64,000 nt of DNA. It comes from Atribacterota bacterium (GTDB lineage Bacteria; Atribacterota; Phoenicimicrobiia; Phoenicimicrobiales; Stramentimicrobiaceae). Both the position numbers and the translations under genes were made by a program. Where the stretch lies: the NCBI GenBank assembly GCA_028717805.1, contig JAQUNC010000005.1, positions 1,238-65,237 on the forward strand, written 5' to 3'. The first letter of the stretch is position 1. Each line of letters begins with the position of its first letter. Shown here piece after piece: positions 1 to 64,000 of this stretch. The notes below the pieces were generated by a model. The model searched no databases. It saw only the letters and a program-made list of their open reading frames with translations, and was not told the origin of the DNA.

Positions 1-69
1 AATATTATTTTGAATTTTATTAAAAAAAGGCAATTTTTAATTTGCTGATTAAGCAAGGAGTGAAAATCA

Positions 70-1563
70 TTGACTGAGCAAAATAAAGAGGGAAAAAATG
101 TCTTATCGATAAGAGAAGAAAAAATGAAAGAAATTGAAGAGTTAAGAAGACAGGGGATCGATCCTTTTGGCCAGCGTTTTCCCGGAAAGGAACCAATAAT
201 AAAGGTTATTGAAAAATATAACCATATTGCTAATGATGAACCTTCCAATGAAAATATTGTGATTGCCGGGAGAATTAAGGCTCTCAGAAAACATGGTAAA
301 GCAGTTTTCGCTGATTTGGAAGATCAGACTGGAAAGATACAGATTTATGTCAAATCAAATCTTATTGGTATTGATTCATTTGAGGTATTTAAAGATATTT
401 CTGTGGGAGATATAGTTGGTATTACCGGTTCAGTATTTAAAACCAGAACCGGTGAGTTAACAGTAGTGGCAAGTAAATTTACTTTACTCTGTAAAACTTT
501 ACGAACTTTACCGGAGAAATGGCATGGATTAACTGATACCGAAATTAGATATCGAAAGCGTTATCTTGATTTAATAAGCAATCCTGAGACTAGAGAACTA
601 TTCATCGAAAGAAGTAAAATTATAAAATTTATTAGAAACTTTCTGGATAATAAGGGATATCTGGAAGTAGAAACCCCTGTGCTACAGCCCATTCCTGGGG
701 GAGCTACTGCTACCCCATTTGTTACCCGCCATTTAAGTTTGCATCGGGACCTTTATTTAAAGATAGCCCCAGAACTTTATTTAAAGAGATTGTTAGTTGG
801 GGGATTAGAGAAGGTCTATGAATTGAATCGTAATTTCCGTAATGAAGGAATTTCAACCAAACATAATCCAGAATTTACTATGTTAGAATTATATGAAGCC
901 TATGCTGATTATCGGGTAATGATGGAGATAGCAGAAGAAATGATTTGTGATATTTTGAAAAAAATTAAAGGGACCTTGATCATTCAGTATCAAGGACAAG
1001 TGCTTGATTTTACTCCTCCCTGGAAAAGGTTATCCATGTATGAGGCAATTGAAACAGTTACCGGTATCAATCCTGATGAGGTGAAGCATGATGATTTAGG
1101 AGATTTGATTGATAAATATCAACTTGAATTGTCTAAGAATGCGTCAAAGGGTGAAGTTGTTAATGAACTATTTGAAAAAAATGTTGAGCATACTTTAATT
1201 CAGCCCACCTTTATTACTGATTATCCGGTAGAGGTTTCTCCTCTTTCTAAACAAAAGCCAGGTCATCTCCACCTGGTAGAACGTTTTGAACTTTTTATTA
1301 ATTGTATGGAAATAGCCAATGCTTTTACCGAATTAAACGATCCTCTGGAACAAAAGGTGCGTTTCCTGCAACAAGCAGGGAATAAGAGCGAGGGAGAGAT
1401 AAATCAAAATTTTGTAGACTATGACTATATTGAAGCATTAGAGTATGGAATGCCTCCTGCTGGAGGGATGGGTGTTGGCATTGATCGACTAGTAATGCTT
1501 TTTACCGATCGTGACTCGATCAGAGAAGTGATACTTTTCCCTCAATTAAAAAAGAAAGAATAA
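70..1563 (+). CDS. lysS: Lysyl-tRNA synthetase, class II
   Basis: 497 aa with an N-terminal OB-fold anticodon-binding region and class II core motifs (FRNEGIS..., GGMGVGIDRLVMLF). TTG start 8 nt after an AAGGAG RBS. Confidence 0.95.
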   Translation: MTEQNKEGKNVLSIREEKMKEIEELRRQGIDPFGQRFPGKEPIIKVIEKYNHIANDEPSNENIVIAGRIKALRKHGKAVFADLEDQTGKIQIYVKSNLIGIDSFEVFKDISVGDIVGITGSVFKTRTGELTVVASKFTLLCKTLRTLPEKWHGLTDTEIRYRKRYLDLISNPETRELFIERSKIIKFIRNFLDNKGYLEVETPVLQPIPGGATATPFVTRHLSLHRDLYLKIAPELYLKRLLVGGLEKVYELNRNFRNEGISTKHNPEFTMLELYEAYADYRVMMEIAEEMICDILKKIKGTLIIQYQGQVLDFTPPWKRLSMYEAIETVTGINPDEVKHDDLGDLIDKYQLELSKNASKGEVVNELFEKNVEHTLIQPTFITDYPVEVSPLSKQKPGHLHLVERFELFINCMEIANAFTELNDPLEQKVRFLQQAGNKSEGEINQNFVDYDYIEALEYGMPPAGGMGVGIDRLVMLFTDRDSIREVILFPQLKKKE

Positions 1564-1595
1564 ATATTTAGTATTATTGAAATTTTAAAAATGCG

Positions 1596-1625
1596 ATACT
1601 CAAGGGGAATAATTCCCTGGAGTAT
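1596..1625 (+). repeat. GC-rich hairpin element, copy F (ATACTCAAGGGGAATAATTCCCTGGAGTAT)
   Basis: CAAGGGGAA/TTCCCTG core nested in an ATACTC/GAGTAT outer stem, 26 nt upstream of the S4-protein gene. Confidence 0.4.
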
Positions 1626-1650
1626 ATTTAAGGATTGAAATAAGAAACTG

Positions 1651-1917
1651 TTGAGAATAGATAAATTCTTAAAAAAAAGTAGAGTTATCAAAAGAAGAAC
1701 CGAAGCAAAATATGCCTGTGATAATAATTGTGTAAAAATAAATGGCAAGATTGCTAAAGCCGGTGATACTATTAAGGTTTTTGATAAAATTGAGATTCAA
1801 TTCAGACATAAAATATTAGAGATAGAGGTCTTGAAAATACCGAATGGTAATATTTCAGTTTTATCTGCCTCTCAGCTGTATCGGATTAGGAAAGAAGAAA
1901 AGATTAATCTCGAATAA
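1651..1917 (+). CDS. S4-domain RNA-binding protein (Hsp15/YabO-like)
   Basis: 88 aa; RIDKFLKKSRVIKRRTEAK...VKINGKIAKAGDTIKVFD is typical of an S4 RNA-binding domain. Confidence 0.7.
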   Translation: MRIDKFLKKSRVIKRRTEAKYACDNNCVKINGKIAKAGDTIKVFDKIEIQFRHKILEIEVLKIPNGNISVLSASQLYRIRKEEKINLE

Positions 1918-2164
1918 CGGTTAGTAATTTTCTATTATAATGTTCAGTAATTAATTTAACCATAAGAAATTACCTTTTGTGAAATGGCGGTGGTGCGCTA
2001 AAACTGTTTGACCCCAAGGTTTATGTTATGTAAAGGTATTATTTTTTAATTTAAATCCGAAGTAAGTGCCAATATACTTTGTAGATCAGGTGGAAAGGTA
2101 AAAAATAAAGATAAAAAGAGGATAAAGATAATAACTTATATAGAACATACCTTATTTCTCTTTT

Positions 2165-3589
2165 TTGAGTATTTTAAAAAATACTCCTGCGTGGGAGTAT
2201 TATTTAATTTTATCTGCGGGTAAACATATGGAAGAAAGAATGATAGTTGAAAAAATCAAGCAACTTTTAAACGAACATAAAGTAGAGGAATTAAAAAACT
2301 TAATTGGCGATCTGCACCCCAATGATTTTAGCGAAATAGCTGAAGAGCTTTCCCCCGAACAGATTGTTGAAATATTCAAATTTATCAAAGACCAAGAAAA
2401 AGTAGCCGAATATATTTCTGAATTAAATACTGAATTACAGTCTGATTTACTCAACGCTATGGGCAAAAAACAGGCTTCTGAGATATTAAAGGGAATGGAT
2501 ACTGATGATGCAGTCGATTTGTTAGGAGAAATTGCTCCTGAAGAATCTAGAGAATTATTAGATTTATTGCCCAAAGAAGAAGCTGAAGAAATTGAAGAAC
2601 TAATGAAATATGAGGAGAATACTGCCGGTAGTATCATGAACAATGAGTTTGTGACACTTCCGGAGTATTTGACTGTAGAACAAGCTATTCAGCATATCCG
2701 CGAAATGAGCCCCGAAGCAGAAATGATATATTATGTGTATATCCTAGATAACAGAGATAAATTAATCGGTGTTTTATCATTAAGGGATTTAATTGTAGCA
2801 GATTCTCATAAAAAGATATCCGAGATTATGGAAGAAGATGTTATTAGCGTCCTAGATACAGAAGATCGCGAAGTAGCTGCCAGAGTTATCTCTGATTATG
2901 ATTTTCTAGCTATACCGGTTATTAATAAAAAAGGTATGATGGTTGGTATCATTACTGTTGATGATATTATTGATGTCTTAGAAGAAGAGGTAACCGAAGA
3001 TATCCACAAGATGGTCGGTTCAGCTGAGGTTTATGAAGACAAATTAATCAAGACTGGTTCGGCAAAAAGAGCAAGAGCAAGATTGCCTTGGTTGTTGGTC
3101 TGTATGGTCGGGGAGCTTGTTTCCGGAACAGTGATTGAATTTCATTCTAATATTTTAGAGATGGTAGTTGCATTAGCTTTTTTTATTCCTATTATTATGG
3201 CTATGGGGGGAAATGTGGGAGCTCAATCTTCTACTATAACGGTAAGAGGACTGGCTACCGGTCAACTTCGGCTGGATGAGTTATGGAGGAATATCTGGGC
3301 AGAGACCAAGGTTGGTTTTCTCATTGGTACTACAGTGGGATTGCTTATTTTTTCAGTGGCTTATTTCTGGCAAGGAAGTTATACTATAGGTATTACTATT
3401 GGTTTGTCTTTATGTATCACTGTAATTCTTGCTGCTACCATGGGAACGCTATTACCTTTAGTTTTTAATTATTTAAGAATCGATCCAGCAATCGCTAGTG
3501 GACCTTTAATAACTACCATTGTTGATGTAGGTAGTTTAATAATATATTTTACCCTGGGAACCTTACTTTTTAAATATTTAGGAAAATAA
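2165..3589 (+). CDS. mgtE: Magnesium transporter MgtE
   Basis: N-terminal MgtE-N domain, two CBS domains (LRDLIVADSHKKISEIM..., VINKKGMMVGIITVDDIID) and a C-terminal 5-TM MgtE channel domain. The likely true start is the in-frame ATG at 2228 (MEERMIV). Confidence 0.9.
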   Translation: MSILKNTPAWEYYLILSAGKHMEERMIVEKIKQLLNEHKVEELKNLIGDLHPNDFSEIAEELSPEQIVEIFKFIKDQEKVAEYISELNTELQSDLLNAMGKKQASEILKGMDTDDAVDLLGEIAPEESRELLDLLPKEEAEEIEELMKYEENTAGSIMNNEFVTLPEYLTVEQAIQHIREMSPEAEMIYYVYILDNRDKLIGVLSLRDLIVADSHKKISEIMEEDVISVLDTEDREVAARVISDYDFLAIPVINKKGMMVGIITVDDIIDVLEEEVTEDIHKMVGSAEVYEDKLIKTGSAKRARARLPWLLVCMVGELVSGTVIEFHSNILEMVVALAFFIPIIMAMGGNVGAQSSTITVRGLATGQLRLDELWRNIWAETKVGFLIGTTVGLLIFSVAYFWQGSYTIGITIGLSLCITVILAATMGTLLPLVFNYLRIDPAIASGPLITTIVDVGSLIIYFTLGTLLFKYLGK

Positions 3590-3659
3590 TTATTATTATA
3601 TAGTAAGTAAATTTGATATTATAGTATTTTAATAGGTTTGTATCCTTATAAGGAGGTAA

Positions 3660-4939
<1,280 letters not shown>

Positions 4940-4940
<1 letters not shown>

Positions 4941-5227
4941 TGTCTTATTTAAAATCTCTTTTGGAATCTAAAATAACCTGGGCTATAATTTTATTATTAA
5001 TTTTTTATATTTCCTTTGTCTTTTCAGAGAAATATGCTCGTATTCTAGAGATAAAATCTTATATAACTGAATTGGAGCAAGAGGTTCATGAGCTTGAGGA
5101 AGATACCAAGTTACTATCTGAGAAGATAGATTTGTTGAATACCAATTCCTATGTTGAAAAAATTGCCCGGGAAGAGTTAGATTTAGTTAAACCAAATGAG
5201 ATTTTATATAAATCAATAAAAAAATAA
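4940..5227 (+). CDS. Septum formation initiator family protein (FtsB/DivIC-like)
   Basis: 95 aa with one N-terminal TM helix followed by a coiled coil (ELEQEVHELEEDTKLLSEKIDLLN). This architecture is typical of DivIC/FtsB. Its start overlaps the eno stop. Confidence 0.55.
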
Positions 5228-5359
5228 CCAAGTACGATCTGATAAATTTATGAAATCTTTTAAGAATATTACAGAAGAGCTAAGAAAAAAAATATAAAGA
5301 TTAATTTAAAGAAGTTCTATTGACGTCTATTATCTTTTATTTTATAATGATTTAAGTTT

Positions 5360-5447
5360 GCCGGAGTGGCGGAATAGGTAGACGCACAGGACTTAAAATC
5401 CTGGAAGCTGCAAAGCTTGTGCCGGTTCGATTCCGGCCTCCGGCACC
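5360..5447 (+). tRNA. tRNA-Leu (anticodon TAA)
   Basis: Cloverleaf GCCGGAG-TG-GCGGAATAGGTAGACGC..., anticodon loop CTTAAAA, long variable arm, T-arm GGTTCGATTCC. The acceptor stem pairs with CTCCGGC-A. Confidence 0.85.
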
Positions 5448-5564
5448 TATCAAGATTGGAAAGTTGCGAATTTAATAAGCTAATAATTGACTTTGCAATT
5501 TAATGATGTTAAAATTAAAAAGCAATTTTTTAAGTATTATAGTAATATAAAAAATAATTATATA

Positions 5565-5640
<76 letters not shown>

Positions 5641-5654
5641 TTTTATATAGAATC

Positions 5655-5690
5655 AAACCTCTATAACATTATTATTAGAGGTTTTATTAA
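5655..5690 (+). terminator. Putative intrinsic terminator after tRNA(CAT)
   Basis: Hairpin AAACCTCTA...TAGAGGTTT followed by TTATT. Confidence 0.35.
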
Positions 5691-5746
5691 TATTAATTAA
5701 GTAAATTGCTATCTTTTTATTAGTAATCTTCGCAAATTATCATATT

Positions 5747-5823
5747 GGCGGTGTAGCTCAGCTGGCTAGAGCATGCGGTTCATACCCGCAGTGTCCTGAG
5801 TTCGAATCTCAGCACCGCCACCA
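5747..5823 (+). tRNA. tRNA-Met (anticodon CAT), elongator type
   Basis: GGCGGTGTAGCTCAGCTGGCTAGAGC...GGTTCATACCCG...CACCGCCACCA is near-identical in architecture to Bacillus elongator tRNA-Met. Confidence 0.85.
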
Positions 5824-5894
5824 TGTCCATGATAAATAAAGATCAAATTTTTAAAGTATTAAAATTCCCGGAATAGATTAAAGATTTTGATAAT

Positions 5895-7325
5895 TTGGAT
5901 AAATTAGTAACAAAAGTAATTAAAACAATTGAAAAGTATGAAATGATAGAAGAGGGAGATAAGGTTATTCTTGCTGTTTCAGGAGGTCCCGATTCTATAT
6001 GTCTGCTCGATATCTTGAATCGGATTAAAAATCAATTCAAGATTTCTTTAGTTATCGCTCATGTCCATCATGGTATTAGAAAAAAGGAGGCAAATATTGA
6101 AGCACGTTTTGTTCGACTGAAATCTTTCCATTTAAATCTTCCTTTTCAACAGTTATCCGTATCTGTTCCTGAAATCGCCCGAGAAAAAGGTTTATCAATT
6201 GAACAAGCCGGTAGAGTTGTGCGCTATCAATTCTTTAAGGAACTACTGCATAACTGTCAAGCTCAAAAAATTGCCCTGGGTCATCATGCAGATGATCAGG
6301 TAGAGACTATGCTAATGAGACTTATTCGAGGTTGTGGTTTAAGAGGATTAAGAGGCATTCCTCCTAAGAGAAGTATCTTTATCAGACCTTTAATTGAATG
6401 TACTCGCTCAGAAATTGAAGCTTACTGCAAGAGAAGGGATATCGCTTATTGTCTCGATTCCTCCAACAGAGAACCCAGATATTTGCGTAATAAAATAAGA
6501 CAGCAATTAATCCCTTTATTAAAGAAAGAGTATAATCCTGTAATAGATAAAAATTTGCTACAGTTGCAGAATATAGTTAATGATGAGCTGGATATTTGGG
6601 AAGAAATAACTGATCAGTATTATTTAAAAGCATTGAAAAAAGAAGGAGTTTCTATTACTATTCTGGACAATTATAGATTGAGAGAATGGCCTATTGCCAT
6701 TCAACGCTCAGTTATCCGAAGGGTGTTAAGACATTTTAAGATTTTTTTAGAGGATATTCAATTTAATCATATTGAAGCGATTAGGCAGTTGAGCCTAAAG
6801 GATGAGGGTGAAAAATTTCTCGATTTACCTGGCAATATAAGAGTAAGAATAAGTTATCAGGAACTAATATTTGATTTTATTCATGACTTTAAAACTTCTC
6901 ATAAAGAAAAAGTATTTGAACCATTAGAATATAGAATAGATCTTGGCAGAGAAACTAAAATTACCGATTTAAACTTGAAATTTATTGTTCAACAATATGA
7001 CTATGACTCGTCAGATTATGAGAGAATAGTCAGTAACGTTAATAAAAATGAGACTTATTTGGATTACGATAAGATTAATCTACCACTAAAGGTTAGGAGT
7101 CGTAAACCGGGTGACCGGTTTCAACCGTTAAATAGCATTTTTTTAAAAAAAGTTAAATCTTACTTTATTGATCAGAAAATAGCCCGTTATGAGAGAGACA
7201 AAATAATGTTGGTTATTGATAATTCTAACCGTATTGTCTGGATTGCTGGCTTCCAAGTAGATGATCGGTTTAAAGTAACTAGAAAAACCAAAAAAGTATT
7301 ATATATTAAACAGATTACAATCTAA
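5895..7325 (+). CDS. tilS: tRNA(Ile)-lysidine synthetase
   Basis: N-terminal PP-loop (GDKVILAVSGGPDSICLL) and the usual TilS C-terminal domain. Conserved tilS-hpt-ftsH synteny. Confidence 0.9.
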   Translation: MDKLVTKVIKTIEKYEMIEEGDKVILAVSGGPDSICLLDILNRIKNQFKISLVIAHVHHGIRKKEANIEARFVRLKSFHLNLPFQQLSVSVPEIAREKGLSIEQAGRVVRYQFFKELLHNCQAQKIALGHHADDQVETMLMRLIRGCGLRGLRGIPPKRSIFIRPLIECTRSEIEAYCKRRDIAYCLDSSNREPRYLRNKIRQQLIPLLKKEYNPVIDKNLLQLQNIVNDELDIWEEITDQYYLKALKKEGVSITILDNYRLREWPIAIQRSVIRRVLRHFKIFLEDIQFNHIEAIRQLSLKDEGEKFLDLPGNIRVRISYQELIFDFIHDFKTSHKEKVFEPLEYRIDLGRETKITDLNLKFIVQQYDYDSSDYERIVSNVNKNETYLDYDKINLPLKVRSRKPGDRFQPLNSIFLKKVKSYFIDQKIARYERDKIMLVIDNSNRIVWIAGFQVDDRFKVTRKTKKVLYIKQITI

Positions 7326-7411
7326 TTATCAATTTAAACTGATTGTGTGATAAAATAAAAATGAGTGGAAATTAAGAAGTATTTTATGATCAAAAATGAG
7401 GAATATTAAAA

Positions 7412-7948
7412 ATGATAGAACAGGAAATGATAGAAGAGATTTTAATACCTGAAAATCAAATTCAAAAAAGAATTGAGCAATTAGGAAATCAGATTTCCCA
7501 TGATTATAAGGGAAAGGAAATATTTTGTATCGGAGTACTCAGAGGTGCTATTATATTTCTGGCTGATTTGGCACGTTATATCAGAGTGCCTATGGTAATT
7601 GATTTTATATCTATTTCCAGCTATGGGGTATCTACTGAATCTTCCGGAGTAGTAAGGATTTTGAAAGATTTGGATGAGAATATTGAAAAGAAAGATGTAT
7701 TGATTGTCGAAGATATTATAGATACCGGCCTTACCTTAGATTATTTGTTGAGAATGCTACAGTCACGAAAACCTGCCAGTTTGAAAGTATGTGCTCTGCT
7801 TAATAAAAAAGAGAGAAGAAAGATTGAAGTTCCCATTAATTATTGTGGTTTTGATATACCTGATAGATTTGTTGTGGGCTATGGTCTGGATTTTAATGGT
7901 TTATACCGTAATATTCCTTATATTTTGGTTCTTAAATCAGCTCATTAG
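7412..7948 (+). CDS. hpt: Hypoxanthine-guanine phosphoribosyltransferase
   Basis: PRPP-binding motif VLIVEDIIDTGLTL, 178 aa. It sits in the tilS-hpt-ftsH context. Confidence 0.92.
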   Translation: MIEQEMIEEILIPENQIQKRIEQLGNQISHDYKGKEIFCIGVLRGAIIFLADLARYIRVPMVIDFISISSYGVSTESSGVVRILKDLDENIEKKDVLIVEDIIDTGLTLDYLLRMLQSRKPASLKVCALLNKKERRKIEVPINYCGFDIPDRFVVGYGLDFNGLYRNIPYILVLKSAH

Positions 7949-8321
7949 TATTTATTATAGTATAATTAACAAATTAAAGAATCAATATCCAAGATTTAAA
8001 TTAGTAGCAGTAGCTTTTTATTCTTTTATACTCGGCCAGGATATGTTTAGTTAGAAATGAGCATTTTCCTGGAAGGGAACAATGTTTTAATTAGAGATTG
8101 TATTCTAAATAATAAGATATTAAACTGAATATTTTTTAACTAGGAATCCTGGCAGGCATCAGTGTTACTTGGCAGGATTCGTAAAAAAGGTAGGTAAAAA
8201 TCAGCGTGAAAAGAGAATAGTAATCTGTTTGTCTTTATTCTTGAAATGTGCTAAAATTACCTTGCATTTAAACTTGAAAAGCATTTTAAATAATTTATAT
8301 ATTAAGAGGAGAAATGAATAA

Positions 8322-10169
8322 TTGGCGAAATTAGATCCTGATAATTTAAAGAACAGAAATTTCAAAAATGCCGGTTTATACTTGTTAATATTAATAGTGG
8401 TAATCTCTATTCTCAGTTCTTTATTCCAGCCAGTTTCTTCAATAAGAGAGATATCTTATTCTCAATTTTTAAATGAAGTTGAGAAAAATAATGTTAATAG
8501 TGTAACCATTTCTGGAAATACTATTACTGGTGTGCTCAATGACAATCAAAAATTTTCTACCTATTTACCGGATGATCCAGAATTAATGACTATTTTACGC
8601 AGTAAAAATATCAATATTGAAGCTAAGGCACCTGTAGAATTATCCTGGTGGATGCGCGTACTTTCTTCCCTTTTGCCTATGGCTTTAATAATTGGAATAT
8701 GGATATTTATGATGAGACAGATGCAGGGTGGTGGAAATAAAGTAATGTCTTTTGGAAAAAGCCAGGCGAAGCTCTTGGGAAAGGAAAATCCAAAAGTTAC
8801 CTTTGCTGATGTAGCTGGCGTTGACGAGGCTAAGGAAGAGTTACAGGAAGTGATTGATTTTTTAAGAAATCCGGCCAAGTTTAACCAGCTAGGAGCGAAA
8901 ATACCTAAAGGAGTACTTCTCTATGGTCCCCCGGGTGCCGGGAAAACCTTATTGGCAAGGGCGGTTGCTGGAGAAGCAGAGGTTTCCTTTTTTAGCATTA
9001 GTGGTTCTGATTTTGTGGAGATGTTTGTAGGAGTAGGAGCTTCCAGGGTAAGAGATTTATTTAAGCAAGCCAAAGCAAATAAACCCTGCATAATCTTTAT
9101 GGATGAAATTGATGCTGTTGGTCGTCACAGGGGTGCCGGTTTAGGTGGCGGACATGACGAAAGAGAACAGACTTTAAACCAGCTATTGGTTGAAATGGAT
9201 GGTTTTGACCAAAATATAGGAGTCATTCTCATTGCAGCAACCAATAGGCCTGATATTCTTGATCCTGCTCTTCTGAGGCCTGGACGTTTTGATCGTCGGA
9301 TAGTAGTAGATCGCCCTGATTTAATTGGACGTGAACAGATATTAAATGTTCATGCCAAAGGGAAGCCTCTGGCTAAAGATGTGGATTTGAAAGTTTTAGC
9401 TAGAAGAACACCTGGTTTTGTTGGTTCAGATTTAGCTAATTTAGTTAATGAGGCAGCATTATTAGCTTCCCGTAAGGGCAAAAAATATATCGATATGGAA
9501 GATTTTGAAGCTTCTATTGATAGAGTAATTGCGGGACCGGAAAAAAAGAGTAGAATTATGAATGAAAAAGAAAAAGAGATCGTAGCCTATCATGAATCTG
9601 GTCATGCCCTAGTTGCGAAGCTACTTCCTAATTGCGATCCGGTTCATAAGGTTTCCATTATCCCTCGAGGAAGTGCGGCTCTGGGATATACCTTACAATT
9701 ACCTACTGAAGATCGCTATCTCATCAGTAAATCTGAATTGATGGAAAGATTAAGTGTCCTTTTAGCTGGTAGGGTTGCCGAAGAGCTTACTTTTAAAGAT
9801 ATTACTACTGGAGCTCAGAATGATTTAGAAAGAGCGACCAAGATTGCCCGACAGATGGTAACTGAATTTGGAATGAGCGAATCCCTTGGTCCTATGACTC
9901 TGGGACGAAAAGAACACCAAGTCTTTTTAGGCAGAGATATCTCTGAAGATAGAAACTATAGTGATGAAGTTGCCTTTCAAATTGATAAAGCAGTGGAAAA
10001 AATTATTGAAAATGCTTATAATAGAGCAAAAGATATACTAGTTAAAAATAAAAGAAAATTGAAGAAGATAGCGGAAAAACTATTAGAAAAAGAAACCCTG
10101 GAAGGAGAAGAGTTAGATAATTTATTAAAGGGTGCCAAACTTGCCTCCGGACAACCGGTTATTGTTTAA
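8322..10169 (+). CDS. ftsH: ATP-dependent zinc metalloprotease FtsH
   Basis: Two N-terminal TM helices, an AAA module ([23 protein letters not shown], Walker [13 protein letters not shown]) and the HESGH zinc motif. Confidence 0.97.
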
Positions 10170-10406
10170 AATAATTAATAAAATATTCCTATTTTATTTA
10201 ATATAATATATAATATTATGGGTGACCAATTAACTAAGCAAGTTAAAAATGATAAGCTAAAGTCTAATTGAATTTAAAATAGGAGAAAGCAAAAAGAGAC
10301 AGGGAAAACAAAACAATTTAAATAGGGGGAGGTGAAAGATTAGGGGTAGTGCAATAAAATAATAAAGATTATTTATAAAAATATAAAATGGAAGGAGGAA
10401 AATGGA

Positions 10407-12263
10407 TTGAATAAACAATTATTATCAATAATTTTAGCTATTTCATTAATAATGGGAATGGGAGCCATGGTTACTGCTCAGATCCCTAATCCCGATAGAA
10501 TTGTTTATGCCTTGATTGGCGGGCCGGAAACTATGGATCCTCATTGGAGTTATGACACAGCAAGTGGTGAAGTTATTTTCCAGGTTTACGATAACCTGAT
10601 TGCTTATGATGGAGAGAGTATTGAAAAATTTGTACCAATGCTCGCCTTACAAGTACCTTCAGCCGATAATGGATTAATCAAATATGGTGGTTTAGACTAT
10701 ATCTTCCCCATTAGATACGGTGTTCGTTTCCATAATGGGGAAATTATGACACCAGAGGATGTGGAATACAGTTTTGAAAGAGGTATGATCTTTGATCGTG
10801 CTGGGGGTCCCTGTTGGATGTTGTTAGAACCGCTTTTAGGGATCATTAGTATCGAAGAACTTGCTGTTGAACTAGCTGGTGTAGAAAATTATGCTGATAT
10901 GTTTAATGAAGATGGTGAGCTATTACCTGAATATGAAGAGGCCATGATTAAAGTCTATACTGATTATGTGGATAGGGCAGTGGAGGTTCAAGGCAATAAT
11001 GTTGTCTTTCATTTAGCCCAACCATATGCGCCGTTTTTGAATATCCTGGCTCATGGTGGTGGATGGTCGTCCATTATCAGTAAAAAATGGTCTATCGAAC
11101 AGGGTGCTTGGGATCATCAAGCAGATACCTGGTGGAATTATCATGATCCACAAAATGAGGAGGATCCACTATATAGTATAGCAAACGGTACCGGTCCCTT
11201 TAAATTGGTAAGATGGGTTCCAGAAGAAACTATCATGCTGGAGAGATTTGATGATCATTGGAGAGGACCTGCTAAGTTAAAAGAGGTTGTCTATCAGTAT
11301 ATTAATGAGTGGACTACCCGGAAGCTAATGCTGCAGAGGGGTGATGCAGATATCTGCTATGTCCCGGTAACCAATATGAACGAAGTGGAAGCTATGGAAG
11401 AAACTGAACTGATCACTGGTTTACCTCAATTATCTAATGTTGTAACAAATATGCCCTGGCTGCTAAATGCTGAAGGTAATGCTAATTTAGGAAGTGGTAA
11501 ATTAGATGGAGAGGGAATTCCGCCTGATTTCTTCTCGGATATTCATGTTCGAAGAGGATTTTCCTACTTGTTCCCCTATGATATTAATATCGAAAAATCA
11601 ATGCAGGGACAGGCAAAACGTAATCCCGGACCATTTCCTGATCCATTGTATGGTTACACAGAAGATCCAGAATTATACTTTGAATTTGATATAGCAAAGG
11701 CAACAGAGGAATTCAAGTTAGCCTGGGGTGGAGAGCTCTGGGAAAAGGGTTGCAAATTCAATATCTTCTACAATGAAGGGAATGATGTCCGTAAAAATGT
11801 TTGTGATATGCTTTCTACCTATGCCAGAATGGTGAATCCCAAGTTCGAGCTTACCTCGGTCGGTGTGCAGTGGTCATCCTACCTGAAACAGTTCCTAGCC
11901 GAACAACTTCCCATGTACACCATCGGTTGGCTGGCGGATTATCCCCATCCTCACAACTGGGCACCCACTTACCTGGGGAGCAATGGGACATACAGTGCTT
12001 ATTACGGAAAGACATATGTAGATTGGGCAAAAGAGAATATAGATCCGCTTATCGAGAAGGCACTGAAATCAGTTGATCCGGAAGAGCAGAAGAACATCTA
12101 TGAAGAATTGACCAGAATGGCTCATGAACAGGCTGTGGCGCTCTATCTATACCAGCCTATCGGAATCCATGTCCAGAGAGACTGGGTTAAGGGGTGGTAC
12201 TATAATCCGATAATATCTGGTATGCCGCAAGGTGCTGATTTCTACTATATTTACAAAGAGTAA
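10407..12263 (+). CDS. ABC transporter substrate-binding protein, family 5 (oligopeptide/dipeptide/nickel type)
   Basis: Signal peptide (MNKQLLSIILAISLIMGMGAMVTAQ) and a 618-aa SBP_bac_5-like sequence. It is followed by two permeases and two ATPases. Confidence 0.85.
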   Translation: MNKQLLSIILAISLIMGMGAMVTAQIPNPDRIVYALIGGPETMDPHWSYDTASGEVIFQVYDNLIAYDGESIEKFVPMLALQVPSADNGLIKYGGLDYIFPIRYGVRFHNGEIMTPEDVEYSFERGMIFDRAGGPCWMLLEPLLGIISIEELAVELAGVENYADMFNEDGELLPEYEEAMIKVYTDYVDRAVEVQGNNVVFHLAQPYAPFLNILAHGGGWSSIISKKWSIEQGAWDHQADTWWNYHDPQNEEDPLYSIANGTGPFKLVRWVPEETIMLERFDDHWRGPAKLKEVVYQYINEWTTRKLMLQRGDADICYVPVTNMNEVEAMEETELITGLPQLSNVVTNMPWLLNAEGNANLGSGKLDGEGIPPDFFSDIHVRRGFSYLFPYDINIEKSMQGQAKRNPGPFPDPLYGYTEDPELYFEFDIAKATEEFKLAWGGELWEKGCKFNIFYNEGNDVRKNVCDMLSTYARMVNPKFELTSVGVQWSSYLKQFLAEQLPMYTIGWLADYPHPHNWAPTYLGSNGTYSAYYGKTYVDWAKENIDPLIEKALKSVDPEEQKNIYEELTRMAHEQAVALYLYQPIGIHVQRDWVKGWYYNPIISGMPQGADFYYIYKE

Positions 12264-12324
12264 GCAAGATGTTAATATTATTTTCCTGTGATTGCGACTG
12301 ATGTTATGTAATTAATAAAATAAA

Positions 12325-12368
12325 AATGGAGTGGAAGTAATTATAATTTCCACTCCATTGTGTTTTTA
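12325..12368 (+). terminator. Intrinsic terminator/attenuator after the SBP gene
   Basis: AATGGAGTGGAA-GTAATTATAA-TTTCCACTCCATT followed by GTGTTTTT. This is a classic partial terminator between an oppA-like gene and the permease genes. Confidence 0.6.
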
Positions 12369-12625
12369 TTAATAATGAATAACCAATTAGATTTTATGAT
12401 AAAATATAATTAATAAGATTTATGCCTTAAGTAAATTAGGATTTATTATATAAAGGTATTATCTTATAAAACAGGATATTCAAAGTAATATTAAATATTA
12501 ATCTTGATCTTATTTTCAGGGAATCTTAAGGGCAAGGATTCTCCTTAAAATTTTATTCTTGGTAAATTTGTTATATTTAAATTGAAAAAAGATTTAAGTT
12601 TTCTATAAAGAGGAATGAAGAGAAA

Positions 12626-13663
12626 ATGTTATCTTATATTATAAGACGTCTCTTGATGCTGCCTTTAATTCTATTAGGAGTAAGCTTCCTGATATTCTGT
12701 CTTTTTTCGCTGTTAAGTCCCATGGAGAGATTGGCAACCTATATTAACGATCCTAGTGTCCTGAAAAATCCACAGGCAGCTCAGCGGTTGATTGATAAGT
12801 ATCATCTGGATGATCAATTTCCTGCTGGCTATATTTATTGGCTGAAGTCGTTAGTAAAGCTTGATTTTGGCTGGTCTCCCACTGCCAATCAACCGGTCTG
12901 GGAGGCTATTATGCAACGTTTTCCGGCAACTTTAGAATTAGTTTTCTATTCCATTATACCGGTTATTCTGGTGGGAATCTGGTTAGGTGTTATCTCTGCG
13001 GTCCATCATAATAATTTACTGGATCAGACTATCAGGGTAACGGCTATAATTGGCTGGTCCTTACCAACCTTTATCTTTGGCTTATTAGTATTATTTATCT
13101 TTTATGGCATATTGGGATGGTTGCCACCCGGAAGGTTAAGTACCTGGGCACAATATGTTGTATATAGCGGTGATAGTTTTAAGAATTACACCTATTTTAT
13201 TACTATTGATGCTCTTTTAAATGGACGTCTCGATATTTTCTGGGATGCCATAAAGCATTTAATTGGACCAATTATTACCCTCTCTTATATTAACTGGGCT
13301 TATTTACTTAGAATTACCCGTTCTAGTATGCTGGAAACTCTGAGAAAAGATTATATCCGTACTGCTCGAGCTAAGGGAGTAGATGAAAAAAGTGTTATCC
13401 ATCAGCACGCCCGAAAGAATGCTCTAATACCTGTAGTAACAGTAGCCGGAATGATGATTGTTCAAATGCTGGGGGGTGTGGTTATCACTGAGACAGTATT
13501 TACCTATCCTGGACTGGGTTTTTGGGCTGCTTCTTCTGCGCAGCAATTGGATTATGGATCAGTCATTGGATTTGCTCTATTATTTGCCTTTATGATGGTA
13601 ATAGGCAATTTATTTGTAGATATTTCTTACGCTTTAATTGATCCCCGGGTTAGATTGGAGTGA
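12626..13663 (+). CDS. ABC transporter permease (OppB/DppB-like)
   Basis: Multi-TM protein with the EAA-like permease motif region (IRTARAKGVDEKSVI...) of the BPD_transp_1 family. Confidence 0.9.
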   Translation: MLSYIIRRLLMLPLILLGVSFLIFCLFSLLSPMERLATYINDPSVLKNPQAAQRLIDKYHLDDQFPAGYIYWLKSLVKLDFGWSPTANQPVWEAIMQRFPATLELVFYSIIPVILVGIWLGVISAVHHNNLLDQTIRVTAIIGWSLPTFIFGLLVLFIFYGILGWLPPGRLSTWAQYVVYSGDSFKNYTYFITIDALLNGRLDIFWDAIKHLIGPIITLSYINWAYLLRITRSSMLETLRKDYIRTARAKGVDEKSVIHQHARKNALIPVVTVAGMMIVQMLGGVVITETVFTYPGLGFWAASSAQQLDYGSVIGFALLFAFMMVIGNLFVDISYALIDPRVRLE

Positions 13664-14606
13664 TAACAAAATGTATAGAATAATTAAGAAATTACTGAGT
13701 AACACAACTTCGCTGATAGGTTTATTACTTCTTCTAATATTTGTTCTTATCGCTATTTTTGCTCCCTATATTGCTCCTCCTTTATTTCCCGATCCTTATC
13801 AAATACCTCGTATGTCCTGGGATGTAGAACCACAGCCACCAGGATTTCCCATCTCTGATGATATGAGATATATCTATGAAAGTTTGGGACAACCTATTAC
13901 CAGGGATAAAGCGATTTTTGGTACTGCCCAGGGTGGTTATGATATATTTTACGGATTAATCTGGGGAACCAGAACAGCGTTTCGTGTTGGGATTATCACT
14001 GTGACTTGTTCTATGTTAATTGGTCTTATTGGGGGTTCAATTGCCGCTTATTTTGGCGGTTGGATAGATGAATTGTTAATGCGTTTAACTGATATCTTTT
14101 TATCCATTCCCTTTTTAGTTGCGGCAATGGTTTTGACTACAATTTTAGGAAGAGGCTTGGACAAGGTAATGATAGCACTTATTGCCTTTGGCTGGATGGG
14201 ATATAGCAGGGTCATAAGAGGAAGTATTTTGTGTACCAAAGAAGAGATATATGTTATGGCAGCCAAAGCTTTAGGAGTAAAAGATTTCCGTATCATTTTC
14301 TTTCATTTACTACCCAATACCATTTTCCCAGTGTTAGTTCAGGCAAGCATGAATATCGGTTCAATGGTAGTTACTGCTGCAGCTCTCAGCTTTTTAGGAG
14401 TTGGAGCTCCTTTAGGATATGCAGATTGGGGTCAAATGGTTAGTTTTGCTCGTAATTGGATTATTGGTTCACCAGGGAAGGCTGGAGAATATTGGTATGC
14501 GGTATTTTTTCCCGGGATATTTATAGTTTTATTTGTCCTTTCCTGGAATTTAGTAGGAGATACCCTGAGAGATATTTTTGATCCGCGTCTGAGGGGTGAA
14601 TTATGA
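13638..14606 (+). CDS. ABC transporter permease (OppC/DppC-like)
   Basis: BPD_transp_1 family. The probable start is the ATG at 13671 (MYRIIKK), which overlaps the previous stop. Confidence 0.9.
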   Translation: MIPGLDWSDNKMYRIIKKLLSNTTSLIGLLLLLIFVLIAIFAPYIAPPLFPDPYQIPRMSWDVEPQPPGFPISDDMRYIYESLGQPITRDKAIFGTAQGGYDIFYGLIWGTRTAFRVGIITVTCSMLIGLIGGSIAAYFGGWIDELLMRLTDIFLSIPFLVAAMVLTTILGRGLDKVMIALIAFGWMGYSRVIRGSILCTKEEIYVMAAKALGVKDFRIIFFHLLPNTIFPVLVQASMNIGSMVVTAAALSFLGVGAPLGYADWGQMVSFARNWIIGSPGKAGEYWYAVFFPGIFIVLFVLSWNLVGDTLRDIFDPRLRGEL

Positions 14607-15640
14607 TGAGAGATAATAATAAGCAGACAGTACTGCAGGTAAAAAATCTAAAGACCCACTTTTTTACAGAAAATGGAATTGTAAAAGCTGTTGATGGTGT
14701 TGATTTTGAAGTATATCAAGGGGAAACTCTGGGATTGGTTGGTGAATCAGGTTGCGGTAAAAGTGTTACTGCTTTTTCTATTGTTAGATTACTGGATTAT
14801 CCCGGCAAGACAGTTGAAGGTCAAATTGTCTTTAAAGGGGATGATTTACTTAAAAAAAGCGATAACCAGATGCGAAAAATAAGGGGAAAAGAGATTGCCA
14901 TGATTTTTCAGGAACCCATGACTTCTTTAAATCCTGTTTTTTCTATCGGTTATCAAATTTCTGAATCTTTAAAAATACATTATAAAATGAGTAATCAAGA
15001 AGCTAGAAATAAGGCAATTGATCTTTTAGAAAAGGTAGGAATACCTATTCCACAACAACGGGTAGATGAGTATCCCCATCAATTAAGTGGAGGAATGAGG
15101 CAGAGAGCTATGATTGCTATGGCTTTAGCTTGTGATCCGATTTTGCTTATTGCGGATGAGCCAACCACATCTTTAGATGTTACTATTCAAGCTCAGATAT
15201 TAGATTTGATGAAAAACCTTTTACAGCAGTTTAACAGCTCATTAATTATGATTACACATGATTTAGGAGTAATAGCTGAGATTGCTGATCGTATCGCTGT
15301 TATGTATGCTGGTAAGATTGTGGAATATGCTGACACCCGTTCGATATTTTTTTCTCCTCTCCATCCTTATACCTTTGGCTTGCTTACTTCTATACCAAGA
15401 TTAGATTTAGATTTAGAAAAGTTAGAATCAATACCTGGTATAGTGCCGGACCCGCTACATTTCCCTTTGGGATGCAAGTTTCATCCCCGTTGTATTTTTG
15501 CTACTGAGAAATGTAAGAAGGAAGAGCCATTGCTGGAAAGAATTGAAGATAATCATATGATTCGTTGCTGGTATGTGGATAGAGTAAAAGAAGAAGCGGA
15601 AAAGATTTCCTTTAGCAAGAGGTTAACAGCAGTTGAATAA
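14603..15640 (+). CDS. Oligopeptide/dipeptide ABC transporter ATP-binding protein (OppD/DppD-like)
   Basis: Walker A GESGCGKS, signature LSGGMRQR, Walker B LLIADEPTTSLD, plus the C-terminal Opp-type extension with Cys motifs. Confidence 0.92.
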   Translation: MMRDNNKQTVLQVKNLKTHFFTENGIVKAVDGVDFEVYQGETLGLVGESGCGKSVTAFSIVRLLDYPGKTVEGQIVFKGDDLLKKSDNQMRKIRGKEIAMIFQEPMTSLNPVFSIGYQISESLKIHYKMSNQEARNKAIDLLEKVGIPIPQQRVDEYPHQLSGGMRQRAMIAMALACDPILLIADEPTTSLDVTIQAQILDLMKNLLQQFNSSLIMITHDLGVIAEIADRIAVMYAGKIVEYADTRSIFFSPLHPYTFGLLTSIPRLDLDLEKLESIPGIVPDPLHFPLGCKFHPRCIFATEKCKKEEPLLERIEDNHMIRCWYVDRVKEEAEKISFSKRLTAVE

Positions 15641-16598
15641 TCAATTAATATCGGTGAGAAATTTAATTAAATATTTTCCCATTAAAAAAGGTGTCTTTAG
15701 AAGAACGGTAGGCTGGATTAAAGCAGTTGATAATATTAACTTTGATATTTATAATGGGGAAACTCTGGGTCTGGTTGGTGAGTCAGGATGCGGTAAATCA
15801 ACCACTGCTCTAACCATTCTCCGTTTAGAGGAACCTACCGCTGGAGAAATTATATTTCAGGGGAAAAACATTACCAGAGTAAATAAAAAGCAGATGAGAA
15901 GCTATAGAAAGGATTTACAGATTATATTTCAGGATCCCTATAGTTCTCTTGATCCCAGGATGAAGATAAAGAATATTATAGCTGAGGGATTAGTTACCCA
16001 CAACCTGTTAGATAATAGAACAAGAACAAAAAGAGTCAGAGAGTTATTAGAAAGAGTAGGGATACCGCCTGATTATATGGATCGTTTTCCACATGAGTTT
16101 AGTGGTGGACAAAGGCAAAGAATAGGAATTGCCCGTGCTTTAGCCTTAAATCCCAAAATAATAATTTGCGATGAAGCTGTATCAGCACTGGATGTATCTA
16201 TCCGATCGCAAATAATTAATTTATTTAAAGAATTACAAAAGGAATTTAATCTTACCTACCTATTTATTGCTCATGATTTAAGTGTTATCAAGTATATCAG
16301 TGATAGGGTTGCAGTGATGTATTTAGGTAAGATTGTAGAAATTGCACCTAAAAATATATTTTTTGATAATACTCTTCACCCTTATGCCCAGGCGCTGGTA
16401 TCTGCAGTTCCGGTTCCCAATCCTGATTTCAAGAGAAAACGAATTTTATTAAAGGGTGATGTACCCAGTCCGGCTAATCCTCCAACAGGCTGCCGTTTTC
16501 ATCCCAGATGCCAGAAAGTGATGGAAGTTTGCTCCAATGTGGAACCCCAGTTAAAAGAAATAGAGAAGGGACACTTTGTATCCTGCCACCATTATTAA
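15633..16598 (+). CDS. Oligopeptide/dipeptide ABC transporter ATP-binding protein (OppF/DppF-like)
   Basis: Walker [10 protein letters not shown], signature FSGGQRQR, Walker [13 protein letters not shown]. Confidence 0.92.
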
Positions 16599-16848
16599 TT
16601 ATTAAACAAATAATCTACTTAAACTAATGATATTGTAACTAAAATTAATTATTCTGTAATAATGTATTTGTTATCAAATTGTTAATCCATATTTTTTATG
16701 TTAAAATAATTGGCAAAAGAATTTTTGAAATTATATTTACTTGGTAAAATTTTTGATAAAATATCAGCAACACATTATTTTTATTATCAAGATGAACTGA
16801 AAACCAAAAACGCAATACAAACAACGCACTACTATATACTAATTAATT

Positions 16849-16886
16849 GAGGGGTTTCAGGGGATACTTCCCCTGACAATATCATG
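16849..16886 (+). repeat. GC-rich hairpin element, copy A (GGGGTTTCAGGGGA-TAC-TTCCCCTGACAATATCATG)
   Basis: Perfect 8-bp inverted repeat TCAGGGGA/TCCCCTGA in an AT-rich spacer 12 nt upstream of tRNA-Arg. Its flanks are shared with copies B through F. Confidence 0.5.
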
Positions 16887-16897
16887 TTCGGTTTCGA

Positions 16898-16973
16898 GCG
16901 CCCGTAGCTCAATGGATAGAGCAGGGGCTTCCTAAGCCCCGTGTTGGAAGTTCGACTCTTCTCGGGCGCTCCA
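16898..16973 (+). tRNA. tRNA-Arg (anticodon CCT)
   Basis: GCGCCCG-TA-GCTCAATGGATAGAGC, anticodon loop TTCCTAA, T-arm GAAGTTCGACTCTTC, acceptor 3' strand CGGGCGC-T-CCA. Confidence 0.85.
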
Positions 16974-17039
16974 TTATTATAGTAATACCCTCATTAAGTA
17001 ACAAAATAAATTATAAAACAGAGGAGAGGGAGAATTATA

Positions 17040-18728
17040 TTGCTTAATAAAACTAACGATGAAAGCTTAAAACAAATCATTAGAGAATCCGTTTTACAAT
17101 ACCTGAAAAAGAGTGAAATTGAGCTAAAAACCATTCCTGCAATTATTTTAACAACACCAAAAAATCCCACTCACGGACATCTTTCTGCTAATATTGCCTT
17201 ACAATTATCTGGCATAATATCAGACAATGCCAAGAAAATAGCCCAGTTTATTGTACAGGAAGTTGAAAAGAATAACCGGGAGTTGTTCGATAGAATTGAA
17301 ATAGCAGGACCAGGTTTTATAAATTTCTATTTTAAAAATGACATATTGTATAATGTGTTACATGAAATTATGACCAAAAAAAGTAGATTTGGCCATTCCA
17401 ATATAGGACAGGGTGAAAAAGTATTAGTAGAATATGTCAGTGTTAATCCTACCGGTCCTTTACATGTTGGCCATGGAAAGTGTGCTGCAGTTGGAGACTC
17501 ACTCTCTAGAATATTAAAGGCTGCTGGTTATGAGGTAGCAACAGAGTATTATATAAATGATCATGGCAAGCAAATGGATATTCTTGGGGAATCAGTTTTG
17601 GTACGCTATAGACAATTATTAGGGGAAGAGATTGAATTCCCGGAAAATGGATATAAGGGAGATTATATAGTCACTCTGGCTAAAGAAATTAAGGATAAAT
17701 ATAAAGCACAGTTTAAGGGGAAAAATGATCTGAATACAATTCGTTTTTTTAAAGCTTATACTCAACAGAGAATTTTACAAGATATAAAAGAGGATTTAAC
17801 CATTTTTGGAGTAGAATTTGATAATTGGTTTAGTGAAGAATCTCTTTACACCCAAAATAAGGTACAAGTGGTCATTGAGAAATTAATACAAGAGGGATTT
17901 ATTTATAGTGATAAAGGTGCCCTATGGTTTAAGTCAACTGATTTTGGAGATGAAAAAGACAGAGTCGTAACCAGAAATAATGGTGAGGCTACTTATTTTG
18001 CTTCTGATATTGCTTACCACAATGATAAATATAGCAGAGGTTTTAATACTCTGATTGACATATGGGGCTCTGATCATCATGGTTACATTAAGAGGATGAA
18101 GGCTGCTATTCAAGCATTGGGTTATGATAAAGAGTCTTTTCAAGTACTATTGGTGCAATTTGTTACTCTGGTTAGAGGCGGCAACACTATTGGAATGAGT
18201 ACCCGGGGTGGACAATTTGTTACTTTAAAGGATTTATTAAAAGAGGTTGGCAAAGATGTTGCTAGATATTTTTTTCTGATGTATAGCCATGACAGTCATA
18301 CCGAGTTTGATCTGGATATCGCCAAATCCCAATCCATGGAAAATCCTGTTTTTTATATCCAGTATGCTTATGCCCGTATATGCAGTATAATAGAAAAAGG
18401 GAGAATAAGGAATATTTTTTTAAATGATAAAAAGAAAGAACTAATTGACCTGAAGTTACTGGATAAAAAGGAAGAGCTGGAAATTATTAAGAAATTATCC
18501 TCTTTTATAAAGGTGGTGGAAAGAAGCTCACTCCAGTGTAAACCCTATTTGATTGCTGGGTATTTGCATGAGTTAGCCAGCCTATTTCATAAATATTATA
18601 CTGAATTTAAAGTTATTGGTAGGGAGAGGAAACTTTCTGAAGCTCGGTTATACCTAGTTTGTGCCATTAAAGTTGTTTTAGAAAACGCTCTTTTCTTATT
18701 AGGGATACAAGCTCCGGAGAAAATGTAA
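17040..18728 (+). CDS. argS: Arginyl-tRNA synthetase
   Basis: HIGH-class motif PTGPLHVGHG and argS-specific domains, 562 aa. It lies immediately downstream of tRNA-Arg. Confidence 0.95.
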   Translation: MLNKTNDESLKQIIRESVLQYLKKSEIELKTIPAIILTTPKNPTHGHLSANIALQLSGIISDNAKKIAQFIVQEVEKNNRELFDRIEIAGPGFINFYFKNDILYNVLHEIMTKKSRFGHSNIGQGEKVLVEYVSVNPTGPLHVGHGKCAAVGDSLSRILKAAGYEVATEYYINDHGKQMDILGESVLVRYRQLLGEEIEFPENGYKGDYIVTLAKEIKDKYKAQFKGKNDLNTIRFFKAYTQQRILQDIKEDLTIFGVEFDNWFSEESLYTQNKVQVVIEKLIQEGFIYSDKGALWFKSTDFGDEKDRVVTRNNGEATYFASDIAYHNDKYSRGFNTLIDIWGSDHHGYIKRMKAAIQALGYDKESFQVLLVQFVTLVRGGNTIGMSTRGGQFVTLKDLLKEVGKDVARYFFLMYSHDSHTEFDLDIAKSQSMENPVFYIQYAYARICSIIEKGRIRNIFLNDKKKELIDLKLLDKKEELEIIKKLSSFIKVVERSSLQCKPYLIAGYLHELASLFHKYYTEFKVIGRERKLSEARLYLVCAIKVVLENALFLLGIQAPEKM

Positions 18729-18747
18729 AAACATTATTGAGGTTAGT

Positions 18748-19635
18748 ATGAAAAGCTTTCGACTTGTTATTATCAGTGGATTATCTGGTGCTGGGAAAAG
18801 CGTTGCTATTAAGGTTTTTGAGGATATGAATTTCTTTTGTGTTGATAACATACCTCCTCAGTTAATTCCAAAATTTTCTGAGCTGTGTCTGAAGTCACAG
18901 GGGAAATTATCTAAGATAGCTTTTGTTATTGATATCAGGGGAGAGATATTTTTACGTGAACTGGAGCAATCGTTGAGAGAATTAGAAACCATGAATATTT
19001 TTCCGGAAATATTATTTCTAGAAGCCAGGGATGAAATTATTGTGAGAAGATTTGGGGAAACAAGAAGAAAGCACCCTCTTCAAATATCTCACAGCATTTT
19101 AGATAATATTCAAGAAGAAAGAAAAAAACTAAACGACCTGAAATCCAGAGCAAGTATAATAATAGATACCTCCAATTTAGATCCCAAGCAGCTCAATAGG
19201 GAGATTCGAAAATACTTTCAGAAAGAAGCAGTCGGTAAAATACAAATTAATTTAATATCTTTTGGTTATAAATACGGTCTGCCCATTGATGTTGATTTAG
19301 TGTTGGATGCCAGGTTTCTGCCTAATCCTTTTTATGATAGCAAACTTAGTGAACTATCTGGAAAAGACGAAAAAGTTAAGGAATATTTGCTACAATTTCC
19401 TATATCACTACAATCCATTCAGCAATTCTTTTCCTTAATTGATTTTCTCATACCATATTATATAAAAGAGGGTAAGAACTATCTATCTATTGCTATTGGT
19501 TGTACAGGAGGAAGGCATCGTTCAGTTTTCCTGGTGAATGAACTTATTCATCGGTTAAGATCGAAAGGTTATCCTGTTTTTGTAAGACATAGAGATATCA
19601 GAAAGGAAGAAAAAATATTTAAAGAGAAGTTTTAA
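18748..19635 (+). CDS. rapZ: RNase adapter / nucleotide-binding protein RapZ (YvcJ, UPF0042)
   Basis: P-loop GLSGAGKS and the C-terminal GCTGGRHRSV motif. yvcJ-yvcK-whiA synteny. Confidence 0.9.
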   Translation: MKSFRLVIISGLSGAGKSVAIKVFEDMNFFCVDNIPPQLIPKFSELCLKSQGKLSKIAFVIDIRGEIFLRELEQSLRELETMNIFPEILFLEARDEIIVRRFGETRRKHPLQISHSILDNIQEERKKLNDLKSRASIIIDTSNLDPKQLNREIRKYFQKEAVGKIQINLISFGYKYGLPIDVDLVLDARFLPNPFYDSKLSELSGKDEKVKEYLLQFPISLQSIQQFFSLIDFLIPYYIKEGKNYLSIAIGCTGGRHRSVFLVNELIHRLRSKGYPVFVRHRDIRKEEKIFKEKF

Positions 19636-19643
19636 GATATAAA

Positions 19644-20939
19644 ATGATCAAAAGAAATTACCATTTAAAATCACTATTAAAGTGGTTTTATCCCGGAATG
19701 AGAGTAAAACGTTTTTTACTCATGGTCTTATCAGGCATAATTCTTATGGCAGTAGGTTTGATTTACCTTATTGATCTCACTAGATTTTTATGGATCAAGA
19801 ATCAGATAAAAAATCTATTTATTTATTATCAAATAGCTCCACATCTTTCTGGTTTAATCTTAATTATTATCGGGTCTTTACTAATTATTTTGGGTATTTC
19901 CAATATAAATCGGTCAATTCTGAAAACTATTATACCCAAGCAGGTTGATCTGGTGCCTGAAATTATTTATGAACAGAGAAAATTAGGGAAAGGACCCCGG
20001 ATAGTAGTAATTGGAGGTGGAACCGGTCTTTATACCTTATTAAGAGGTTTAAAAAAGTATACCAGTAATATTACTGCTGTGGTAACTGCCTTTGATAGCG
20101 GTGGTAGTTCCGGCAAATTAAGAGATGAATTGGGCGTTCTTCCACCTGGTGATATTAGAAATTGCCTGGTAGCTCTTTCTACTGAAGAATTATTAATGAA
20201 AAAATTATTCCAATATAGATTTACCAATGGTAGTTTGCAGGGGCACAGTTTTGGCAATCTATTTATTACAGCTATGTCAGAAGTAAGTGGTGATTTTTCT
20301 AAAGCTATTGAAAAGTCGAGCGAGATACTGGCAATTAGGGGAAGGGTCCTTCCTTCTTCAATTGAGAATGTCACCCTTTGTGCTCAATTAAAAAATAAAC
20401 AGCTTATCAGAGGTGAAGATAAAATATCTCAGAGTAAAAATGGCATTGAAAGTATTTTTATACAACCCTCTTCAGTTTTGCCTTTATCGGAAACCATTCA
20501 AGCGATTCAAGAAGCTGATGCCATTATTCTTGGTCCGGGTAGTCTTTATACCAGTGTGATATGCAATCTGTTAGTGAAAAACATTCCAGAGACAATTTAT
20601 CAATCTGAAGCGCTCAAAATTTATATCTGCAATGTTATGACCCAACCTGGAGAAACCGATAACTATACTGTTTCAATGCATGTAAAAGAAATCATAAAAT
20701 ACCTACCTAATAATTGCTTAGATTATGTCTTGCTTAATAGTCAGAAATTAAGTAAGCAGGTAGCAGCAAAATATAAAAAGGAGGGAGCCTTTATGGTTAA
20801 GGACGATTTACCTCCTGATTTTGATAAAAGGATAAAAGTATTGAGGCAGGAGTTGTTATCAGAATACAATTTTGCCCGGCATCATTCTGAAAGGTTAGCC
20901 AAACTGATAATAGACATTATTCATAAGGAGAAAAAATAA
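19644..20939 (+). CDS. yvcK: Gluconeogenesis factor / CofD-like protein YvcK (UPF0052) with an N-terminal membrane anchor
   Basis: GPRIVVIGGGTGLYTLLRGLK...VTAFDSGGSSGKLRDELGVLPPGDIRNCLVAL is the CofD/YvcK fold signature. An extra ~100-aa N-terminal region carries two TM helices. Confidence 0.88.
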   Translation: MIKRNYHLKSLLKWFYPGMRVKRFLLMVLSGIILMAVGLIYLIDLTRFLWIKNQIKNLFIYYQIAPHLSGLILIIIGSLLIILGISNINRSILKTIIPKQVDLVPEIIYEQRKLGKGPRIVVIGGGTGLYTLLRGLKKYTSNITAVVTAFDSGGSSGKLRDELGVLPPGDIRNCLVALSTEELLMKKLFQYRFTNGSLQGHSFGNLFITAMSEVSGDFSKAIEKSSEILAIRGRVLPSSIENVTLCAQLKNKQLIRGEDKISQSKNGIESIFIQPSSVLPLSETIQAIQEADAIILGPGSLYTSVICNLLVKNIPETIYQSEALKIYICNVMTQPGETDNYTVSMHVKEIIKYLPNNCLDYVLLNSQKLSKQVAAKYKKEGAFMVKDDLPPDFDKRIKVLRQELLSEYNFARHHSERLAKLIIDIIHKEKK

Positions 20940-21881
20940 TTGTATTTTTCACCACTGGTAAAACAAGAATTAGCTCGCATAATTCCGTCAAAAAATTATG
21001 AGCAAAAAAGTGAGCTATTAGCCTTTATAATAATGAATGGCAGAATTGATTCCTCCAGTAAGCTATTAATTATTCTTGATAATCCAGTTATGATTAAGGT
21101 AGTTTATTTTTTAGTGAAGAGAGCTTTTCGCTACGAAGCTAAAATAGACATAATAAAGAAAAACCATAAAAAGAAGATTTATAATATATCTGTTGCTAAT
21201 ACACAAAAAATAAAATTAATCTTAAAGCAATTTCAATTAACAAGAAATGTTAGGGGAGATTTAAGAAGAGTAGGAACAGTCAGAAACAAAGAAGAAATAA
21301 TAAGAAATTTTTCTGAGCAAGACTTTTTGCGAGGAGCCTTTTTAGCAGGTGGTTTTGTTAATGACCCTGAGAGAATGTATCATCTGGAGATTGCCTGTCC
21401 TTCTAAGGAGGTGGCACAAATGATTGGGGATGTTTTACACCATTCCTCGTTTTTTACCAAAATAAGCTTCTGGCAAAAGAAGTGGACTGTTTATATTAAA
21501 AAGAGTGAACAAATCTTTGAATTTTTACGTTTTATCGGAGTACAGAGAGCATTGTTAAACCTTCAAGATATTATTGCACGAAAAGATATTTTAAATACCG
21601 TAAATCGATTAGTTAATTGTGAAACAGCCAATCTAGATAAAACAATATTTTCGGCTTCCCGACAATTATTTTATATCGACTTAGTACTAAAGAACGTTGG
21701 TCTGGAAAATTTATCTCCTAATCTTAGAGAGGTAATTAAAATCCGTCTAAACCATCCCTATGCCAGTATCCAGGAGCTTGCTGATACCCTGGGAGGGGGC
21801 ATCACTAAGTCAGGGATATATCATCGCTTGAAAAAGATTAAACAACTGGCAGAATACAATTTGCCAGCAAACGAAATTTAA
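20940..21881 (+). CDS. whiA: DNA-binding protein WhiA
   Basis: LAGLIDADG-like N-terminal domain and C-terminal HTH. TTG start directly after the yvcK stop. Confidence 0.9.
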   Translation: MYFSPLVKQELARIIPSKNYEQKSELLAFIIMNGRIDSSSKLLIILDNPVMIKVVYFLVKRAFRYEAKIDIIKKNHKKKIYNISVANTQKIKLILKQFQLTRNVRGDLRRVGTVRNKEEIIRNFSEQDFLRGAFLAGGFVNDPERMYHLEIACPSKEVAQMIGDVLHHSSFFTKISFWQKKWTVYIKKSEQIFEFLRFIGVQRALLNLQDIIARKDILNTVNRLVNCETANLDKTIFSASRQLFYIDLVLKNVGLENLSPNLREVIKIRLNHPYASIQELADTLGGGITKSGIYHRLKKIKQLAEYNLPANEI

Positions 21882-22100
21882 CTGCCAAAGGAACAGAACC
21901 AAGAATTAATATTATTTTTTGAGGTTGTTTGAAAAAAATAAATAATTAGTGATAAAATATGATTGAGCTTATAATATAAATAAATTCTGGCTTAAAGTAA
22001 ACCCATCTTAATCTATATTTAACTGGATAAGGATTTTTATTAACTTTATAAAAAAGAAGACATTAAAGGAATTAATAAATATTAAGCTCGTGATTGACTT

Positions 22101-22139
22101 AGGGGTTCTCAAGGGGAATTCTTCCCCTTGAATATCCTG
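22101..22139 (+). repeat. GC-rich hairpin element, copy B (AGGGGTTCTCAAGGGGAATTCTTCCCCTTGAATATCCTG)
   Basis: Inverted repeat CAAGGGGAA/TTCCCCTTG; 5' GGGGTT and 3' AATATCCTG flanks as in copy A. It lies 67 nt upstream of rpoN. Confidence 0.5.
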
Positions 22140-22205
22140 TAGATAAGTTAGTCTCATTGAAATAATAACAAAATGTTTATTTATAATTAGTTAGAGGGTA
22201 TTTTA

Positions 22206-23672
22206 ATGGAACAAAATCTGTTTATAGAGCAGAAACAGACTTTGCAGCTCTCACCTCAAATGTACCAATCTATCAGAATATTACAGATGAATATAATTGA
22301 ATTAAACCGGTGGCTGGAAAAGGAATCCCAGGAAAATCCGGTTTTGGAAGTAGATTTTAACCAAGTTTCTTATCCAGAGCAAGATGTAGCAACAAAAATC
22401 CATAACAATGATAATAATTGGCCAGATGACAGAGCTTTGTTAGATTACTTTTCCAGCTGGAAAGGTTCAAGAAATAATAACAATATGCCCACTATAGTGC
22501 AAGAGCAAGAAATAAAAGAGCAGAATGCGGTTTTAAATAAAATACCTTTAGCAGAGCATCTCTTACTGCATTTTAGAATAATGGCTAGAGATGAACTTGA
22601 ATTTAAAATTGGTGAGTATCTAATTGGTAATATTAATTATAATGGTTACTTAGTGATTAGTTGTAAGGAAGCAGCGCAAGATTTAAATATACCAGACAAA
22701 AGGGTAAGGCAGGTTCTGGCTATAATTCAAAATTGTTCTATACCGGGATTGGGAGCTAGAAATTTGAAGGAATGTTTGCTACTTCAATTAAAGCATCTAA
22801 GATTACCCGAAAAAGAGCTTCTCAAGAAATTAATATTGTTTTATCTGGAAGATTTATCAAGGAAAGAATTTAAGGATATCTGTCGCAAAATGGACCTGTC
22901 ATATTCTGAAATACAACATTTGTTAGATGTTTTAAGGAAGAATTTTGATCCAAAACCAGGTAGGGTTTTTTCTCGAGACAATGAAATATATTTTTTAATA
23001 CCTGATATTATTATAAGAAAAATTAATAACCAATATGAAATTTTTGAGAATAAAAATATTTTTACAGATATAAGAATTAATTCTATTTATGAGAAGATGT
23101 TGTTAGAATATAAACAAGCTGAAAAAATTAAAAGAAAAGAACCATTTTCTCAGGAAAAATTGAGTGAATCTCAAAAAACTCTGGAATACTTAAGAAAGAA
23201 AATAAGCTCTGCGCGTTGGATTTTAAGATGTTTAGAACAAAAAAGAAATACTATTGATAATATAACCAGATTTATAATAAACTATCAGCAAGATTTTCTG
23301 GAAAAAGGAGTAACTCATCTGAAACCATTATCTTTAGAAAAGACTGCCGCAGCTCTGGGTTTAAATAAATCTACCGTTTCCAGAGCTATTAAGTCTAAAA
23401 AGATTCAGCTACCCAGGGGTATTTATGATATGAAATATTTCTTTTCTAAAGGTTTAGTTCAGGATAATGCAGAGAAAATCTCTAACGAAAAAATTAAAAA
23501 TTTAATTAGAAGATATGTTGAAGAAGAAGATATTTTTCAGCCCTATTCTGATCAAAAACTAACTGAAGTATTACAAGAAAGAGAAAGGATAAAGGTGGCG
23601 CGAAGAACGGTAGCCAAGTATCGCAAATTAATGGATATACCTTCGGCAAAAATACGTAGAAGATATAGATAA
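22206..23672 (+). CDS. rpoN: RNA polymerase sigma-54 factor
   Basis: N-terminal region I (LQLSPQMYQSIRILQM), a core-binding domain and the C-terminal RpoN box ARRTVAKYR with HTH. Confidence 0.93.
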   Translation: MEQNLFIEQKQTLQLSPQMYQSIRILQMNIIELNRWLEKESQENPVLEVDFNQVSYPEQDVATKIHNNDNNWPDDRALLDYFSSWKGSRNNNNMPTIVQEQEIKEQNAVLNKIPLAEHLLLHFRIMARDELEFKIGEYLIGNINYNGYLVISCKEAAQDLNIPDKRVRQVLAIIQNCSIPGLGARNLKECLLLQLKHLRLPEKELLKKLILFYLEDLSRKEFKDICRKMDLSYSEIQHLLDVLRKNFDPKPGRVFSRDNEIYFLIPDIIIRKINNQYEIFENKNIFTDIRINSIYEKMLLEYKQAEKIKRKEPFSQEKLSESQKTLEYLRKKISSARWILRCLEQKRNTIDNITRFIINYQQDFLEKGVTHLKPLSLEKTAAALGLNKSTVSRAIKSKKIQLPRGIYDMKYFFSKGLVQDNAEKISNEKIKNLIRRYVEEEDIFQPYSDQKLTEVLQERERIKVARRTVAKYRKLMDIPSAKIRRRYR

Positions 23673-23678
23673 AAATAG

Positions 23679-24716
<1,038 letters not shown>

Positions 24717-24841
24717 TATTAAGTCATTAAGATTATATAGATAACCTAATATAACATAAAAATCACATGAAAAATAGAATGTGAATTCATAGCCTCACCT
24801 TAGAGGTGGGGCTATGAATAATTTGAGCAGGAGGATTTTAA

Positions 24842-25597
24842 ATGCGCAAACCCTTGATTATTGGCAATTGGAAAATGAATAAGACAGTTACTGAAAGTAT
24901 TGCCTTAATAAAAGAATTGATAGGTTTTGTAAAGGATTATCAGGAAGCAGAGGTGGTTATATGTCCACCATTTACTTCCTTATGGACTGCCAGAGAATTG
25001 ATTCAGGATACCAATATTATTTTGGGAGCTCAGAATGTCTATTTTCAGAATGAAGGAGCCTATACCGGGGAGATATCTGCCAGAATGTTACAAAATATTG
25101 GCTGTAGCTATGTTATACTTGGTCATTCAGAAAGAAGGGAGTATTTTCAGGAAAGTTCACTGGAAGTTGCTAGAAAGGTTGAGCAAGTTCTTAATTTTGG
25201 AATTAAACCGATTATCTGTGTTGGAGAAAAATTGGCAGAGAGGGAAACAGGAAAAGCACAGGATGTAGTTAGAGAAGAAATAGAAGCCATCTTTGCTATA
25301 TTGAAGTCAGAAGAGGCTATAAATATTGTATTTGCTTATGAACCTATTTGGGCTATTGGCACTGGTAAATCGGCAACTCCGCAGGATGCCAGTGAAATGA
25401 TTCAATATATTCGTACATTATTGGATAATAAATATAGTAAAATAATTGCTCAACAAATCAGGATTTTATATGGAGGGAGTGTTAATCCGGAGAATATAAA
25501 ACCACTGATGGCTGAATTCGAAATTGATGGTGCACTGGTTGGTGGAGCAAGCTTGCAGGCTCAAACATTTTCTAGGTTAGTAAAATATCAAGAGTGA
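24842..25597 (+). CDS. tpiA: Triosephosphate isomerase
   Basis: IIGNWKMNKT, GHSERR and AYEPIWAIGTG signatures. Confidence 0.96.
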   Translation: MRKPLIIGNWKMNKTVTESIALIKELIGFVKDYQEAEVVICPPFTSLWTARELIQDTNIILGAQNVYFQNEGAYTGEISARMLQNIGCSYVILGHSERREYFQESSLEVARKVEQVLNFGIKPIICVGEKLAERETGKAQDVVREEIEAIFAILKSEEAINIVFAYEPIWAIGTGKSATPQDASEMIQYIRTLLDNKYSKIIAQQIRILYGGSVNPENIKPLMAEFEIDGALVGGASLQAQTFSRLVKYQE

Positions 25598-25754
25598 AAG
25601 TTTAACCCATTCTTTTAAAATTAATTACCTAACCAACTTGATGCAATGGTGTAAATATGTTATTATTCATAAGCATATCAGTGATTTCATTTGTGAATTT
25701 ATGATTTCAACAGATAAAATTACTTAGTAGTATAAAAAAAGGAGACAATTAACA

Positions 25755-25979
25755 ATGCCTACATGGCTCATGTTGATTCAAATCATTATTAGTATAATAC
25801 TTATTGGCGTAGTGTTATTCCAAACCAGAAAGGCAAGTTCGGGGGGTGGCATCTTTGGCGGAGGTACCTTTGCTGATCATAGAGGCAGAAAAGGGAAAGA
25901 ACTACTTTTACTCAAATTAACAACAGCCATAGCAGTTTTGTTTATGATATCTTCTATCATGATTAGTATTTATAAATAA
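25755..25979 (+). CDS. secG: Preprotein translocase subunit SecG
   Basis: 74 aa with two TM helices separated by a Gly-rich loop (SSGGGIFGGG). Confidence 0.85.
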   Translation: MPTWLMLIQIIISIILIGVVLFQTRKASSGGGIFGGGTFADHRGRKGKELLLLKLTTAIAVLFMISSIMISIYK

Positions 25980-26001
25980 ATTAGTTGGAAAAAGGAAATA
26001 G

Positions 26002-27045
26002 ATGGTTGCAAATAAGAAAATGTATACCACTGACGAAATAAAGCATTATCAAGTTGAACCTGACCGAAGATTATTTTCTGCTAATCATGAAGAAATTGAA
26101 AGAGGATTAACTACTGATATTTATTTTATTAGAGCAATAGAGGTCCTTAATTTCTTGAAACTGGATGCTACAGAGGTTACTGCAGAAATATTTGCCAGGC
26201 GAGCAGGAATTTTTGCTGGTGTGCAGGAAGCATATAATTTGCTCAAAGATAAAAAGATCAAACTTTGGTCACTACAAGAAGGGAATTCATTTCAACCCAA
26301 AGAAACAGTAATGAGAATCCAGGGTCCCTATAATGAATTTGGAGTTTATGAAACAATAATATTAGGGATATTAGCCAGCAGTTCTGCCTGGGCAACTGCA
26401 GCACGGGAATGCTGTGAGGTCGCAAATGGTAAAAAAATTATCTGTTTTGGCTCGCGGCATATTCATCCAGCTGTTGCTCCTGTTATGGAAAGAGCAGCAC
26501 TTATTGGAGGAGTGGATGGAGCAAGTTGTGTACTGGGAGCAAAATTGATGGGGCAAGAACCCCAAGGTACTATTCCACATACTGTAATAATAATTACCGG
26601 GGATACAGTGAAAGCAGCAAAAGCTTATCATGAGTGTTTTTCTCCGGATATACCCAGAGTAATTTTGATAGATACCTTCAAAGATGAGGCTGAAGAATCA
26701 ATTAGGGTTGCTAATGCTTTGGGCAAGAGCCTTCTGGGTGTCCGTCTTGACACTCCAAGTGAAAGAGGAGGGGTATCCCCTGATTTGGTTAAAGAGGTAC
26801 GAGCACGATTAGATCAGGCAGGATATGCTCATGTTAAGATTTTTGTTTCAGGAGGAGTAACACCAGAGAGAATTGTTTTATTAAGCAAGGAAGCTGTTGA
26901 TGCCTTTGGAGTGGGTAGTTACATTAGCGATGCCTCACCCATTGATATGACTCTTGATATTAAGGAAGTTGAAGGGAAGCCTATTGCCAAAAGAGGGCGG
27001 ATACCTGGTAAAATTGAAAACAAGAATTTAGTTCAATTAATTTAG
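26002..27045 (+). CDS. Nicotinate phosphoribosyltransferase, archaeal-type (class II short form)
   Basis: 347 aa. The stretches I remember as conserved in Thermoplasma/Pyrococcus-type NAPRTases are present (DIYFIRA, GTIPHTVIIITGD, VSGGVT, GKPIAKRG). Confidence 0.75.
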   Translation: MVANKKMYTTDEIKHYQVEPDRRLFSANHEEIERGLTTDIYFIRAIEVLNFLKLDATEVTAEIFARRAGIFAGVQEAYNLLKDKKIKLWSLQEGNSFQPKETVMRIQGPYNEFGVYETIILGILASSSAWATAARECCEVANGKKIICFGSRHIHPAVAPVMERAALIGGVDGASCVLGAKLMGQEPQGTIPHTVIIITGDTVKAAKAYHECFSPDIPRVILIDTFKDEAEESIRVANALGKSLLGVRLDTPSERGGVSPDLVKEVRARLDQAGYAHVKIFVSGGVTPERIVLLSKEAVDAFGVGSYISDASPIDMTLDIKEVEGKPIAKRGRIPGKIENKNLVQLI

Positions 27046-27305
27046 ATATAGTAGTAAGCGTTAGCAGTAATGTTATCAGTTTTTAGTTTTTTGTTTTTGT
27101 CTAAAACTTAAATTACCAAAATAGTTTTATATTTATTTTATTATATTTAAGAATAAATTAGTATTATTACAATTAATATTTGTTTTTAGATTAAACAATG
27201 AGTAAGTTGTTTAATTAATGCCAAGCCAATTTTTAATTAGAATAAATTCAATAAATATCTATTCAACTATTAACTAAAAACTGTAAACCAAAAAATTCTT
27301 TTATT

Positions 27306-27393
27306 GCCGGGATGGCGGAATAGGTAGACGCGCCAGCTTGAGGGGCTGGTAGGCATATTGCTTGTGGGGGTTCAAATCCCCCTCCCGGCACCA
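27306..27393 (+). tRNA. tRNA-Leu (anticodon GAG)
   Basis: GCCGGGA-TG-GCGGAATAGGTAGACGC, anticodon stem-loop CCAGC-TTGAGGG-GCTGG, long variable arm, T-arm GGGGGTTCAAATCCCCC, CCA encoded. Confidence 0.8.
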
Positions 27394-27836
27394 TAGATTC
27401 TATTTTAAGAGAAATTAAAATTTTATTTATAATGATAGTTAGGAAGGGGACATTGGTGCCCTTTTTATTTTTTGTTTTACTATTTAAAGATTAAGATAGA
27501 TAAGGTCAAAATTTTTACTGGAAGGAAGTAAGAAGAAAGAGAAAATAATGACTGAAGAGATGCGGTATAAGATAGACAGAAATCAAGAGAAAAAGAGAAT
27601 AAAAAATTTTGCTAAAGAAATTGCATCATCCAGTAAAAATGTGCTATACTTTTGCCAGTGTTTTGTAAAATAGAAATGAATCTTAAATTTGTAAGAAAGA
27701 TATATTTTGGTAAGTTCTTTAACAAATCTATTTTGGTAATAAAAAATAGCAAAACAACAATAAATCAAAGATTTTATTGATAAACCTTACCCATTATAGT
27801 CAATCAATAAATACAGACCTATAGCGAGGTGATGTA

Positions 27837-28346
27837 ATGATAAGTTTTATTATCACTTTTATTTTGAGTTTTTTCGCTTATCTATTTTTAACTGCCAGTC
27901 AAGGAGAAGTTTTAGGATTATGGAGTCAAAATGAAATAATAGCCGCCCTAATTGTTGGTCTCATTGTAACTATTATCTCTGCCAGAGTATTATTTCAGAA
28001 AAAACGTTACCACCTTTTAAACCCATTAAAATGGGTTATTTTTTTGTTTTATCTGGTTGGCCCCTTTTTTTATGCTATGGCCAAAGCAAATATTGATGTT
28101 GCTTACCGCGTAATTACAGGTAAAATCAACCCGGGAATTGTAAAAATATCACCCAAATTAAAGAGCGATGCTGCCATAACCTTACTGGCAAACTCTATTA
28201 CCCTTACTCCTGGAACACTAAGTGTGGATATAGATGAAAAGAATAATGATCTTTATATCCATTGGATTAATGTTACTAATTTGAAACCTTCTATTGAAGA
28301 TATTTGTGGTACTTTTTCCGAATGGGCGAGGAGGATAGCAGAATGA
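27837..28346 (+). CDS. Mbh/Mrp-type membrane subunit, MrpE/MnhE-like (MbhA)
   Basis: 169 aa with 2-3 TM helices and MnhE-like architecture. First gene of the 14-gene Mbh cluster. Confidence 0.7.
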
Positions 28347-28618
28347 CTCAATTATTGAACTATTTTTTAATTACAGGAGTATTATTAACAGTATTTATTC
28401 TAATATCTCTGTTTCGTTTGATTTCCGGTCCCACTGTACCTGATCGTGTTGTAGCTATGGATACCATTAATACTTTAATTGTAGCAGGAATGATTCTCTT
28501 TGGTGCAGCCTTTGAAGAAATTATTTATATCGATGTGGCAATAGTATATGCCTTATTATCATATATTGCTACTCTGTATATTGCTAAATATCTTGAGAGG
28601 AGGGCAAAAGATAAGTGA
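28304..28618 (+). CDS. MrpF/MnhF-like subunit (MbhB)
   Basis: The probable start at 28343 ([15 protein letters not shown]) overlaps the previous stop in an ATGA. Small 3-TM protein. Confidence 0.75.
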
Positions 28619-28977
28619 CCATTTTATCGATTATTTTATTTTTATTTTTATTAATAGGAATATTTTTCAATGGATTGGGATCCATTGGTTTAATGAGATT
28701 TCCTGATGTTTACACCAGATTGCATGCTGCTACAAAATGCACTACGTTTGGTTCTATATTCACATCATTGTCTGTTATCATTTTTGGTTTTTATTTTTGG
28801 AAAGCCAACGGTGATTCTAAATTCGGAGTTCTGGCATTGCATACCATCATAGCTTTGGTTTGTTTGATTATAACCAATCCTACTGGAGCTCATGCTATTG
28901 CTCGGGCAGCTTACCGCAGTGGAGTGATGCCTAAACAGGCAGTGATTGATCAATTAAAGGAGGCAAAGCTGAAATGA
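28615..28977 (+). CDS. MrpG/MnhG-like subunit (MbhC)
   Basis: MnhG signature region GLMRFPDVYTRLHAATK. Confidence 0.8.
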   Translation: MTILSIILFLFLLIGIFFNGLGSIGLMRFPDVYTRLHAATKCTTFGSIFTSLSVIIFGFYFWKANGDSKFGVLALHTIIALVCLIITNPTGAHAIARAAYRSGVMPKQAVIDQLKEAKLK

Positions 28978-29216
28978 GCCCATTAGTAAGTATTGCTCAT
29001 ATTGCTGTACTGGTTGTTATGATTATTGCATCAATTTTAGCTGTAGTACTAAGGGATTTATTACCTTCAGTTATTGCCCTGGCTGCAGCCAGTTTACTTT
29101 TGTCCTTAGAATTTTATCTTCTGCATGCTCCTGATGTAGCAATAGCAGAAGCAGGAATTGGGGCAGCTTTGACTATGGCAATTTATATTTTTGCCATCAG
29201 GGCAACGAAGAAGTAA
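28974..29216 (+). CDS. MnhB N-terminal-domain-like small membrane protein (DUF4040; MbhD)
   Basis: 80 aa with 2 TM helices, in the expected position of MbhD. Confidence 0.6.
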   Translation: MSPLVSIAHIAVLVVMIIASILAVVLRDLLPSVIALAAASLLLSLEFYLLHAPDVAIAEAGIGAALTMAIYIFAIRATKK

Positions 29217-29227
29217 GAGGTGAGATT

Positions 29228-29494
29228 ATGAAAAAATCAATATTTGGTATTGCTTTTATATTATTTGTAGCTTTTATGATTCTAGCTGCCTTTGGTATGA
29301 GACCTTTTGGGGAGCCAGCTTTTAGTGAAATGGATGACTATTATATAGAAAATGCTCAGGCTGAAACAGGAGCTAATAATGTAGTAACTACCATAGTTTT
29401 TGATTACCGTGGTTTTGATACCCTGGGAGAAGCAACTGTTTTATTTACTGCAGTGGTAGGTATTGTGGCATTATTTAGGGAGGTGGCAAAATGA
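29228..29494 (+). CDS. MnhB-related small membrane protein (MbhE)
   Basis: 88 aa with TM helices at both ends, in the expected position of MbhE. Confidence 0.6.
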   Translation: MKKSIFGIAFILFVAFMILAAFGMRPFGEPAFSEMDDYYIENAQAETGANNVVTTIVFDYRGFDTLGEATVLFTAVVGIVALFREVAK

Positions 29495-29970
29495 GAGAAG
29501 AAATGTCTCGTATTGTTAGAACCATAACTAATTTGATTTATGGTTTTATCGCTGTTTATGGATTTTATGTCATAATACATGGTCATCTCACTCCTGGAGG
29601 AGGTTTTCAGGGAGGAGCGATTGTAGCTTCAGCCTTTGCTTTATTGTTAGTAACTTATGGCAATAAAAATACTCAAAGCTTTTTAGCAAAAGATATTCTT
29701 TCTTTGCTGGAAAGCACCGGATTGGTTCTTTTTATTACATTTGCATTTTTTGGATTAGGTGCAACTTTTTTTTATAATTTTCTTTCCAACAGTGGCGGAT
29801 TATTCGGTTCACCAGCTACAATCGGTGTCAATCCAGGTGATCTAAATACAGGTGGTACTATAACGCTGATGAATATGGCAGTGGGTTTAGAAGTGCTGGC
29901 AGCATTAGGAGTAATTGTTCTTACCATGTCTGTTGCCGCTGAAACTATACAGAAGAAGGAGAAGCCGTGA
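29491..29970 (+). CDS. MrpB/MnhB-domain subunit (MbhF)
   Basis: GGGFQGGAIVASAFALL is a MnhB signature. Confidence 0.7.
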   Translation: MREEMSRIVRTITNLIYGFIAVYGFYVIIHGHLTPGGGFQGGAIVASAFALLLVTYGNKNTQSFLAKDILSLLESTGLVLFITFAFFGLGATFFYNFLSNSGGLFGSPATIGVNPGDLNTGGTITLMNMAVGLEVLAALGVIVLTMSVAAETIQKKEKP

Positions 29971-30319
29971 TATGATTGGAAATTTTCCCTTTGTTGCAGT
30001 GGTAATTTTGATTGGATTAGGAATCTATACCCTGATTTTTAAGAAAAATCTAATTAAGATTGCCATCGGAATAACACTAATTGAAAATGGTACCAATTTA
30101 TTTTTAATTACTTTAGGATACCGAAAGGGAGCCGTAGCGCCAATTTATACACAGGCGCCAGAAGGAGTCAAAATGGTTCTTCCTACACCTCAAGCTTTAA
30201 CCTTGACCAGTATTGTTATAGGAGTTGCTACAACTGCTTTGATTCTTTCTATTGCCATGATTCTTTACCAAAAATATGGTACATTAAATACAGATGAAAT
30301 AAGGAGGTTAAGAGGATGA
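29915..30319 (+). CDS. MrpC/NuoK-like subunit (MbhG)
   Basis: Probable start at 29972 (MIGNFPFVAVVILIGLGIY). 3-TM NuoK/MnhC family. Confidence 0.8.
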   Translation: MFLPCLLPLKLYRRRRSRDMIGNFPFVAVVILIGLGIYTLIFKKNLIKIAIGITLIENGTNLFLITLGYRKGAVAPIYTQAPEGVKMVLPTPQALTLTSIVIGVATTALILSIAMILYQKYGTLNTDEIRRLRG

Positions 30320-31884
30320 GCAGCATTTTGATGCATGCACCTGCTTTAGTAATTGCCTTGCCTCTATTAGCGGCTTTTATTACTCCTGTTATAGGTCGTT
30401 TTAATCGTAAAACAATAAGTTGGTTTGTATCCTTTATATTAGGACTAACGTTATTATTGATCATATTCATAGCTAATCAGGTCTTAACTAATGGTGCTTT
30501 GATTTATGTTTTTGGAGGAAGTGAGGCAGGTTTAACATTACCATCTGGATATACAGTACCCATCAGAATCATTTTCCATATTGACGGAATGGGAATATTT
30601 ATGGGATTGATAACAGCCGTTGTCTCTTTTTTAGCTGCTATTTATTCAATTTCTTTTATGGAACAACATAGTGGATTAGAAAAGTATTACACACTGTTAC
30701 TCTTATTGGCAACCGGGATGTTTGGTATGGAATTAACTGGAGATATTTTCAACTTTTTTGTTTTTTTGGAGATCGCTTCTATTGCTTCAGTAGCGCTGAT
30801 TTCCTTTCGGAGTACTCTTGCAGGTGAACCTGCTGAGGCAGGATTTAAATATATGGTAGTTAGTTCCATATCTGCCTTAATGGTACTATTTGCTATTGGA
30901 TTATTTTATGGTCAATATGATGTTTTGAACATGGCGACTATTGCCAGTGTTATGCAATTTACCCAACTTGATAAAATAGCTTTAATACTTTTAGTATCTG
31001 TTTTGGCAATGAAGGCAGGTTCAGTGCCAATGCATATGTGGACACCAGATGCTTATTCGGAAGCCCCGGCAGCGATTACTATGGTTCTGGTTGCTGCCAG
31101 TCAAGCTAGCCTTTATGCTCTTTTTAGAATTACATTTTCTCTCTATAATGTCACTTTAAATACAGTAACAGTTGGCTGGATTATTATTATTCTGGGTATA
31201 CTTTCTATGTTTATCGGTGTTACTATGGCTATTATTCAGAAGGATATTAAGCGTTTAATGGCTTATCACGCCATTTCTCAGACTGGTTATATGCTTTTAG
31301 GAGTGGGAGTAGGCCTGGCTGTTCTAGCAAATCCGGTAGCTTTAGAAAGTTTTGGAATAAAAGCAATGGAAGGTGGAATCTTTCATATTATGAACCATGC
31401 TATGTATAAAGGTTTATTATTTTTAACTGCTGGTGCCTTATTCTATAGGACAGGTACCAGAGATTTAAATAAGATGGGTGGTTTAGCTAATAACATGATG
31501 TATACTACTATCTTCTTTATAATCGGTGCAGCAGCTATTGCTGGAATACCACCCTTTAATGGTTTTGCCTCCAAGTTAATTATCTATGAGTCAGTCTATC
31601 AATTTAATCCTTTATTATCAATTATTGCTATGCTGGTTAGTATTTTAACCCTGGCTTCTTTTGTGAAAGTATTTCATAGTGCCTTTTTAGGTCCTAAACT
31701 GGAAAAATATAAGTCAGTACAGGAAGTTCCTAAAAGTATGGTAGTGGCAATGGCTACCTTAGCCTGCATCATTGTATTTTTTGGATTATTTCCCGATCTC
31801 ATCGTTAAACATATTGTTCATCCTGCAGTGATGGCTTTGATTAATCAGGCTCACTATACCGCAACAATATTGGGAGGAATATAG
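30316..31884 (+). CDS. MrpD/NuoL/M/N-family antiporter-like subunit (MbhH)
   Basis: 522 aa with ~14 TM helices and the NADH-ubiquinone oxidoreductase chain 5/MrpD-like core. Confidence 0.88.
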   Translation: MSSILMHAPALVIALPLLAAFITPVIGRFNRKTISWFVSFILGLTLLLIIFIANQVLTNGALIYVFGGSEAGLTLPSGYTVPIRIIFHIDGMGIFMGLITAVVSFLAAIYSISFMEQHSGLEKYYTLLLLLATGMFGMELTGDIFNFFVFLEIASIASVALISFRSTLAGEPAEAGFKYMVVSSISALMVLFAIGLFYGQYDVLNMATIASVMQFTQLDKIALILLVSVLAMKAGSVPMHMWTPDAYSEAPAAITMVLVAASQASLYALFRITFSLYNVTLNTVTVGWIIIILGILSMFIGVTMAIIQKDIKRLMAYHAISQTGYMLLGVGVGLAVLANPVALESFGIKAMEGGIFHIMNHAMYKGLLFLTAGALFYRTGTRDLNKMGGLANNMMYTTIFFIIGAAAIAGIPPFNGFASKLIIYESVYQFNPLLSIIAMLVSILTLASFVKVFHSAFLGPKLEKYKSVQEVPKSMVVAMATLACIIVFFGLFPDLIVKHIVHPAVMALINQAHYTATILGGI

Positions 31885-31885
31885 T

Positions 31886-32227
31886 ATGAATATTGGTTTA
31901 TTAGAAACAGGAAGTGGTTACTGGAATGCGATAATATGGGTCTTAGTTACTATTATAGTTGGAATTGGTGTTTTATGGCTAAGGAATAAAGGTGAAGGAA
32001 ACTATAAAAAAGATACCAATCAAACAAAACCTTTCCTTTCTGGCAATCCAGAAGTAAGTAAAGAAGACTCTCATGTCGGAGCAAGCCATATCTACTGGGG
32101 ATTCACTGAGGCTTTAAAGAATTATTATGAGCCCCTGATTAAACTACATACCGGGGACATTAATGATTATAGTGGATGGATTGTTTTAGTAATGGCTATT
32201 ATATTTATTATAGTTGGGGTGAGTTAG
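31886..32227 (+). CDS. Small membrane subunit (MbhI-like)
   Basis: 113 aa with TM helices at the N- and C-termini, in the position and size of Pyrococcus MbhI. Confidence 0.55.
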   Translation: MNIGLLETGSGYWNAIIWVLVTIIVGIGVLWLRNKGEGNYKKDTNQTKPFLSGNPEVSKEDSHVGASHIYWGFTEALKNYYEPLIKLHTGDINDYSGWIVLVMAIIFIIVGVS

Positions 32228-32231
32228 CACA

Positions 32232-32702
32232 ATGAAATTAGATAAGTATTTAGATCGTTCTTTATGGGTATTTCATTTAAATACAGGTTCTTGTAATGGT
32301 TGTGATATTGAAATTGTGGCTTTATTAACACCAAGATATGATGTGGAAAGATTTGGTATAAAACTGGTGGGAAGCCCAAAGCATGCCGATGTACTATTAG
32401 TGACTGGTCCTGTCAATAGAAAGATGCTACCAAGGTTGAAACTGATATATGAACAGACTCCCGATCCCAAAGCTGTTATTGTAGTTGGCACCTGTGGTAC
32501 AAGTGGCGGTGTATTTTATGATTCTTATAATATAGTGGGACCAGTGGACAAGCACATTCCCGTGGATGTATATGTACCTGGATGTCCAATAAGGCCAGAA
32601 GCAATAATTAATGGAGTCTTGAAAGCCTGGTTAAAATTAGAGAGATTAAGAGGCTCCTCTGGTGCAGAGATTGAAAAGAAAATAGAAGAGGTTAGTGCTT
32701 AA
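32232..32702 (+). CDS. Group-4 [NiFe] hydrogenase small subunit (NuoB-like; MbhJ)
   Basis: NuoB/HycG family with Cys ligands (SCNGCD...GTCGTSGG...PGCP). Confidence 0.9.
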   Translation: MKLDKYLDRSLWVFHLNTGSCNGCDIEIVALLTPRYDVERFGIKLVGSPKHADVLLVTGPVNRKMLPRLKLIYEQTPDPKAVIVVGTCGTSGGVFYDSYNIVGPVDKHIPVDVYVPGCPIRPEAIINGVLKAWLKLERLRGSSGAEIEKKIEEVSA

Positions 32703-32730
32703 AATAAAATGAGAAGGTTCAGGTGATAAT

Positions 32731-33246
32731 ATGGAATATTATAATGCCCAAGAGTTATTATCATTTTTAGAAGAAAATTTGAAAGAAAACATTTTAGAAA
32801 TTCGCCTTGAATCCAGAAAGGCAGGAATCAAGCAGGAAGAGTTTCATAATATCTGGTTAGAGGTGAAAAGAGAAAAATTCAGGGGTACTGTGAAGCTATT
32901 AATGAGTTTACAATATCCTCACATTGCTATTATTTCCGGTCATGATACCGGCGAAACCATTGAACTGGTTTATCTTTTTTCCCTCTTTTATGGAGAGAAA
33001 TTTAAAGAAATTTCAATTAATGTCAAGGTGAGATTAGAGAGAAAGAATCCAGCTATCGAGAGTATAACTGATTTAATTCCTGGAGCTCAAACAACAGAAA
33101 GGGAAATTAAAGAGATGTTGGGAGTAGAATTCATAGGACTTCCGGATATGCGAAATATCTTTTTACCATACGATTTCCCTAAAAATGTTTTTCCCTTCCG
33201 AAAAGATCAAAAAGGCTTGGACGAACTCGTTCCAAAGGAAAGTTGA
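32731..33246 (+). CDS. NuoC-like 30-kDa subunit (MbhK)
   Basis: Complex I 30-kDa family fold, 171 aa. Confidence 0.8.
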   Translation: MEYYNAQELLSFLEENLKENILEIRLESRKAGIKQEEFHNIWLEVKREKFRGTVKLLMSLQYPHIAIISGHDTGETIELVYLFSLFYGEKFKEISINVKVRLERKNPAIESITDLIPGAQTTEREIKEMLGVEFIGLPDMRNIFLPYDFPKNVFPFRKDQKGLDELVPKES

Positions 33247-33257
33247 GGTGATTATAG

Positions 33258-34481
33258 TTGAGTAAATCTACTTATAAGGTACCCATCGGGCCTATTCATC
33301 CGTCATTGGAAGAACCAATGACCTTCAATTTTGAGATATCCGGCGAAAGAATTCAGTCGGTAGATTTAGCACCGGGTGATAATCATCGGGGTATCGAATT
33401 TATGGGAAGAAATAGAAATATTATTCAAATAATATATCTGGCAGAAAGAATTTGCGGGATATGTTCAGCTTCTCATCCCTTTGCTTTTTGTCGTGCCGTT
33501 GAAAACGCTGCTGGTATAGAGGTGCCGCCCAGAGCAGAATATATTAGAGTTATTATTTCTGAGTTAGAAAGAATTCATTCTCATATTCTCTGGGCAGGAG
33601 TAGCCGCACATGAGTTAGGTTTTGATTCAGTCTTATTCCTTTCCTGGAAAGTGAGAGAAGAGGTAATGGATCTATTGGAAATGCTTACTGGTAACCGGGT
33701 AAATTATGGGATGTTTATGATTGGTGGAGTTAGAAGGGACATTACGGAGCAACAAATTCCTTGGATTAGAAAAACTTTACAATATTATAAGGATGTTTAT
33801 CAGAAACTAGAAGATGTTTTTCTCAAAGATCCCAGTATTGCCTTAAGGACTAAGAATGTTGGTATTTTAACCTATGAGGAAGCACTCAATTTAGCCAGTG
33901 TTGGTCCTACAACCAGAGCTTCAGGAGTAAAAAAAGATATCAGACAGGATCAGCCATATTCGGCTTATGCTGATTTTGATGTTCAAGCTATCACACCGGA
34001 TAGTTATTCTGGTGAAGTAAATGGCGATGTTTTTGATCGTATTATTGTTCGAATATTGGAGGTTTTTCAGTCTGTCCAGATTATAGAATATTGTATCAAC
34101 AACTTACCTGATGGAGAAATATTATCAGAGCCAAAAATTGCCAAGTTATTAGGTGTTTTGAAAAAAGTGAAGGGAGAAGGTGTGGGCAGACATGAAGCTC
34201 CACGTGGTGAAGTTATTCACTATGTAAAATTAAATGAATCGGAAAATCCAGAGGTGTGGAAAGCAAGAGCACCGACTTATAATAATCTAATGTCCTGGAT
34301 GCCAATGTTACAGAGGCAGGAAGTAGCAGATATTCCTATTGTAATAGCTTCCATTGATCCCTGCATTGGTTGTATGGATAGAGTAACACTGGTTGATTCT
34401 AATACCTATAAAAAACAGGTGTTAACTAGAGAAGAATTAAGAAAGTTAAGTATCGAAAAAACCAGGAGGATGTTAAGATGA
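33258..34481 (+). CDS. Group-4 membrane-bound [NiFe] hydrogenase large subunit (NuoD-like; MbhL)
   Basis: N-terminal Ni-Fe ligand motif RICGICSASH and C-terminal DPCIGCMDR, followed by a ~30-aa cleavable extension. Confidence 0.9.
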   Translation: MSKSTYKVPIGPIHPSLEEPMTFNFEISGERIQSVDLAPGDNHRGIEFMGRNRNIIQIIYLAERICGICSASHPFAFCRAVENAAGIEVPPRAEYIRVIISELERIHSHILWAGVAAHELGFDSVLFLSWKVREEVMDLLEMLTGNRVNYGMFMIGGVRRDITEQQIPWIRKTLQYYKDVYQKLEDVFLKDPSIALRTKNVGILTYEEALNLASVGPTTRASGVKKDIRQDQPYSAYADFDVQAITPDSYSGEVNGDVFDRIIVRILEVFQSVQIIEYCINNLPDGEILSEPKIAKLLGVLKKVKGEGVGRHEAPRGEVIHYVKLNESENPEVWKARAPTYNNLMSWMPMLQRQEVADIPIVIASIDPCIGCMDRVTLVDSNTYKKQVLTREELRKLSIEKTRRMLR

Positions 34482-35485
34482 GTGGGAGCAGTATTTTAAT
34501 CTTTATTCTCAAAATTGTTAGCGCTCTAATAATTGCTGTAATTGGTATATTGGTAGGTTTATTCTATAAAGGCATTGATCGTAAATTAGCTGCTATGATG
34601 CAATCCCGGGTAGGACCTCCGGTTAGACAGCCTTTTCTTGATTTTTTTAAGCTAATGATAAAGGAAAATATCGTTCCCGAAAATGCTATTCCCTGGATTT
34701 TTAATGGTGCACCAATGCTAGCTCTGGTTTCCACAATTACCATTTTATTTTATATTCCTTATGGTTCGCTACCAGCATTGTTTGGAAATTCTGGTGATTT
34801 GATATTAATTGCCTATCTGCTGGCTATACCAGCAATTGCCCTGGTAGCTGGTGGTTTTTCTTCAGGATCTACTTATGCCAGTATTGGAGCACAAAGAGAG
34901 ATGGTTTTGATGATGAGTTATGAACTCCCTCTGGTTACTACCATTGTTGCTTTAGGGTGGAGATTAAATTTGGCCTACCCCGGATTAAAGGTTTTTTCCT
35001 TAGCAGTTTTAAGTGCTAATCCTATCTGGAGTTTAGTTGGCCCGCTGGGTTTTATTGGCGCCATATTGTTGCTCTTTACCTTAGCTATTGTAACTCCAGC
35101 AGAGTTATCCATTGTTCCTTTTGATATTCCTGAAGCAGAAACCGAACTGGCAGGAGGCATCTTGGTGGAGTATTCTGGTCGAAATTTAGCCTTATTTGAA
35201 CTGGCTAATGCAGTAAAAATGATAGTAATGGGAGCCTTGACTGTTGTTTTATTTTTCCCATATAATATTGCCCATTTATTTTCATTAAATGGCTTCTTTG
35301 CCTATATTGTCGATACGTTATTCTTTTTCTTTAAATTATTCATTGTCATATTCTTTGAAGCAACCTTTATTAGAGTTGCTATAGCACGTTTAAAAATTGA
35401 TCAAGCTTCAGTTGCTTATTTAGTATTTCTTTCTATAGTTGGTTTGATGGGTTTATTATTGATAGCTATTGATTATATTATCTAA
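34478..35485 (+). CDS. NuoH-like membrane subunit (MbhM)
   Basis: 335 aa with 8 TM helices; NuoH/HycD/EchB family. Confidence 0.85.
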   Translation: MSGSSILIFILKIVSALIIAVIGILVGLFYKGIDRKLAAMMQSRVGPPVRQPFLDFFKLMIKENIVPENAIPWIFNGAPMLALVSTITILFYIPYGSLPALFGNSGDLILIAYLLAIPAIALVAGGFSSGSTYASIGAQREMVLMMSYELPLVTTIVALGWRLNLAYPGLKVFSLAVLSANPIWSLVGPLGFIGAILLLFTLAIVTPAELSIVPFDIPEAETELAGGILVEYSGRNLALFELANAVKMIVMGALTVVLFFPYNIAHLFSLNGFFAYIVDTLFFFFKLFIVIFFEATFIRVAIARLKIDQASVAYLVFLSIVGLMGLLLIAIDYII

Positions 35486-35568
35486 TATCGAAATTTCTTT
35501 GAAGTTTTGATATTGCTAAAGATAATTTATTTACATAATCTATATAGAAGAAGTGTTCAGATATTCCT

Positions 35569-35597
35569 AAGGGGAAGAATTCCCTAGGGATATCCTG
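35569..35597 (+). repeat. GC-rich hairpin element, copy C (AAGGGGAAGAATTCCCTAGGGATATCCTG)
   Basis: AGGGGAA...TTCCCT inverted repeat with the shared 3' GATATCCTG tail. It sits inside the 217-nt gap between mbhM and mbhN. Confidence 0.4.
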
Positions 35598-35702
35598 ATT
35601 ATAAAATAAAAGAAATTTTTTTAAAATGTATTTACTTTAAGGGATTTTAAGGCCTATCTACCCTGATTAACAGGCAATATAGATGAAATGAGGTGATAAA
35701 GA

Positions 35703-36110
35703 ATGCCGACACCAATAGTGTTTGAGTTAATCAAACAACTTTTTCATAGACCTGCAACGAACTGTTTCCCGGTGAAATATTATCCCAGCCAAACAACTGT
35801 TACTGATCTTATTAAAAAAGTCCAGGATGGCCAGGTGAAGATAAACTCACCGGTAACGGTACCGGAGAAATTTAGAGGGAAAATAGTCTATGATAGGGAA
35901 AAATGTATCGGATGTCGCTTATGTGTTAGGGTATGTCCTTCCCGAGCGATTGAATTTCTTCCGGAAGAAAAAAAGATTAAAATCAGAATTGACCGCTGTA
36001 TATTTTGTGCACAGTGTAATGATGTTTGTCCGGTCAATTGTCTGAGTATGTCTGAAAACTTTCTTTTAGCAAATGAAGATCGTTTTGATTCAGAGATGAT
36101 TGTCCAATAA
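35703..36110 (+). CDS. NuoI-like 2x[4Fe-4S] ferredoxin subunit (MbhN)
   Basis: Two CxxCxxCxxxCP motifs (CIGCRLCVRVCP; CIFCAQCNDVCP). Confidence 0.88.
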   Translation: MPTPIVFELIKQLFHRPATNCFPVKYYPSQTTVTDLIKKVQDGQVKINSPVTVPEKFRGKIVYDREKCIGCRLCVRVCPSRAIEFLPEEKKIKIRIDRCIFCAQCNDVCPVNCLSMSENFLLANEDRFDSEMIVQ

Positions 36111-36153
36111 TTTAAATTAAACAAGATAAGATGAAGTATAATGATTGTTTTAT

Positions 36154-36205
36154 AAAATACTAAGATGCTACATTTTTATGAAGTATCTTAGTATTTGATT
36201 TTTAT
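36154..36205. terminator. Bidirectional intrinsic terminator between convergent mbhN and hycI
   Basis: Perfect 12-bp inverted repeat AAATACTAAGAT / ATCTTAGTATTT flanking a ~17-nt loop, followed by GATTTTTAT. Confidence 0.55.
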
Positions 36206-36526
36206 ATAACCATTAGTAATATCTTGAAAGACTGTTTGATGGTTACATGAAACGACTTTACCACAAAGATTGATGTATACTAATTGACTATTTTCTACTC
36301 GAGGTTCAAAGTGGTAAGTTGTGTTACTGTTACTTAGATTGTTAAGATTAAATAAAATATTACATAAAAAAGAAAAGGGGAGAATAAAAAGTAATTTTAA
36401 AAAAGTTTAGTCTAGCATAAAAGTTCTTAAAGCTATCAGTGGTATAGGTATGTGTTTGCCTATACATTAAGTCAGTTTGAAATTTATAATTCTTTCTAGT
36501 CGATAGAAGAGTAAAAGGAGAAAGGA

Positions 36527-36973
36527 TTAGGTGAAAATTGGAATAGCTTTAAGCTGGTTCTTTTCCAATAAGTTTTTAAGCTGATAGCATGCCTTTAGCA
36601 CTGGTTTACTTAAATTTTCACTCATTTCAGTTGAAAGAGGTTGAATACCGATAAGTATGATTTTATGGCAATCAGGAGTCAAGTATTCTATGAGATAGGA
36701 CAGAGACAGGTAATGAGTGGAAAGTTGCAGGGAAACAATTTTTTCTACGGGGATTACCCTAATACTACCTGCAATAAGATTCATTTCAACAGCATCGATA
36801 ATTACCAACAGTTCAGGATGAATATTTTTAATAACTGAAGTGTAGTTTTCTGGAGCCGATTTTCCGTCTATCACCATCCAGTTATGATGCTTGAAATGCT
36901 GGGCAATAAAAGAACCAGCACCATCATCAGACCTTAGGGAATTACCTATCCCTAGGAGACAATTTTTGGACAT
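36527..36973 (-). CDS. hycI: Hydrogenase maturation endopeptidase (HycI/HybD family)
   Basis: LLGIGNSLRSDDGAGSFIAQHF...LLVIIDAVEMN are the HycI/HyaD Ni-dependent protease motifs. Confidence 0.82.
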   Translation of the reverse strand: MSKNCLLGIGNSLRSDDGAGSFIAQHFKHHNWMVIDGKSAPENYTSVIKNIHPELLVIIDAVEMNLIAGSIRVIPVEKIVSLQLSTHYLSLSYLIEYLTPDCHKIILIGIQPLSTEMSENLSKPVLKACYQLKNLLEKNQLKAIPIFT

Positions 36974-37430
36974 TGAAAAAGTATTCCTTAATCTTTAAAA
37001 ATTTAAATATTTTATAATTAAGTTCCTAACTTATATTATCATCGAGTCTATGCTAATATAATATCATAAAAATAAGGGTATGTAGATTATGGTTATTGTA
37101 CTATAGTAGTCCTGTTTGAATAAAGCTGCAAAAAAGTAAATCAGAACTGTAATGAAAGAATGTATTATAGAACATAACTCAAATATGATATTGTAATAAC
37201 ATAATATTGAGGTTTAATTAAACTATAATATTTACTATTGGAGCAATGATTATAAAAAGTTGCAGTAAAGCACAAAGGATTGTAATATTATATTATAATA
37301 AAGATATAATTTCCTTTTGTTGTTTGAATCATATACTCTGAATGTTTTTAAAACAGAATTTTCTAATAATATTATCGGGTAAAGTTTGACAAAAAATCAA
37401 TATGGATTTAAAAAATAGACAGAAGGATGG

Positions 37431-37458
37431 TAGGGGGGAATATCCCCTGACTATTTTG
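37431..37458 (+). repeat. GC-rich hairpin element, copy D (TAGGGGGGAATATCCCCTGACTATTTTG)
   Basis: GGGGGAATATCCCC hairpin with a TGAC tail, 21 nt upstream of the SPOR gene. Confidence 0.4.
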
Positions 37459-37478
37459 ATTAAAGGAGGGGCATATCT

Positions 37479-38123
37479 TTGAGAAGAACCAGACGTATTT
37501 ATAAAAGAAAAACCAGGAGTAATCTGGAAACCCTCATTATCTTAGTTGGAGCGATAGTTATCTTATCCATTGCCTTTTATATGGCAAGGGAAAAGAGTTT
37601 CTTGCCTCCAGAGAAATTAGAGTCAGAACAGCAAACTATTTCTAGAGAGGAAATGGTTAAAGTAGGTGAAGAAGAGCAAAGGGAAATTGATCAGTTAATT
37701 GCTCAGGATATTCCTAATGGTGAAAGACCGACTGAATCTGAAGCACCTATACCACAAAAGCCAGTAGAAAGAGAAGTTTCAAGCCAAACAACAGAGCAAA
37801 TGGCTCAGAAGGAAAGTGATTTAGTATCCCGACAGACTGTGACTACACCTACACCGCCAAAGCAGGAAGTTTCTGTTAGTCAGACTGAAACAGTAACTCC
37901 ATCAGGTACAGTTTATACCATTCAGGTAGGTTACTTTTCTATTGAGAGCAATGCCAGGGATTTAGCCAGAGAAATTGAAAATCGTGGATTTCAGACCTTT
38001 GTTATAGAACACAATAAGGCTTTTAAAGTGCAGGTAGGTGCTTACTCCTTGCGAGCACAGGCTGAAGAAGCTTCTCAGCAATTAAAAAGAATGGGTTATG
38101 AAACCTGGATTACCCAGAGATAA
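37479..38123 (+). CDS. SPOR-domain protein (peptidoglycan-binding), membrane-anchored
   Basis: N-terminal TM helix, a Glu/Gln/Pro/Thr-rich linker and a C-terminal SPOR repeat (TVYTIQVGYFSIESNARDLAREIENRGFQTFVIE...KVQVGAYSLRAQAEEA). TTG start. Confidence 0.7.
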   Translation: MRRTRRIYKRKTRSNLETLIILVGAIVILSIAFYMAREKSFLPPEKLESEQQTISREEMVKVGEEEQREIDQLIAQDIPNGERPTESEAPIPQKPVEREVSSQTTEQMAQKESDLVSRQTVTTPTPPKQEVSVSQTETVTPSGTVYTIQVGYFSIESNARDLAREIENRGFQTFVIEHNKAFKVQVGAYSLRAQAEEASQQLKRMGYETWITQR

Positions 38124-38226
38124 CAAGAAGATTATTCAGACAGTCTTTCAGAGATACAATATTTAGAAAGGATAATTTCTTATTAAGATTAGTAAAAAAT
38201 ACATTCCGCAAGCTACTATCGATCGA

Positions 38227-38820
38227 TTGTCAATTTATCATAGAACCTTAGCATCTTTGATTGAAGCAAAGAGAGTTAATGAATTTTCTACAATTTCCTC
38301 GTCCAGACTGTCAGATATAACCGGCATTAATCCCCATCAGATTAGAAAAGACCTTTCTTATTTTGGTGAATTTGGGAAAAGGGGAATTGGCTATCCTGTC
38401 CTGGAATTATTCACTAAATTAAAGGAGATATTGAAATCAAATCAAAAATGGAATTTAGTACTCGCTGGTGCTGGTAATTTAGGGACTGCCTTCCTTTGTT
38501 ATAAAGGATTCCTCAAAAGAGGCTTTATCATAAAAGCAGTATTTGATAATGATATGGCTAAAGTAGGTAAAAAAATTGGCAATATCAGGATCAGACATAT
38601 CCAGGACATGGAAAAATTTCTAAAAGAGCAGAAAATACGAATTGGTATTATTGCAGTACCTTCCCAATCGGCTCAAGAAGTAGCTGACCAGATGATTGCT
38701 GGAGGAGTCAGGTCAATACTTAATTTTGCTCCTATTAGTATAAAACATCCCCGGAAAATATCAATTAAACATATTGATATTGCTATTGAACTTGAAAAGC
38801 TGGTCTATTACTTATCTTAA
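38227..38820 (+). CDS. rex: Redox-sensing transcriptional repressor Rex (true N-terminus lies upstream of the annotated TTG)
   Basis: Full-length similarity to Bacillus Rex (GAGNLGTAFLCY Rossmann motif, SILNFAP). The conserved IPQATIDRL N-terminal helix is encoded in frame upstream of 38227, and no canonical start codon is available there. Confidence 0.9.
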   Translation: MSIYHRTLASLIEAKRVNEFSTISSSRLSDITGINPHQIRKDLSYFGEFGKRGIGYPVLELFTKLKEILKSNQKWNLVLAGAGNLGTAFLCYKGFLKRGFIIKAVFDNDMAKVGKKIGNIRIRHIQDMEKFLKEQKIRIGIIAVPSQSAQEVADQMIAGGVRSILNFAPISIKHPRKISIKHIDIAIELEKLVYYLS

Positions 38821-38956
38821 ATTTTATAAAATTATTATTTGTTAACAGGAGTGATGTATTTAAAATAAAACTAGATGACGAAATAATTTATGGCCATAAA
38901 TTTAAGGATGAGTTTGACATATATTAAGGGCATATGATAAAATGACTTGGTGTGCT

Positions 38957-38974
38957 TTGTGATATTTTTCACAA
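38957..38974. promoter_or_regulatory. Rex operator (TTGTGATATTTTTCACAA)
   Basis: Matches the Rex-box consensus TTGTGAA-N4-TTCACAA at 16 of 18 positions. It lies 100 nt upstream of the first gene of the sensor-FDH cluster. Confidence 0.7.
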
Positions 38975-39073
38975 ATTTATCTTTTAGCAGAAAACAATAT
39001 CACGATTAATTTTTATTTATTTTAGTTATTACCTTTTCTATTTATTTAAACTTTATATTCATGAGAGTATATT

Positions 39074-39421
39074 ATGAAAATAAAAGATATTGTCAATACA
39101 TTAGATGCCGAGGTCTTGACTGGAGAAGACTTGCTAGATCAGAATATTGAGGAGTTTGCAGCCAGTGATCTATTAAGTGATGTTCTTGCTTTAAGCAAGG
39201 ACAATTTTTTATTATTAACTGGATTAACCTCTCATCAGGTGGTAAGAACCGCTGAGATTGCCGGAGGGGTAGGTGTGGTTTTTGTGAGGGGGAAAGCTCC
39301 TGAACAGGAAGCAATTGGTCTAGCTCGTTCCCACCGTATCCCACTTTTAATGACCTCCAAAACAATGTTTGATGCCTGTCGGGCAATTGTTGAGGCAATT
39401 ATTAGTGAAGAGAAGAAATGA
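39074..39421 (+). CDS. DRTGG-domain protein
   Basis: 115 aa; the VVRTAEIAGGVGVVFVRGKAPEQEAIGLARSHRIPLL region fits the DRTGG fold. Such proteins are typically found next to CBS/GHKL proteins. Confidence 0.55.
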   Translation: MKIKDIVNTLDAEVLTGEDLLDQNIEEFAASDLLSDVLALSKDNFLLLTGLTSHQVVRTAEIAGGVGVVFVRGKAPEQEAIGLARSHRIPLLMTSKTMFDACRAIVEAIISEEKK

Positions 39422-40350
39422 CAATTTTACATTCCAGAGAAAAATTAACTTTAGCCAATGAGCTGATTTATGAGTTAAAAGTGAAAGATGCTATGACCAG
39501 TAAGGTAATTTTTTTTGGTGAGCAGGCTACCTTTCGTGAGATTCAATTGTCTTTGAAACAAAATAGAATTTCAGGAGTTCCAATCCTGGATGAGCAGAAA
39601 AATATAATTGGCATTGTCAGTATTGATAATGTAATTACTGCTCTGGATGAAGATTATGTGAACGATACGGTAAAAGATTATATGACTAAAGATGTGATAA
39701 CCATTCCTCAAAATTATTCTTTGGTTTCAGCTATAAAGAAGTTTGAAAGATATAAATTTGGTCGTTTACCGGTAACAGGGAATGCCCATTCCCGTAAAAT
39801 AGTTGGTATCATAACTATGGGAGATATTTTAAATCGACTGCTGCTAACTATTCAAACCATTGCCGAGAAAGTGGAACAAAAAGAAAACAGAAATTATCAG
39901 CTTTCCGATACCTTAATTAAGAATACTCCACAGAAACCACTTCGTTTTGAAGTCAAAAAAGCTGACTTTGATAATGCTGGCAGAGTAGCCAGTATCATAA
40001 GAACTTATCTACAAAAAATGACCATAGATAAACAGATTATTCGAAGAGTTGCCATTATTTGTTATGAGGCAGAGATGAATATTAGTATCCATTCCTTGGG
40101 GGGATATATTTCAGTAGAATTGGAACAGAATAGTATTATTATTACTGCTGTTGATTATGGGCCAGGTATTCCGGATATAGAAGAAGCAATGAAACCTGGT
40201 TTTACAACTGCTTCTGAACAGATCAGAGCTTTAGGATTTGGTGCAGGCATGGGTTTGCCCAATATAAAAAAATGCGCTGATCATCTAGAATTAGAATCTT
40301 CTATGGAAACCGGTACTATTTTAAAAGCAGTTATCCATATAGGAGGATAG
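39418..40350 (+). CDS. CBS-pair + GHKL (anti-sigma-factor-type Ser kinase-like) ATPase domain protein
   Basis: Two CBS domains (ISGVPILDEQKNIIGIVSIDNV; FGRLPVTGNAHSRKIVGIITMGDIL) followed by an HATPase_c-like C-terminus (DYGPGIPDIEEAMKPGFTT...GAGMGL). Confidence 0.75.
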   Translation: MTILHSREKLTLANELIYELKVKDAMTSKVIFFGEQATFREIQLSLKQNRISGVPILDEQKNIIGIVSIDNVITALDEDYVNDTVKDYMTKDVITIPQNYSLVSAIKKFERYKFGRLPVTGNAHSRKIVGIITMGDILNRLLLTIQTIAEKVEQKENRNYQLSDTLIKNTPQKPLRFEVKKADFDNAGRVASIIRTYLQKMTIDKQIIRRVAIICYEAEMNISIHSLGGYISVELEQNSIIITAVDYGPGIPDIEEAMKPGFTTASEQIRALGFGAGMGLPNIKKCADHLELESSMETGTILKAVIHIGG

Positions 40351-40352
40351 AG

Positions 40353-40697
40353 ATGAAATTAAGCCAGATTATAGTTAGATGTTCTTTGCAGAAGATTGTA
40401 TTCTGTTCAGATGAGGAAATCAAAACAGGTTATTGTGGAGATTTAATGTCAGATGTTATTGCCCATGCCAGCAATGATAGTGTATGGATTACTATCCAAG
40501 CACATAAAAACAGTATAGCTGTAGCGCTGATCAAGGATATAAGGGCAATTATCTTTACCAATAATGTAGAAATAAACCAGGAATTGATAGAAAAAGCCAG
40601 GGAAGAACAGATTAATCTATTGAGAACTGAAAAAAATTCTTTTCAAATATGTGGTCTATTGTACCAGATGCTGGGAGGCAAATCTGATCAAGATTGA
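40353..40697 (+). CDS. Small DRTGG-like domain protein
   Basis: 114 aa; resembles the second DRTGG-type protein of hydrogenase-associated sensory modules. Confidence 0.45.
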   Translation: MKLSQIIVRCSLQKIVFCSDEEIKTGYCGDLMSDVIAHASNDSVWITIQAHKNSIAVALIKDIRAIIFTNNVEINQELIEKAREEQINLLRTEKNSFQICGLLYQMLGGKSDQD

Positions 40698-41430
40698 TTT
40701 ACATATTCACTCTTCTCTTTCAGCGTGTGGGGAAAATATTATGTCACCACAAAATATATTGAAAAAGGCAGAAAAAAGTGGATTCAACCTAATTGCTATT
40801 ACTGATCACAATGCGGTTGCCCATTCGATTTTAATTAGTAAAATTAATAAAAAAAGCTCGGTTAATGTTATTCTCGGGATTGAGCTGACTACCCGGGAAG
40901 AGATTCACTTATTGGGTTATTTCCCAGATGAATTTAGTATGAGAGAGATGGAGAAGAAGATAAATGATTGTCTGCCAAAAATGAATAATAAACCTTCTTT
41001 TTTTGGTGACCAGCTAATCTATGATGAAAAAGGAGAGATAGTTGAAATAGATTATATGCTAAGACAAAATGCTTTACAAATAAGCTTAGATGAGTTGATT
41101 GACTTCATTCATTTTCTGGGTGGAATAGCAATACCGGCTCATATTAATAGAGATTACTGTAGTATAAAAAGCCAGATAGGTTTTTTAGATCCTACTAGTA
41201 ATTTTGATGCAGTAGAAGTATCAAGATTCGAATGGATAAATAAGAAATATGAAATAGGAGATTTACTGGAAGGATTCCCGGTAATTAGCGGTTCAGATAG
41301 CCACTTTTTGGAAGATATTGGAACATTTTTTTTGGAAGTAAAAGATGATAATCATGTAATAGATTTTAACTCATTGCAAGATTTTCTAAGGAAGACCGGA
41401 AATGAAAAATATAGCGGACCATCTCTTTGA
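40651..41430 (+). CDS. PHP-domain (polymerase/histidinol-phosphatase) metal-dependent phosphoesterase
   Basis: IDLHIHSSLSACGE...IAITDHN PHP motifs. The ATG at 40651 overlaps the upstream gene by 47 nt and the conserved domain begins near 40693, so the start is uncertain. Confidence 0.78.
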   Translation: MVYCTRCWEANLIKIDLHIHSSLSACGENIMSPQNILKKAEKSGFNLIAITDHNAVAHSILISKINKKSSVNVILGIELTTREEIHLLGYFPDEFSMREMEKKINDCLPKMNNKPSFFGDQLIYDEKGEIVEIDYMLRQNALQISLDELIDFIHFLGGIAIPAHINRDYCSIKSQIGFLDPTSNFDAVEVSRFEWINKKYEIGDLLEGFPVISGSDSHFLEDIGTFFLEVKDDNHVIDFNSLQDFLRKTGNEKYSGPSL

Positions 41431-41938
41431 TATTATAGAAAATTCAGTTAATGCCGGGGCAAATGAAGTTATTGTGAAAATAACTTACACTAAAAGTATT
41501 TTTTTTTGTAGCATTTCCGATAATGGGAAAGGAATTATTGGGCAGGAAGTATTAGATCCTTTTGTAACTTCTAGGAAGACCAGAAGAGTTGGACTGGGTC
41601 TTCCCTTATTAAAAAGAACAGCAGAGGATACCGGCGGATATTTAAAGATAAGAAGGATAAATAAAAAAGGAGGGACTGCGCTTCAATTTAAGATAGACAT
41701 GTCTCATATTGATGCCAAACCTTTTGGTGATTTGGCTTGGACTTTTACAGATATATTCTTTGCCTGGCCGGAAATTAATCTTAAATTATTTATTACAAAA
41801 GAAGATAGAGAGGAACTGATTTTAGATTTCCTGGAATTACGCAATGAAATTGCTAAAGGATTAAAAAATTATATAAAAATAAGAAAACATATTTATGAGG
41901 TATTACAAAAAGAATTTAAAAAAATAAATATTAGGTAA
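41402..41938 (+). CDS. GHKL-type ATPase domain protein (histidine-kinase-like, no sensor or DHp domain)
   Basis: ENSVNAGANEV...SDNGKGI...GLGLPLL are the N, G1 and G2 boxes of an HATPase_c domain. Confidence 0.65.
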   Translation: MKNIADHLFDIIENSVNAGANEVIVKITYTKSIFFCSISDNGKGIIGQEVLDPFVTSRKTRRVGLGLPLLKRTAEDTGGYLKIRRINKKGGTALQFKIDMSHIDAKPFGDLAWTFTDIFFAWPEINLKLFITKEDREELILDFLELRNEIAKGLKNYIKIRKHIYEVLQKEFKKINIR

Positions 41939-41996
41939 CTTATTTTTAAGGTATTAATATTATTCAATACAAATTAATGTTTGGAGAGGAGGAGCT

Positions 41997-42365
41997 ATGA
42001 AAAATTTAGAAGAACTAAAAATGATGCGGGAGAAGGTAAAGAAAGATTTAAAGCTTAGATCGGGAAAGCATCGTGTCAAGATAGTAGTAGGAATGGGTAG
42101 TTGTGGAATAGCTGCTGGGGCGAGAGAAACAATGAATGAATTCTTGGAATTGATTGAAAAAAGCAAAAAAACGGATATTATTATTACCGCTTCAGGATGT
42201 TTTGGTTTTTGCGCCCAAGAACCTATGATTCATGTGTATGTAGAAGAAGATAGACCGGTAACTTATCGCAATGTTGATGTAGAAGCAGCAAGGACAATCT
42301 TTAACGATCATGTTTTAAACAATAGAGTAGTAGAAAAATATTTATTTTCAAAGGGGAAAAAATAA
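41997..42365 (+). CDS. Thioredoxin-like [2Fe-2S] ferredoxin (HydD-like)
   Basis: 122 aa with Cys pairs MGSCGIAAG...SGCFGFCAQEP; NuoE-C-terminal-like fold. Confidence 0.7.
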   Translation: MKNLEELKMMREKVKKDLKLRSGKHRVKIVVGMGSCGIAAGARETMNEFLELIEKSKKTDIIITASGCFGFCAQEPMIHVYVEEDRPVTYRNVDVEAARTIFNDHVLNNRVVEKYLFSKGKK

Positions 42366-42862
42366 TGAGTGAAACAACTATCATTAAAAATGATGAATGC
42401 ACTGTTGAAGAAAAGTACCAGGAATTAGGGAGTTTTATTAGAGATAATCAAGAGAAAAGGGGCTATTTAATCCCCGTCTTGTATAAAGCGCAATCCTTGT
42501 TTGGTTATTTACCTTCAGAAGTCCAAAAATTCGTTGCCGAGGAGATGAATATTTCTGTTAGTGAAGTATTTGGAGTGGTTACATTTTATTCTTATTTCAA
42601 AACACAACCTGTAGGTCGGCATACTATTACAATCTGCATGGGAACAGCTTGTTATGTAAGAGGTGCTAAAAAGATTCTGGAGGCATTAGAAAATAAATTG
42701 GGTATAAAGATAGGAGAAACAACAGAAGATCTGAGATTTACTTTAGGAGAACAACGTTGTTTTGGGTCATGCGGAATGGCTCCAGTTATTATGATTGACA
42801 ATGAAGTTCATGGTCGGTTAACTCCCAGTAAATTAGACGCAATTTTAGAGAAATACAAATAG
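42365..42862 (+). CDS. NADH dehydrogenase 24-kDa subunit-like [2Fe-2S] protein (NuoE/HydC/HndA-like)
   Basis: TICMGTACYVRGAKKI...RCFGSCGMAPVIMID is the NuoE signature. Confidence 0.9.
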   Translation: MSETTIIKNDECTVEEKYQELGSFIRDNQEKRGYLIPVLYKAQSLFGYLPSEVQKFVAEEMNISVSEVFGVVTFYSYFKTQPVGRHTITICMGTACYVRGAKKILEALENKLGIKIGETTEDLRFTLGEQRCFGSCGMAPVIMIDNEVHGRLTPSKLDAILEKYK

Positions 42863-42884
42863 TTTAATAAGGAGTACATAAATT

Positions 42885-45800
42885 ATGAATAATATAAGAG
42901 TTCAGCTTCTTCTATGTCATGGTACTTCTTGTATGTCTAATGGTTCAGTAAGAGTTAGAGAAGCGTTGGAAGTGGCATTAAAAGAGGCTAATCTGGAAAA
43001 AGAGGTAGAAATTATTACCACTGGATGTATGGGTATATGTGAACTGGGACCCATTATGGTTGTTTATCCTGATGGAGTGTTTTATCAACAATTAAAACCA
43101 GAGGATGCCCGGGAAATTGTACAGGAACATATCTTAAAAGGCAGAGTAGTGCAGCGGCTTTTTTATAAAAAGCCAAAAACAGAAGAATTAGTAGCTATGA
43201 TAGAAGATATTGATTTCTTTAAATTACAGAGAAAAATTGCTCGCCGAAACTGTGGAATTATTGATGTTAACACCATTGATGATTATATCGGCGCTGATGG
43301 TTTTATGGCTTTAGGGAAAGCTTTGACAGAGATGACTCCCCAGCAAGTAATTGATGAGATTAAAAAATCAGGGTTGAGAGGTAGAGGTGGTGCCGGTTTT
43401 CCAACTGGATTGAAGTGGGAATTTGCAGCAAGAGCCTCTGGAAAACAAAAATATATTTTATGTAATGCAGACGAAGGTGATCCCGGTGCATTTATGGATC
43501 GTAGTATGCTAGAAGGAGACTCTTACAGTGTATTAGAAGCTATGATGATTGGCGGTTATGCTATTGGAGCTAACCAGGGATATATTTATGTACGAGCGGA
43601 GTATCCCTTGGCTATTGAAAGGCTAAAGATTGCCATCAAAGAGATGAGGAAACATCAGCTACTGGGCAAGAATATCCTGGGGACTGGTTTTGATTTTGAT
43701 GTTGAAATTAGAATGGGTGCGGGAGCATTTGTTTGTGGTGAGGAAACTGCTTTAATGCGCTCTATTGAAGGCAAGAGGGGAGAACCCAGGCCAAGACCTC
43801 CCTTCCCTGCTAATAAAGGATTATTTGAATCCCCTACTGTTTTAAATAATGTAGAAACGCTGGCTAATATACCTTATATAATTTTATATGGAGCTGAAAA
43901 TTTTGCTTCTGTTGGAACTGAAAAGAGTAAAGGAACTAAGATATTTGCTCTGGCTGGAAATATTAACAATACCGGTTTAATTGAAGTCCCCATAGGTATT
44001 ACCCTAGGTGAAGTTGTTTATAATATAGGCGGAGGGATTCCGGGAAATAAAAAATTTAAAGCTGTTCAAATTGGCGGTCCGTCTGGTGGTTGCATTCCAG
44101 CACAACATCTGAATACAATAGTTGATTATGAAACATTAAAAGAGCTGGGTGCCATTATGGGCTCAGGCGGATTGATAGTAATGGATGAAGATACCTGTAT
44201 GGTCGATATAGCCCGTTATTTTATGGAGTTTATTCAGGACGAATCTTGTGGTAAATGCACTCCTTGTCGTGAAGGTACCAGGGTGATGCTGGAGATATTA
44301 ACCAGGATTTGTGAAGGTAAGGGCAAGATGGAAGATCTGGATACCCTGGAAGAATTATCTTATCGAATTAAAGATACAGCTCTTTGTGGATTAGGACAAA
44401 CTGCCCCCAATCCGGTTCTATCCACATTAAGATACTTTAGACATGAGTATATCGAACATATTAGAGATAAGAAATGTAGAGCAGGAGTATGTGCAGAATT
44501 AGTATATGCACCTTGTAATAATTCTTGTCCTGCTTCAGTTAATGTACCGGCATATCTGGCTTACACCAAAGAGGGTCAATATAAAAAAGCAATGCAGGCA
44601 CACTTAAGAACAAATCCTTTTCCAGCGGTATGCGGAAGGGTATGCCCTGCTTTCTGTGAATCCAGATGTCGAAGAAAGGATATTGATGATGCCATCAATA
44701 TTCGTGCTGTCAAGAGATTTATGGCTGATCAGGTTGATAATTATCTGGATTGTTTCCCTGAAAAAAATAGTAAAAATGGTAAAAAAGTTGCCATTATTGG
44801 TGGTGGTCCTTCTGGACTTTCCAATGCTTATTTTCTAACTATGTTAGGATATGAAACAACAGTATTTGAAGCACAACCAAAAGCTGGAGGAATGTTAACC
44901 TATGCTATCCCATCTTATCGTTTACCAAAGAATATTGTGAAAAAAGAGATTCAAGCACTGGTAGATTACGGAGTTAAGATACAAACAAACACAAGGATTG
45001 GAGAGGATATGACTTTAGATCAGCTGAGAAAAGAAGGTTACCAAGCATTCTATGTTTCTGCTGGTGCCTGGGACTGCATTATGCCTGAGATGGACAACTT
45101 AGATGATTCCAGAATTTTTAGCGGTTTAGAATTCTTATCTAAATTTAATAGAAAGGAAAAGCTTGATATTGGCAAAGAGGTAATAGTGATTGGTGGCGGT
45201 AATTCTGCCATTGATGCAGCTAGAACTGCTAAAAGGCTTGGAGCAAAGGTTACCATCGTTTATCGAAGAACCAGAGAAGAAATGCCTGCTGATGAAGCTG
45301 AAGTTAATGAAGCTGAAAGAGAAGGTATAAAGATTTCTTTACTACAAAATATAAAGTCAGTGAAATCAAACAAAGATTTCCTGGAAGTAGAGTTAGTGAA
45401 TATGAAATTAGGCAATTATGATGCTTCTGGTCGGCGTAAGCCCATTGAAATTAAAGAATCTACTTTTATCAAGAAAGTCGATTGTTTAATCTTATCTATT
45501 GGGCAAAAACCTGCTATTTCAGATTTATTCCATAATGAAGAAATTGTTCTCAATCGGGATCAGACTATTCCCACTGAAAAAGGAGTAACCAAAATACAAG
45601 ATGTTTTTGCCGGTGGTGATGTGGCATTAGGTCCTGCTACTGTAGTTGAGGCGATAGGAGAAGCACAGAATGCTGCTGAAGCTATTGATTTTTATTTAAC
45701 TGGTAAAAAGAGAGTTTATCCCTGGAGGATAAAAGATCCAATTAACGTGGATTTTGATCCTGAATCAGATCCAGTAGATTACGCACGTTCTCAGGTCCAT

Positions 45801-45914
45801 CTCCTTCCGATTCAAGAAAGAGGAGTTCATAACGAGGTAGAAAAAACATGGAATAAAGAGATAACCTGTAGAGAAAGCAGCAGGTGCTTACGTTGTGAAT
45901 ATCGAGAGGACTAA
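42885..45914 (+). CDS. NuoF-like (NADH/FMN, 4Fe-4S) subunit fused to a GltD/NfnB-like FAD/NAD(P)H oxidoreductase domain
   Basis: N-terminal thioredoxin-like 2Fe-2S (CHGTSCMSNG...GCMGICELGP), NuoF core (GRGGAGFPTGLKWEF; ESCGKCTPCREGT), two Cys clusters (CNNSCPASVN; CGRVCPAFCESRC), then dinucleotide folds VAIIGGGPSGLSNAYFL and VIVIGGGNSAIDAARTA. Confidence 0.9.
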   Translation: MNNIRVQLLLCHGTSCMSNGSVRVREALEVALKEANLEKEVEIITTGCMGICELGPIMVVYPDGVFYQQLKPEDAREIVQEHILKGRVVQRLFYKKPKTEELVAMIEDIDFFKLQRKIARRNCGIIDVNTIDDYIGADGFMALGKALTEMTPQQVIDEIKKSGLRGRGGAGFPTGLKWEFAARASGKQKYILCNADEGDPGAFMDRSMLEGDSYSVLEAMMIGGYAIGANQGYIYVRAEYPLAIERLKIAIKEMRKHQLLGKNILGTGFDFDVEIRMGAGAFVCGEETALMRSIEGKRGEPRPRPPFPANKGLFESPTVLNNVETLANIPYIILYGAENFASVGTEKSKGTKIFALAGNINNTGLIEVPIGITLGEVVYNIGGGIPGNKKFKAVQIGGPSGGCIPAQHLNTIVDYETLKELGAIMGSGGLIVMDEDTCMVDIARYFMEFIQDESCGKCTPCREGTRVMLEILTRICEGKGKMEDLDTLEELSYRIKDTALCGLGQTAPNPVLSTLRYFRHEYIEHIRDKKCRAGVCAELVYAPCNNSCPASVNVPAYLAYTKEGQYKKAMQAHLRTNPFPAVCGRVCPAFCESRCRRKDIDDAINIRAVKRFMADQVDNYLDCFPEKNSKNGKKVAIIGGGPSGLSNAYFLTMLGYETTVFEAQPKAGGMLTYAIPSYRLPKNIVKKEIQALVDYGVKIQTNTRIGEDMTLDQLRKEGYQAFYVSAGAWDCIMPEMDNLDDSRIFSGLEFLSKFNRKEKLDIGKEVIVIGGGNSAIDAARTAKRLGAKVTIVYRRTREEMPADEAEVNEAEREGIKISLLQNIKSVKSNKDFLEVELVNMKLGNYDASGRRKPIEIKESTFIKKVDCLILSIGQKPAISDLFHNEEIVLNRDQTIPTEKGVTKIQDVFAGGDVALGPATVVEAIGEAQNAAEAIDFYLTGKKRVYPWRIKDPINVDFDPESDPVDYARSQVHLLPIQERGVHNEVEKTWNKEITCRESSRCLRCEYRED

Positions 45915-45945
45915 TATTGAAAGAAAGGATTGAAATAGAATTAAA

Positions 45946-48720
45946 ATGAAAGATACAGGAATAAAAAAGGAAAAAATGGCGATGCCGTTGGTCCAAGTAA
46001 CAATAAATGACAAAAAAATTATGGTAGAGCCTGATTCAACAATCCTGGATGCAGCAACTAAGGCAGGCATAAGAATTCCCACGTTATGTGCTATGCCAGA
46101 AATCAATCATTATCCAGGCTCTTGTCGTATGTGTGTGGTAGAGGTTAAAGGTCATCCCTGTCTGGTTGCCTCATGTGTATATCCAGTACAGGAAGGTATG
46201 GTAGTGTATACCCATAGTGAAAGGGTAATTAACGCTCGCCGAGCCGTATTGGAATTATTATTAACTACGCATCCTCTGGATTGTATGACCTGTGAGAAGA
46301 ATGGTGAATGTGATTTGCAAGACTTAGCTTATGAATTGGGGATTAAAGAATCCGGTTTTGGCAGAAGTGAAAGAAACCTTCCTATCGACGAAAGTAATCC
46401 TTTTATTTTAAGAGATTTGAATAAATGCATTCTTTGTCGAAGATGTGTAGAGATATGTAACGAGATTCAACAATCAAGAGCTATTGGATTCGGATATCGT
46501 GGTACAAAAACAGAAGTCATTGCCGGATTGGGCAATAAATTAGGACATGAAACAAAAATTACTATTGGTTCAGAAAAAAATCCCGATTATTCTAATTGTG
46601 TTTCTTGTGGACAGTGTGTTGCGGTATGCCCTGTTGGAGCATTAACTGATAAGGCAGCTATAGGAAAAGGAAGAGCCTGGGAATTTGAAAAAGTTCATAC
46701 TACCTGTAATTACTGTGGATGTGGATGCGGATTTGACCTGAATATTAAAGATGGCAAGGTAGTTAAGGTTACTTCCAATCCTGATAGTGTTGTCAATGGC
46801 ATTAATCTCTGTGTGAAAGGGCGTTTTGGAAATGATTATATTCATAGGGAAGATCGCTTAAAAACTCCCTTAATCAGGAAAAATGGTAAATTAGAACCAG
46901 CTTCCTGGGATGAAGCGCTGCAGTTAATCAGTGATAAATTTCAAGAGATCAAAGAAGAAAGCGGAAAAGATAGCTTAGCGGTTCTTTCTTCAGCCAAATG
47001 TACTAATGAAGAAAACTATCTACTAATGAAATTTGCCAGGGCAGTCCTGGGAACGAATAATGTTGACCATTGTGCCCGGCTTTGCCATTCAGCCACTGTT
47101 GCTGGCTTGGCTCAAACCTTTGGTAGTGGTGCCATGACTAATTCTATTACGGAAATTGCCCATGCTTCGGTTATTTATTTAACCGGTTCCAACACTACTG
47201 AGAACCATCCTATCATTGCCCTGGAAATAAAAAAAGCAGTAACTAAAAATGGAGCAAAATTAATTGTAGCTGATCCTAGAGAAATAGAGTTAGTCAAATA
47301 TGCTACTCTCTGGTTAAGGCATAGACCAGGAACAGATGTAGCCCTGTTTAATGGTTTGATGAATGTTATAATTACTGAGGGATTGGAAGATAAGGAATTT
47401 ATTAAAAAACGAACCGAAGATTATGAAAAAATGAAGGAAGTAGTTCTCAAGTATACCCCAGAAATAGTAGCGAAGATTACCGGAGTTCCTGCCGATGATA
47501 TCAGGAAAGCAGCAAGAATTTATGCTAAAGGTCCTAATACTTCTTTAATTTATTCCATGGGGATTACCCAACATACCAGCGGTACTGATAATGTTCTTTC
47601 AACTGCCAATATAGCGATGTTAACTGGTAATGTAGGGAAGGAGAGTTCAGGAGTAAATCCTTTAAGGGGACAAAGTAATGTTCAGGGCGCTTGTGATATG
47701 GGAGCTTTGCCCAATGTGTATTCCGGTTATCAGACCGTAGCGGACCCCGCAATTCAAGAGAAGTTTTCTAAAGCCTGGCAGGCTGAATTGTCAAATAAGG
47801 TCGGACTCACAGTTGTTGAAATACTTAATGCCGCATATGATGGCAAAGTGAGAGGTATATTCATTATGGCAGAAAATCCAGCTATGTCAGATCCTGATTT
47901 AAACCACGCCCGTGAAGCTTTAAAGAAAACTGATTTTTTAGTGGTATCAGATATGTTTATGACTGAAACAGCTGAAATGGCTGATGTAGTGTTGCCTGGT
48001 GTTAGTTTTGCTGAGAAAGATGGCACTATTACTAATACTGAGAGAAGAGTGCAAAGATTCTATAAAGCTATTGAACCAATAGGAGAATCAAAACCGGAAT
48101 GGCAGATAATCTGTGAACTAGCTCAGAAAATGGGATATAATAATATGAGCTACAATAGCCCTGCTGAAATTATGGAAGAAATTGCTCAACTCACTCCAAT
48201 TTATGGAGGGATACTCTATCCAAGATTGGAAAAAGAAGGGTTGCAATGGCCTTGTCCAGATACCAAACATCCTGGGACAAGGTTCCTGCATAAGGATAAG
48301 TTTAGCAGAGGAAAGGGAAAGTTCTTCCCAGTTGAATTTAGAGAGGCTGCCGAACTTCCTGATGAAGAATATCCTTTAATCTTTACTACTGGAAGAGTAT
48401 TATATCATTTCCATACCGGTACAGTTACCCGAAAATCTAAAGGGCTAAGCGAAGTATATAAAGAAGCATTAGTTGAGATTAGCCCTCAGGATGCCAGCGA
48501 ATTAAGTATAAAAGATGGTGAAATGGTTGAAGTTACCTCTCGAAGAGGAAAGATTCAGGCAAAGGCTAAGGTAACTGAAAAATCTGATAATGGTGTAGTA
48601 TTCATGAGTTTCCATTTCCATGAAGCTGCTGCTAATTTATTAACAATTGCAGCCCTCGATCCAGTTTCTAAGATACCAGAGTATAAAGTGTGTGCTGTTA
48701 AAATTAAAAAGATATCCTAA
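45946..48720 (+). CDS. fdhA: Formate dehydrogenase catalytic subunit, NuoG-fused molybdopterin enzyme, Cys-type (FdhA/FdhF-like)
   Basis: N-terminal 2Fe-2S (CAMPEINHYPGSCRMC), His-liganded 4Fe-4S and 2x4Fe-4S ferredoxin motifs, and a molybdopterin domain with active site CARLCHSATV (Cys-His rather than Sec-His). The likely start is the ATG at 45976 (MAMPLVQ). Confidence 0.9.
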   Translation: MKDTGIKKEKMAMPLVQVTINDKKIMVEPDSTILDAATKAGIRIPTLCAMPEINHYPGSCRMCVVEVKGHPCLVASCVYPVQEGMVVYTHSERVINARRAVLELLLTTHPLDCMTCEKNGECDLQDLAYELGIKESGFGRSERNLPIDESNPFILRDLNKCILCRRCVEICNEIQQSRAIGFGYRGTKTEVIAGLGNKLGHETKITIGSEKNPDYSNCVSCGQCVAVCPVGALTDKAAIGKGRAWEFEKVHTTCNYCGCGCGFDLNIKDGKVVKVTSNPDSVVNGINLCVKGRFGNDYIHREDRLKTPLIRKNGKLEPASWDEALQLISDKFQEIKEESGKDSLAVLSSAKCTNEENYLLMKFARAVLGTNNVDHCARLCHSATVAGLAQTFGSGAMTNSITEIAHASVIYLTGSNTTENHPIIALEIKKAVTKNGAKLIVADPREIELVKYATLWLRHRPGTDVALFNGLMNVIITEGLEDKEFIKKRTEDYEKMKEVVLKYTPEIVAKITGVPADDIRKAARIYAKGPNTSLIYSMGITQHTSGTDNVLSTANIAMLTGNVGKESSGVNPLRGQSNVQGACDMGALPNVYSGYQTVADPAIQEKFSKAWQAELSNKVGLTVVEILNAAYDGKVRGIFIMAENPAMSDPDLNHAREALKKTDFLVVSDMFMTETAEMADVVLPGVSFAEKDGTITNTERRVQRFYKAIEPIGESKPEWQIICELAQKMGYNNMSYNSPAEIMEEIAQLTPIYGGILYPRLEKEGLQWPCPDTKHPGTRFLHKDKFSRGKGKFFPVEFREAAELPDEEYPLIFTTGRVLYHFHTGTVTRKSKGLSEVYKEALVEISPQDASELSIKDGEMVEVTSRRGKIQAKAKVTEKSDNGVVFMSFHFHEAAANLLTIAALDPVSKIPEYKVCAVKIKKIS

Positions 48721-48753
48721 AAATAAATATTATTAAAAAAGGAGGATACTAAG

Positions 48754-49626
48754 TTGAGTACAGAGAAAGATAAAATTCAATTAGCGCAAGATGTAACAAC
48801 GCCATGTAATCCACCAGGTGCAATTGCTAATGCTTTTTGTACTATTGGCAAGAACAAGGCTGGTCTGTCATGGAGTAAAATGATTATCTTAGGTATTCTG
48901 GCGGGTGCTTATATCAGTTTTGGTGCGCAACTGGCTACTATGGTTACTTATGATGCAGTAAAATTTGTAGGTGATGGGATTACTAAATTTTTATTTGGTA
49001 GTGTTTTTTCAGTTGGTCTTATGCTGGTTGTTATTGCCGGAGCAGAATTATTTACCGGAAATAATTTAATCGTGGTGGGCACTTTAAACCAGAATGTTAC
49101 AGTAGGAAAATTGTTAAACAGCTGGGTTTGGGTATATATAGCAAATTTTATTGGTTCTCTTTTGATAGTATGGTTGATGTATAATGCTCAGCTTTGGAAG
49201 ACCGGAAATTTTGCTGTAGGAGCAAAGGCTTTGGCCATAGCCAATGGTAAGGTTAATCTAACCTGGAGTGCAGCTATAGCACGAGGAATTCTCTGTAACT
49301 GGCTGGTATGCCTGGCAGTATGGATGGCAGTAGCAGCTAAGGATGTTCCTGGTAAAATTCTTGGTATCTATTTCCCCATTATGGCTTTTGTAGCCAGTGG
49401 TTTTGAGCATAGTATTGCCAATATGTATTTTGTACCCATGGGTATATTGTTAAAAAATAATACTTCAATAGTAGCAGCAGCAGGATTAACGGATCAGCTT
49501 AGCCGATTGAATTGGGGTAGTTTTTTATTTAATAATTTATTACCAGTAACTATAGGCAATATAATTGGCGGAGCCTTCTTTGTTGCTACTATATATTGGT
49601 ATGTTTATTTAAGAGATAATAAATAA
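48754..49626 (+). CDS. focA: Formate/nitrite transporter family channel (FocA-like)
   Basis: FNT family with 6 TM helices and FNT signatures (AELFTGNN; GILCNWLVCLAVW; FEHSIANMY). Confidence 0.88.
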   Translation: MSTEKDKIQLAQDVTTPCNPPGAIANAFCTIGKNKAGLSWSKMIILGILAGAYISFGAQLATMVTYDAVKFVGDGITKFLFGSVFSVGLMLVVIAGAELFTGNNLIVVGTLNQNVTVGKLLNSWVWVYIANFIGSLLIVWLMYNAQLWKTGNFAVGAKALAIANGKVNLTWSAAIARGILCNWLVCLAVWMAVAAKDVPGKILGIYFPIMAFVASGFEHSIANMYFVPMGILLKNNTSIVAAAGLTDQLSRLNWGSFLFNNLLPVTIGNIIGGAFFVATIYWYVYLRDNK

Positions 49627-49657
49627 TATATAGAACAGAAATAATTAAAGGAATTCA

Positions 49658-49692
49658 GGGCTATACTGGTAAGAATAGGTATAGCCCTTTTT
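49658..49692 (+). terminator. Intrinsic terminator after focA
   Basis: GGGCTATAC-TGGTAAGAATAG-GTATAGCCC followed by TTTTT. Confidence 0.55.
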
Positions 49693-49749
49693 AACTTATT
49701 TATAATATGCACTCATGATGATTTTGTTTCTTACTATTGATCTAAATTA

Positions 49750-50409
49750 GTGAGTATAAAAATGAATATAGAGAAAAAATATACTGCTATTTCAGTTATA
49801 GTATTAGCAGGCGGTAGAAGCAGCAGAATAGGTTTAGGTAAAGATAAAGGCTATCTGAAATTTAGGGGCACTATCCTTATAAAACGAGTTATTTTAAATA
49901 TTCTTTCTATAGAAGGGATTACAGAGCAAGATATTATTATTGTAGGACCCAGAGATAGATTTCCCCAATATAAGTTAACTGTAGAGGATATCTACCCCCA
50001 AAAAGGGCCATTAGGAGGGATTTTTTCAGGTTTACAATATTCCAAAACATTTTATAATCTAGTTATAGGATATGATATGCCCTTTATTGAGAAAAGATTA
50101 GTTGCATATATGATAGAAAATATGGAAGGTTATGATATAGTAATTCCCACTCATGGCAAGGAATTATTCGAACCTTTATGTGCCATTTATAGTAAAAATT
50201 GCCTGAAAATAATTGAACAGAATTTAAAAAAGGGTACCCTGGCGGTAAGAGATATTTTTCCCTTTTTAAAAATTCGCTGGATTACCGAAATGGAAATCAG
50301 AAGATGTGATCCAGAATTACATTCTTTTTTTAATATTAATTTTCAAGGTGATTTTATTGAGGCAGAGAAATTGGAAATAGACCGGAGAAAAAAGAATGTT
50401 AACAAATAA
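49750..50409 (+). CDS. mobA: Molybdenum cofactor guanylyltransferase MobA-like
   Basis: N-terminal NTP-transferase motif VLAGGRSSRIG...DKGYL, 219 aa. Confidence 0.78.
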   Translation: MSIKMNIEKKYTAISVIVLAGGRSSRIGLGKDKGYLKFRGTILIKRVILNILSIEGITEQDIIIVGPRDRFPQYKLTVEDIYPQKGPLGGIFSGLQYSKTFYNLVIGYDMPFIEKRLVAYMIENMEGYDIVIPTHGKELFEPLCAIYSKNCLKIIEQNLKKGTLAVRDIFPFLKIRWITEMEIRRCDPELHSFFNINFQGDFIEAEKLEIDRRKKNVNK

Positions 50410-51166
50410 TAAGGGCACTGAAACTGAAATAATCCAGGTTAATAAATATGAGAGAAATAAGGTTATTGATTTAGTAGCCAAAGAGAAAACTTTAAATATT
50501 TATGTTAATCAGAAATATATTGTTACCTTAAATTGCAGTCCGGGTAATTTGAAATATTTAGCAACAGGGTTTCTATACAGTGCAGGTATTGTGCAGGATA
50601 AGAATGGAATAATTTCAACTAAAACAGGGAAGAAAGGAATATATTTCCAGATTAATAATTCTTTATTTTCGCCGGATAAAATATACAGTGCTAATCTTAT
50701 TAATCAAATTAAGCAAACAGTACCAGGAAATAGAGGACCCCTGTCTATTGAAAATAGTAGCAAACTCAATATCAGCACTATTTATTTGCTCATCACTCTT
50801 ATGCAGGAAAAAGCTGAATTTTTTAAGTTAAGTGGCGGTGTACATAATTGTGGTTTAGCTAATCTTAATGGTTGTCTTGTTCTATTTTGCGAGGATATAA
50901 GTCGTTATAATACAATAGACAGAATTTTAGGAGAGGCATTCTTAAAGAATATTAATACAGATGATAAGATAATTTTGACTTCCTGTCGTATTACTTCTGG
51001 AATTATGCAGAAAATTATAAAGGGAAATATTCCTATTGTTATTTCCCGATCTGCTCCCACTGATTATGCGATTCAACTGGCGGATAAGCAAGGAATCACT
51101 CTTATTGGATTTGCACGTGGGGAAAGAATGAATATTTATGCCCATTCTGAACGAATTGATAATTAA
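50396..51166 (+). CDS. fdhD: Formate dehydrogenase accessory sulfurtransferase FdhD
   Basis: FdhD/NarQ family; the conserved SGGVHNCG Cys loop region is present. Confidence 0.8.
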   Translation: MLTNNKGTETEIIQVNKYERNKVIDLVAKEKTLNIYVNQKYIVTLNCSPGNLKYLATGFLYSAGIVQDKNGIISTKTGKKGIYFQINNSLFSPDKIYSANLINQIKQTVPGNRGPLSIENSSKLNISTIYLLITLMQEKAEFFKLSGGVHNCGLANLNGCLVLFCEDISRYNTIDRILGEAFLKNINTDDKIILTSCRITSGIMQKIIKGNIPIVISRSAPTDYAIQLADKQGITLIGFARGERMNIYAHSERIDN

Positions 51167-51214
51167 GGTCAGTTTGAAGATTTATCTATGCTGTTGCTAT
51201 AACGATACAATGAA

Positions 51215-51652
51215 TTGATAAAGGGATTAAAAGTGAAAAAATTTATACTATCGATTGATCCAGGTAGAAAAAAGTGCGGTATAGCACTGGTGGATTACAA
51301 ATTAAGATATATAGCAGGTGAGGTTGTAAACAATGAGAGATTGATGGACCGGGTAAAAAATTATTTAGGAAAATACCAGATTAAAAGCATAGTAGTGGGA
51401 AGTGGAACAAATTCAGAAAATATTATTGCAGTTATCAAGAAAAATTTTCCGGAGTTATTTATCACTGTAATAACAGAAGAAGATACTACCAGGTTAGCAA
51501 GGAGATATTTCTTTGAACATAATCCGCCAACCGGCTGGTTAAAACTTATTCCTATTTCTCTTCGCATACCTCCTCGACCTTATGACGATTTTGCTGCCTA
51601 TGTAATTGCCAGAAAATTTTTCTCTGATTATCAACAAGATAAGAAGTTGTAG
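51215..51652 (+). CDS. YqgF/RuvC-like RNase H-fold nuclease family protein
   Basis: LSIDPGRKKCGIALVD...IVVGSGTNSENIIAVIKK...EEDTTRLARR parallels the YqgF pattern (GLDLGxKxIGVAV...VVGLP...DERLTT), but the match is weak. Confidence 0.45.
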   Translation: MIKGLKVKKFILSIDPGRKKCGIALVDYKLRYIAGEVVNNERLMDRVKNYLGKYQIKSIVVGSGTNSENIIAVIKKNFPELFITVITEEDTTRLARRYFFEHNPPTGWLKLIPISLRIPPRPYDDFAAYVIARKFFSDYQQDKKL

Positions 51653-51876
51653 AGATATTCTTTACCTAACTTCACAACTAGTACATAGTATATTTAGTAT
51701 TCGTATAGCATATAGTGTGAAGAAGATATAGCGTCATATATTTGATTTTAATGAAATATAACTAAAAGTAATAGATAAATATCAAAAATAGAAAAATAAC
51801 AGTTACTAAATGTTTTAGCTGAAAACTAAAACCTTCAACCAAAAACCATTGTACTTAAATATATTTCGGGGAAAAG

Positions 51877-54192
51877 ATGAAAATAAGATACAAGCTTACT
51901 ATATATGGTATTGTTCAGGGAGTAGGTTTTCGTCCCTTTATTCATAAATTGGTAAAAAAATATAATTTATATGGATGGATTTGTAACTCCAACCAGGGAG
52001 TAGAAATGGAAATTGAAGGGGAGGACTCCGATGGTAGGGAATTTTTAAAAGAATTAAAAAATCATCTCCCTCCCTTAGCTCTTATTGATGATATCAGAAT
52101 TAAAAGGTTATCCTGTATTGGATATTCCAAATTTGCCATAAAGAAGAGCAAATCCAACCATAGACATCCTGTTATTCTTATGCCCCCCGATATTTCCATT
52201 TGTGAGGATTGTAAAACAGAACTGAATGATCCTTCTAACCGACGTTATCATTACCCTTTTATTAATTGTACCAATTGTGGCCCTCGTTTTACTATTATTG
52301 AAGACATGCCTTATGATAGGGATAAGACTACTATGAAAAAATTTGTTATGTGTACTGATTGTTTTAATGAATATCATGATTTAGAAAACCGTCGCTATCA
52401 TGCTCAACCTAATGCTTGTCCAGTTTGTGGCCCACAAGTTTCTCTTTATACAGGTAACCAGAAAGTTGTTACGCAGGACCCTATCCAGGAGGCGCAAAAG
52501 AGATTGAGAGGAGGAGAGGTGGGTGTAATAAAAGGATTAGGAGGGTTTCATCTGAGCTGTGATGCTCAGAATAAGGAAGCCGTATCCAGAATTAGAGAAA
52601 TAAAGAAAAGAGACCAAAAACCTTTTGCTTTGATGGCTGAAAGTATATCAAAAATAACAAATTTCTGTTATGTATCTGTGCTGGCTCGGAAATATTTAGA
52701 GAGCAAGGAGAAGCCCATCGTACTTTTAAAAAAGAAAAGAATTTGCCATTTATCACCAGCTATTGCTCCTGGTAATGCCTATCTTGGCTTTATGTTACCT
52801 TATACCCCCTTACATATTTTATTATTACAAAAGAGTAACCTGGTCCTGGTTATGACCAGTGCTAATTTCAGCGATGAACCAATTATCATTCAAAATGAAG
52901 AAGCATTTCAGAAATTGGCACAGCAGGTTGACTTTTTACTTCTCCATAATCGACAGATTTACAATCGCTGTGATGATTCTGTTTTAAAGATAACTGCTCA
53001 TCATTCTATCTTTATTAGAAGGTCAAGAGGTTATGCCCCATTTCCCATTGTGCTCCCGGAGGAGGCTAAATCTATACTGGCCTTAGGTCCAGAAGAAAAG
53101 AATACAGTATGTCTTACTCGTGATCGTTATGCCTTTCCCAGTCAGCATCTGGGTGATTTGAAAAACAGGGATAGCTTCCAGGCCTATCAGGAAGCCATCA
53201 AACGTCTAATTCGGGTATTTCAATTTAAACCAAAGGTTATTGCCTGTGATTTACATCCTGATTATCTTTCTACTCATTATGCTGAGGAATTATCCCGGCA
53301 ATTCAGAGTGCCCTTGTTGAAGATTCAACACCATCATGCCCATATTGCCAGCTGTATAGCTGAAAACTATATATCTGAAAAGGTGATTGGAGTTGCCTTT
53401 GACGGTACCGGTTTTGGTCTGGACGGTGCTATCTGGGGAGGTGAATTCCTGGTAGTTTCACCGAAGGATTGCTTGAGAGTGGGTCATTTAAAATATGTAG
53501 CTATGCCCGGGGGAGAACAAGCTATACATCAACCCTGGAGGATGGCTTTTAGTTATCTTTACTCCCTTTCCGGACAAGAGGCTGATTCTATTCGATCGGT
53601 ATTAGGGGAAGGAAGAGAGAAAAAAGATTTTCAGTTACTGAAACAGATGATAGATAAAAGGATTAATTCACCTCTTACCTCCAGCTGCGGCAGATTGTTT
53701 GATGCAGTTGCTTCTCTAATTGGACTAAGAGATGGGGTGGCTTTTGAAGGACAAGCTGCTATGGAGCTGGAAGCTTTATGTCAGACTAAATATAAGGATA
53801 ATTATAATTATCAAATTACTAGAGAAATTAACGGCTTGGTGGTAGATACTGGAGAAATGTTTCTACAGATAATTAATGATTTAGAAAGGAAAATTCCTTT
53901 ACCCAGAATTGCCACTCAGTTCCATAACACAGTTGCTGATATTATTCTTTCCTTATGTGTTAAAATAAAAAAGGAATTTAATATCAATTATGTTGCTTTA
54001 AGCGGAGGAGTTTTTCAAAATAGCTTTCTTTTAGCTCAAACTATGAAAAAATTAAAAAAGGAAAACTTTACAGTCTTAATACATAAAAAATTACCGCCTA
54101 ACGATGGCTGTATTGCCCTGGGACAGGCGGTAGTTACTGATGCGCGTATCAAGTCTGGTAAAATTATATGTGGTTTTTACAAATGTAAATGA
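51877..54192 (+). CDS. hypF: [NiFe] hydrogenase maturation carbamoyltransferase HypF
   Basis: Acylphosphatase domain, two Zn-finger pairs (CEDCKTE...CTNCGPRF; CTDCFNE...CPVCGP), a YrdC domain and a Kae1-like domain; 771 aa. Confidence 0.95.
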   Translation: MKIRYKLTIYGIVQGVGFRPFIHKLVKKYNLYGWICNSNQGVEMEIEGEDSDGREFLKELKNHLPPLALIDDIRIKRLSCIGYSKFAIKKSKSNHRHPVILMPPDISICEDCKTELNDPSNRRYHYPFINCTNCGPRFTIIEDMPYDRDKTTMKKFVMCTDCFNEYHDLENRRYHAQPNACPVCGPQVSLYTGNQKVVTQDPIQEAQKRLRGGEVGVIKGLGGFHLSCDAQNKEAVSRIREIKKRDQKPFALMAESISKITNFCYVSVLARKYLESKEKPIVLLKKKRICHLSPAIAPGNAYLGFMLPYTPLHILLLQKSNLVLVMTSANFSDEPIIIQNEEAFQKLAQQVDFLLLHNRQIYNRCDDSVLKITAHHSIFIRRSRGYAPFPIVLPEEAKSILALGPEEKNTVCLTRDRYAFPSQHLGDLKNRDSFQAYQEAIKRLIRVFQFKPKVIACDLHPDYLSTHYAEELSRQFRVPLLKIQHHHAHIASCIAENYISEKVIGVAFDGTGFGLDGAIWGGEFLVVSPKDCLRVGHLKYVAMPGGEQAIHQPWRMAFSYLYSLSGQEADSIRSVLGEGREKKDFQLLKQMIDKRINSPLTSSCGRLFDAVASLIGLRDGVAFEGQAAMELEALCQTKYKDNYNYQITREINGLVVDTGEMFLQIINDLERKIPLPRIATQFHNTVADIILSLCVKIKKEFNINYVALSGGVFQNSFLLAQTMKKLKKENFTVLIHKKLPPNDGCIALGQAVVTDARIKSGKIICGFYKCK

Positions 54193-54222
54193 GATCTTTG
54201 AGAAAGTAAAAGAGGTATTTGT

Positions 54223-54438
54223 ATGTGTCTGGCTATCCCTGGTAAGATAATAAAAAAAATAAATTGTGAAGAGGCAGAGGTTCTGTTGGGGAATATAAAA
54301 AAGTCGGTTAGAATTGACCTTTTACCTGAAATTGAAGAAGGAGATTATGTGCTTATTCATGCTGGATATGCCATTACTAAAATCGATTCCCGGGAGGCAA
54401 ATGAGATAAATCAAGCCTGGGAGGAAATACAGTCTTGA
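54223..54438 (+). CDS. hypC: Hydrogenase maturation factor HypC
   Basis: Starts MCLAIP, which is the diagnostic HypC N-terminus; 71 aa. Confidence 0.88.
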   Translation: MCLAIPGKIIKKINCEEAEVLLGNIKKSVRIDLLPEIEEGDYVLIHAGYAITKIDSREANEINQAWEEIQS

Positions 54439-55517
54439 AGTATTTCGATGAATATAGGGATAAAAGGCTTTGCCAATCAATAATAGAAAGAATCAAGGAA
54501 CTGACAACAGAAGAAATTAATATAATGGAAGTTTGCGGAACTCATACTATGTCCATTTTTCGTTCTGGCATAAAAGACCTTTTGCCGGAAAATATTCATT
54601 TAATTTCAGGTCCTGGTTGTCCGGTATGTGTTACTCCCATATCCGATATCAATCATATAATTGCTCTGGCTAGAATGGATCGAGCAATAATAGCAACTTT
54701 TGGAGATATGATAAATGTACCTGGTAGTTCTTCTAGCTTGAAGAGGGAAAAAGCAGATGGGGCTGATGTCAGAGTGATTTATTCACCACTCCAAGCACTG
54801 GAAATTGCCCAGGAATTTCCACAGAAACAGATTATTCTGGTTGGGATTGGATTTGAGACAACCATACCTTTGCTAGCCAGTGTTGTTCTAGAAGCAAAAA
54901 AGAAAGCAATTACTAATTTTTATCTCCTAAGTCTAACCAAGCTCATGCCTCCTATTATAAGGGCACTTTTACAGAGTCAGGAGGTAACAATTGATGGGAT
55001 GCTCTGTCCCGGTCATGTCAGCACTATTATTGGGACTAAACCCTATCAATTTATTCCGGACTGTTACCATATTGCCTGTGTAATTGCCGGCTTTGAACCA
55101 ATCGATATTTTAATAGCAATCTATCATCTCATCCTGCAGAAGATTAAAGGTGAGCCGCAGGTAGAAAATAAATACCGGAGAGCGGTGAGGGAAGAAGGCA
55201 ATCTGGTTGCCCTTAATTTAATAACTCAGATTTTTTCTACTGTCGATAGTGAATGGAGAGGCATAGGAATAGTAGCTGACAGCGGTTTAGATTTAAAATC
55301 CGAATATTCTGATCTAAATGCCCGTAATTTTATAGTTAAAGTAGAAACAACCAAGGAAAATAATCAATGTAGATGTGGAGATGTCTTGAGAGGTGTAGTT
55401 ACACCCTTACAATGCCCACTTTTCCAGAAATTATGTACACCTGAGAATCCGGTGGGTGCCTGTATGGTCTCCAGTGAGGGAGTTTGTGCAGCATACTACA
55501 AATATAGTTCAGTATAA
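54435..55517 (+). CDS. hypD: Hydrogenase maturation factor HypD
   Basis: CGTHT, GPGCPVCV and the C-terminal CxxHx motifs. Confidence 0.93.
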   Translation: MKYFDEYRDKRLCQSIIERIKELTTEEINIMEVCGTHTMSIFRSGIKDLLPENIHLISGPGCPVCVTPISDINHIIALARMDRAIIATFGDMINVPGSSSSLKREKADGADVRVIYSPLQALEIAQEFPQKQIILVGIGFETTIPLLASVVLEAKKKAITNFYLLSLTKLMPPIIRALLQSQEVTIDGMLCPGHVSTIIGTKPYQFIPDCYHIACVIAGFEPIDILIAIYHLILQKIKGEPQVENKYRRAVREEGNLVALNLITQIFSTVDSEWRGIGIVADSGLDLKSEYSDLNARNFIVKVETTKENNQCRCGDVLRGVVTPLQCPLFQKLCTPENPVGACMVSSEGVCAAYYKYSSV

Positions 55518-55777
55518 CATTATAAATATAGGAATAATTAAAAAAGTTTTAGTTAACAGTGGTCAGTTTAAATAAATCAATGCCTGTAATATTCAGTAAT
55601 GTTTTTCTAATTTATTAAAACAATGTGGGAATAATAAAAAATAGTGAAATATGGCATATTATTTTCTTGCTTATTTATCCGGTTCTTAAACTAAAAACTA
55701 AAAATTGCAAACCAATTCAGTAAAATATAGTGATAAACTAAAAGATTTTGCCATGTTCTCCAAAGAAAGGATGAACA

Positions 55778-56788
55778 ATGACCGACCAAATAATAACTAT
55801 AGATTATGGTAGTGGAGGTAAATTAACTAACCAGTTAATTCGCTCTCTATTTTTAAAATATTTTAATAATCCGATCTTAAATAAACTGCACGATGGAGCA
55901 GTTTTACCACCAACCAATCATAGAATTGCCTTTTCTACAGACTCTTACACTGTGAGCCCCATATTTTTTAAAGGTGGGAATATCGGACATCTAGCAATAA
56001 ATGGGACCATAAATGATATAGCCATGTGTGGAGCTATCCCAAAATACCTCAGTGTATCTTTAATTATTGAAGAAGGTACTTCAATGCAAATACTGGAACA
56101 AATAACCTGTAGCATGGCTGAAGCAGCAAATAAAACAGGCATTCAGATAGTTACCGGAGATACCAAGGTTGTCAATAAAGGAGATGTTGATGGTATATTT
56201 ATAAATACCACAGGAATAGGTTATATTGATTCAGGTGTTCACATTCATCCTGGGAGAGCACAGATTAATGATGCAATTATTATCAATGGACCTATCGGAA
56301 ATCATGGTATTAGCATTCTATCTTCTCGAGAAAACCTTCAGCTTGAAGAGAGTGTCCTAAGCGACACAGCCCCCCTGGCTGATTTAGTACAAGAGATGCT
56401 CTCTATAACCAAAGAAATTCATGTATTACGTGACCCTACCAGAGGTGGACTGGCTACTGCTTTAAATGAAATTGCCCAATCTTCTCAGGTAGAAATAGAA
56501 ATTGAAGAAGAAAATATTCCCATTGAGGAAACTGTAAAAGATGCCTGTAAAATTCTGGGTTACGATCCTCTTTATTTAGCCAATGAGGGAAAGTTAATTG
56601 CCTTTTTGCCGGAGCAATTTGCCGAAGAAGTAGTACAAAAGATGAAAACCAGCAGGTATGGAAAGCAAGCGGCTACTATTGGCAGAGTAATTACTCAGGG
56701 AAGATCAGAAGTGTCTCTAAAAACTGATATTGGTGGAAGAAGAATAGTGGGAATGCTTAGTGGAGAGCAACTCCCCAGAATATGTTAA
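55778..56788 (+). CDS. hypE: Hydrogenase maturation carbamoyl dehydratase HypE
   Basis: AIR-synthase-like fold with the C-terminal PRIC motif. Confidence 0.93.
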   Translation: MTDQIITIDYGSGGKLTNQLIRSLFLKYFNNPILNKLHDGAVLPPTNHRIAFSTDSYTVSPIFFKGGNIGHLAINGTINDIAMCGAIPKYLSVSLIIEEGTSMQILEQITCSMAEAANKTGIQIVTGDTKVVNKGDVDGIFINTTGIGYIDSGVHIHPGRAQINDAIIINGPIGNHGISILSSRENLQLEESVLSDTAPLADLVQEMLSITKEIHVLRDPTRGGLATALNEIAQSSQVEIEIEEENIPIEETVKDACKILGYDPLYLANEGKLIAFLPEQFAEEVVQKMKTSRYGKQAATIGRVITQGRSEVSLKTDIGGRRIVGMLSGEQLPRIC

Positions 56789-56902
56789 AGCTTTATATAT
56801 TAAAGACAAAAAGGCTTTGGTAATTTTTTATATATATTTATTATGTTTTTTCACTAATAATTTTTTAGTAATTACTAGTTTTAAAAAAGGAGCTGAACTA
56901 CA

Positions 56903-57427
56903 ATGGGCCATAAAAATGAGAGTACCCCAGTGGCATTAGCCAGGAAAAGCATTATTTATTACTTGCAAAACAGAAAAAATATGATTCCACCTGATGACCT
57001 ACCTCGAGAGCTAATGGAGAAGCAGGCAGGAGTTTTTGTTTCATTAAAAAAAGAGGAAAGGTTAAGAGGTTGTATTGGTACCTTTCTTGCTACAAAAAGT
57101 AATATTGTTTTAGAGATTATTGAAAATGCAGTAAGTGCCGCTATACGTGACCCCAGATTTTCTCCAGTAACTCCAGATGAAGTAGATAAATTATCAATCT
57201 CAGTAGATATTCTTTCCAATCCAGAAGAAGTAAAAGATATAAAACAGCTAAATCCTAAAAAATATGGTGTTATAGTCAGTTGTGGATTTAAAAAAGGCCT
57301 TTTATTGCCAGATTTGGAAGAAGTAGATACTGTAGAGCGGCAAATTGATATTGCCAGACAAAAAGCAGGAATATATGTGGGTGAAGATTTTACAATTGAA
57401 AGGTTTGAGGTAAAAAGATACTATTAA
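56903..57427 (+). CDS. AMMECR1-domain protein
   Basis: The RGCIGTF motif and overall 174-aa AMMECR1 fold. Confidence 0.8.
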   Translation: MGHKNESTPVALARKSIIYYLQNRKNMIPPDDLPRELMEKQAGVFVSLKKEERLRGCIGTFLATKSNIVLEIIENAVSAAIRDPRFSPVTPDEVDKLSISVDILSNPEEVKDIKQLNPKKYGVIVSCGFKKGLLLPDLEEVDTVERQIDIARQKAGIYVGEDFTIERFEVKRYY

Positions 57428-57603
57428 ACTGCCAACTGCATTTGTTCTTATATTGCTATTGAGTCAATTTTATGAGATTCTTTTATAAATTAAAAGATAG
57501 GAAGGAAAACAAGAGTTTTACCACTAACCTTTTAGGAGATTTTCTTATTTTTCCTATAGGAATTATTATGCATTCCTTTTTACTACCTGCTTTCTGATGT
57601 GAG

Positions 57604-58887
57604 CTAGTACAGATATCTAAAGTAGAAATAGATTGAAACTACAAACAGGTCAATAATGACTAAGGGGAAAGCAATCTTAAAAAAATGCCAGAAGTAAATA
57701 GGTTGATTATTTTTTTCTGCAATTTCAGCCACGATTAAATTTGAAGCTGTCCCGATTAGGGTGCCATTGGCGCCAATATTTGCACCCAAGGCTACAGTAA
57801 TCCAGATAACCGGAGCAGTAGCAGGAAATTCTTTGACAATATGTTCAATGATAGGAATGGCAATACTAACAATAGGTATATTATCTAAAAATGAAGAGAG
57901 AAAAGTAGTTGATATTAGAAATAAATAATCAAGATATTGAAAATTAGCTCTACTTAACTGAATAATTTTATTTGTTAATATACCTATTATTCCGTGTTGT
58001 TCCATGGTACCAGCCAATACATTTAATCCAATCAGAAAAAATATAATTCCCCAATCTATCTGAGAGAGAATAAAATCAGTAGATTTTTCAGGTGTTAAAA
58101 AGAATAGTAGAAGGGAAATAAAAAGAATAATAACTGCCAGATCAACTGCTATTCTATGAGAAAAAAGCATTAGAACAATACCGATAATTACCAGGATTAC
58201 AATTTTTTTGAACAGAATATGATCGGTAATGCATTCACTCTCCTTAACTTCATTTAAGCGTGATAATAGATGTTCCGGTATTTTACTTTCTAATAGTTTT
58301 TTGCTAAAAATGATTTTGAAGTAATAAATATTTACTATGGTGAGAATTACCGCTACCGGCAGAGCATGGTAAATAAAATCAAGATAAGAAAAATGAGCTG
58401 CTGAACCAATCATGATATTTGTTGGTGTTCCTAAGTAAGTAGCCATACCACCTATATTGGCAGAAATAATTTCAGATATCAAGAAAGGCAGGGGAGATAT
58501 TCCCAGGATAGAGGTCAATGCTATAGTAATATTTGCCATAAATAAGACTGTGGTGATTTCATCAAAGAAGGAAGACAGAATCCCAGTTAAGAGGGATAAT
58601 AGAATAAGCAATAGCCAGGGATTCCCATGACTATGTCGCATTACTTTGATTGCTAAAAATTGAAATATCCCGCTATCTTTGGCAATGTTGGTAAAAATTA
58701 TTACCCCGATAATAATACCTAATTTATTAAAATCAATATAACTAATAGCCTTTTCAAAAGAGATGAGGCCGATAAGAATTACTAAAATTGCTCCAAAAAA
58801 AGATGAGGTGGTTCGTATTCGTCGATTGGTAAAAATAAAGAAATAGACTATACTGATAATTATAATGGTTAAAATTAGTTGATTCAT
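57604..58887 (-). CDS. ArsB/NhaD-superfamily (CitMHS-like) ion transporter permease
   Basis: 427 aa with ~12 TM helices arranged as two inverted repeats. It resembles the ArsB/NhaD/CitMHS anion-permease family. Confidence 0.65.
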   Translation of the reverse strand: MNQLILTIIIISIVYFFIFTNRRIRTTSSFFGAILVILIGLISFEKAISYIDFNKLGIIIGVIIFTNIAKDSGIFQFLAIKVMRHSHGNPWLLLILLSLLTGILSSFFDEITTVLFMANITIALTSILGISPLPFLISEIISANIGGMATYLGTPTNIMIGSAAHFSYLDFIYHALPVAVILTIVNIYYFKIIFSKKLLESKIPEHLLSRLNEVKESECITDHILFKKIVILVIIGIVLMLFSHRIAVDLAVIILFISLLLFFLTPEKSTDFILSQIDWGIIFFLIGLNVLAGTMEQHGIIGILTNKIIQLSRANFQYLDYLFLISTTFLSSFLDNIPIVSIAIPIIEHIVKEFPATAPVIWITVALGANIGANGTLIGTASNLIVAEIAEKNNQPIYFWHFFKIAFPLVIIDLFVVSIYFYFRYLY

Positions 58888-59232
58888 GAATCAGAACTCC
58901 ACCTGAGAATCGATTGTGGTTCGACCATAGAATCTTACCTTGCTCTCTTGATTAAAGATAATTTTTATTAATTAGTTTGCCTTATTAGCAGCTATTATTT
59001 TCAAAATAAATATTTACTAAAAATATCAGGCAAATAATATTTCTGGTATATTTTACCTGGAAAAAATCATGAAATTATCAAAGTTAGATTGCTAAATAAA
59101 TGGAATGTATTATATAATTACGCCAGATCCATTTGAGGCTTTGAAATATCGTCTAAAAATATAATAACACAAAAAATCATTTACGGTAGAAAGAAATATT
59201 ATTTTTTTATATTTTAGAAAACATGTTATCAT

Positions 59233-59290
59233 TATTTCATAGTAGGGGAAATTTTTTGAATTTCCCCTACTATGAAATAATCTTTTTTAA
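59233..59290. repeat. Perfect 22-bp-stem palindrome with an AGGGGAA/TTCCCCT core plus a T-tract (orphan terminator-like)
   Basis: TTATTTCATAGTAGGGGAAATT-TTTTG-AATTTCCCCTACTATGAAATAA followed by TCTTTTTTAAA. No gene end lies nearby. Confidence 0.5.
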
Positions 59291-59398
59291 ATAAACTAAA
59301 TAAGGTACAATAATACTATATTTGATTCTAAAGGTATATAATTACTAAAATTGTTATAACTCAGGTATAAATGGAGTTCATTATATAATTATTTAAAA

Positions 59399-59436
59399 CA
59401 AGGTATTCAGGGAAGGTATCCCCTGAAACCCCCCAA
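59399..59436 (-). repeat. GC-rich hairpin element, copy E (reverse orientation: GGGGGGTTTCAGGGGATACCTTCCCTGAATACCTTG)
   Basis: The reverse complement matches copy A almost position-for-position. Confidence 0.5.
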
Positions 59437-59628
59437 AGGAAATAATTTATTTCACTATTGAAAATCACCTTCTTTTAAGGTGTTCATGGCTAAACAAAAC
59501 GGTTTAAGTATCTTAAAAAAACCACCCGTTATACAGGTGAATGTCTATTAATTTATATACCTGAAAAGCAGAAAATTAATGATATATTTATTGTTATAAT
59601 AAAATCTTAACTAAAAGAGGCTCTATAC

Positions 59629-60669
59629 ATGTTCAACTTTTCTCTTTCTCTTGCTCTTTCCCGAAACATTGGTATTGATTTGGGCACCAGTACCACCTTA
59701 GTATATGTAAAGGGAAAGGGGATTATTCTAGAAGAACCTTCCGTAGTGGCTTATCAAAAAAATAGCAATCGTGTTTTGAAAGTGGGAAAAGAAGCAAAGT
59801 CTATGATTGGGAGAACACCGAGAGGTATTTATACTATTCGCCCTTTACAGTATGGCGTGATTGCTAATTTTGAAGTAACTACTGAAATGCTGCGCTATTT
59901 CATTAAAAAAATTTTCGCCCGTTATCAATTTATCAAGCCTTCTATTACTATCTGTGTTCCCTCTGGTGTTACTGAAGTTGAAAAAAGAGCAGTGTCGGAG
60001 GTAGCTTATGAATGTGGTTCACGAAGAGTATTTTTAATTGAAGAGCCTATTGCCGCGGCTATTGGTGCGGGATTGCCTATTTTTGAACCAATGGGTAACT
60101 TAATTATTGATATGGGCGGTGGTACTTCAGAGGTAGCGGTAATTTCTTTGGGAGGGATTGTAGTAAACGAAATAACCAAGGTTGCTGGCGATTATTTGAA
60201 TCAACAAATAATTAAGTATATTAAAGATAACCATGGGCTTTTCATCGGGGATTTAACTGCTGAGGATTTAAAAATTTCACTTTCCAAAAACAACACCCAG
60301 AAAGAACAAGATTATTTTGAGGTAAGAGGCAGAAATCGTCTCAGTGGTTTACCTATTAGAATCAGATTAACCAAGGATGAATTAAAAGAGGCTCTCTATG
60401 ATTCAGTCGAAGTAATAGCCAATACGGTGAAGATGGCTTTAGAAAAAACACCTCCAGAACTTGTTTCTGATATCATAAATAAAGGATTAGTTATGACCGG
60501 AGGGGGAGCCTTGTTATCTGATTTAGATAAAATCCTTCAGGCAAAAATAAAAATTCCTGTTTTTATATCCAAGGAACCACTGTATTGTGTAGTAAAAGGA
60601 ACTGGAGAAGCGTTAGAAAATTTTGACAGATATAATAGGATTCTCATAAGAACTTCCAGGAGTAAATGA
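59629..60669 (+). CDS. mreB: Rod-shape-determining protein MreB
   Basis: Actin-fold motifs IGIDLGTSTT and DMGGGTSEVA. Confidence 0.95.
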   Translation: MFNFSLSLALSRNIGIDLGTSTTLVYVKGKGIILEEPSVVAYQKNSNRVLKVGKEAKSMIGRTPRGIYTIRPLQYGVIANFEVTTEMLRYFIKKIFARYQFIKPSITICVPSGVTEVEKRAVSEVAYECGSRRVFLIEEPIAAAIGAGLPIFEPMGNLIIDMGGGTSEVAVISLGGIVVNEITKVAGDYLNQQIIKYIKDNHGLFIGDLTAEDLKISLSKNNTQKEQDYFEVRGRNRLSGLPIRIRLTKDELKEALYDSVEVIANTVKMALEKTPPELVSDIINKGLVMTGGGALLSDLDKILQAKIKIPVFISKEPLYCVVKGTGEALENFDRYNRILIRTSRSK

Positions 60670-60768
60670 TAACTGAATCAGACAGTTTAAACTTTTAAAG
60701 TTACTTATGAAAAGGCTGGGCTATTTGCTTTCATATAAAAAGGGCAGAATAAATAGGAGTATTTTTCA

Positions 60769-61596
60769 TTGAGAAAGTTTTCTAAGGAGAGAAGGGCATT
60801 TATCTTGTTTTTATGCCTTTCGTTATTATCAGCTCTGCTTATCACTGTTGACTATCATGGTAAGGGAATTATAGGATTATTAAAAGATATAGGATTTTTA
60901 GTCCTGAAGCCAGTTAATTATACTGTTCAAAATACAGTAAACCGGTTCGAAAAGTATTTTCAAATATTTACTCAAACTGAGAGTATACATCAAAAAAATT
61001 GGCAATTACAGCAGGAAAACCGGGAGATTTTGCATGAGAACGCCATTTTGAAAGAAAAATTGGCTGCCTATGAGCAAATAGCAAAAATGGTGCAATTTAA
61101 GGAATATTATAATTATGAAATGATTCCAGCTCAGGTGATTGGCAGAGAACCGAGTAACTGGTTTCACAGTGTAATTATTGATATGGGGAGCAAAGATGGA
61201 GTCGAGGTAGATATGGGAGTTGCTACTTATAAGGGTTTGGTAGGTAAAGTGATTCAGGTAGGATACAACACCTCAGAGGTAATTTTATTGATAGATCAAG
61301 GTTGTTCAGTGGGTGCTCTGATTCAAAGGACCAGAGAAATTGGAATAATAAAAGGAGGGACTGAAAGCGCCTACTGTTATCTTGATTATATTGCTCACGA
61401 TGCGGATGTTCAGATTAATGATATTGTAGTTACCTCAGGTATGGGTAGTTCAGTGCCAAAGGGAATTATCATTGGTCGGATTGTAGCTGTGAAAAAGGAA
61501 AAACACGACCTTTTTCAAAGAATTTTAATTAAACCAGAAGTTGACTTTAATAAACTGGAAGAAGTTTATATAGTAAAACTTCCGGAATATGAATAA
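60769..61596 (+). CDS. mreC: Rod-shape-determining protein MreC
   Basis: N-terminal TM helix, coiled coil and a C-terminal beta domain. It follows mreB. Confidence 0.85.
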   Translation: MRKFSKERRAFILFLCLSLLSALLITVDYHGKGIIGLLKDIGFLVLKPVNYTVQNTVNRFEKYFQIFTQTESIHQKNWQLQQENREILHENAILKEKLAAYEQIAKMVQFKEYYNYEMIPAQVIGREPSNWFHSVIIDMGSKDGVEVDMGVATYKGLVGKVIQVGYNTSEVILLIDQGCSVGALIQRTREIGIIKGGTESAYCYLDYIAHDADVQINDIVVTSGMGSSVPKGIIIGRIVAVKKEKHDLFQRILIKPEVDFNKLEEVYIVKLPEYE

Positions 61597-61621
61597 CAAA
61601 GGTGGAGATAATTTATAAGGC

Positions 61622-62905
61622 ATGAGTATGGTTGAGTCAATAAAAATGGATAATGGACTTCAAATAATTTCCTGCTTGATGCCGCATATGCAGTCTGTCT
61701 CAATTGTGATAGGGATTAAAGCCGGCTCTATCTATGAAACAAAACGTCAACAGGGTATTTCTCATTTCATTGAACATATGCTTTTTAAAGGTACTGAAAA
61801 GAGAAAGAATACCTTAGAAATATCTCAAGCAATTGAGCAGTTAGGTGGAGAAATAAATGCTTCTACTTCGGAGGAATGCACCTTTATTTACAGTAAGGTA
61901 TTACATAGGAATTTTGCTGATGCTTTTGAAGTACTGGTCGACATATTGAATAATTCGCTTTTTAGAGCAGAGGACATTCGCCAGGAAAAAAAAGTAGTCA
62001 TTGAAGAGATTAATAAATATCAGGATATCCCAGAGGATTGGATCGTATTTTTAATTAATAGGTTAATGTGGAAGGATACAGCATTGGGACAAAATGTTTT
62101 AGGAGAGAAGGGGACTGTCAGAAGATTTAACCGTAAATTATTATTACAATATTTTCAAGAAATGTATCAGCCTCGAAATATGGTAATTAGTATTACCGGC
62201 AATATTTCTCCAAAGGCAATTACCATTATGCTAAAAAAATTTCCTTTTCTTGCCAGGGAAGGCATACCCAGAAAAATTTCTACCATTGGTGAGGCAATAT
62301 CTCAAATTCCTGAGTTAAAACTAATAAACAAAAGGGTCAATCAAGCCCATCTCTGCTTTGGTTTTGAAGGCATTTCCAGGTTTCATCGTGATAAAATTAC
62401 TATGGATTTGCTAAATATAATTTTGGGAGCTGGCTTGAGTTCCAGGTTATTTCAGGAGATTCGCGTTAAAGAAGGACTTGCTTATGATATACATTCCTAT
62501 CCCCAATATTTTAATCAAACAGGTTCATTTAATATCTATGCTGGAGTAGTTGCTGATGGATTAACGCATAGCATTCAAAAAATCTTAGATGAACTAAAAA
62601 GAATTAAAGAAAAGCATATTTCTCATACTGAATTAAAAATAGCCCAGGAAATGTATAAAGGAAGTATTTTGATGGGACTGGAAAATACATTAAGCCATGC
62701 TTTTCGCTTGGGAAGTTATGCTCTATTATACGATAAAGAATATAACTACAAGGAGATCATTGACCGTATAGAAAGTGTCCAGGCAGAGGATATCAGAAAA
62801 TTAGCGGAAAATATATTTCAGAACCATAAGATAAAACTGGTCATCTTTTCACCCAGTGAAATGAAAATCAGGAAGGACAGTTTGCTCGCCATCTTAAAAG
62901 TATAA
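61622..62905 (+). CDS. M16-family (insulinase/pitrilysin-like) zinc peptidase
   Basis: Inverted zinc motif HFIEHMLFKGT (HxxEH) and downstream E; 427 aa. Confidence 0.85.
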   Translation: MSMVESIKMDNGLQIISCLMPHMQSVSIVIGIKAGSIYETKRQQGISHFIEHMLFKGTEKRKNTLEISQAIEQLGGEINASTSEECTFIYSKVLHRNFADAFEVLVDILNNSLFRAEDIRQEKKVVIEEINKYQDIPEDWIVFLINRLMWKDTALGQNVLGEKGTVRRFNRKLLLQYFQEMYQPRNMVISITGNISPKAITIMLKKFPFLAREGIPRKISTIGEAISQIPELKLINKRVNQAHLCFGFEGISRFHRDKITMDLLNIILGAGLSSRLFQEIRVKEGLAYDIHSYPQYFNQTGSFNIYAGVVADGLTHSIQKILDELKRIKEKHISHTELKIAQEMYKGSILMGLENTLSHAFRLGSYALLYDKEYNYKEIIDRIESVQAEDIRKLAENIFQNHKIKLVIFSPSEMKIRKDSLLAILKV

Positions 62906-62921
62906 AAAGCAGGAGCAATCA

Positions 62922-63110
62922 ATGCCACTGGATTTAAGAGTAGGAGATATAGTTAAATTAAAAAAGAAACATCCCTGTGGAGGATATCATTGGGAGATAA
63001 CCAGGACCGGAATTGACATTGGATTAAGATGTCTTTGTTGTGGCAGAAAGGTATTGGTTCCCAGAGCAAAGATTGAAAGAAGGATTAGACTGATAATTAA
63101 AAGAGATTGA
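62922..63110 (+). CDS. DUF951-family small protein
   Basis: 62 aa; VGDIVKLKKKHPCGGYHWEI...CLCCGRKVL has the typical conserved Cys pattern. Confidence 0.6.
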   Translation: MPLDLRVGDIVKLKKKHPCGGYHWEITRTGIDIGLRCLCCGRKVLVPRAKIERRIRLIIKRD

Positions 63111-63250
63111 GTAAAAGATTATTTTAGAAAATTTATTGTAATATAAATGTTGATATATAAAATACTGAATGTTATAATGATAAAGCATTTTTCCTTGCTC
63201 CTACCAGAAATATCAGGGAGGGGCTATTATGACCAGAAGGAGGTGAGTAA

Positions 63251-63580
63251 ATGCGTAATTACGAAATAATGATTTTATTTGATCCCAATCTGCAGGAAGA
63301 GGACCTAAAGGCTTTACTTGACAAAATCCGCCAAACGATAACTACCAATCAAGGGAAAATAATCAAAACAAATCAATGGGGCAAAAGAAAATTAGCTTAT
63401 GAAATTAAAAAATTTCAGGAAGCCCTCTATGTAATCATTGATTTTGAATTGGAACCAGAGCTTATAGCTAATATTGAAAACAGCATTAAATTTGAAGAAA
63501 AGATAATAAGGTATCTTCTGGTTCTTGGTTCAGAGAAAGTGGTTAAACCCCACAATGAAAAACCGAAAGTGGAAAAATAG
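63251..63580 (+). CDS. rpsF: 30S ribosomal protein S6
   Basis: MRNYEIMILFDPNL...GKRKLAY. Confidence 0.93.
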   Translation: MRNYEIMILFDPNLQEEDLKALLDKIRQTITTNQGKIIKTNQWGKRKLAYEIKKFQEALYVIIDFELEPELIANIENSIKFEEKIIRYLLVLGSEKVVKPHNEKPKVEK

Positions 63581-63670
63581 ACCTCAATTTACTTTAGTAA
63601 GGTAATTTTAATAGTAAACATTTAGAATATTTAAGATATCAAGATATGGAAAACAGGAAGGAAATAGTGA

Positions 63671-63907
63671 ATGATAAGAAGGAATAATTATAGAGGATTA
63701 CGAGTAAGAAAAAAAATTTGCTACTTTTGTGCCGAAAAAAAAGAAGCAGACTATAAAGATGTCGAACTGTTAAATCGTTTTATAAGTGATCAGGGGAAGA
63801 TTTTGCCACGCAGAGTTACTGGAAATTGTGCCAAACATCAGAGAACCCTGGCTGCGGCAATAAAAAGAGCAAGAGAAATTGCCCTGCTCCCCTTTGTTAA
63901 TCGTTAG
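63671..63907 (+). CDS. rpsR: 30S ribosomal protein S18
   Basis: CYFC...[25 protein letters not shown]. Confidence 0.93.
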
Positions 63908-64000
63908 TAAACATTTTAATTCAGACAGTAGAGGAGAAACAGAAGGGATTGTTTGATTTTTGAGAGATAATATGCCAACTAAATCAATTGTTGAAGGTGC

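What the first reader, a model, noticed from the sequence alone, without database searches (positions are those of the whole stretch)
42885..45914. 1009-aa fusion of a NuoF-like NADH/FMN subunit with a GltD/NfnB-like FAD-NAD(P)H oxidoreductase: two pyridine-nucleotide sites in one polypeptide
The protein has a thioredoxin-like 2Fe-2S domain, a complete NuoF core (FMN/NADH site and 4Fe-4S), two additional Cys clusters, and a C-terminal GltD-like domain with two Rossmann GxGxxG motifs. Together with the NuoE-like and HydD-like genes and the FDH catalytic subunit, this resembles the Stn/Nfn-type and HytA-E/Fdh-type flavin-based electron-bifurcating modules. A formate dehydrogenase that can reach both the NADH and NADPH pools (or bifurcate to ferredoxin) would be physiologically unusual.
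Basis: partly seen in the sequence, partly recalled or inferred. Interest (0 to 1): 0.7.

Follow-up and report, generated by a model that had tools for sequence, protein, structure and literature searches.

The report
NADPH module replaces ferredoxin dock in FDH
The 1009-residue gene is real: it is the flavoprotein subunit of a soluble formate dehydrogenase in which the usual ferredoxin-docking end of a bifurcating-type HydB/NuoF protein has been swapped for an NADPH-FAD module. This fusion is widespread in anaerobes, and I found no description of it in the nine full-text literature searches that ran.

Summary
ORF 42885-45914 (+) encodes 1009 aa with these parts:
- thioredoxin-like [2Fe-2S] domain
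- NuoF/HydB FMN-NADH core with its [4Fe-4S]
- Zn hinge
- two further [4Fe-4S] sites
- GltD-like FAD/NADPH domain (GxGxxG, GxGxxA, YRRTR).

The N-half is about 70% identical to solved electron-bifurcating HydB and carries every published "bifurcating-type" signature. It lacks the C-terminal 2x[4Fe-4S] ferredoxin-docking domain. At exactly that hinge begins a module most similar to the NADPH port of StnC/NfnA (Nfn-Bfu transhydrogenase). The match includes the Lys cluster ligand (K610) and the permuted C-terminal RCLxC motif.

The flanking genes are HydD-like, HydC/NuoE-like, Cys-type FdhA, FocA, MobA and FdhD. They sit behind a promoter-like site with a perfect Rex box.

The fusion has the same junction in all 21 full-length copies I examined, from at least 10 phyla. 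It is usually followed by [FeFe] HydA, and by FdhA in this Atribacterota clade and in one deltaproteobacterium.

Best reading: a Bfu-type core in which NADP(H) takes ferredoxin's place, linking formate/CO2 to both NAD(H) and NADP(H). The mechanism is inferred, not shown. Bifurcation to ferredoxin is the less supported option. I rate it a new variant of a known kind, interest 0.6.

The parts
38227..38820 (+). Rex-like redox-sensing regulator gene (Put_DNA-bind_N + CoA_binding)
   Evidence: Pfam. The same gene lies upstream of the operon in the Atribacterota loci L004 and L085-L088.
38914..38943 (+). Best sigma-70-like promoter match of the region (TTGACA-18-TAAAAT, 11/12, TG-extended)
   Evidence: This is a consensus match only. 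The total number of such sites is no greater than in shuffled sequence.
38957..38974 (+). Perfect Rex-operator-like palindrome TTGTGAtattttTCACAA, 14 nt downstream of the -10 hexamer
   Evidence: It is the only match in the window. Shuffles give 0.18 matches on average at up to 1 mismatch, and 16 of 100 shuffles gave at least one such match. The Rex box consensus is from my own knowledge.
39074..41938 (+). Five small regulatory or unknown genes (DRTGG, CBS+HATPase, DRTGG, PHP, HATPase) that travel with the module
   Evidence: Pfam. The same five genes precede the fusion in Lentisphaerae, Verrucomicrobiota, deltaproteobacterial and Atribacterota loci.
41997..42365 (+). HydD-like thioredoxin-fold protein (122 aa) with only three Cys (C36, C68, C72)
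   Evidence: NCBIfam gives a weak 2Fe-2S ferredoxin match. The best PDB matches are the N-terminal domains of StnB/NfnB (8oh5_B residues 2-91, E 1e-15).
42365..42862 (+). HydC/NuoE/BfuC-like subunit (165 aa) with [2Fe-2S] ligands C91, C96, C132, C136
   Evidence: Pfam 2Fe-2S_thioredx, E 1e-52. The best PDB matches are HydC of bifurcating hydrogenases (7t2r_C E 5e-45, 8a6t_C, 7q4v_C).
42885..45914 (+). The finding: a 1009-aa HydB(BfuB)::GltD-like fusion
42885..43169 (+). aa 1-95: N-terminal thioredoxin-like [2Fe-2S] domain (the 'B5' site; C11, C16, C48, C52)
   Evidence: Pfam. All four Cys are present in every fusion sequence that covers the position: C16/C48/C52 in 23 of 23, and C11 in 22 of 23 with the last a gap.
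43269..44462 (+). aa 129-526: NuoF/HydB core. It holds the FMN/NAD(H) site, the SLBB domain and the B1 [4Fe-4S] (C455, C458, C461, C501). It carries the bifurcating-type signatures A202/M204, F354 and GGPSG397-401.
   Evidence: The criteria are from PMC7311640.
44457..44492 (+). aa 525-536: Zn ('B2') hinge, H525-x5-C531-x4-C536 (with C438), and the fusion junction
   Evidence: Aligned with 'HIRDKKCPAGVC' of solved HydB proteins. The Zn ligand set is from PMC12018979. All four residues are invariant in 23 of 23 fusions and 57 of 57 CTD-type HydB.
44508..44738 (+). aa 542-618: GltD-type Fer4_20 domain. It provides ligands for two [4Fe-4S] clusters (C544, C548, C583, C587, C591, C595) and K610, the equivalent of StnC K170.
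   Evidence: The role of K170 is from PMC10482914.
44781..45704 (+). aa 633-940: FAD Rossmann fold (G639xG641xxG644), NADP(H) Rossmann fold (G770xG772xxA775) and the 2'-phosphate-type motif Y793-R-R-T-R-x-E-M-P801
45882..45896 (+). aa 1000-1004: terminal R-C-L-R-C. It corresponds to the 'RCLEC' that follows the GltD domain in StnC/NfnA and precedes it in NfnL. It presumably completes one [4Fe-4S].
   Evidence: Alignments. Present in all 20 fusions that reach the C-terminus, and the protein ends 2-9 residues later.
45946..48720 (+). FdhA (924 aa): a NuoG/BfuA-like N-terminus ([2Fe-2S], a His-ligated [4Fe-4S], 2x[4Fe-4S]) followed by the Mo/W-bisPGD catalytic domain. The metal ligand is Cys380 (HCARLCHS), not selenocysteine.
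   Evidence: (TIGR01591, 917 bits).
48754..49626 (+). FocA-type formate channel
   Evidence: Pfam Form_Nir_trans, E 6e-83.
49750..51166 (+). MobA-like (MGD synthesis) and FdhD (sulfuration and cofactor insertion) maturation genes
   Evidence: Pfam.

Best explanation
The gene encodes the flavoprotein (beta, BfuB-type) subunit of a soluble formate dehydrogenase / CO2 reductase that is probably Rex-controlled. The complex would be built from HydD-like + HydC-like + HydB::GltD + FdhA.

What the sequence shows:
- Residues 1-540 are a complete electron-bifurcating-type HydB core: [2Fe-2S], FMN/NAD(H) site, B1 [4Fe-4S] and Zn hinge.
- At the Zn hinge, the usual ferredoxin-docking 2x[4Fe-4S] domain is replaced by a StnC/NfnA-type NADP(H) port: 2x[4Fe-4S] + FAD + an NADPH-type Rossmann fold.

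How it most likely works (inferred):
1. Electrons travel between the Mo/W site and the FeS chain of FdhA and the B1-FMN centre.
2. FMN exchanges hydride with NAD(H).
3. The mobile [2Fe-2S] domain of the HydC-like subunit normally carries electrons from FMN to the ferredoxin-docking clusters. Here it delivers them to the two [4Fe-4S] clusters of the GltD module, and from there to FAD and NADP(H).

NADP(H) therefore occupies the place of ferredoxin, and the reaction would be 2 formate + NAD+ + NADP+ <-> 2 CO2 + NADH + NADPH.

In this fermentative Atribacterota organism the likely direction is formate production, with export through FocA. The more reducing NADPH pool would help to pull NADH oxidation. 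Reduced ferredoxin would be handled separately by the adjacent Mbh hydrogenase.

Shown: the architecture, the junction, conservation of the cofactor ligands, and the gene context. Inferred: subunit composition, electron path, coupling, stoichiometry and direction.
For: Architecture:
- Searches give the domain layout.
- The N-half matches bifurcating HydB at E 1e-239 and about 70% identity over residues 5-540. The match stops at the hinge.
- There is no CxxCxxCxxxC motif anywhere in the protein. By contrast, 56 of the 59 sequences labelled CTD-type (two of them are cut or split fusion genes) have two such motifs, the first starting 11-12 residues after the last Zn Cys. In the fusion the first GltD-cluster Cys follows after 7 residues.
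- All 23 fusion sequences keep A202, M204, F354, GGPSG, the Zn ligands and the B1 ligands. The B5 Cys are kept in every sequence that covers them. These are the published bifurcating signatures (PMC7311640; PMC12018979).

The C-half as an NADPH port:
- It is closest to the NfnA/StnC NADPH port (E 2e-109).
- It has K610 = StnC K170, R679 = StnC R239, GxGxxA, YRR and the terminal RCLRC, all essentially invariant.
- In Stn this FAD is a non-bifurcating NADPH port (PMC10482914).
- In Bfu enzymes the low-potential electrons go FMN -> C1 -> B3/B4 -> Fd, and Fd docks on the B3/B4 domain (PMC12018979). That is exactly the domain replaced here.

Partnership with a catalytic subunit:
- FdhA has a NuoG-like N-terminus, and no other NuoE/NuoF pair exists in the window.
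- Gene spacing is tight, and no intergenic terminator-like site lies between 39074 and 49626.
- The gene directly downstream of the fusion is HydA or FdhA in most of the phyla surveyed. It is FdhA in the window clade (L005, L085-L087) and, independently, in a deltaproteobacterium (L018).

Physiology:
- A Rex gene and a Rex box lie upstream.
- FocA lies downstream.
- An Mrp-Mbh hydrogenase lies upstream.
Against: - There is no biochemical or structural datum for any member of this fusion family.
- The AlphaFold model is too poor to place the GltD module relative to the core (mean pLDDT 68, pTM 0.49, the hinge below 50). No coordinates or multimer prediction were available.
- In Lentisphaerae the HydD/HydC/fusion trio has no catalytic subunit gene downstream. 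The trio may therefore work alone.
- In the sister Atribacterota clade a complete hydC2-hydB2-hydA set lies between the fusion and fdhA. The pairing with FdhA is thus not proven even there.
- The energetic gain of using NADPH instead of ferredoxin is modest. By my calculation from the E' values in PMC9304861, it is about 50 mV over NADH alone, or roughly a 50-fold higher tolerable formate level.
- It is unclear why a full bifurcating core would be retained for that gain.
- In NfnL the distal [4Fe-4S] of this fold is the ferredoxin site, so ferredoxin binding cannot be excluded.
Confidence: 0.45

Rival explanations
1. Uncoupled dual-specificity enzyme. The complex is a non-bifurcating formate dehydrogenase with two independent exits: NAD(H) at FMN and NADP(H) at FAD. 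It lets formate or CO2 equilibrate with either pool, with no obligatory coupling between them.
For: - Both nucleotide sites are intact.
- The StnC-type FAD is non-bifurcating.
- The canonical ferredoxin dock is absent.
- Reduction of both NAD+ and NADP+ by formate is exergonic at standard potentials (table in PMC9304861).
Against: All 23 fusions keep every residue that distinguishes bifurcating from non-bifurcating HydB. These include the Zn hinge His, GGPSG and the N-terminal [2Fe-2S]. The non-bifurcating HydB2 proteins encoded in the same operons of relatives have lost them. Such strict retention is unexplained if no gating or coupling is needed.
Confidence: 0.22
2. Stand-alone transhydrogenase. 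HydD-like + HydC-like + the fusion form a self-sufficient NADH/NADPH transhydrogenase, possibly Stn-like and ferredoxin-dependent. It would merely be co-transcribed with FdhA or HydA, or would serve them only loosely.
For: - In Lentisphaerae loci L001-L003 the trio has no A-subunit gene downstream.
- In L004, L007, L015 and L088 it is followed by a complete, separate HydC2-B2-A set.
- All the modules of Stn except the inactive FdhF-like domain are present.
Against: - FdhA in the window has a NuoG-like N-terminal domain, which in solved relatives docks on a NuoEF pair (6tg9, 7vw6). No other pair is encoded in the window.
- In seven loci that together cover six differently labelled lineages, HydA directly follows the fusion: L006 Nitrospiraceae, L014 and L029 Firmicutes/Bacillota, L020 Brocadiia, L010 Armatimonadota, L009 Deltaproteobacteria and L011 Halanaerobiales. 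In five of them (L006, L010, L014, L020, L029) no second NuoF-like gene was seen in the stretch held.
- The B1 cluster, the entry point from the A subunit, is invariant.
Confidence: 0.15
3. Still ferredoxin-dependent: a four-substrate enzyme. Ferredoxin docks on the distal [4Fe-4S] of the GltD module, as it does on NfnL. The complex would then confurcate NADH + reduced ferredoxin to formate, as the Atribacteria literature assumes ('EBFdh'), with NADP(H) as an additional side port.
For: - The bifurcating signatures are kept.
- Per my own knowledge of NfnSL, the two [4Fe-4S] clusters of this fold lead to ferredoxin in that enzyme.
- JS1 genome papers label this locus an electron-bifurcating FDH (PMC6776118).
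Against: - The experimentally defined ferredoxin site of Bfu enzymes lies between the HydC CTD and the B3/B4 domain, and that domain is missing.
- The module is of the StnC type (Lys ligand), which 'lost the ability to bifurcate' and is buried in an electron wire rather than exposed to ferredoxin.
- The organism has an Mbh hydrogenase next door for reduced ferredoxin.
Confidence: 0.15
4. The GltD-like half is an inactive structural remnant, like the FdhF-like domain of StnC. The enzyme would be an ordinary NADH-dependent FDH.
For: Inactive relic domains do occur in this enzyme family: the StnC FdhF-like domain is one.
Against: - The eight Cys ligands are invariant or nearly so: C583 is Leu in 1 of 21, and C1001/C1004 are present in all 20 copies that reach the C-terminus. 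K610, R679, GxGxxG and GxGxxA are invariant across 21 sequences. YRR is present in 20 of 21. These sequences are only 38-48% identical in this half.
- Mean column identity of alignment A1 is 75%.
Confidence: 0.03

Closest known systems
BfuB/HydB subunit of electron-bifurcating HydABC-type (Bfu family) enzymes, e.g. Acetomicrobium mobile NiFe-HydB (7t2r_B) and Acetobacterium woodii HydB (7q4v_B)
   Same: - About 70% identity over residues 5-540.
- N-terminal [2Fe-2S] domain, FMN/NAD(H) site, B1 [4Fe-4S] and the Zn hinge His/Cys3.
- All the Losey bifurcating-type residues.
- A partner HydC-like subunit with a [2Fe-2S].
   Different: It lacks the C-terminal ferredoxin-like domain with clusters B3/B4, the experimentally defined ferredoxin dock. 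In its place it carries about 470 residues of NADPH-FAD module. It would not meet the InterPro domain rule used to collect BfuB sequences in PMC9304861. That probably explains why it was not catalogued there.
StnABC / NfnABC (Nfn-Bfu) transhydrogenase: Sporomusa ovata 8oh5, Caldicellulosiruptor saccharolyticus 9bov, Thermococcus sibiricus 9n5u
   Same: - It uses the same building blocks: HydC-like, HydB-like, a GltD-like NADPH port and a NuoG/FdhF-like subunit.
- The C-half is most similar to this GltD-like domain in particular (E 2e-109 to 2e-90).
- It shares the Lys ligand (K610 = K170), the GxGxxA motif and the RCLxC motif placed after the domain.
- The HydD-like protein resembles the StnB/NfnB N-terminal domain.
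   Different: - In Stn the GltD domain is inserted in the NuoG-like subunit and feeds the mid-potential entry. StnB keeps its ferredoxin dock, and the FdhF-like domain is inactive.
- Here the GltD domain hangs on the HydB hinge in place of the ferredoxin dock, and the molybdopterin subunit is by sequence a bona fide FDH.
- There is also an extra invariant Cys (C583) where StnC/NfnA have Ile/Leu.
NfnSL (NfnAB) large subunit, SudA and GltD (5jca_L, 4ylf_B, 2vdc_G)
   Same: The fold and cofactor set are the same: two [4Fe-4S], FAD and NADPH. The E-values are 2e-85 to 2e-59. The Foldseek TM-score normalised to the target is 0.77-0.78.
   Different: - No NfnS/PyrK-like partner gene is present.
- A Lys replaces the Glu cluster ligand of NfnL.
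- The RCLxC motif is at the C-terminus instead of the N-terminus.
NAD+-dependent metal FDH FdsABG / FoDH1 (Rhodobacter capsulatus 6tg9, Cupriavidus necator 6vw7, Methylobacterium extorquens 7vw6)
   Same: FdhA aligns over its full length (E 1e-212 to 1e-215). The logic is the same: a NuoG-like alpha subunit plus a NuoF-like beta and a NuoE-like gamma.
   Different: - FdsB is a non-bifurcating NuoF type. It matches only residues about 101-521, at E 1e-115.
- It has no second nucleotide site and no HydD-like protein.
Electron-bifurcating FDH HylABC-FdhF2 of Gottschalkia (Clostridium) acidurici. This is the model used for the 'EBFdh' label of JS1 Atribacteria.
   Same: An FDH catalytic subunit coupled to a HydBC-type bifurcating core. 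This is the interpretation given to this locus type in PMC6776118.
   Different: That enzyme uses NAD+ and ferredoxin (title and citation only). I did not compare its sequences here. The protein in the window lacks the ferredoxin-dock domain and has an NADPH port instead.

Membership tests
Bfu family, BfuB subunit (definition of Schut et al. 2022, PMC9304861) | NuoF FMN-binding domain (IPR011538), SLBB (IPR019554) and NuoF [4Fe-4S] domain (IPR019575) | tested here: met
   Pfam equivalents PF01512 (E 7e-46) and PF10589 (E 2e-37) are well above their cut-offs. PF10531 scores 27.6 bits against a cut-off of 27.0, which is marginal.
Bfu family, BfuB subunit (definition of Schut et al. 2022, PMC9304861) | C-terminal 4Fe-4S ferredoxin-type domain (IPR017896) carrying clusters B3/B4, with two CX2CX2CX3CP motifs | tested here: not met
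   No Fer4-family Pfam hit other than the GltD-type Fer4_20. There is no CxxCxxCxxxC motif in the protein, whereas 56 of the 59 sequences labelled CTD-type have two. InterPro itself could not be run.
Bfu family, BfuBC core | Flavobicluster ligands: B1 [4Fe-4S] in B and C1 [2Fe-2S] in a NuoE-like C subunit (IPR002023) | tested here: met
   C455, C458, C461 and C501 are invariant. The NuoE-like gene has C91, C96, C132 and C136 and hits PF01257 at E 1e-52.
Bfu family, BfuBC core | Zn ('B2') hinge: three Cys plus the His that is conserved in Bfu B subunits | tested here: met
   H525, C531, C536 and C438 align to HIRDKKCPAGVC of solved HydB and are present in 23 of 23 fusions. The ligand set is from PMC12018979.
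Bifurcating versus non-bifurcating HydB (criteria of Losey et al. 2020, PMC7311640) | Ala/Glu and Met in the NADH loop, Phe (not Tyr) near FMN, and a GGPSG motif | tested here: met
   A202, M204, F354 and GGPSG397-401 are present in 23 of 23 fusions. The co-encoded short HydB2 proteins mostly show Thr/Lys, lack GGPSG, and have Tyr in 6 of 14.
Bfu family (function) | Ferredoxin- and NAD-dependent electron bifurcation or confurcation | not testable with these tools
   This needs enzyme assays. Loss of the ferredoxin-dock domain argues against the canonical reaction.
Stn / Nfn-Bfu transhydrogenase | GltD-like NADPH port of the StnC type: a Lys (K170) ligand to the FAD-proximal cluster, GxGxxA, and the RCLxC motif after the domain | tested here: met
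   K610, G770xG772xxA775 and R1000-C-L-R-C1004 are present. The best PDB matches are NfnA/StnC. The features are invariant in 20-21 of 21 sequences. The criteria are from PMC10482914 and PMC7483475.
Stn / Nfn-Bfu transhydrogenase | The GltD-like domain is embedded in the NuoG/FdhF-like subunit, with an inactive molybdopterin-like domain, and StnB keeps its ferredoxin-like CTD | tested here: not met
   The GltD module is fused to the HydB-like subunit. FdhA scores 917 bits on the Fdh-alpha equivalog and has the Cys380-His381 and Arg578 active-site motifs. The CTD is absent.
NfnSL (NfnAB) | A small PyrK-like subunit with FAD and [2Fe-2S], and a Glu ligand on the proximal cluster of the large subunit | tested here: not met
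   No such gene lies in 36-54 kb of the window. There is a Lys at the Glu position (alignment to 5jca_L).
NADP(H)-specific GltD-type Rossmann site | GxGxxA, no acidic residue at the end of beta-2, and Arg residues for the 2'-phosphate (YRRxxxEMPA, shared with NADPH-using NfnL/StnC/GltD) | tested here: met
   GGGNSA at 770 and YRRTREEMPA at 793. YRR is kept in 20 of 21 sequences. Specificity itself was not assayed, and no NADH-specific homologue was compared.
NAD(H) preference of the NuoF-type site | The conserved Glu of the GEET motif, which in complex I NuoF discriminates against the 2'-phosphate (my own knowledge, E. coli NuoF E183) | tested here: inconclusive
   E286 and E287 are present in 23 of 23 fusions. 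However, the same motif also occurs in HydB homologues whose specificity I could not check.
Metal-dependent formate dehydrogenase, alpha subunit | Fdh-alpha equivalog score, Cys/Sec-His at the metal site, an Arg in the substrate pocket, a [4Fe-4S] next to the pterin, and maturation genes | tested here: met
   TIGR01591 scores 916.8 against a cut-off of 666. HCARLC380H381S and LR578GQSNVQG are present (residue roles are from my knowledge of E. coli FdhH). Molybdop_Fe4S4, FdhD and MobA are present. Whether the metal is Mo or W is not testable.

The most novel reading that the evidence does not exclude
The HydB::GltD proteins define an undescribed branch of the Bfu family in which NADP(H) replaces ferredoxin as the second, low-potential partner. 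The resulting enzymes would be NADH+NADPH-confurcating (or NAD+/NADP+ co-reducing) formate dehydrogenases and [FeFe] hydrogenases. They would be spread by transfer across at least 10 phyla. If so, the 'electron-bifurcating FDH' assumed in metabolic models of subsurface JS1 Atribacteria does not use ferredoxin at all.
Probability: 0.3. Interest if true: 0.8.

Novelty: new variant of a known kind. Interest (0 to 1): 0.6.

Why it matters
Bfu-type enzymes are a major route by which anaerobes balance NADH, ferredoxin and H2 or formate. Their ferredoxin site and 'flavobicluster' mechanism were defined structurally only in 2025.

A natural variant that keeps the whole bifurcating core but swaps the ferredoxin dock for an NADPH-FAD module raises two possibilities:
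- It may be a new reaction type, coupling the NADH and NADPH pools to formate or H2.
- It may be a built-in experiment on what the low-potential branch needs.

It also bears directly on metabolic models of Atribacterota (JS1), which are abundant in marine subsurface sediments and oil reservoirs. In those models this locus is currently read as an NADH+ferredoxin 'bifurcating FDH'.

The family is large. All of the best 120 database clusters (90% identity) listed for the whole protein have the fused architecture, most of them full-length. Roughly 100 of the 150 best representatives at 50% identity span the junction. Nearly all are annotated simply as 'NuoF'.

Tried and rejected
1. Literature. I made ten search calls, one of which was rejected for term syntax. 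I also read passages in 11 papers. None describes a NuoF/HydB-GltD fusion. The library lacks most subscription journals, so absence is not proof.
2. AlphaFold2 on the 15-sequence alignment. The result was mean pLDDT 68 and pTM 0.49, with the NuoF half and the hinge poorly modelled. It is unusable for inter-domain geometry. Foldseek against the PDB only re-found the two halves separately, and no solved chain covers both.
3. My first Rex-box pattern used the wrong spacer and gave only chance-level hits. Reading the sequence and using the correct 6-nt spacer gave one perfect site.
4. I considered that C531/C536 might be ligands of the first GltD cluster. I rejected this because they align with the conserved Zn-hinge 'DKKCPAGVC' of all solved HydB proteins.
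5. I considered repeated independent fusions. The NJ tree places 4 deltaproteobacterial fusions outside the main clade. However, the junction is identical in length and position in all 21, so a single origin with poor tree resolution and later gene transfer is more likely. This remains unresolved.
6. The junction-peptide search gives only a rough family size. Many of the representatives are gene fragments, and some hits of about 640-750 aa are a different architecture.

Full report
OBSERVATION

Pfam places six domains in order. Five are well above their gathering scores. The sixth, SLBB, only just clears its cut-off (27.6 bits against 27.0).
- Thioredoxin-like [2Fe-2S], residues 6-81
- Complex1_51K FMN-binding, 159-330
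- SLBB, 354-402
- NuoF [4Fe-4S], 441-525
- Fer4_20 (the two-cluster domain of GltD and dihydropyrimidine dehydrogenase), 532-618
- Pyr_redox_2, 633-927

NCBIfam sees nuoF_fam over 129-526 and an NAD(P)-binding GltD-type model over 496-1004.

Both glycine motifs are intact: GGGPSG at 639 and GGGNSA at 770. The second is followed by YRRTREEMPA at 793.

The neighbours are as described:
- a 122-aa HydD-like protein
- a 165-aa NuoE/HydC-like protein
- a 924-aa FdhA with a NuoG-like N-terminus
- FocA, MobA and FdhD

FdhA has Cys380, not selenocysteine, at the metal site (HCARLCHS).

ANATOMY OF THE TWO HALVES

Residues 5-540 align end to end with the B subunits of structurally solved electron-bifurcating enzymes at about 70% identity:
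- A. mobile NiFe-HydB 7t2r_B, E 1e-239
- 7q4v_B, E 3e-236
- also the B subunits of Csac and Tsi NfnABC and of S. ovata Stn

Every alignment stops right after the conserved motif HIRDKKCxAGVC. According to the T. sibiricus NfnABC structure paper, this motif provides the His and two of the three Cys of the Zn ("B2") hinge. The hinge links the core to the ferredoxin-like C-terminal domain carrying clusters B3 and B4. Ferredoxin docks between that domain and the mobile [2Fe-2S] domain of the C subunit (PMC12018979).

In the window protein that domain is missing. There is no CxxCxxCxxxC motif anywhere. By contrast, 56 of the 59 sequences labelled CTD-type (two of which are in fact a cut and a split fusion gene) have two such motifs, the first starting 11-12 residues after the last Zn cysteine. 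Instead, 7 residues after C536 comes PC544NNSC548P, the start of the GltD-type cluster domain.

The C-terminal half (542-1005) is most similar to the GltD-like NADPH port inside the A/C subunits of Nfn-Bfu/Stn transhydrogenases, not to free NfnL or GltD:
- 9n5u_A, E 2e-109
- 9bov_A, E 6e-105
- 8oh5_C, E 2e-90
- NfnL 5jca_L, E 2e-85
- GltD, E 2e-59

Three qualitative features agree with the StnC type:
1. K610 aligns with StnC K170. This is the Lys ligand of the FAD-proximal cluster, strictly conserved in StnC and replaced by Glu in NfnB/NfnL (PMC10482914).
2. The motif R-C-L-R-C closes the protein. This corresponds to "EASRCLEC", which follows the GltD domain in StnC/NfnA. In NfnL the same motif precedes the domain.
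3. The NADPH-type GxGxxA is present (PMC7483475).

In Stn this FAD is a non-bifurcating NADPH entry port.

One family-specific feature is an additional Cys, C583, conserved in 20 of 21 fusions. StnC and NfnA have Ile or Leu at this position, and NfnL has Thr. I cannot say what it does.

IS THE N-HALF A "BIFURCATING" CORE?

Losey et al. list residues that separate bifurcating from non-bifurcating HydB (PMC7311640): Ala/Glu and Met in the NADH loop, Phe rather than Tyr near FMN, and the motif GGPSG.

The window protein has A202, M204, F354 and GGPSG397-401. I extracted 94 HydB-like proteins from the fetched loci and sorted them by their C-terminal tail:
- All 23 fusion sequences carry these residues, the Zn ligands and the B1 ligands. 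The four Cys of the N-terminal [2Fe-2S] are present wherever the sequence covers them.
- All 57 CTD-type proteins carry the Losey residues, the Zn ligands and the B1 ligands. A few lack one or another Cys of the N-terminal [2Fe-2S].
- The 14 "short" proteins (526-567 aa, plus one of 792 aa) mostly lack them. Ten have Thr/Lys, six have Tyr, and the GGPSG motif, Zn ligands and N-terminal Cys are often missing.

CONTEXT AND DISTRIBUTION

All of the best 120 clusters (90% identity) in the 5.8-billion-protein search have the fused architecture, and most are full-length at about 990-1020 aa. Named sources are Atribacterota/Caldatribacteriota (70-98% identity) and Lentisphaerota, Victivallales and Verrucomicrobiota (about 60%). 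They are annotated "NuoF" or "hydrogenase".

A junction-spanning 97-residue query gave 429 representatives at E <= 1e-10 against 1.84 billion representatives at 50% identity. By eye, roughly 100 of the best 150 span both sides of the junction, although many are fragments.

The genome scan found full-length fusions in Nitrospiraceae, Actinomycetota, Armatimonadota, Halanaerobiales, Firmicutes, Brocadiia, Smithella, Desulfobacterales and other deltaproteobacterial MAGs.

My ORF/BLASTP survey of these loci shows what lies directly downstream of the fusion:

| Downstream of the fusion | Loci |
|---|---|
| [FeFe] hydrogenase HydA | L006, L009, L011, L014, L020, L029, and L010 (after HydD) |
| Second set HydC2-HydB2(short)-HydA | L004, L007, L015, L088 |
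| FdhA | window, L005, L085-L087 (83-98% identity clade) and, independently, deltaproteobacterial L018 |
| No catalytic subunit gene | Lentisphaerae L001-L003 |

In L018 the FdhA gene has TGA (selenocysteine) where the window has Cys380.

The junction has the same length and position in all 21 full-length fusions. A crude NJ tree puts 17 of the 21 in one clade nested among CTD-bearing HydB. A single fusion event followed by lateral spread is therefore the simplest history, but it is not proven.

Within Atribacterota the whole neighbourhood is syntenic: Mrp-Mbh hydrogenase, HycI, SPOR, Rex, five small regulator genes, the trio, then FdhA-FocA-MobA-FdhD. The window clade differs from the 70-77% clade by lacking the hydC2-hydB2-hydA cassette between the fusion and fdhA.

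The window contains no other NuoE, NuoF or HydA homologue.

REGULATION

The best promoter-like site of the region is at 38914-38943. It is followed 14 nt later by the perfect palindrome TTGTGAtattttTCACAA at 38957-38974. This is the only such site in the window. Shuffles gave 0.18 matches on average at up to 1 mismatch, and 16 of 100 shuffles produced at least one such match, so the site alone is only suggestive.

To my knowledge this is the Rex operator consensus, and a Rex-like gene lies immediately upstream. No terminator-like site falls in an intergenic gap between 39074 and 49626. The cluster therefore looks like one operon responsive to NADH/NAD+. This is inferred.

MECHANISM

In Bfu enzymes, the third substrate feeds the B1-FMN-C1 "flavobicluster" through the A subunit. 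NAD(H) binds at FMN. The C1 [2Fe-2S] domain swings to hand low-potential electrons to B3/B4 and then to ferredoxin (PMC11829005 and PMC12018979).

The window protein keeps everything up to the hinge. It then substitutes a two-[4Fe-4S] + FAD + NADPH module for the two-[4Fe-4S] ferredoxin dock.

The most economical reading is that NADP(H) now sits at the end of the branch that normally ends at ferredoxin. The reaction would be 2 formate + NAD+ + NADP+ <-> 2 CO2 + NADH + NADPH.

I used the physiological potentials tabulated by Schut et al.: NADH about -280 mV, NADPH about -380 mV, ferredoxin about -500 mV, formate -420 mV. By my own arithmetic, confurcating NADH with NADPH gives about -330 mV. 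That is about 50 mV, or a roughly 50-fold higher tolerable formate concentration, better than NADH alone. It is far less than with ferredoxin.

Three features point to formate production and export as a sink for NAD(P)H, with reduced ferredoxin going to the Mbh hydrogenase: FocA downstream, the Rex control, and the Mbh hydrogenase next door.

All of this is inference. The weak points are these:
- The energetic benefit is modest.
- The Lentisphaerae trio has no adjacent catalytic subunit.
- There is no geometric evidence. The AlphaFold model was poor (pLDDT 68, pTM 0.49), and no solved chain covers both halves.

The rivals, all open, are:
- an uncoupled dual-specificity enzyme
- a stand-alone transhydrogenase
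- a still ferredoxin-dependent four-substrate enzyme

An inactive relic domain is essentially excluded by the conservation pattern.

COMPARISON WITH WHAT IS KNOWN

The protein works like, and is descended from, the Bfu B subunit. It fails one defining feature of the published family definition, the ferredoxin-type CTD (IPR017896).

It contains a StnC-type NADPH port but is not an Stn enzyme. The port sits on a different subunit, and the molybdopterin subunit is by sequence a genuine FDH.

It is not NfnSL, since it has no small subunit and carries Lys instead of Glu.

FdhA itself is an ordinary FdsA/FoDH1-like alpha subunit.

Genome papers on JS1 Atribacteria call this locus an "electron-bifurcating formate dehydrogenase" that oxidises NADH plus reduced ferredoxin, by analogy with the Clostridium acidurici enzyme (PMC6776118). 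The architecture found here makes that assignment doubtful.

I made ten full-text search calls, one of which was rejected for term syntax, and read passages in 11 papers. I found no description of this fusion. The library omits most subscription journals, so I cannot exclude one.

VERDICT

It is a new variant of a known kind. Interest is 0.6. It is a widespread, conserved and apparently uncatalogued rewiring of a mechanistically topical enzyme family, but its function rests entirely on inference.

Noticed in passing
window 38914-38974: A promoter-like site (11/12, TG-extended) is followed by a perfect Rex-box-like palindrome, TTGTGAtattttTCACAA. Both lie directly downstream of a Rex-like gene (38227-38820). 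This suggests NADH/NAD+-responsive control of the whole regulator-hydDC-fusion-fdhA operon.
   Followed up: partly
window 27837-36110 (+), 36527-36973 (-), 51877-54192 (+): An Mrp-Mbh-type membrane-bound group-4 [NiFe] hydrogenase cluster lies here (MnhE, MnhB, antiporter-like subunit, small and large subunits, NuoH-like, 2x[4Fe-4S]). The HycI protease and HypF flank the FDH operon. The order is syntenic in the Atribacterota loci L004 and L085-L088.
   Followed up: partly
L004 11054-14975; L015 13797-17743; L088 12048-15982; L007 11602-15609; L009 5632-9451; L011 6638-10478: In 6 of about 20 loci the fusion shares its operon with a second hydC2-hydB2-hydA set. The hydB2 product is 526-548 aa. 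In these sets HydB2 carries the non-bifurcating signature (Thr/Lys; in some Tyr; no GGPSG; often no Zn ligands or N-terminal Cys). The window clade has lost this cassette.
   Followed up: partly
L001-L003 7119-11036: In Lentisphaerae the HydD-like/HydC-like/fusion trio ends the operon, with no HydA or FdhA gene downstream. A canonical HydC-HydB pair is encoded divergently upstream. The trio may function alone or with a partner encoded elsewhere.
   Followed up: no
L018 13772-16471: The deltaproteobacterial FdhA downstream of a fusion gene has an in-frame TGA exactly where the window FdhA has Cys380 (HCARL*HS against HCARLCHS). This is a selenocysteine version of the same arrangement.
   Followed up: yes
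window 41997-42365: The HydD-like protein has only three Cys (C36, C68, C72). [quoted passage not shown] Its role is unknown.
   Followed up: partly
window 44631-44633 (residue C583 of the fusion): This extra cysteine in the GltD-type cluster domain is conserved in 20 of 21 fusions. The StnC/NfnA/NfnL positions hold Ile, Leu or Thr instead. The StnC-type Lys ligand (K610) is retained as well. The cluster coordination may differ from all solved relatives.
   Followed up: no
L015 10809-13800: In Atribacteria MAG UBA4082 the fusion gene is split into ORFs of 620 and 370 aa, with about 45 residues unaccounted for. This is either a frameshift or assembly error, or a pseudogene.
   Followed up: no
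L013 4818-9816; L026 12093-13997: Other rearrangements of the same modules occur in Desulfobacterales MAGs. One is a 695-aa GltD-like protein next to a 972-aa FdhA-like protein with a C-terminal NuoE-like domain, upstream of a fusion gene. Another is an unfused 600-aa HydB followed by a separate 634-aa GltD-like protein.
   Followed up: no
window 39093-39398 (-) and 45742-45996 (-): Antisense ORFs of 101 and 84 aa lie inside or overlap well-supported genes on the + strand. They are most likely spurious.
   Followed up: no

What the first reader, a model, noticed from the sequence alone, without database searches (positions are those of the whole stretch)
58888..59628. 740-bp non-coding region with an orphan 22-bp perfect hairpin plus U-tract: candidate unannotated sRNA or regulatory leader
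No ORF of 60 aa or more is present. At 59233-59281 sits a perfect 22-bp stem (core AGGGGAA/TTCCCCT, related to the hairpin family) followed by TCTTTTTT, which is a textbook intrinsic terminator. Yet no annotated gene ends nearby; the flanking genes are divergent. A second hairpin lies at 59461-59485 (CACCTT-N-AAGGTG) and element E at 59399-59436. The terminator would fit a short + strand transcript starting around 59.0-59.1 kb, or a minus-strand sRNA starting near 59.45-59.5 kb that includes element E.
Basis: seen in the sequence. Interest (0 to 1): 0.6.

Follow-up and report, generated by a model that had tools for sequence, protein, structure and literature searches.

The report
Terminator hairpin in mreB leader RNA
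Upstream of the cell-shape gene mreB in an uncultured Atribacterota genome, a conserved promoter is followed about 106 bases later by an unusually long, perfectly paired terminator hairpin, so the region most likely makes a short (about 165-base) non-coding leader RNA; this is a plausible new small RNA or attenuator of a familiar kind, not a new type of system.

Summary
The hairpin is a perfect 23-bp stem (59231-59253/59259-59281, 5-nt loop) followed by CTTTTTT. It is by far the longest perfect hairpin in the 64-kb window, inside a 741-bp gap between a minus-strand CitMHS/ArsB-type transporter gene and mreB.

The window is from an Atribacterota MAG. A sigma-70-type promoter, P1 (TTGCTA-N18-TATAAT, 59089-59118), is invariant in eight lineages. 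In relatives with short gaps it lies about 100 nt upstream of mreB, so it is the ancestral mreB promoter.

Hairpins at the same position in two other lineages (L012, L031) keep the pairing through changes on both arms, and keep a downstream U-run. Against a sister haplotype with about 10% neutral divergence, the unit 59089-59300 shows 4 differences in 212 nt and the hairpin none. The remaining 330 nt, including element E, evolves at the neutral rate.

Most likely the hairpin terminates P1 transcripts and gives a leader-derived RNA of about 165 nt. Whether this RNA acts in trans or only attenuates mreB is open. Rfam has no match. Element E belongs to a separate dispersed REP-like hairpin family, of which the big hairpin is not a member. 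The minus-strand sRNA idea is not supported. No expression data were available.

The parts
59089..59118 (+). Promoter P1. The -35 is TTGCTA (59089-59094), the spacer is 18 nt, and the -10 is TATAAT (59113-59118). Predicted transcription start is about 59125.
   Evidence: Best consensus match in the region, 10 of 12. ATTGCTAA and TATATAAT are invariant at fixed spacing in 8 lineages while the spacer sequence varies. In short-gap relatives it lies about 100 nt upstream of the mreB ATG.
59125..59230 (+). AU-rich, weakly structured body of the predicted P1 transcript, which is the former mreB 5' leader.
   Evidence: 3 differences in 106 nt against the sister haplotype, versus 9.6% at four-fold sites. 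Little predicted structure outside the terminator. 78% identical to L012 over 59060-59183.
59158..59177 (+). Conserved leader box ATATAATAACAYAAAAAA. It resembles a -10 element but has no conserved -35. Role unknown.
   Evidence: Present in window, L010, L012, L031, L024 and L027, and partly in L013 and L009.
59231..59281 (+). Perfect 23-bp stem with a 5-nt loop. This is the terminator hairpin.
   Evidence: (I12). No differences from the L010/L019/L030 haplotype. Homologous hairpins with compensatory changes occur in L031 and L012.
59282..59290 (+). U-tract (C + T6, then AA). Predicted 3' end of the P1 RNA is about 59288-59290.
   Evidence: A U-run is also present after the hairpins of L012 (CUUUUU) and L031 (UUCUUU). 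It aligns to an ancestral U-run just upstream of the mreB SD in L024 and L027.
59301..59592 (.). Lineage-specific filler between the terminator and the mreB-proximal promoter. It evolves neutrally.
   Evidence: About 90% identity to the sister haplotype, equal to four-fold sites (Fisher p = 0.82). Absent from short-gap relatives.
59367..59391 (+). Direct-repeat copy (22 of 25) of the P1 spacer and -10 segment 59096-59120. It lacks a -35.
   Evidence: BLAST self-hit, E 0.017. A more extended duplication is not significant.
59399..59436 (-). Element E, a decaying copy of a dispersed REP-like hairpin family.
   Evidence: (I4). 4 differences in 38 nt against L010.
59466..59482 (.). Small 6-bp hairpin, CACCTT-N5-AAGGTG.
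   Evidence: It lies in the neutrally evolving stretch.
59522..59540 (-). Terminator-like hairpin on the minus strand (TCACCTG..GGGTGG + T7).
   Evidence: Its U-run is cut to TTT in L010, so it is not conserved as a terminator.
59593..59601 (+). Candidate mreB-proximal extended -10 (TGtTATAAT), 27 nt upstream of the ATG.
   Evidence: Read directly from the sequence. A TATAAT in a comparable position occurs in L008, L009 and L010. The TG is absent in L010.

Best explanation
The hairpin is an intrinsic (factor-independent) transcription terminator that sits inside what used to be the 5' leader of mreB.

Proposed mechanism:
- Promoter P1 (59089-59118), the ancestral mreB promoter of this Atribacterota clade, starts transcription near 59125.
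- After about 106 nt of AU-rich, weakly structured RNA, the 23-24-bp stem forms and the U6 tract releases the transcript near 59288-59290. The product is a non-coding RNA of about 165 nt.
- No competing structure of comparable strength exists, so termination is probably largely constitutive.
- mreB is then transcribed by residual read-through and/or from a proximal promoter (TGtTATAAT, 59593-59601).
- The 330 nt in between is neutral filler that includes a decaying REP-like element.

How it probably arose (inferred): a roughly 40-nt inverted copy of the ancestral ATTATTTCATAG was inserted, probably by replication template switching, next to a pre-existing U-run upstream of the mreB Shine-Dalgarno sequence.

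Shown:
- The structure.
- Its conservation and compensatory change across lineages.
- Promoter conservation.
- Purifying selection on the unit.

Inferred:
- That P1 fires.
- That the hairpin terminates.
- The length of the RNA.
- Whether the RNA has a function beyond attenuating mreB.
For: - Hairpin: 23-bp perfect stem plus U6 on the + strand only. Energy -32.4 kcal/mol, z = -9.1.
- The genome does use canonical hairpin-plus-U terminators, for example after the gene ending at 12263 and after tRNA-Leu at 27446.
- P1: both hexamers and their spacing are invariant in 8 lineages while the spacer varies. It lies about 100 nt from the mreB ATG in L024, L027 and L013.
- Homologous hairpins follow the conserved TTATTTYATAGUA in L012 and L031. 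Inner pairs in the window read GC GC GC GC AU AU AU, in L031 UA CG GC GC AU AU UA, and in L012 AU/AU GC GC. That is several double changes that keep the pairing. The U.G pairs work only on the + strand RNA.
- The covariance model of the hairpin finds L031 at E = 0.003.
- Selection: 4 of 212 differences in 59089-59300 against 9.6% at four-fold sites (binomial p = 7e-6; Fisher p = 3e-4 against the rest of the gap). 0 of 70 in hairpin plus tail (p = 9e-4).
- With the hairpin removed, the leader aligns to the L024 and L027 leaders across the junction.
- No ATAGTA..TACTAT hairpin occurs elsewhere in about 280 kb of window plus loci.
- Precedents: leader RNAs made by premature termination (PMC7815308, PMC6786874, PMC11394854) and template switching that creates perfect stems (PMC8794818).
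Against: - No transcript data. Promoter and terminator are predictions, and Atribacterota transcription signals are uncharacterised.
- A 23-bp AU-rich stem is much longer than typical terminator stems of 5-14 bp.
- Selection rests on two haplotypes only, and structural covariation on three lineages.
- Outside the box and promoter, the RNA body is poorly conserved between lineages at about 84% MreB identity. That argues against a conserved trans-acting seed.
- Within 59178-59230 the deficit of changes is only marginal (1 difference in 53 nt against about 5 expected; roughly p = 0.03 by a hand binomial estimate from the and 49 counts, not run as a tool call).
- The L031 U-run is weak (UUCUUU).
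- The proximal mreB promoter is weak, and its TG is missing in L010. mreB may therefore still depend on read-through.
Confidence: 0.55

Rival explanations
1. Cis-acting regulated element of mreB. The hairpin would be a conditional attenuator or an RNase III processing and stability site in the P1-mreB mRNA. Some factor (a protein, the ribosome or RNase III) would set how much P1 transcription reaches mreBC. The short RNA would be a by-product.
For: - P1 is the mreB promoter in relatives.
- In L013 an unrelated small hairpin abuts the same U7 run only 45 nt before mreB, with no room for another promoter. This suggests recurrent selection for a hairpin plus U-run in this leader.
- In L031 the hairpin lies 95 nt from mreB.
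- A perfect helix of 22 bp or more is the classical minimal RNase III substrate (my own knowledge; the pnp and rnc leaders are precedents).
- A weak alternative pairing of the left arm with 59128-59148 exists.
Against: - The alternative pairing is -10 kcal/mol against -32 kcal/mol for the terminator.
- No conserved leader peptide. The ATG ORF across the hairpin is absent in L012 and L031.
- In the window 340 nt of neutrally evolving DNA separate the hairpin from mreB.
- No Rfam riboswitch or leader match.
Confidence: 0.22
2. DNA-level palindrome. It would be either a dimeric-regulator operator or a selfish or structural REP-like repeat that happened to land next to a T-run. There would be no RNA function.
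For: - The window carries a dispersed family of GGGGA..TCCCC hairpins in intergenic DNA.
- One such element occupies the same spot in L022 and L023.
- A second hairpin with the same outer stem, TTCATAG/CTATGAA, lies at 24786-24818.
- The covariance model scores both strands, because the sequence is a palindrome.
Against: - The inner stem sequence is not conserved between lineages while the pairing is. An operator would keep its sequence.
- No other ATAGTA..TACTAT copy in about 280 kb.
- The U-run is kept on the + side in three lineages.
- There are U.G pairs that would be C.A mismatches on the other strand.
- The whole promoter-to-terminator unit is under constraint, not just the palindrome.
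Confidence: 0.1
3. Insulator only. The terminator would exist to stop P1 (or transcription from the shared divergent promoter region) from running into the inserted filler and the proximal mreB promoter. The RNA itself would be functionless.
For: - The hairpin and tail are the most constrained part, 0 of 70 differences.
- The RNA body varies strongly between lineages.
Against: - The transcribed body also shows fewer changes than neutral, 3 of 106.
- P1 would be expected to decay if its product were useless, yet it is invariant. It could, however, be retained for the divergent transporter promoter region.
Confidence: 0.12

Closest known systems
Intrinsic (Rho-independent) terminators
   Same: A stem-loop immediately followed by a U-run on the transcribed strand, located downstream of a same-strand promoter.
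   Different: The stem is 23-24 bp and perfect, with only 6 G-C pairs. Typical stems are 5-14 bp and GC-rich. It terminates a leader, not a gene.
5' UTR-derived small RNAs and attenuated leaders made by premature termination (E. coli 5' UTR RNAs, PMC7815308; P. aeruginosa RhlS, PMC6786874; Listeria Rli51, PMC11394854)
   Same: The short RNA shares its promoter with a downstream gene and ends at a terminator in the leader. It could act both in cis and in trans.
   Different: There is no sequence or Rfam relationship. Here the terminator looks constitutive, the gene is separated from it by 340 nt of neutral DNA, and no target or expression data exist.
REP/BIME-type dispersed extragenic palindromes
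   Same: Element E (59399-59436) and its relatives are short, G-rich-core hairpins scattered in intergenic DNA. Near-identical copies occur at non-orthologous loci in different species.
   Different: The 23-bp hairpin itself is locus-specific and inherited vertically, with compensatory change. No RAYT-type transposase was looked for.
RNase III-cleaved leader hairpins (pnp and rnc leaders of E. coli; my own knowledge)
   Same: A long, near-perfect helix of at least two turns in the 5' leader of a housekeeping operon.
   Different: Those are not followed by a U-run. Cleavage here is untested.
Hairpins created or perfected by replication template switching (PMC8794818)
   Same: The right arm is an exact inverted copy of adjacent ancestral sequence. 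Relatives carry imperfect or no stems at the same site.
   Different: The event is inferred from a few AT-rich alignments, not reconstructed on a resolved tree.

Membership tests
Intrinsic terminator | Stable stem-loop | tested here: met
   -32.4 kcal/mol, z = -9.1. 23 perfect pairs.
Intrinsic terminator | U-rich tract within 0-2 nt of the stem on the transcribed strand | tested here: met
   C + U6 at 59282-59288 on the + strand. Not met on the minus strand.
Intrinsic terminator | Lies downstream of a promoter on the same strand | tested here: met
   P1, 10 of 12 consensus matches, invariant in 8 lineages, 112 nt upstream. This is a prediction only.
Intrinsic terminator | RNA 3' ends are produced at the U-tract | not testable with these tools
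   No RNA-seq or Term-seq data were accessible.
Any Rfam family (sRNA, riboswitch, leader) | Covariance-model score at or above the gathering threshold | tested here: not met
   Only tRNAs were found in the window. The region at E up to 10 gave only sub-threshold miRNA-like hairpin hits. Nine related loci gave nothing.
Riboswitch or classical attenuator | Mutually exclusive antiterminator of comparable stability, or a conserved leader peptide | tested here: not met
   Best alternative pairing is -10 kcal/mol against -32 kcal/mol. Small ORFs are not conserved.
Trans-acting sRNA | Own promoter and terminator, not coding | tested here: met
   P1 plus hairpin and U-run. No conserved ORF.
Trans-acting sRNA | Conserved single-stranded seed with identifiable targets | tested here: inconclusive
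   Only the AUAUAAUAACAYAAAAAA box is conserved. The duplex scan against 54 start regions gave no interpretable outlier.
REP-like dispersed hairpin family 'E' (AGGGGAA/TTCCCCT core) | Shared flanks GGGGTTyTCA ... TGAATATCyTG and multiple dispersed copies | tested here: not met
   The big hairpin shares only the 7-nt core. Its homologues have UCGGAA/UUCCGA (L031) or AGGAAA/UUUCCU (L012). There are no other copies. Element E at 59399-59436 does meet this feature.
Structured RNA under selection | Compensatory base-pair changes among homologues | tested here: met
   Three double changes between window and L031 and two between window and L012. Only three lineages were available, so there is no statistical covariation test.

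The most novel reading that the evidence does not exclude
The P1-to-hairpin unit is an independent, trans-acting small RNA gene. It would have been born from the mreB 5' leader when a template-switch inverted duplication created a terminator next to a pre-existing U-run. It would retain the conserved leader box, for example as a decoy for whatever binds that box on mreB mRNA. That would make it the first sRNA candidate described for Atribacterota and a traceable natural example of sRNA birth by terminator gain.
Probability: 0.2. Interest if true: 0.55.

Novelty: new member of a known kind. Interest (0 to 1): 0.35.

Why it matters
If confirmed, this would be a leader-derived small RNA or attenuator in front of the cell-shape operon mreBC of Atribacterota. 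No regulatory RNA has been described for this largely uncultured phylum (one search found no relevant literature).

The comparative series is also useful in itself. It runs from a compact leader, to a leader with a small hairpin, to imperfect long hairpins, to a perfect 23-bp terminator followed by 330 nt of filler. That gives an unusually readable picture of how a terminator, and perhaps an sRNA, can arise inside a 5' UTR.

For annotation, it shows that the 741-bp gap is not empty. It holds one constrained 200-nt unit plus neutral filler.

Tried and rejected
- Rfam: searched at gathering threshold on the window and nine loci, and at E up to 10 on the region. Nothing relevant.
- Same-species contigs L001-L007 are 100% identical in the gap, so they carry no information.
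- Metagenome scan with the P1 pattern returned only the L010-type haplotype (L019) and one chance hit (L018).
- Viral-contig scans: the hairpin gave 0 hits. The E 17-mer gave two GC-rich hits that I judged to be chance.
- Small ORFs: the 21-aa ORF at 59478 is truncated in L010. The 23-aa ORF that crosses the hairpin (59223-59294) lacks an SD, and its ATG is absent in L012 and L031. The 40-aa minus-strand ORF at 59110-59232 looks like AT-rich noise. All rejected as coding.
- Tandem duplication of the whole P1-hairpin unit into 59301-59628: local alignment score 62 against a shuffle mean of 61. Rejected. Only the 25-nt repeat stands.
- Box as a second promoter: no conserved -35 or TG in any lineage. 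Left open.
- Target prediction by duplexfold: long-loop artefacts, uninformative.
- Covariance-model search for paralogues: the only extra hit (35471-35540, E 0.004) is an unrelated AU-rich terminator-like hairpin after a gene end.
- Minus-strand sRNA including E: rejected because of neutral divergence and the missing U-run.

Full report
**Context**

The window matches contig JAQVGP010000007.1 of an Atribacterota MAG, GCA_028696625.1 (relatives are named Atribacterota). GC content is 35%, and 54 of 56 ORFs of 110 aa or more lie on the + strand. The region 58888-59628 lies between a minus-strand CitMHS/ArsB-type transporter gene (57604-58887) and mreB (59629-60669), which is followed by mreC.

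**Observation**

The hairpin is real and larger than reported. It has 23 perfect pairs (59231-59253/59259-59281) and a 5-nt loop, followed by C + T6. The next-longest perfect hairpin in 64 kb has 12 pairs, and shuffles give 9-12. Folding energy is -32.4 kcal/mol, z = -9.1.

No ORF of 60 aa or more is present. The short ORFs are not conserved. Rfam has nothing at gathering level, and only sub-threshold miRNA-like hairpin matches at relaxed level.

**Comparative data**

Seven contigs of the same species are identical in the gap. A sister haplotype (L010, L019, L030; MreB 96% identical) has the same layout.

More distant lineages, with MreB 82-85% identical, were fetched through MreB homologues:
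- L012, L013/14, L024-26, L027-29 and L031 keep the divergent transporter-mreB pair. Their gaps are 629, 334, about 202, about 206 and 262 bp.
- L008, L009 and L015-17 lack the transporter altogether. In these, AMMECR1 is followed directly by mreB.

**Promoter P1**

The best sigma-70-like site in the region is TTGCTA-18-TATAAT at 59089-59118. In an eight-lineage alignment, ATTGCTAA and TATATAAT are invariant at fixed spacing, while the spacer sequence differs in every lineage. That is the footprint of a promoter.

In L024, L027 and L013, P1 lies about 100-130 nt upstream of the mreB start with nothing in between. P1 is therefore the ancestral mreB promoter.

A second conserved island, ATATAATAACAYAAAAAA (window about 59158-59177), follows about 35 nt after the predicted start. 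It looks like a -10 element but has no conserved -35. Its role is open.

**The hairpin is inherited and kept as a structure**

L012 and L031 carry long hairpins at the same place, directly after the conserved TTATTTYATAGUA. Each is followed by a U-run (L012 CUUUUU, L031 UUCUUU).

The table lists the pairs read inward from the conserved AGUA/UACU block.

| Lineage | Inner pairs |
|---|---|
| window | GC GC GC GC AU AU AU |
| L031 | UA CG GC GC AU AU UA |
| L012 | AU (bulge) AU GC GC AU |

So several pairs changed on both sides while the pairing was kept. The U.G pairs in L012 and the window would be C.A mismatches on the other strand.

A covariance model of the window hairpin finds L031 at E = 0.003. 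It finds L012 only weakly, at E = 2.8. No other ATAGTA..TACTAT hairpin exists in about 280 kb of window plus loci, so this is not a dispersed repeat.

Leaders of L024, L027 and L009 are unstructured. L013 has an unrelated 6-bp hairpin that abuts a U7 run.

**Selection**

The comparison is between the window and the L010 haplotype.

| Stretch | Differences or identity |
|---|---|
| Four-fold degenerate sites of six flanking genes | 90.4% identical |
| Three other intergenic regions | 86-88% identical |
| 59089-59300 (P1 to U-tract) | 4 differences in 212 nt |
| Hairpin plus tail | 0 in 70 nt |
| 58888-59088 | 14 in 201 |
| 59301-59628 | 33 in 329, not distinguishable from four-fold sites |

For the unit 59089-59300, binomial p = 7e-6, Fisher p = 3e-4 against the rest of the gap, and p = 6e-5 against four-fold sites. 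For the hairpin plus tail, p = 9e-4.

Only the promoter-to-terminator unit is constrained. Element E, the small hairpin at 59466-59482 and the minus-strand terminator-like hairpin at 59522-59540 drift neutrally. The U-run of the last is cut to TTT in L010.

**Origin (inference)**

With the core and right arm of the hairpin removed, the window leader reads TATCATTATTTCATAG|CTTTTTTAAATAAA. It aligns across the junction to TATAATTATTACAT---TTTTTTAGATAAA(GGAG) of L024 and to the L027 equivalent. Only 1 of 300 and 5 of 300 shuffles reach the observed scores.

The left-arm base and the U-run are therefore older than the hairpin, and they lay just upstream of the mreB SD. The roughly 40-nt insert contains an exact inverted copy of ATTATTTCATAG. 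That is what replication template switching produces (PMC8794818).

A further 330 nt or so now separates the old pre-SD sequence from the present SD.

**Mechanism**

The best reading is that P1 transcripts start near 59125 and end near 59288-59290, giving an AU-rich RNA of about 165 nt with little structure other than the terminator.

The only alternative pairing of the left arm, with 59128-59148, is worth -10 kcal/mol against -32 kcal/mol for the terminator. A classical antiterminator switch is therefore unlikely.

mreB could use the extended -10 TGtTATAAT at 59593-59601. That promoter is weak, and its TG is missing in L010, so read-through from P1 may still matter.

Three outcomes cannot be told apart without RNA data:
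- The short RNA acts in trans.
- The hairpin merely sets mreB expression, as an attenuator or RNase III site.
- The hairpin only insulates.

Leader RNAs of this kind are known elsewhere (PMC7815308, PMC6786874, PMC11394854).

**The 'hairpin family'**

Element E belongs to a dispersed family, GGGGTTyTCA(A)GGGGA-loop-TCCCC(T)TGAATATCyTG. Its copies in the window are at 1595-1625, 16847-16885, 22100-22142, 35559-35595, 37428-37455 and 59399-59436.

A copy 95% identical to 22103-22140 occupies the hairpin's position in the mreB leader of L022 and L023. These are sisters of L031, and P1 has been deleted there. This is REP-like behaviour.

The 23-bp hairpin shares only the 7-nt core with the family, and its homologues lack that core. 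It is not a member.

**Limits**

- There is no expression evidence.
- Promoter and terminator rules for this phylum are assumed from the bacterial consensus.
- Selection rests on two haplotypes, and covariation on three lineages.
- The MreB tree does not resolve whether the hairpin is ancestral with losses or arose within a subclade.
- The caps on genome and metagenome scans prevented wider sampling.

**Verdict**

The + strand short-transcript reading is supported and refined: the RNA is a leader-derived product of the ancestral mreB promoter. The minus-strand reading and the family membership are rejected. This is a new member of a known kind, of moderate interest.

Noticed in passing
window 1595-1625, 16847-16885, 22100-22142, 35559-35595 (-), 37428-37455, 59399-59436 (-); L022 311-348; L023 about 24-60: A dispersed REP-like hairpin family with consensus GGGGTTyTCA(A)GGGGA-loop-TCCCC(T)TGAATATCyTG lies in intergenic DNA. 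One copy is 20 nt upstream of tRNA-Arg(CCT) and another is 79 nt upstream of rpoN. A 95%-identical copy sits at a non-orthologous locus in another species. About six copies in 64 kb would extrapolate to hundreds per genome.
   Followed up: partly
window 24747-24818: A 16-bp hairpin (ATTCATAGCCTCACC-TTA-GAGGTGGGGCTATGAAT) lies between gap and tpiA. It has the same outer stem TTCATAG/CTATGAA as the 59231 hairpin (pattern expected 0.05 times, found twice). A box-like TATAACATAAAAATCA lies 22 nt upstream. There is no U-run, and the tpiA SD follows directly. It may be a paralogous box-plus-hairpin module or an intercistronic stabiliser.
   Followed up: partly
window 57428-58887 versus L008, L009, L015-L017: The CitMHS/ArsB-type transporter gene between AMMECR1 and mreB is present only in lineages with a 346-aa MreB. 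In lineages with a 350-aa MreB, AMMECR1 is followed directly by mreB (gap of 156-304 bp).
   Followed up: partly
window 59028-59035 / 59053-59060 (minus strand): An 8-bp stem lies in the predicted 5' UTR of the transporter (CAGGUAAA..UUUGCCUG). In the window it has a G.U pair that works only on the minus strand. It is perfect in L010 (A to G change).
   Followed up: no
window 59096-59120 and 59367-59391: A 25-nt direct repeat (22 of 25 identical) copies the P1 spacer and -10 into the filler. The copy lacks a -35 and is decaying in L010.
   Followed up: partly
L022 1-300: The mreB upstream region of this Caldatribacteriota MAG is packed with other repeats. GGTATAyCGTATTACGTATAACGTATATCGTT occurs twice and there is a CCTCTCCCTTAGAAGGGAGAGG hairpin. 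Promoter P1 has been deleted, although the sister lineage L031 (MreB 95% identical) keeps it.
   Followed up: no
L005 1-60: A MAG contig of the same species (JAQTVH010000185.1) starts 14 nt upstream of the hairpin. This is probably an assembly break caused by the palindrome.
   Followed up: no
window 14684-14796 and 15720-15832: A 113-nt direct repeat (73% identical) lies inside a run of four alternating 345/322-aa ORFs (12626-16598). These are probably tandemly duplicated gene pairs.
   Followed up: no
L031 327-385 (minus strand): In Atribacteria bacterium 34_868 the homologous hairpin is flanked by U-runs on both strands (CCUUUUU on the minus strand). It could therefore act as a bidirectional terminator there.
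   Followed up: no
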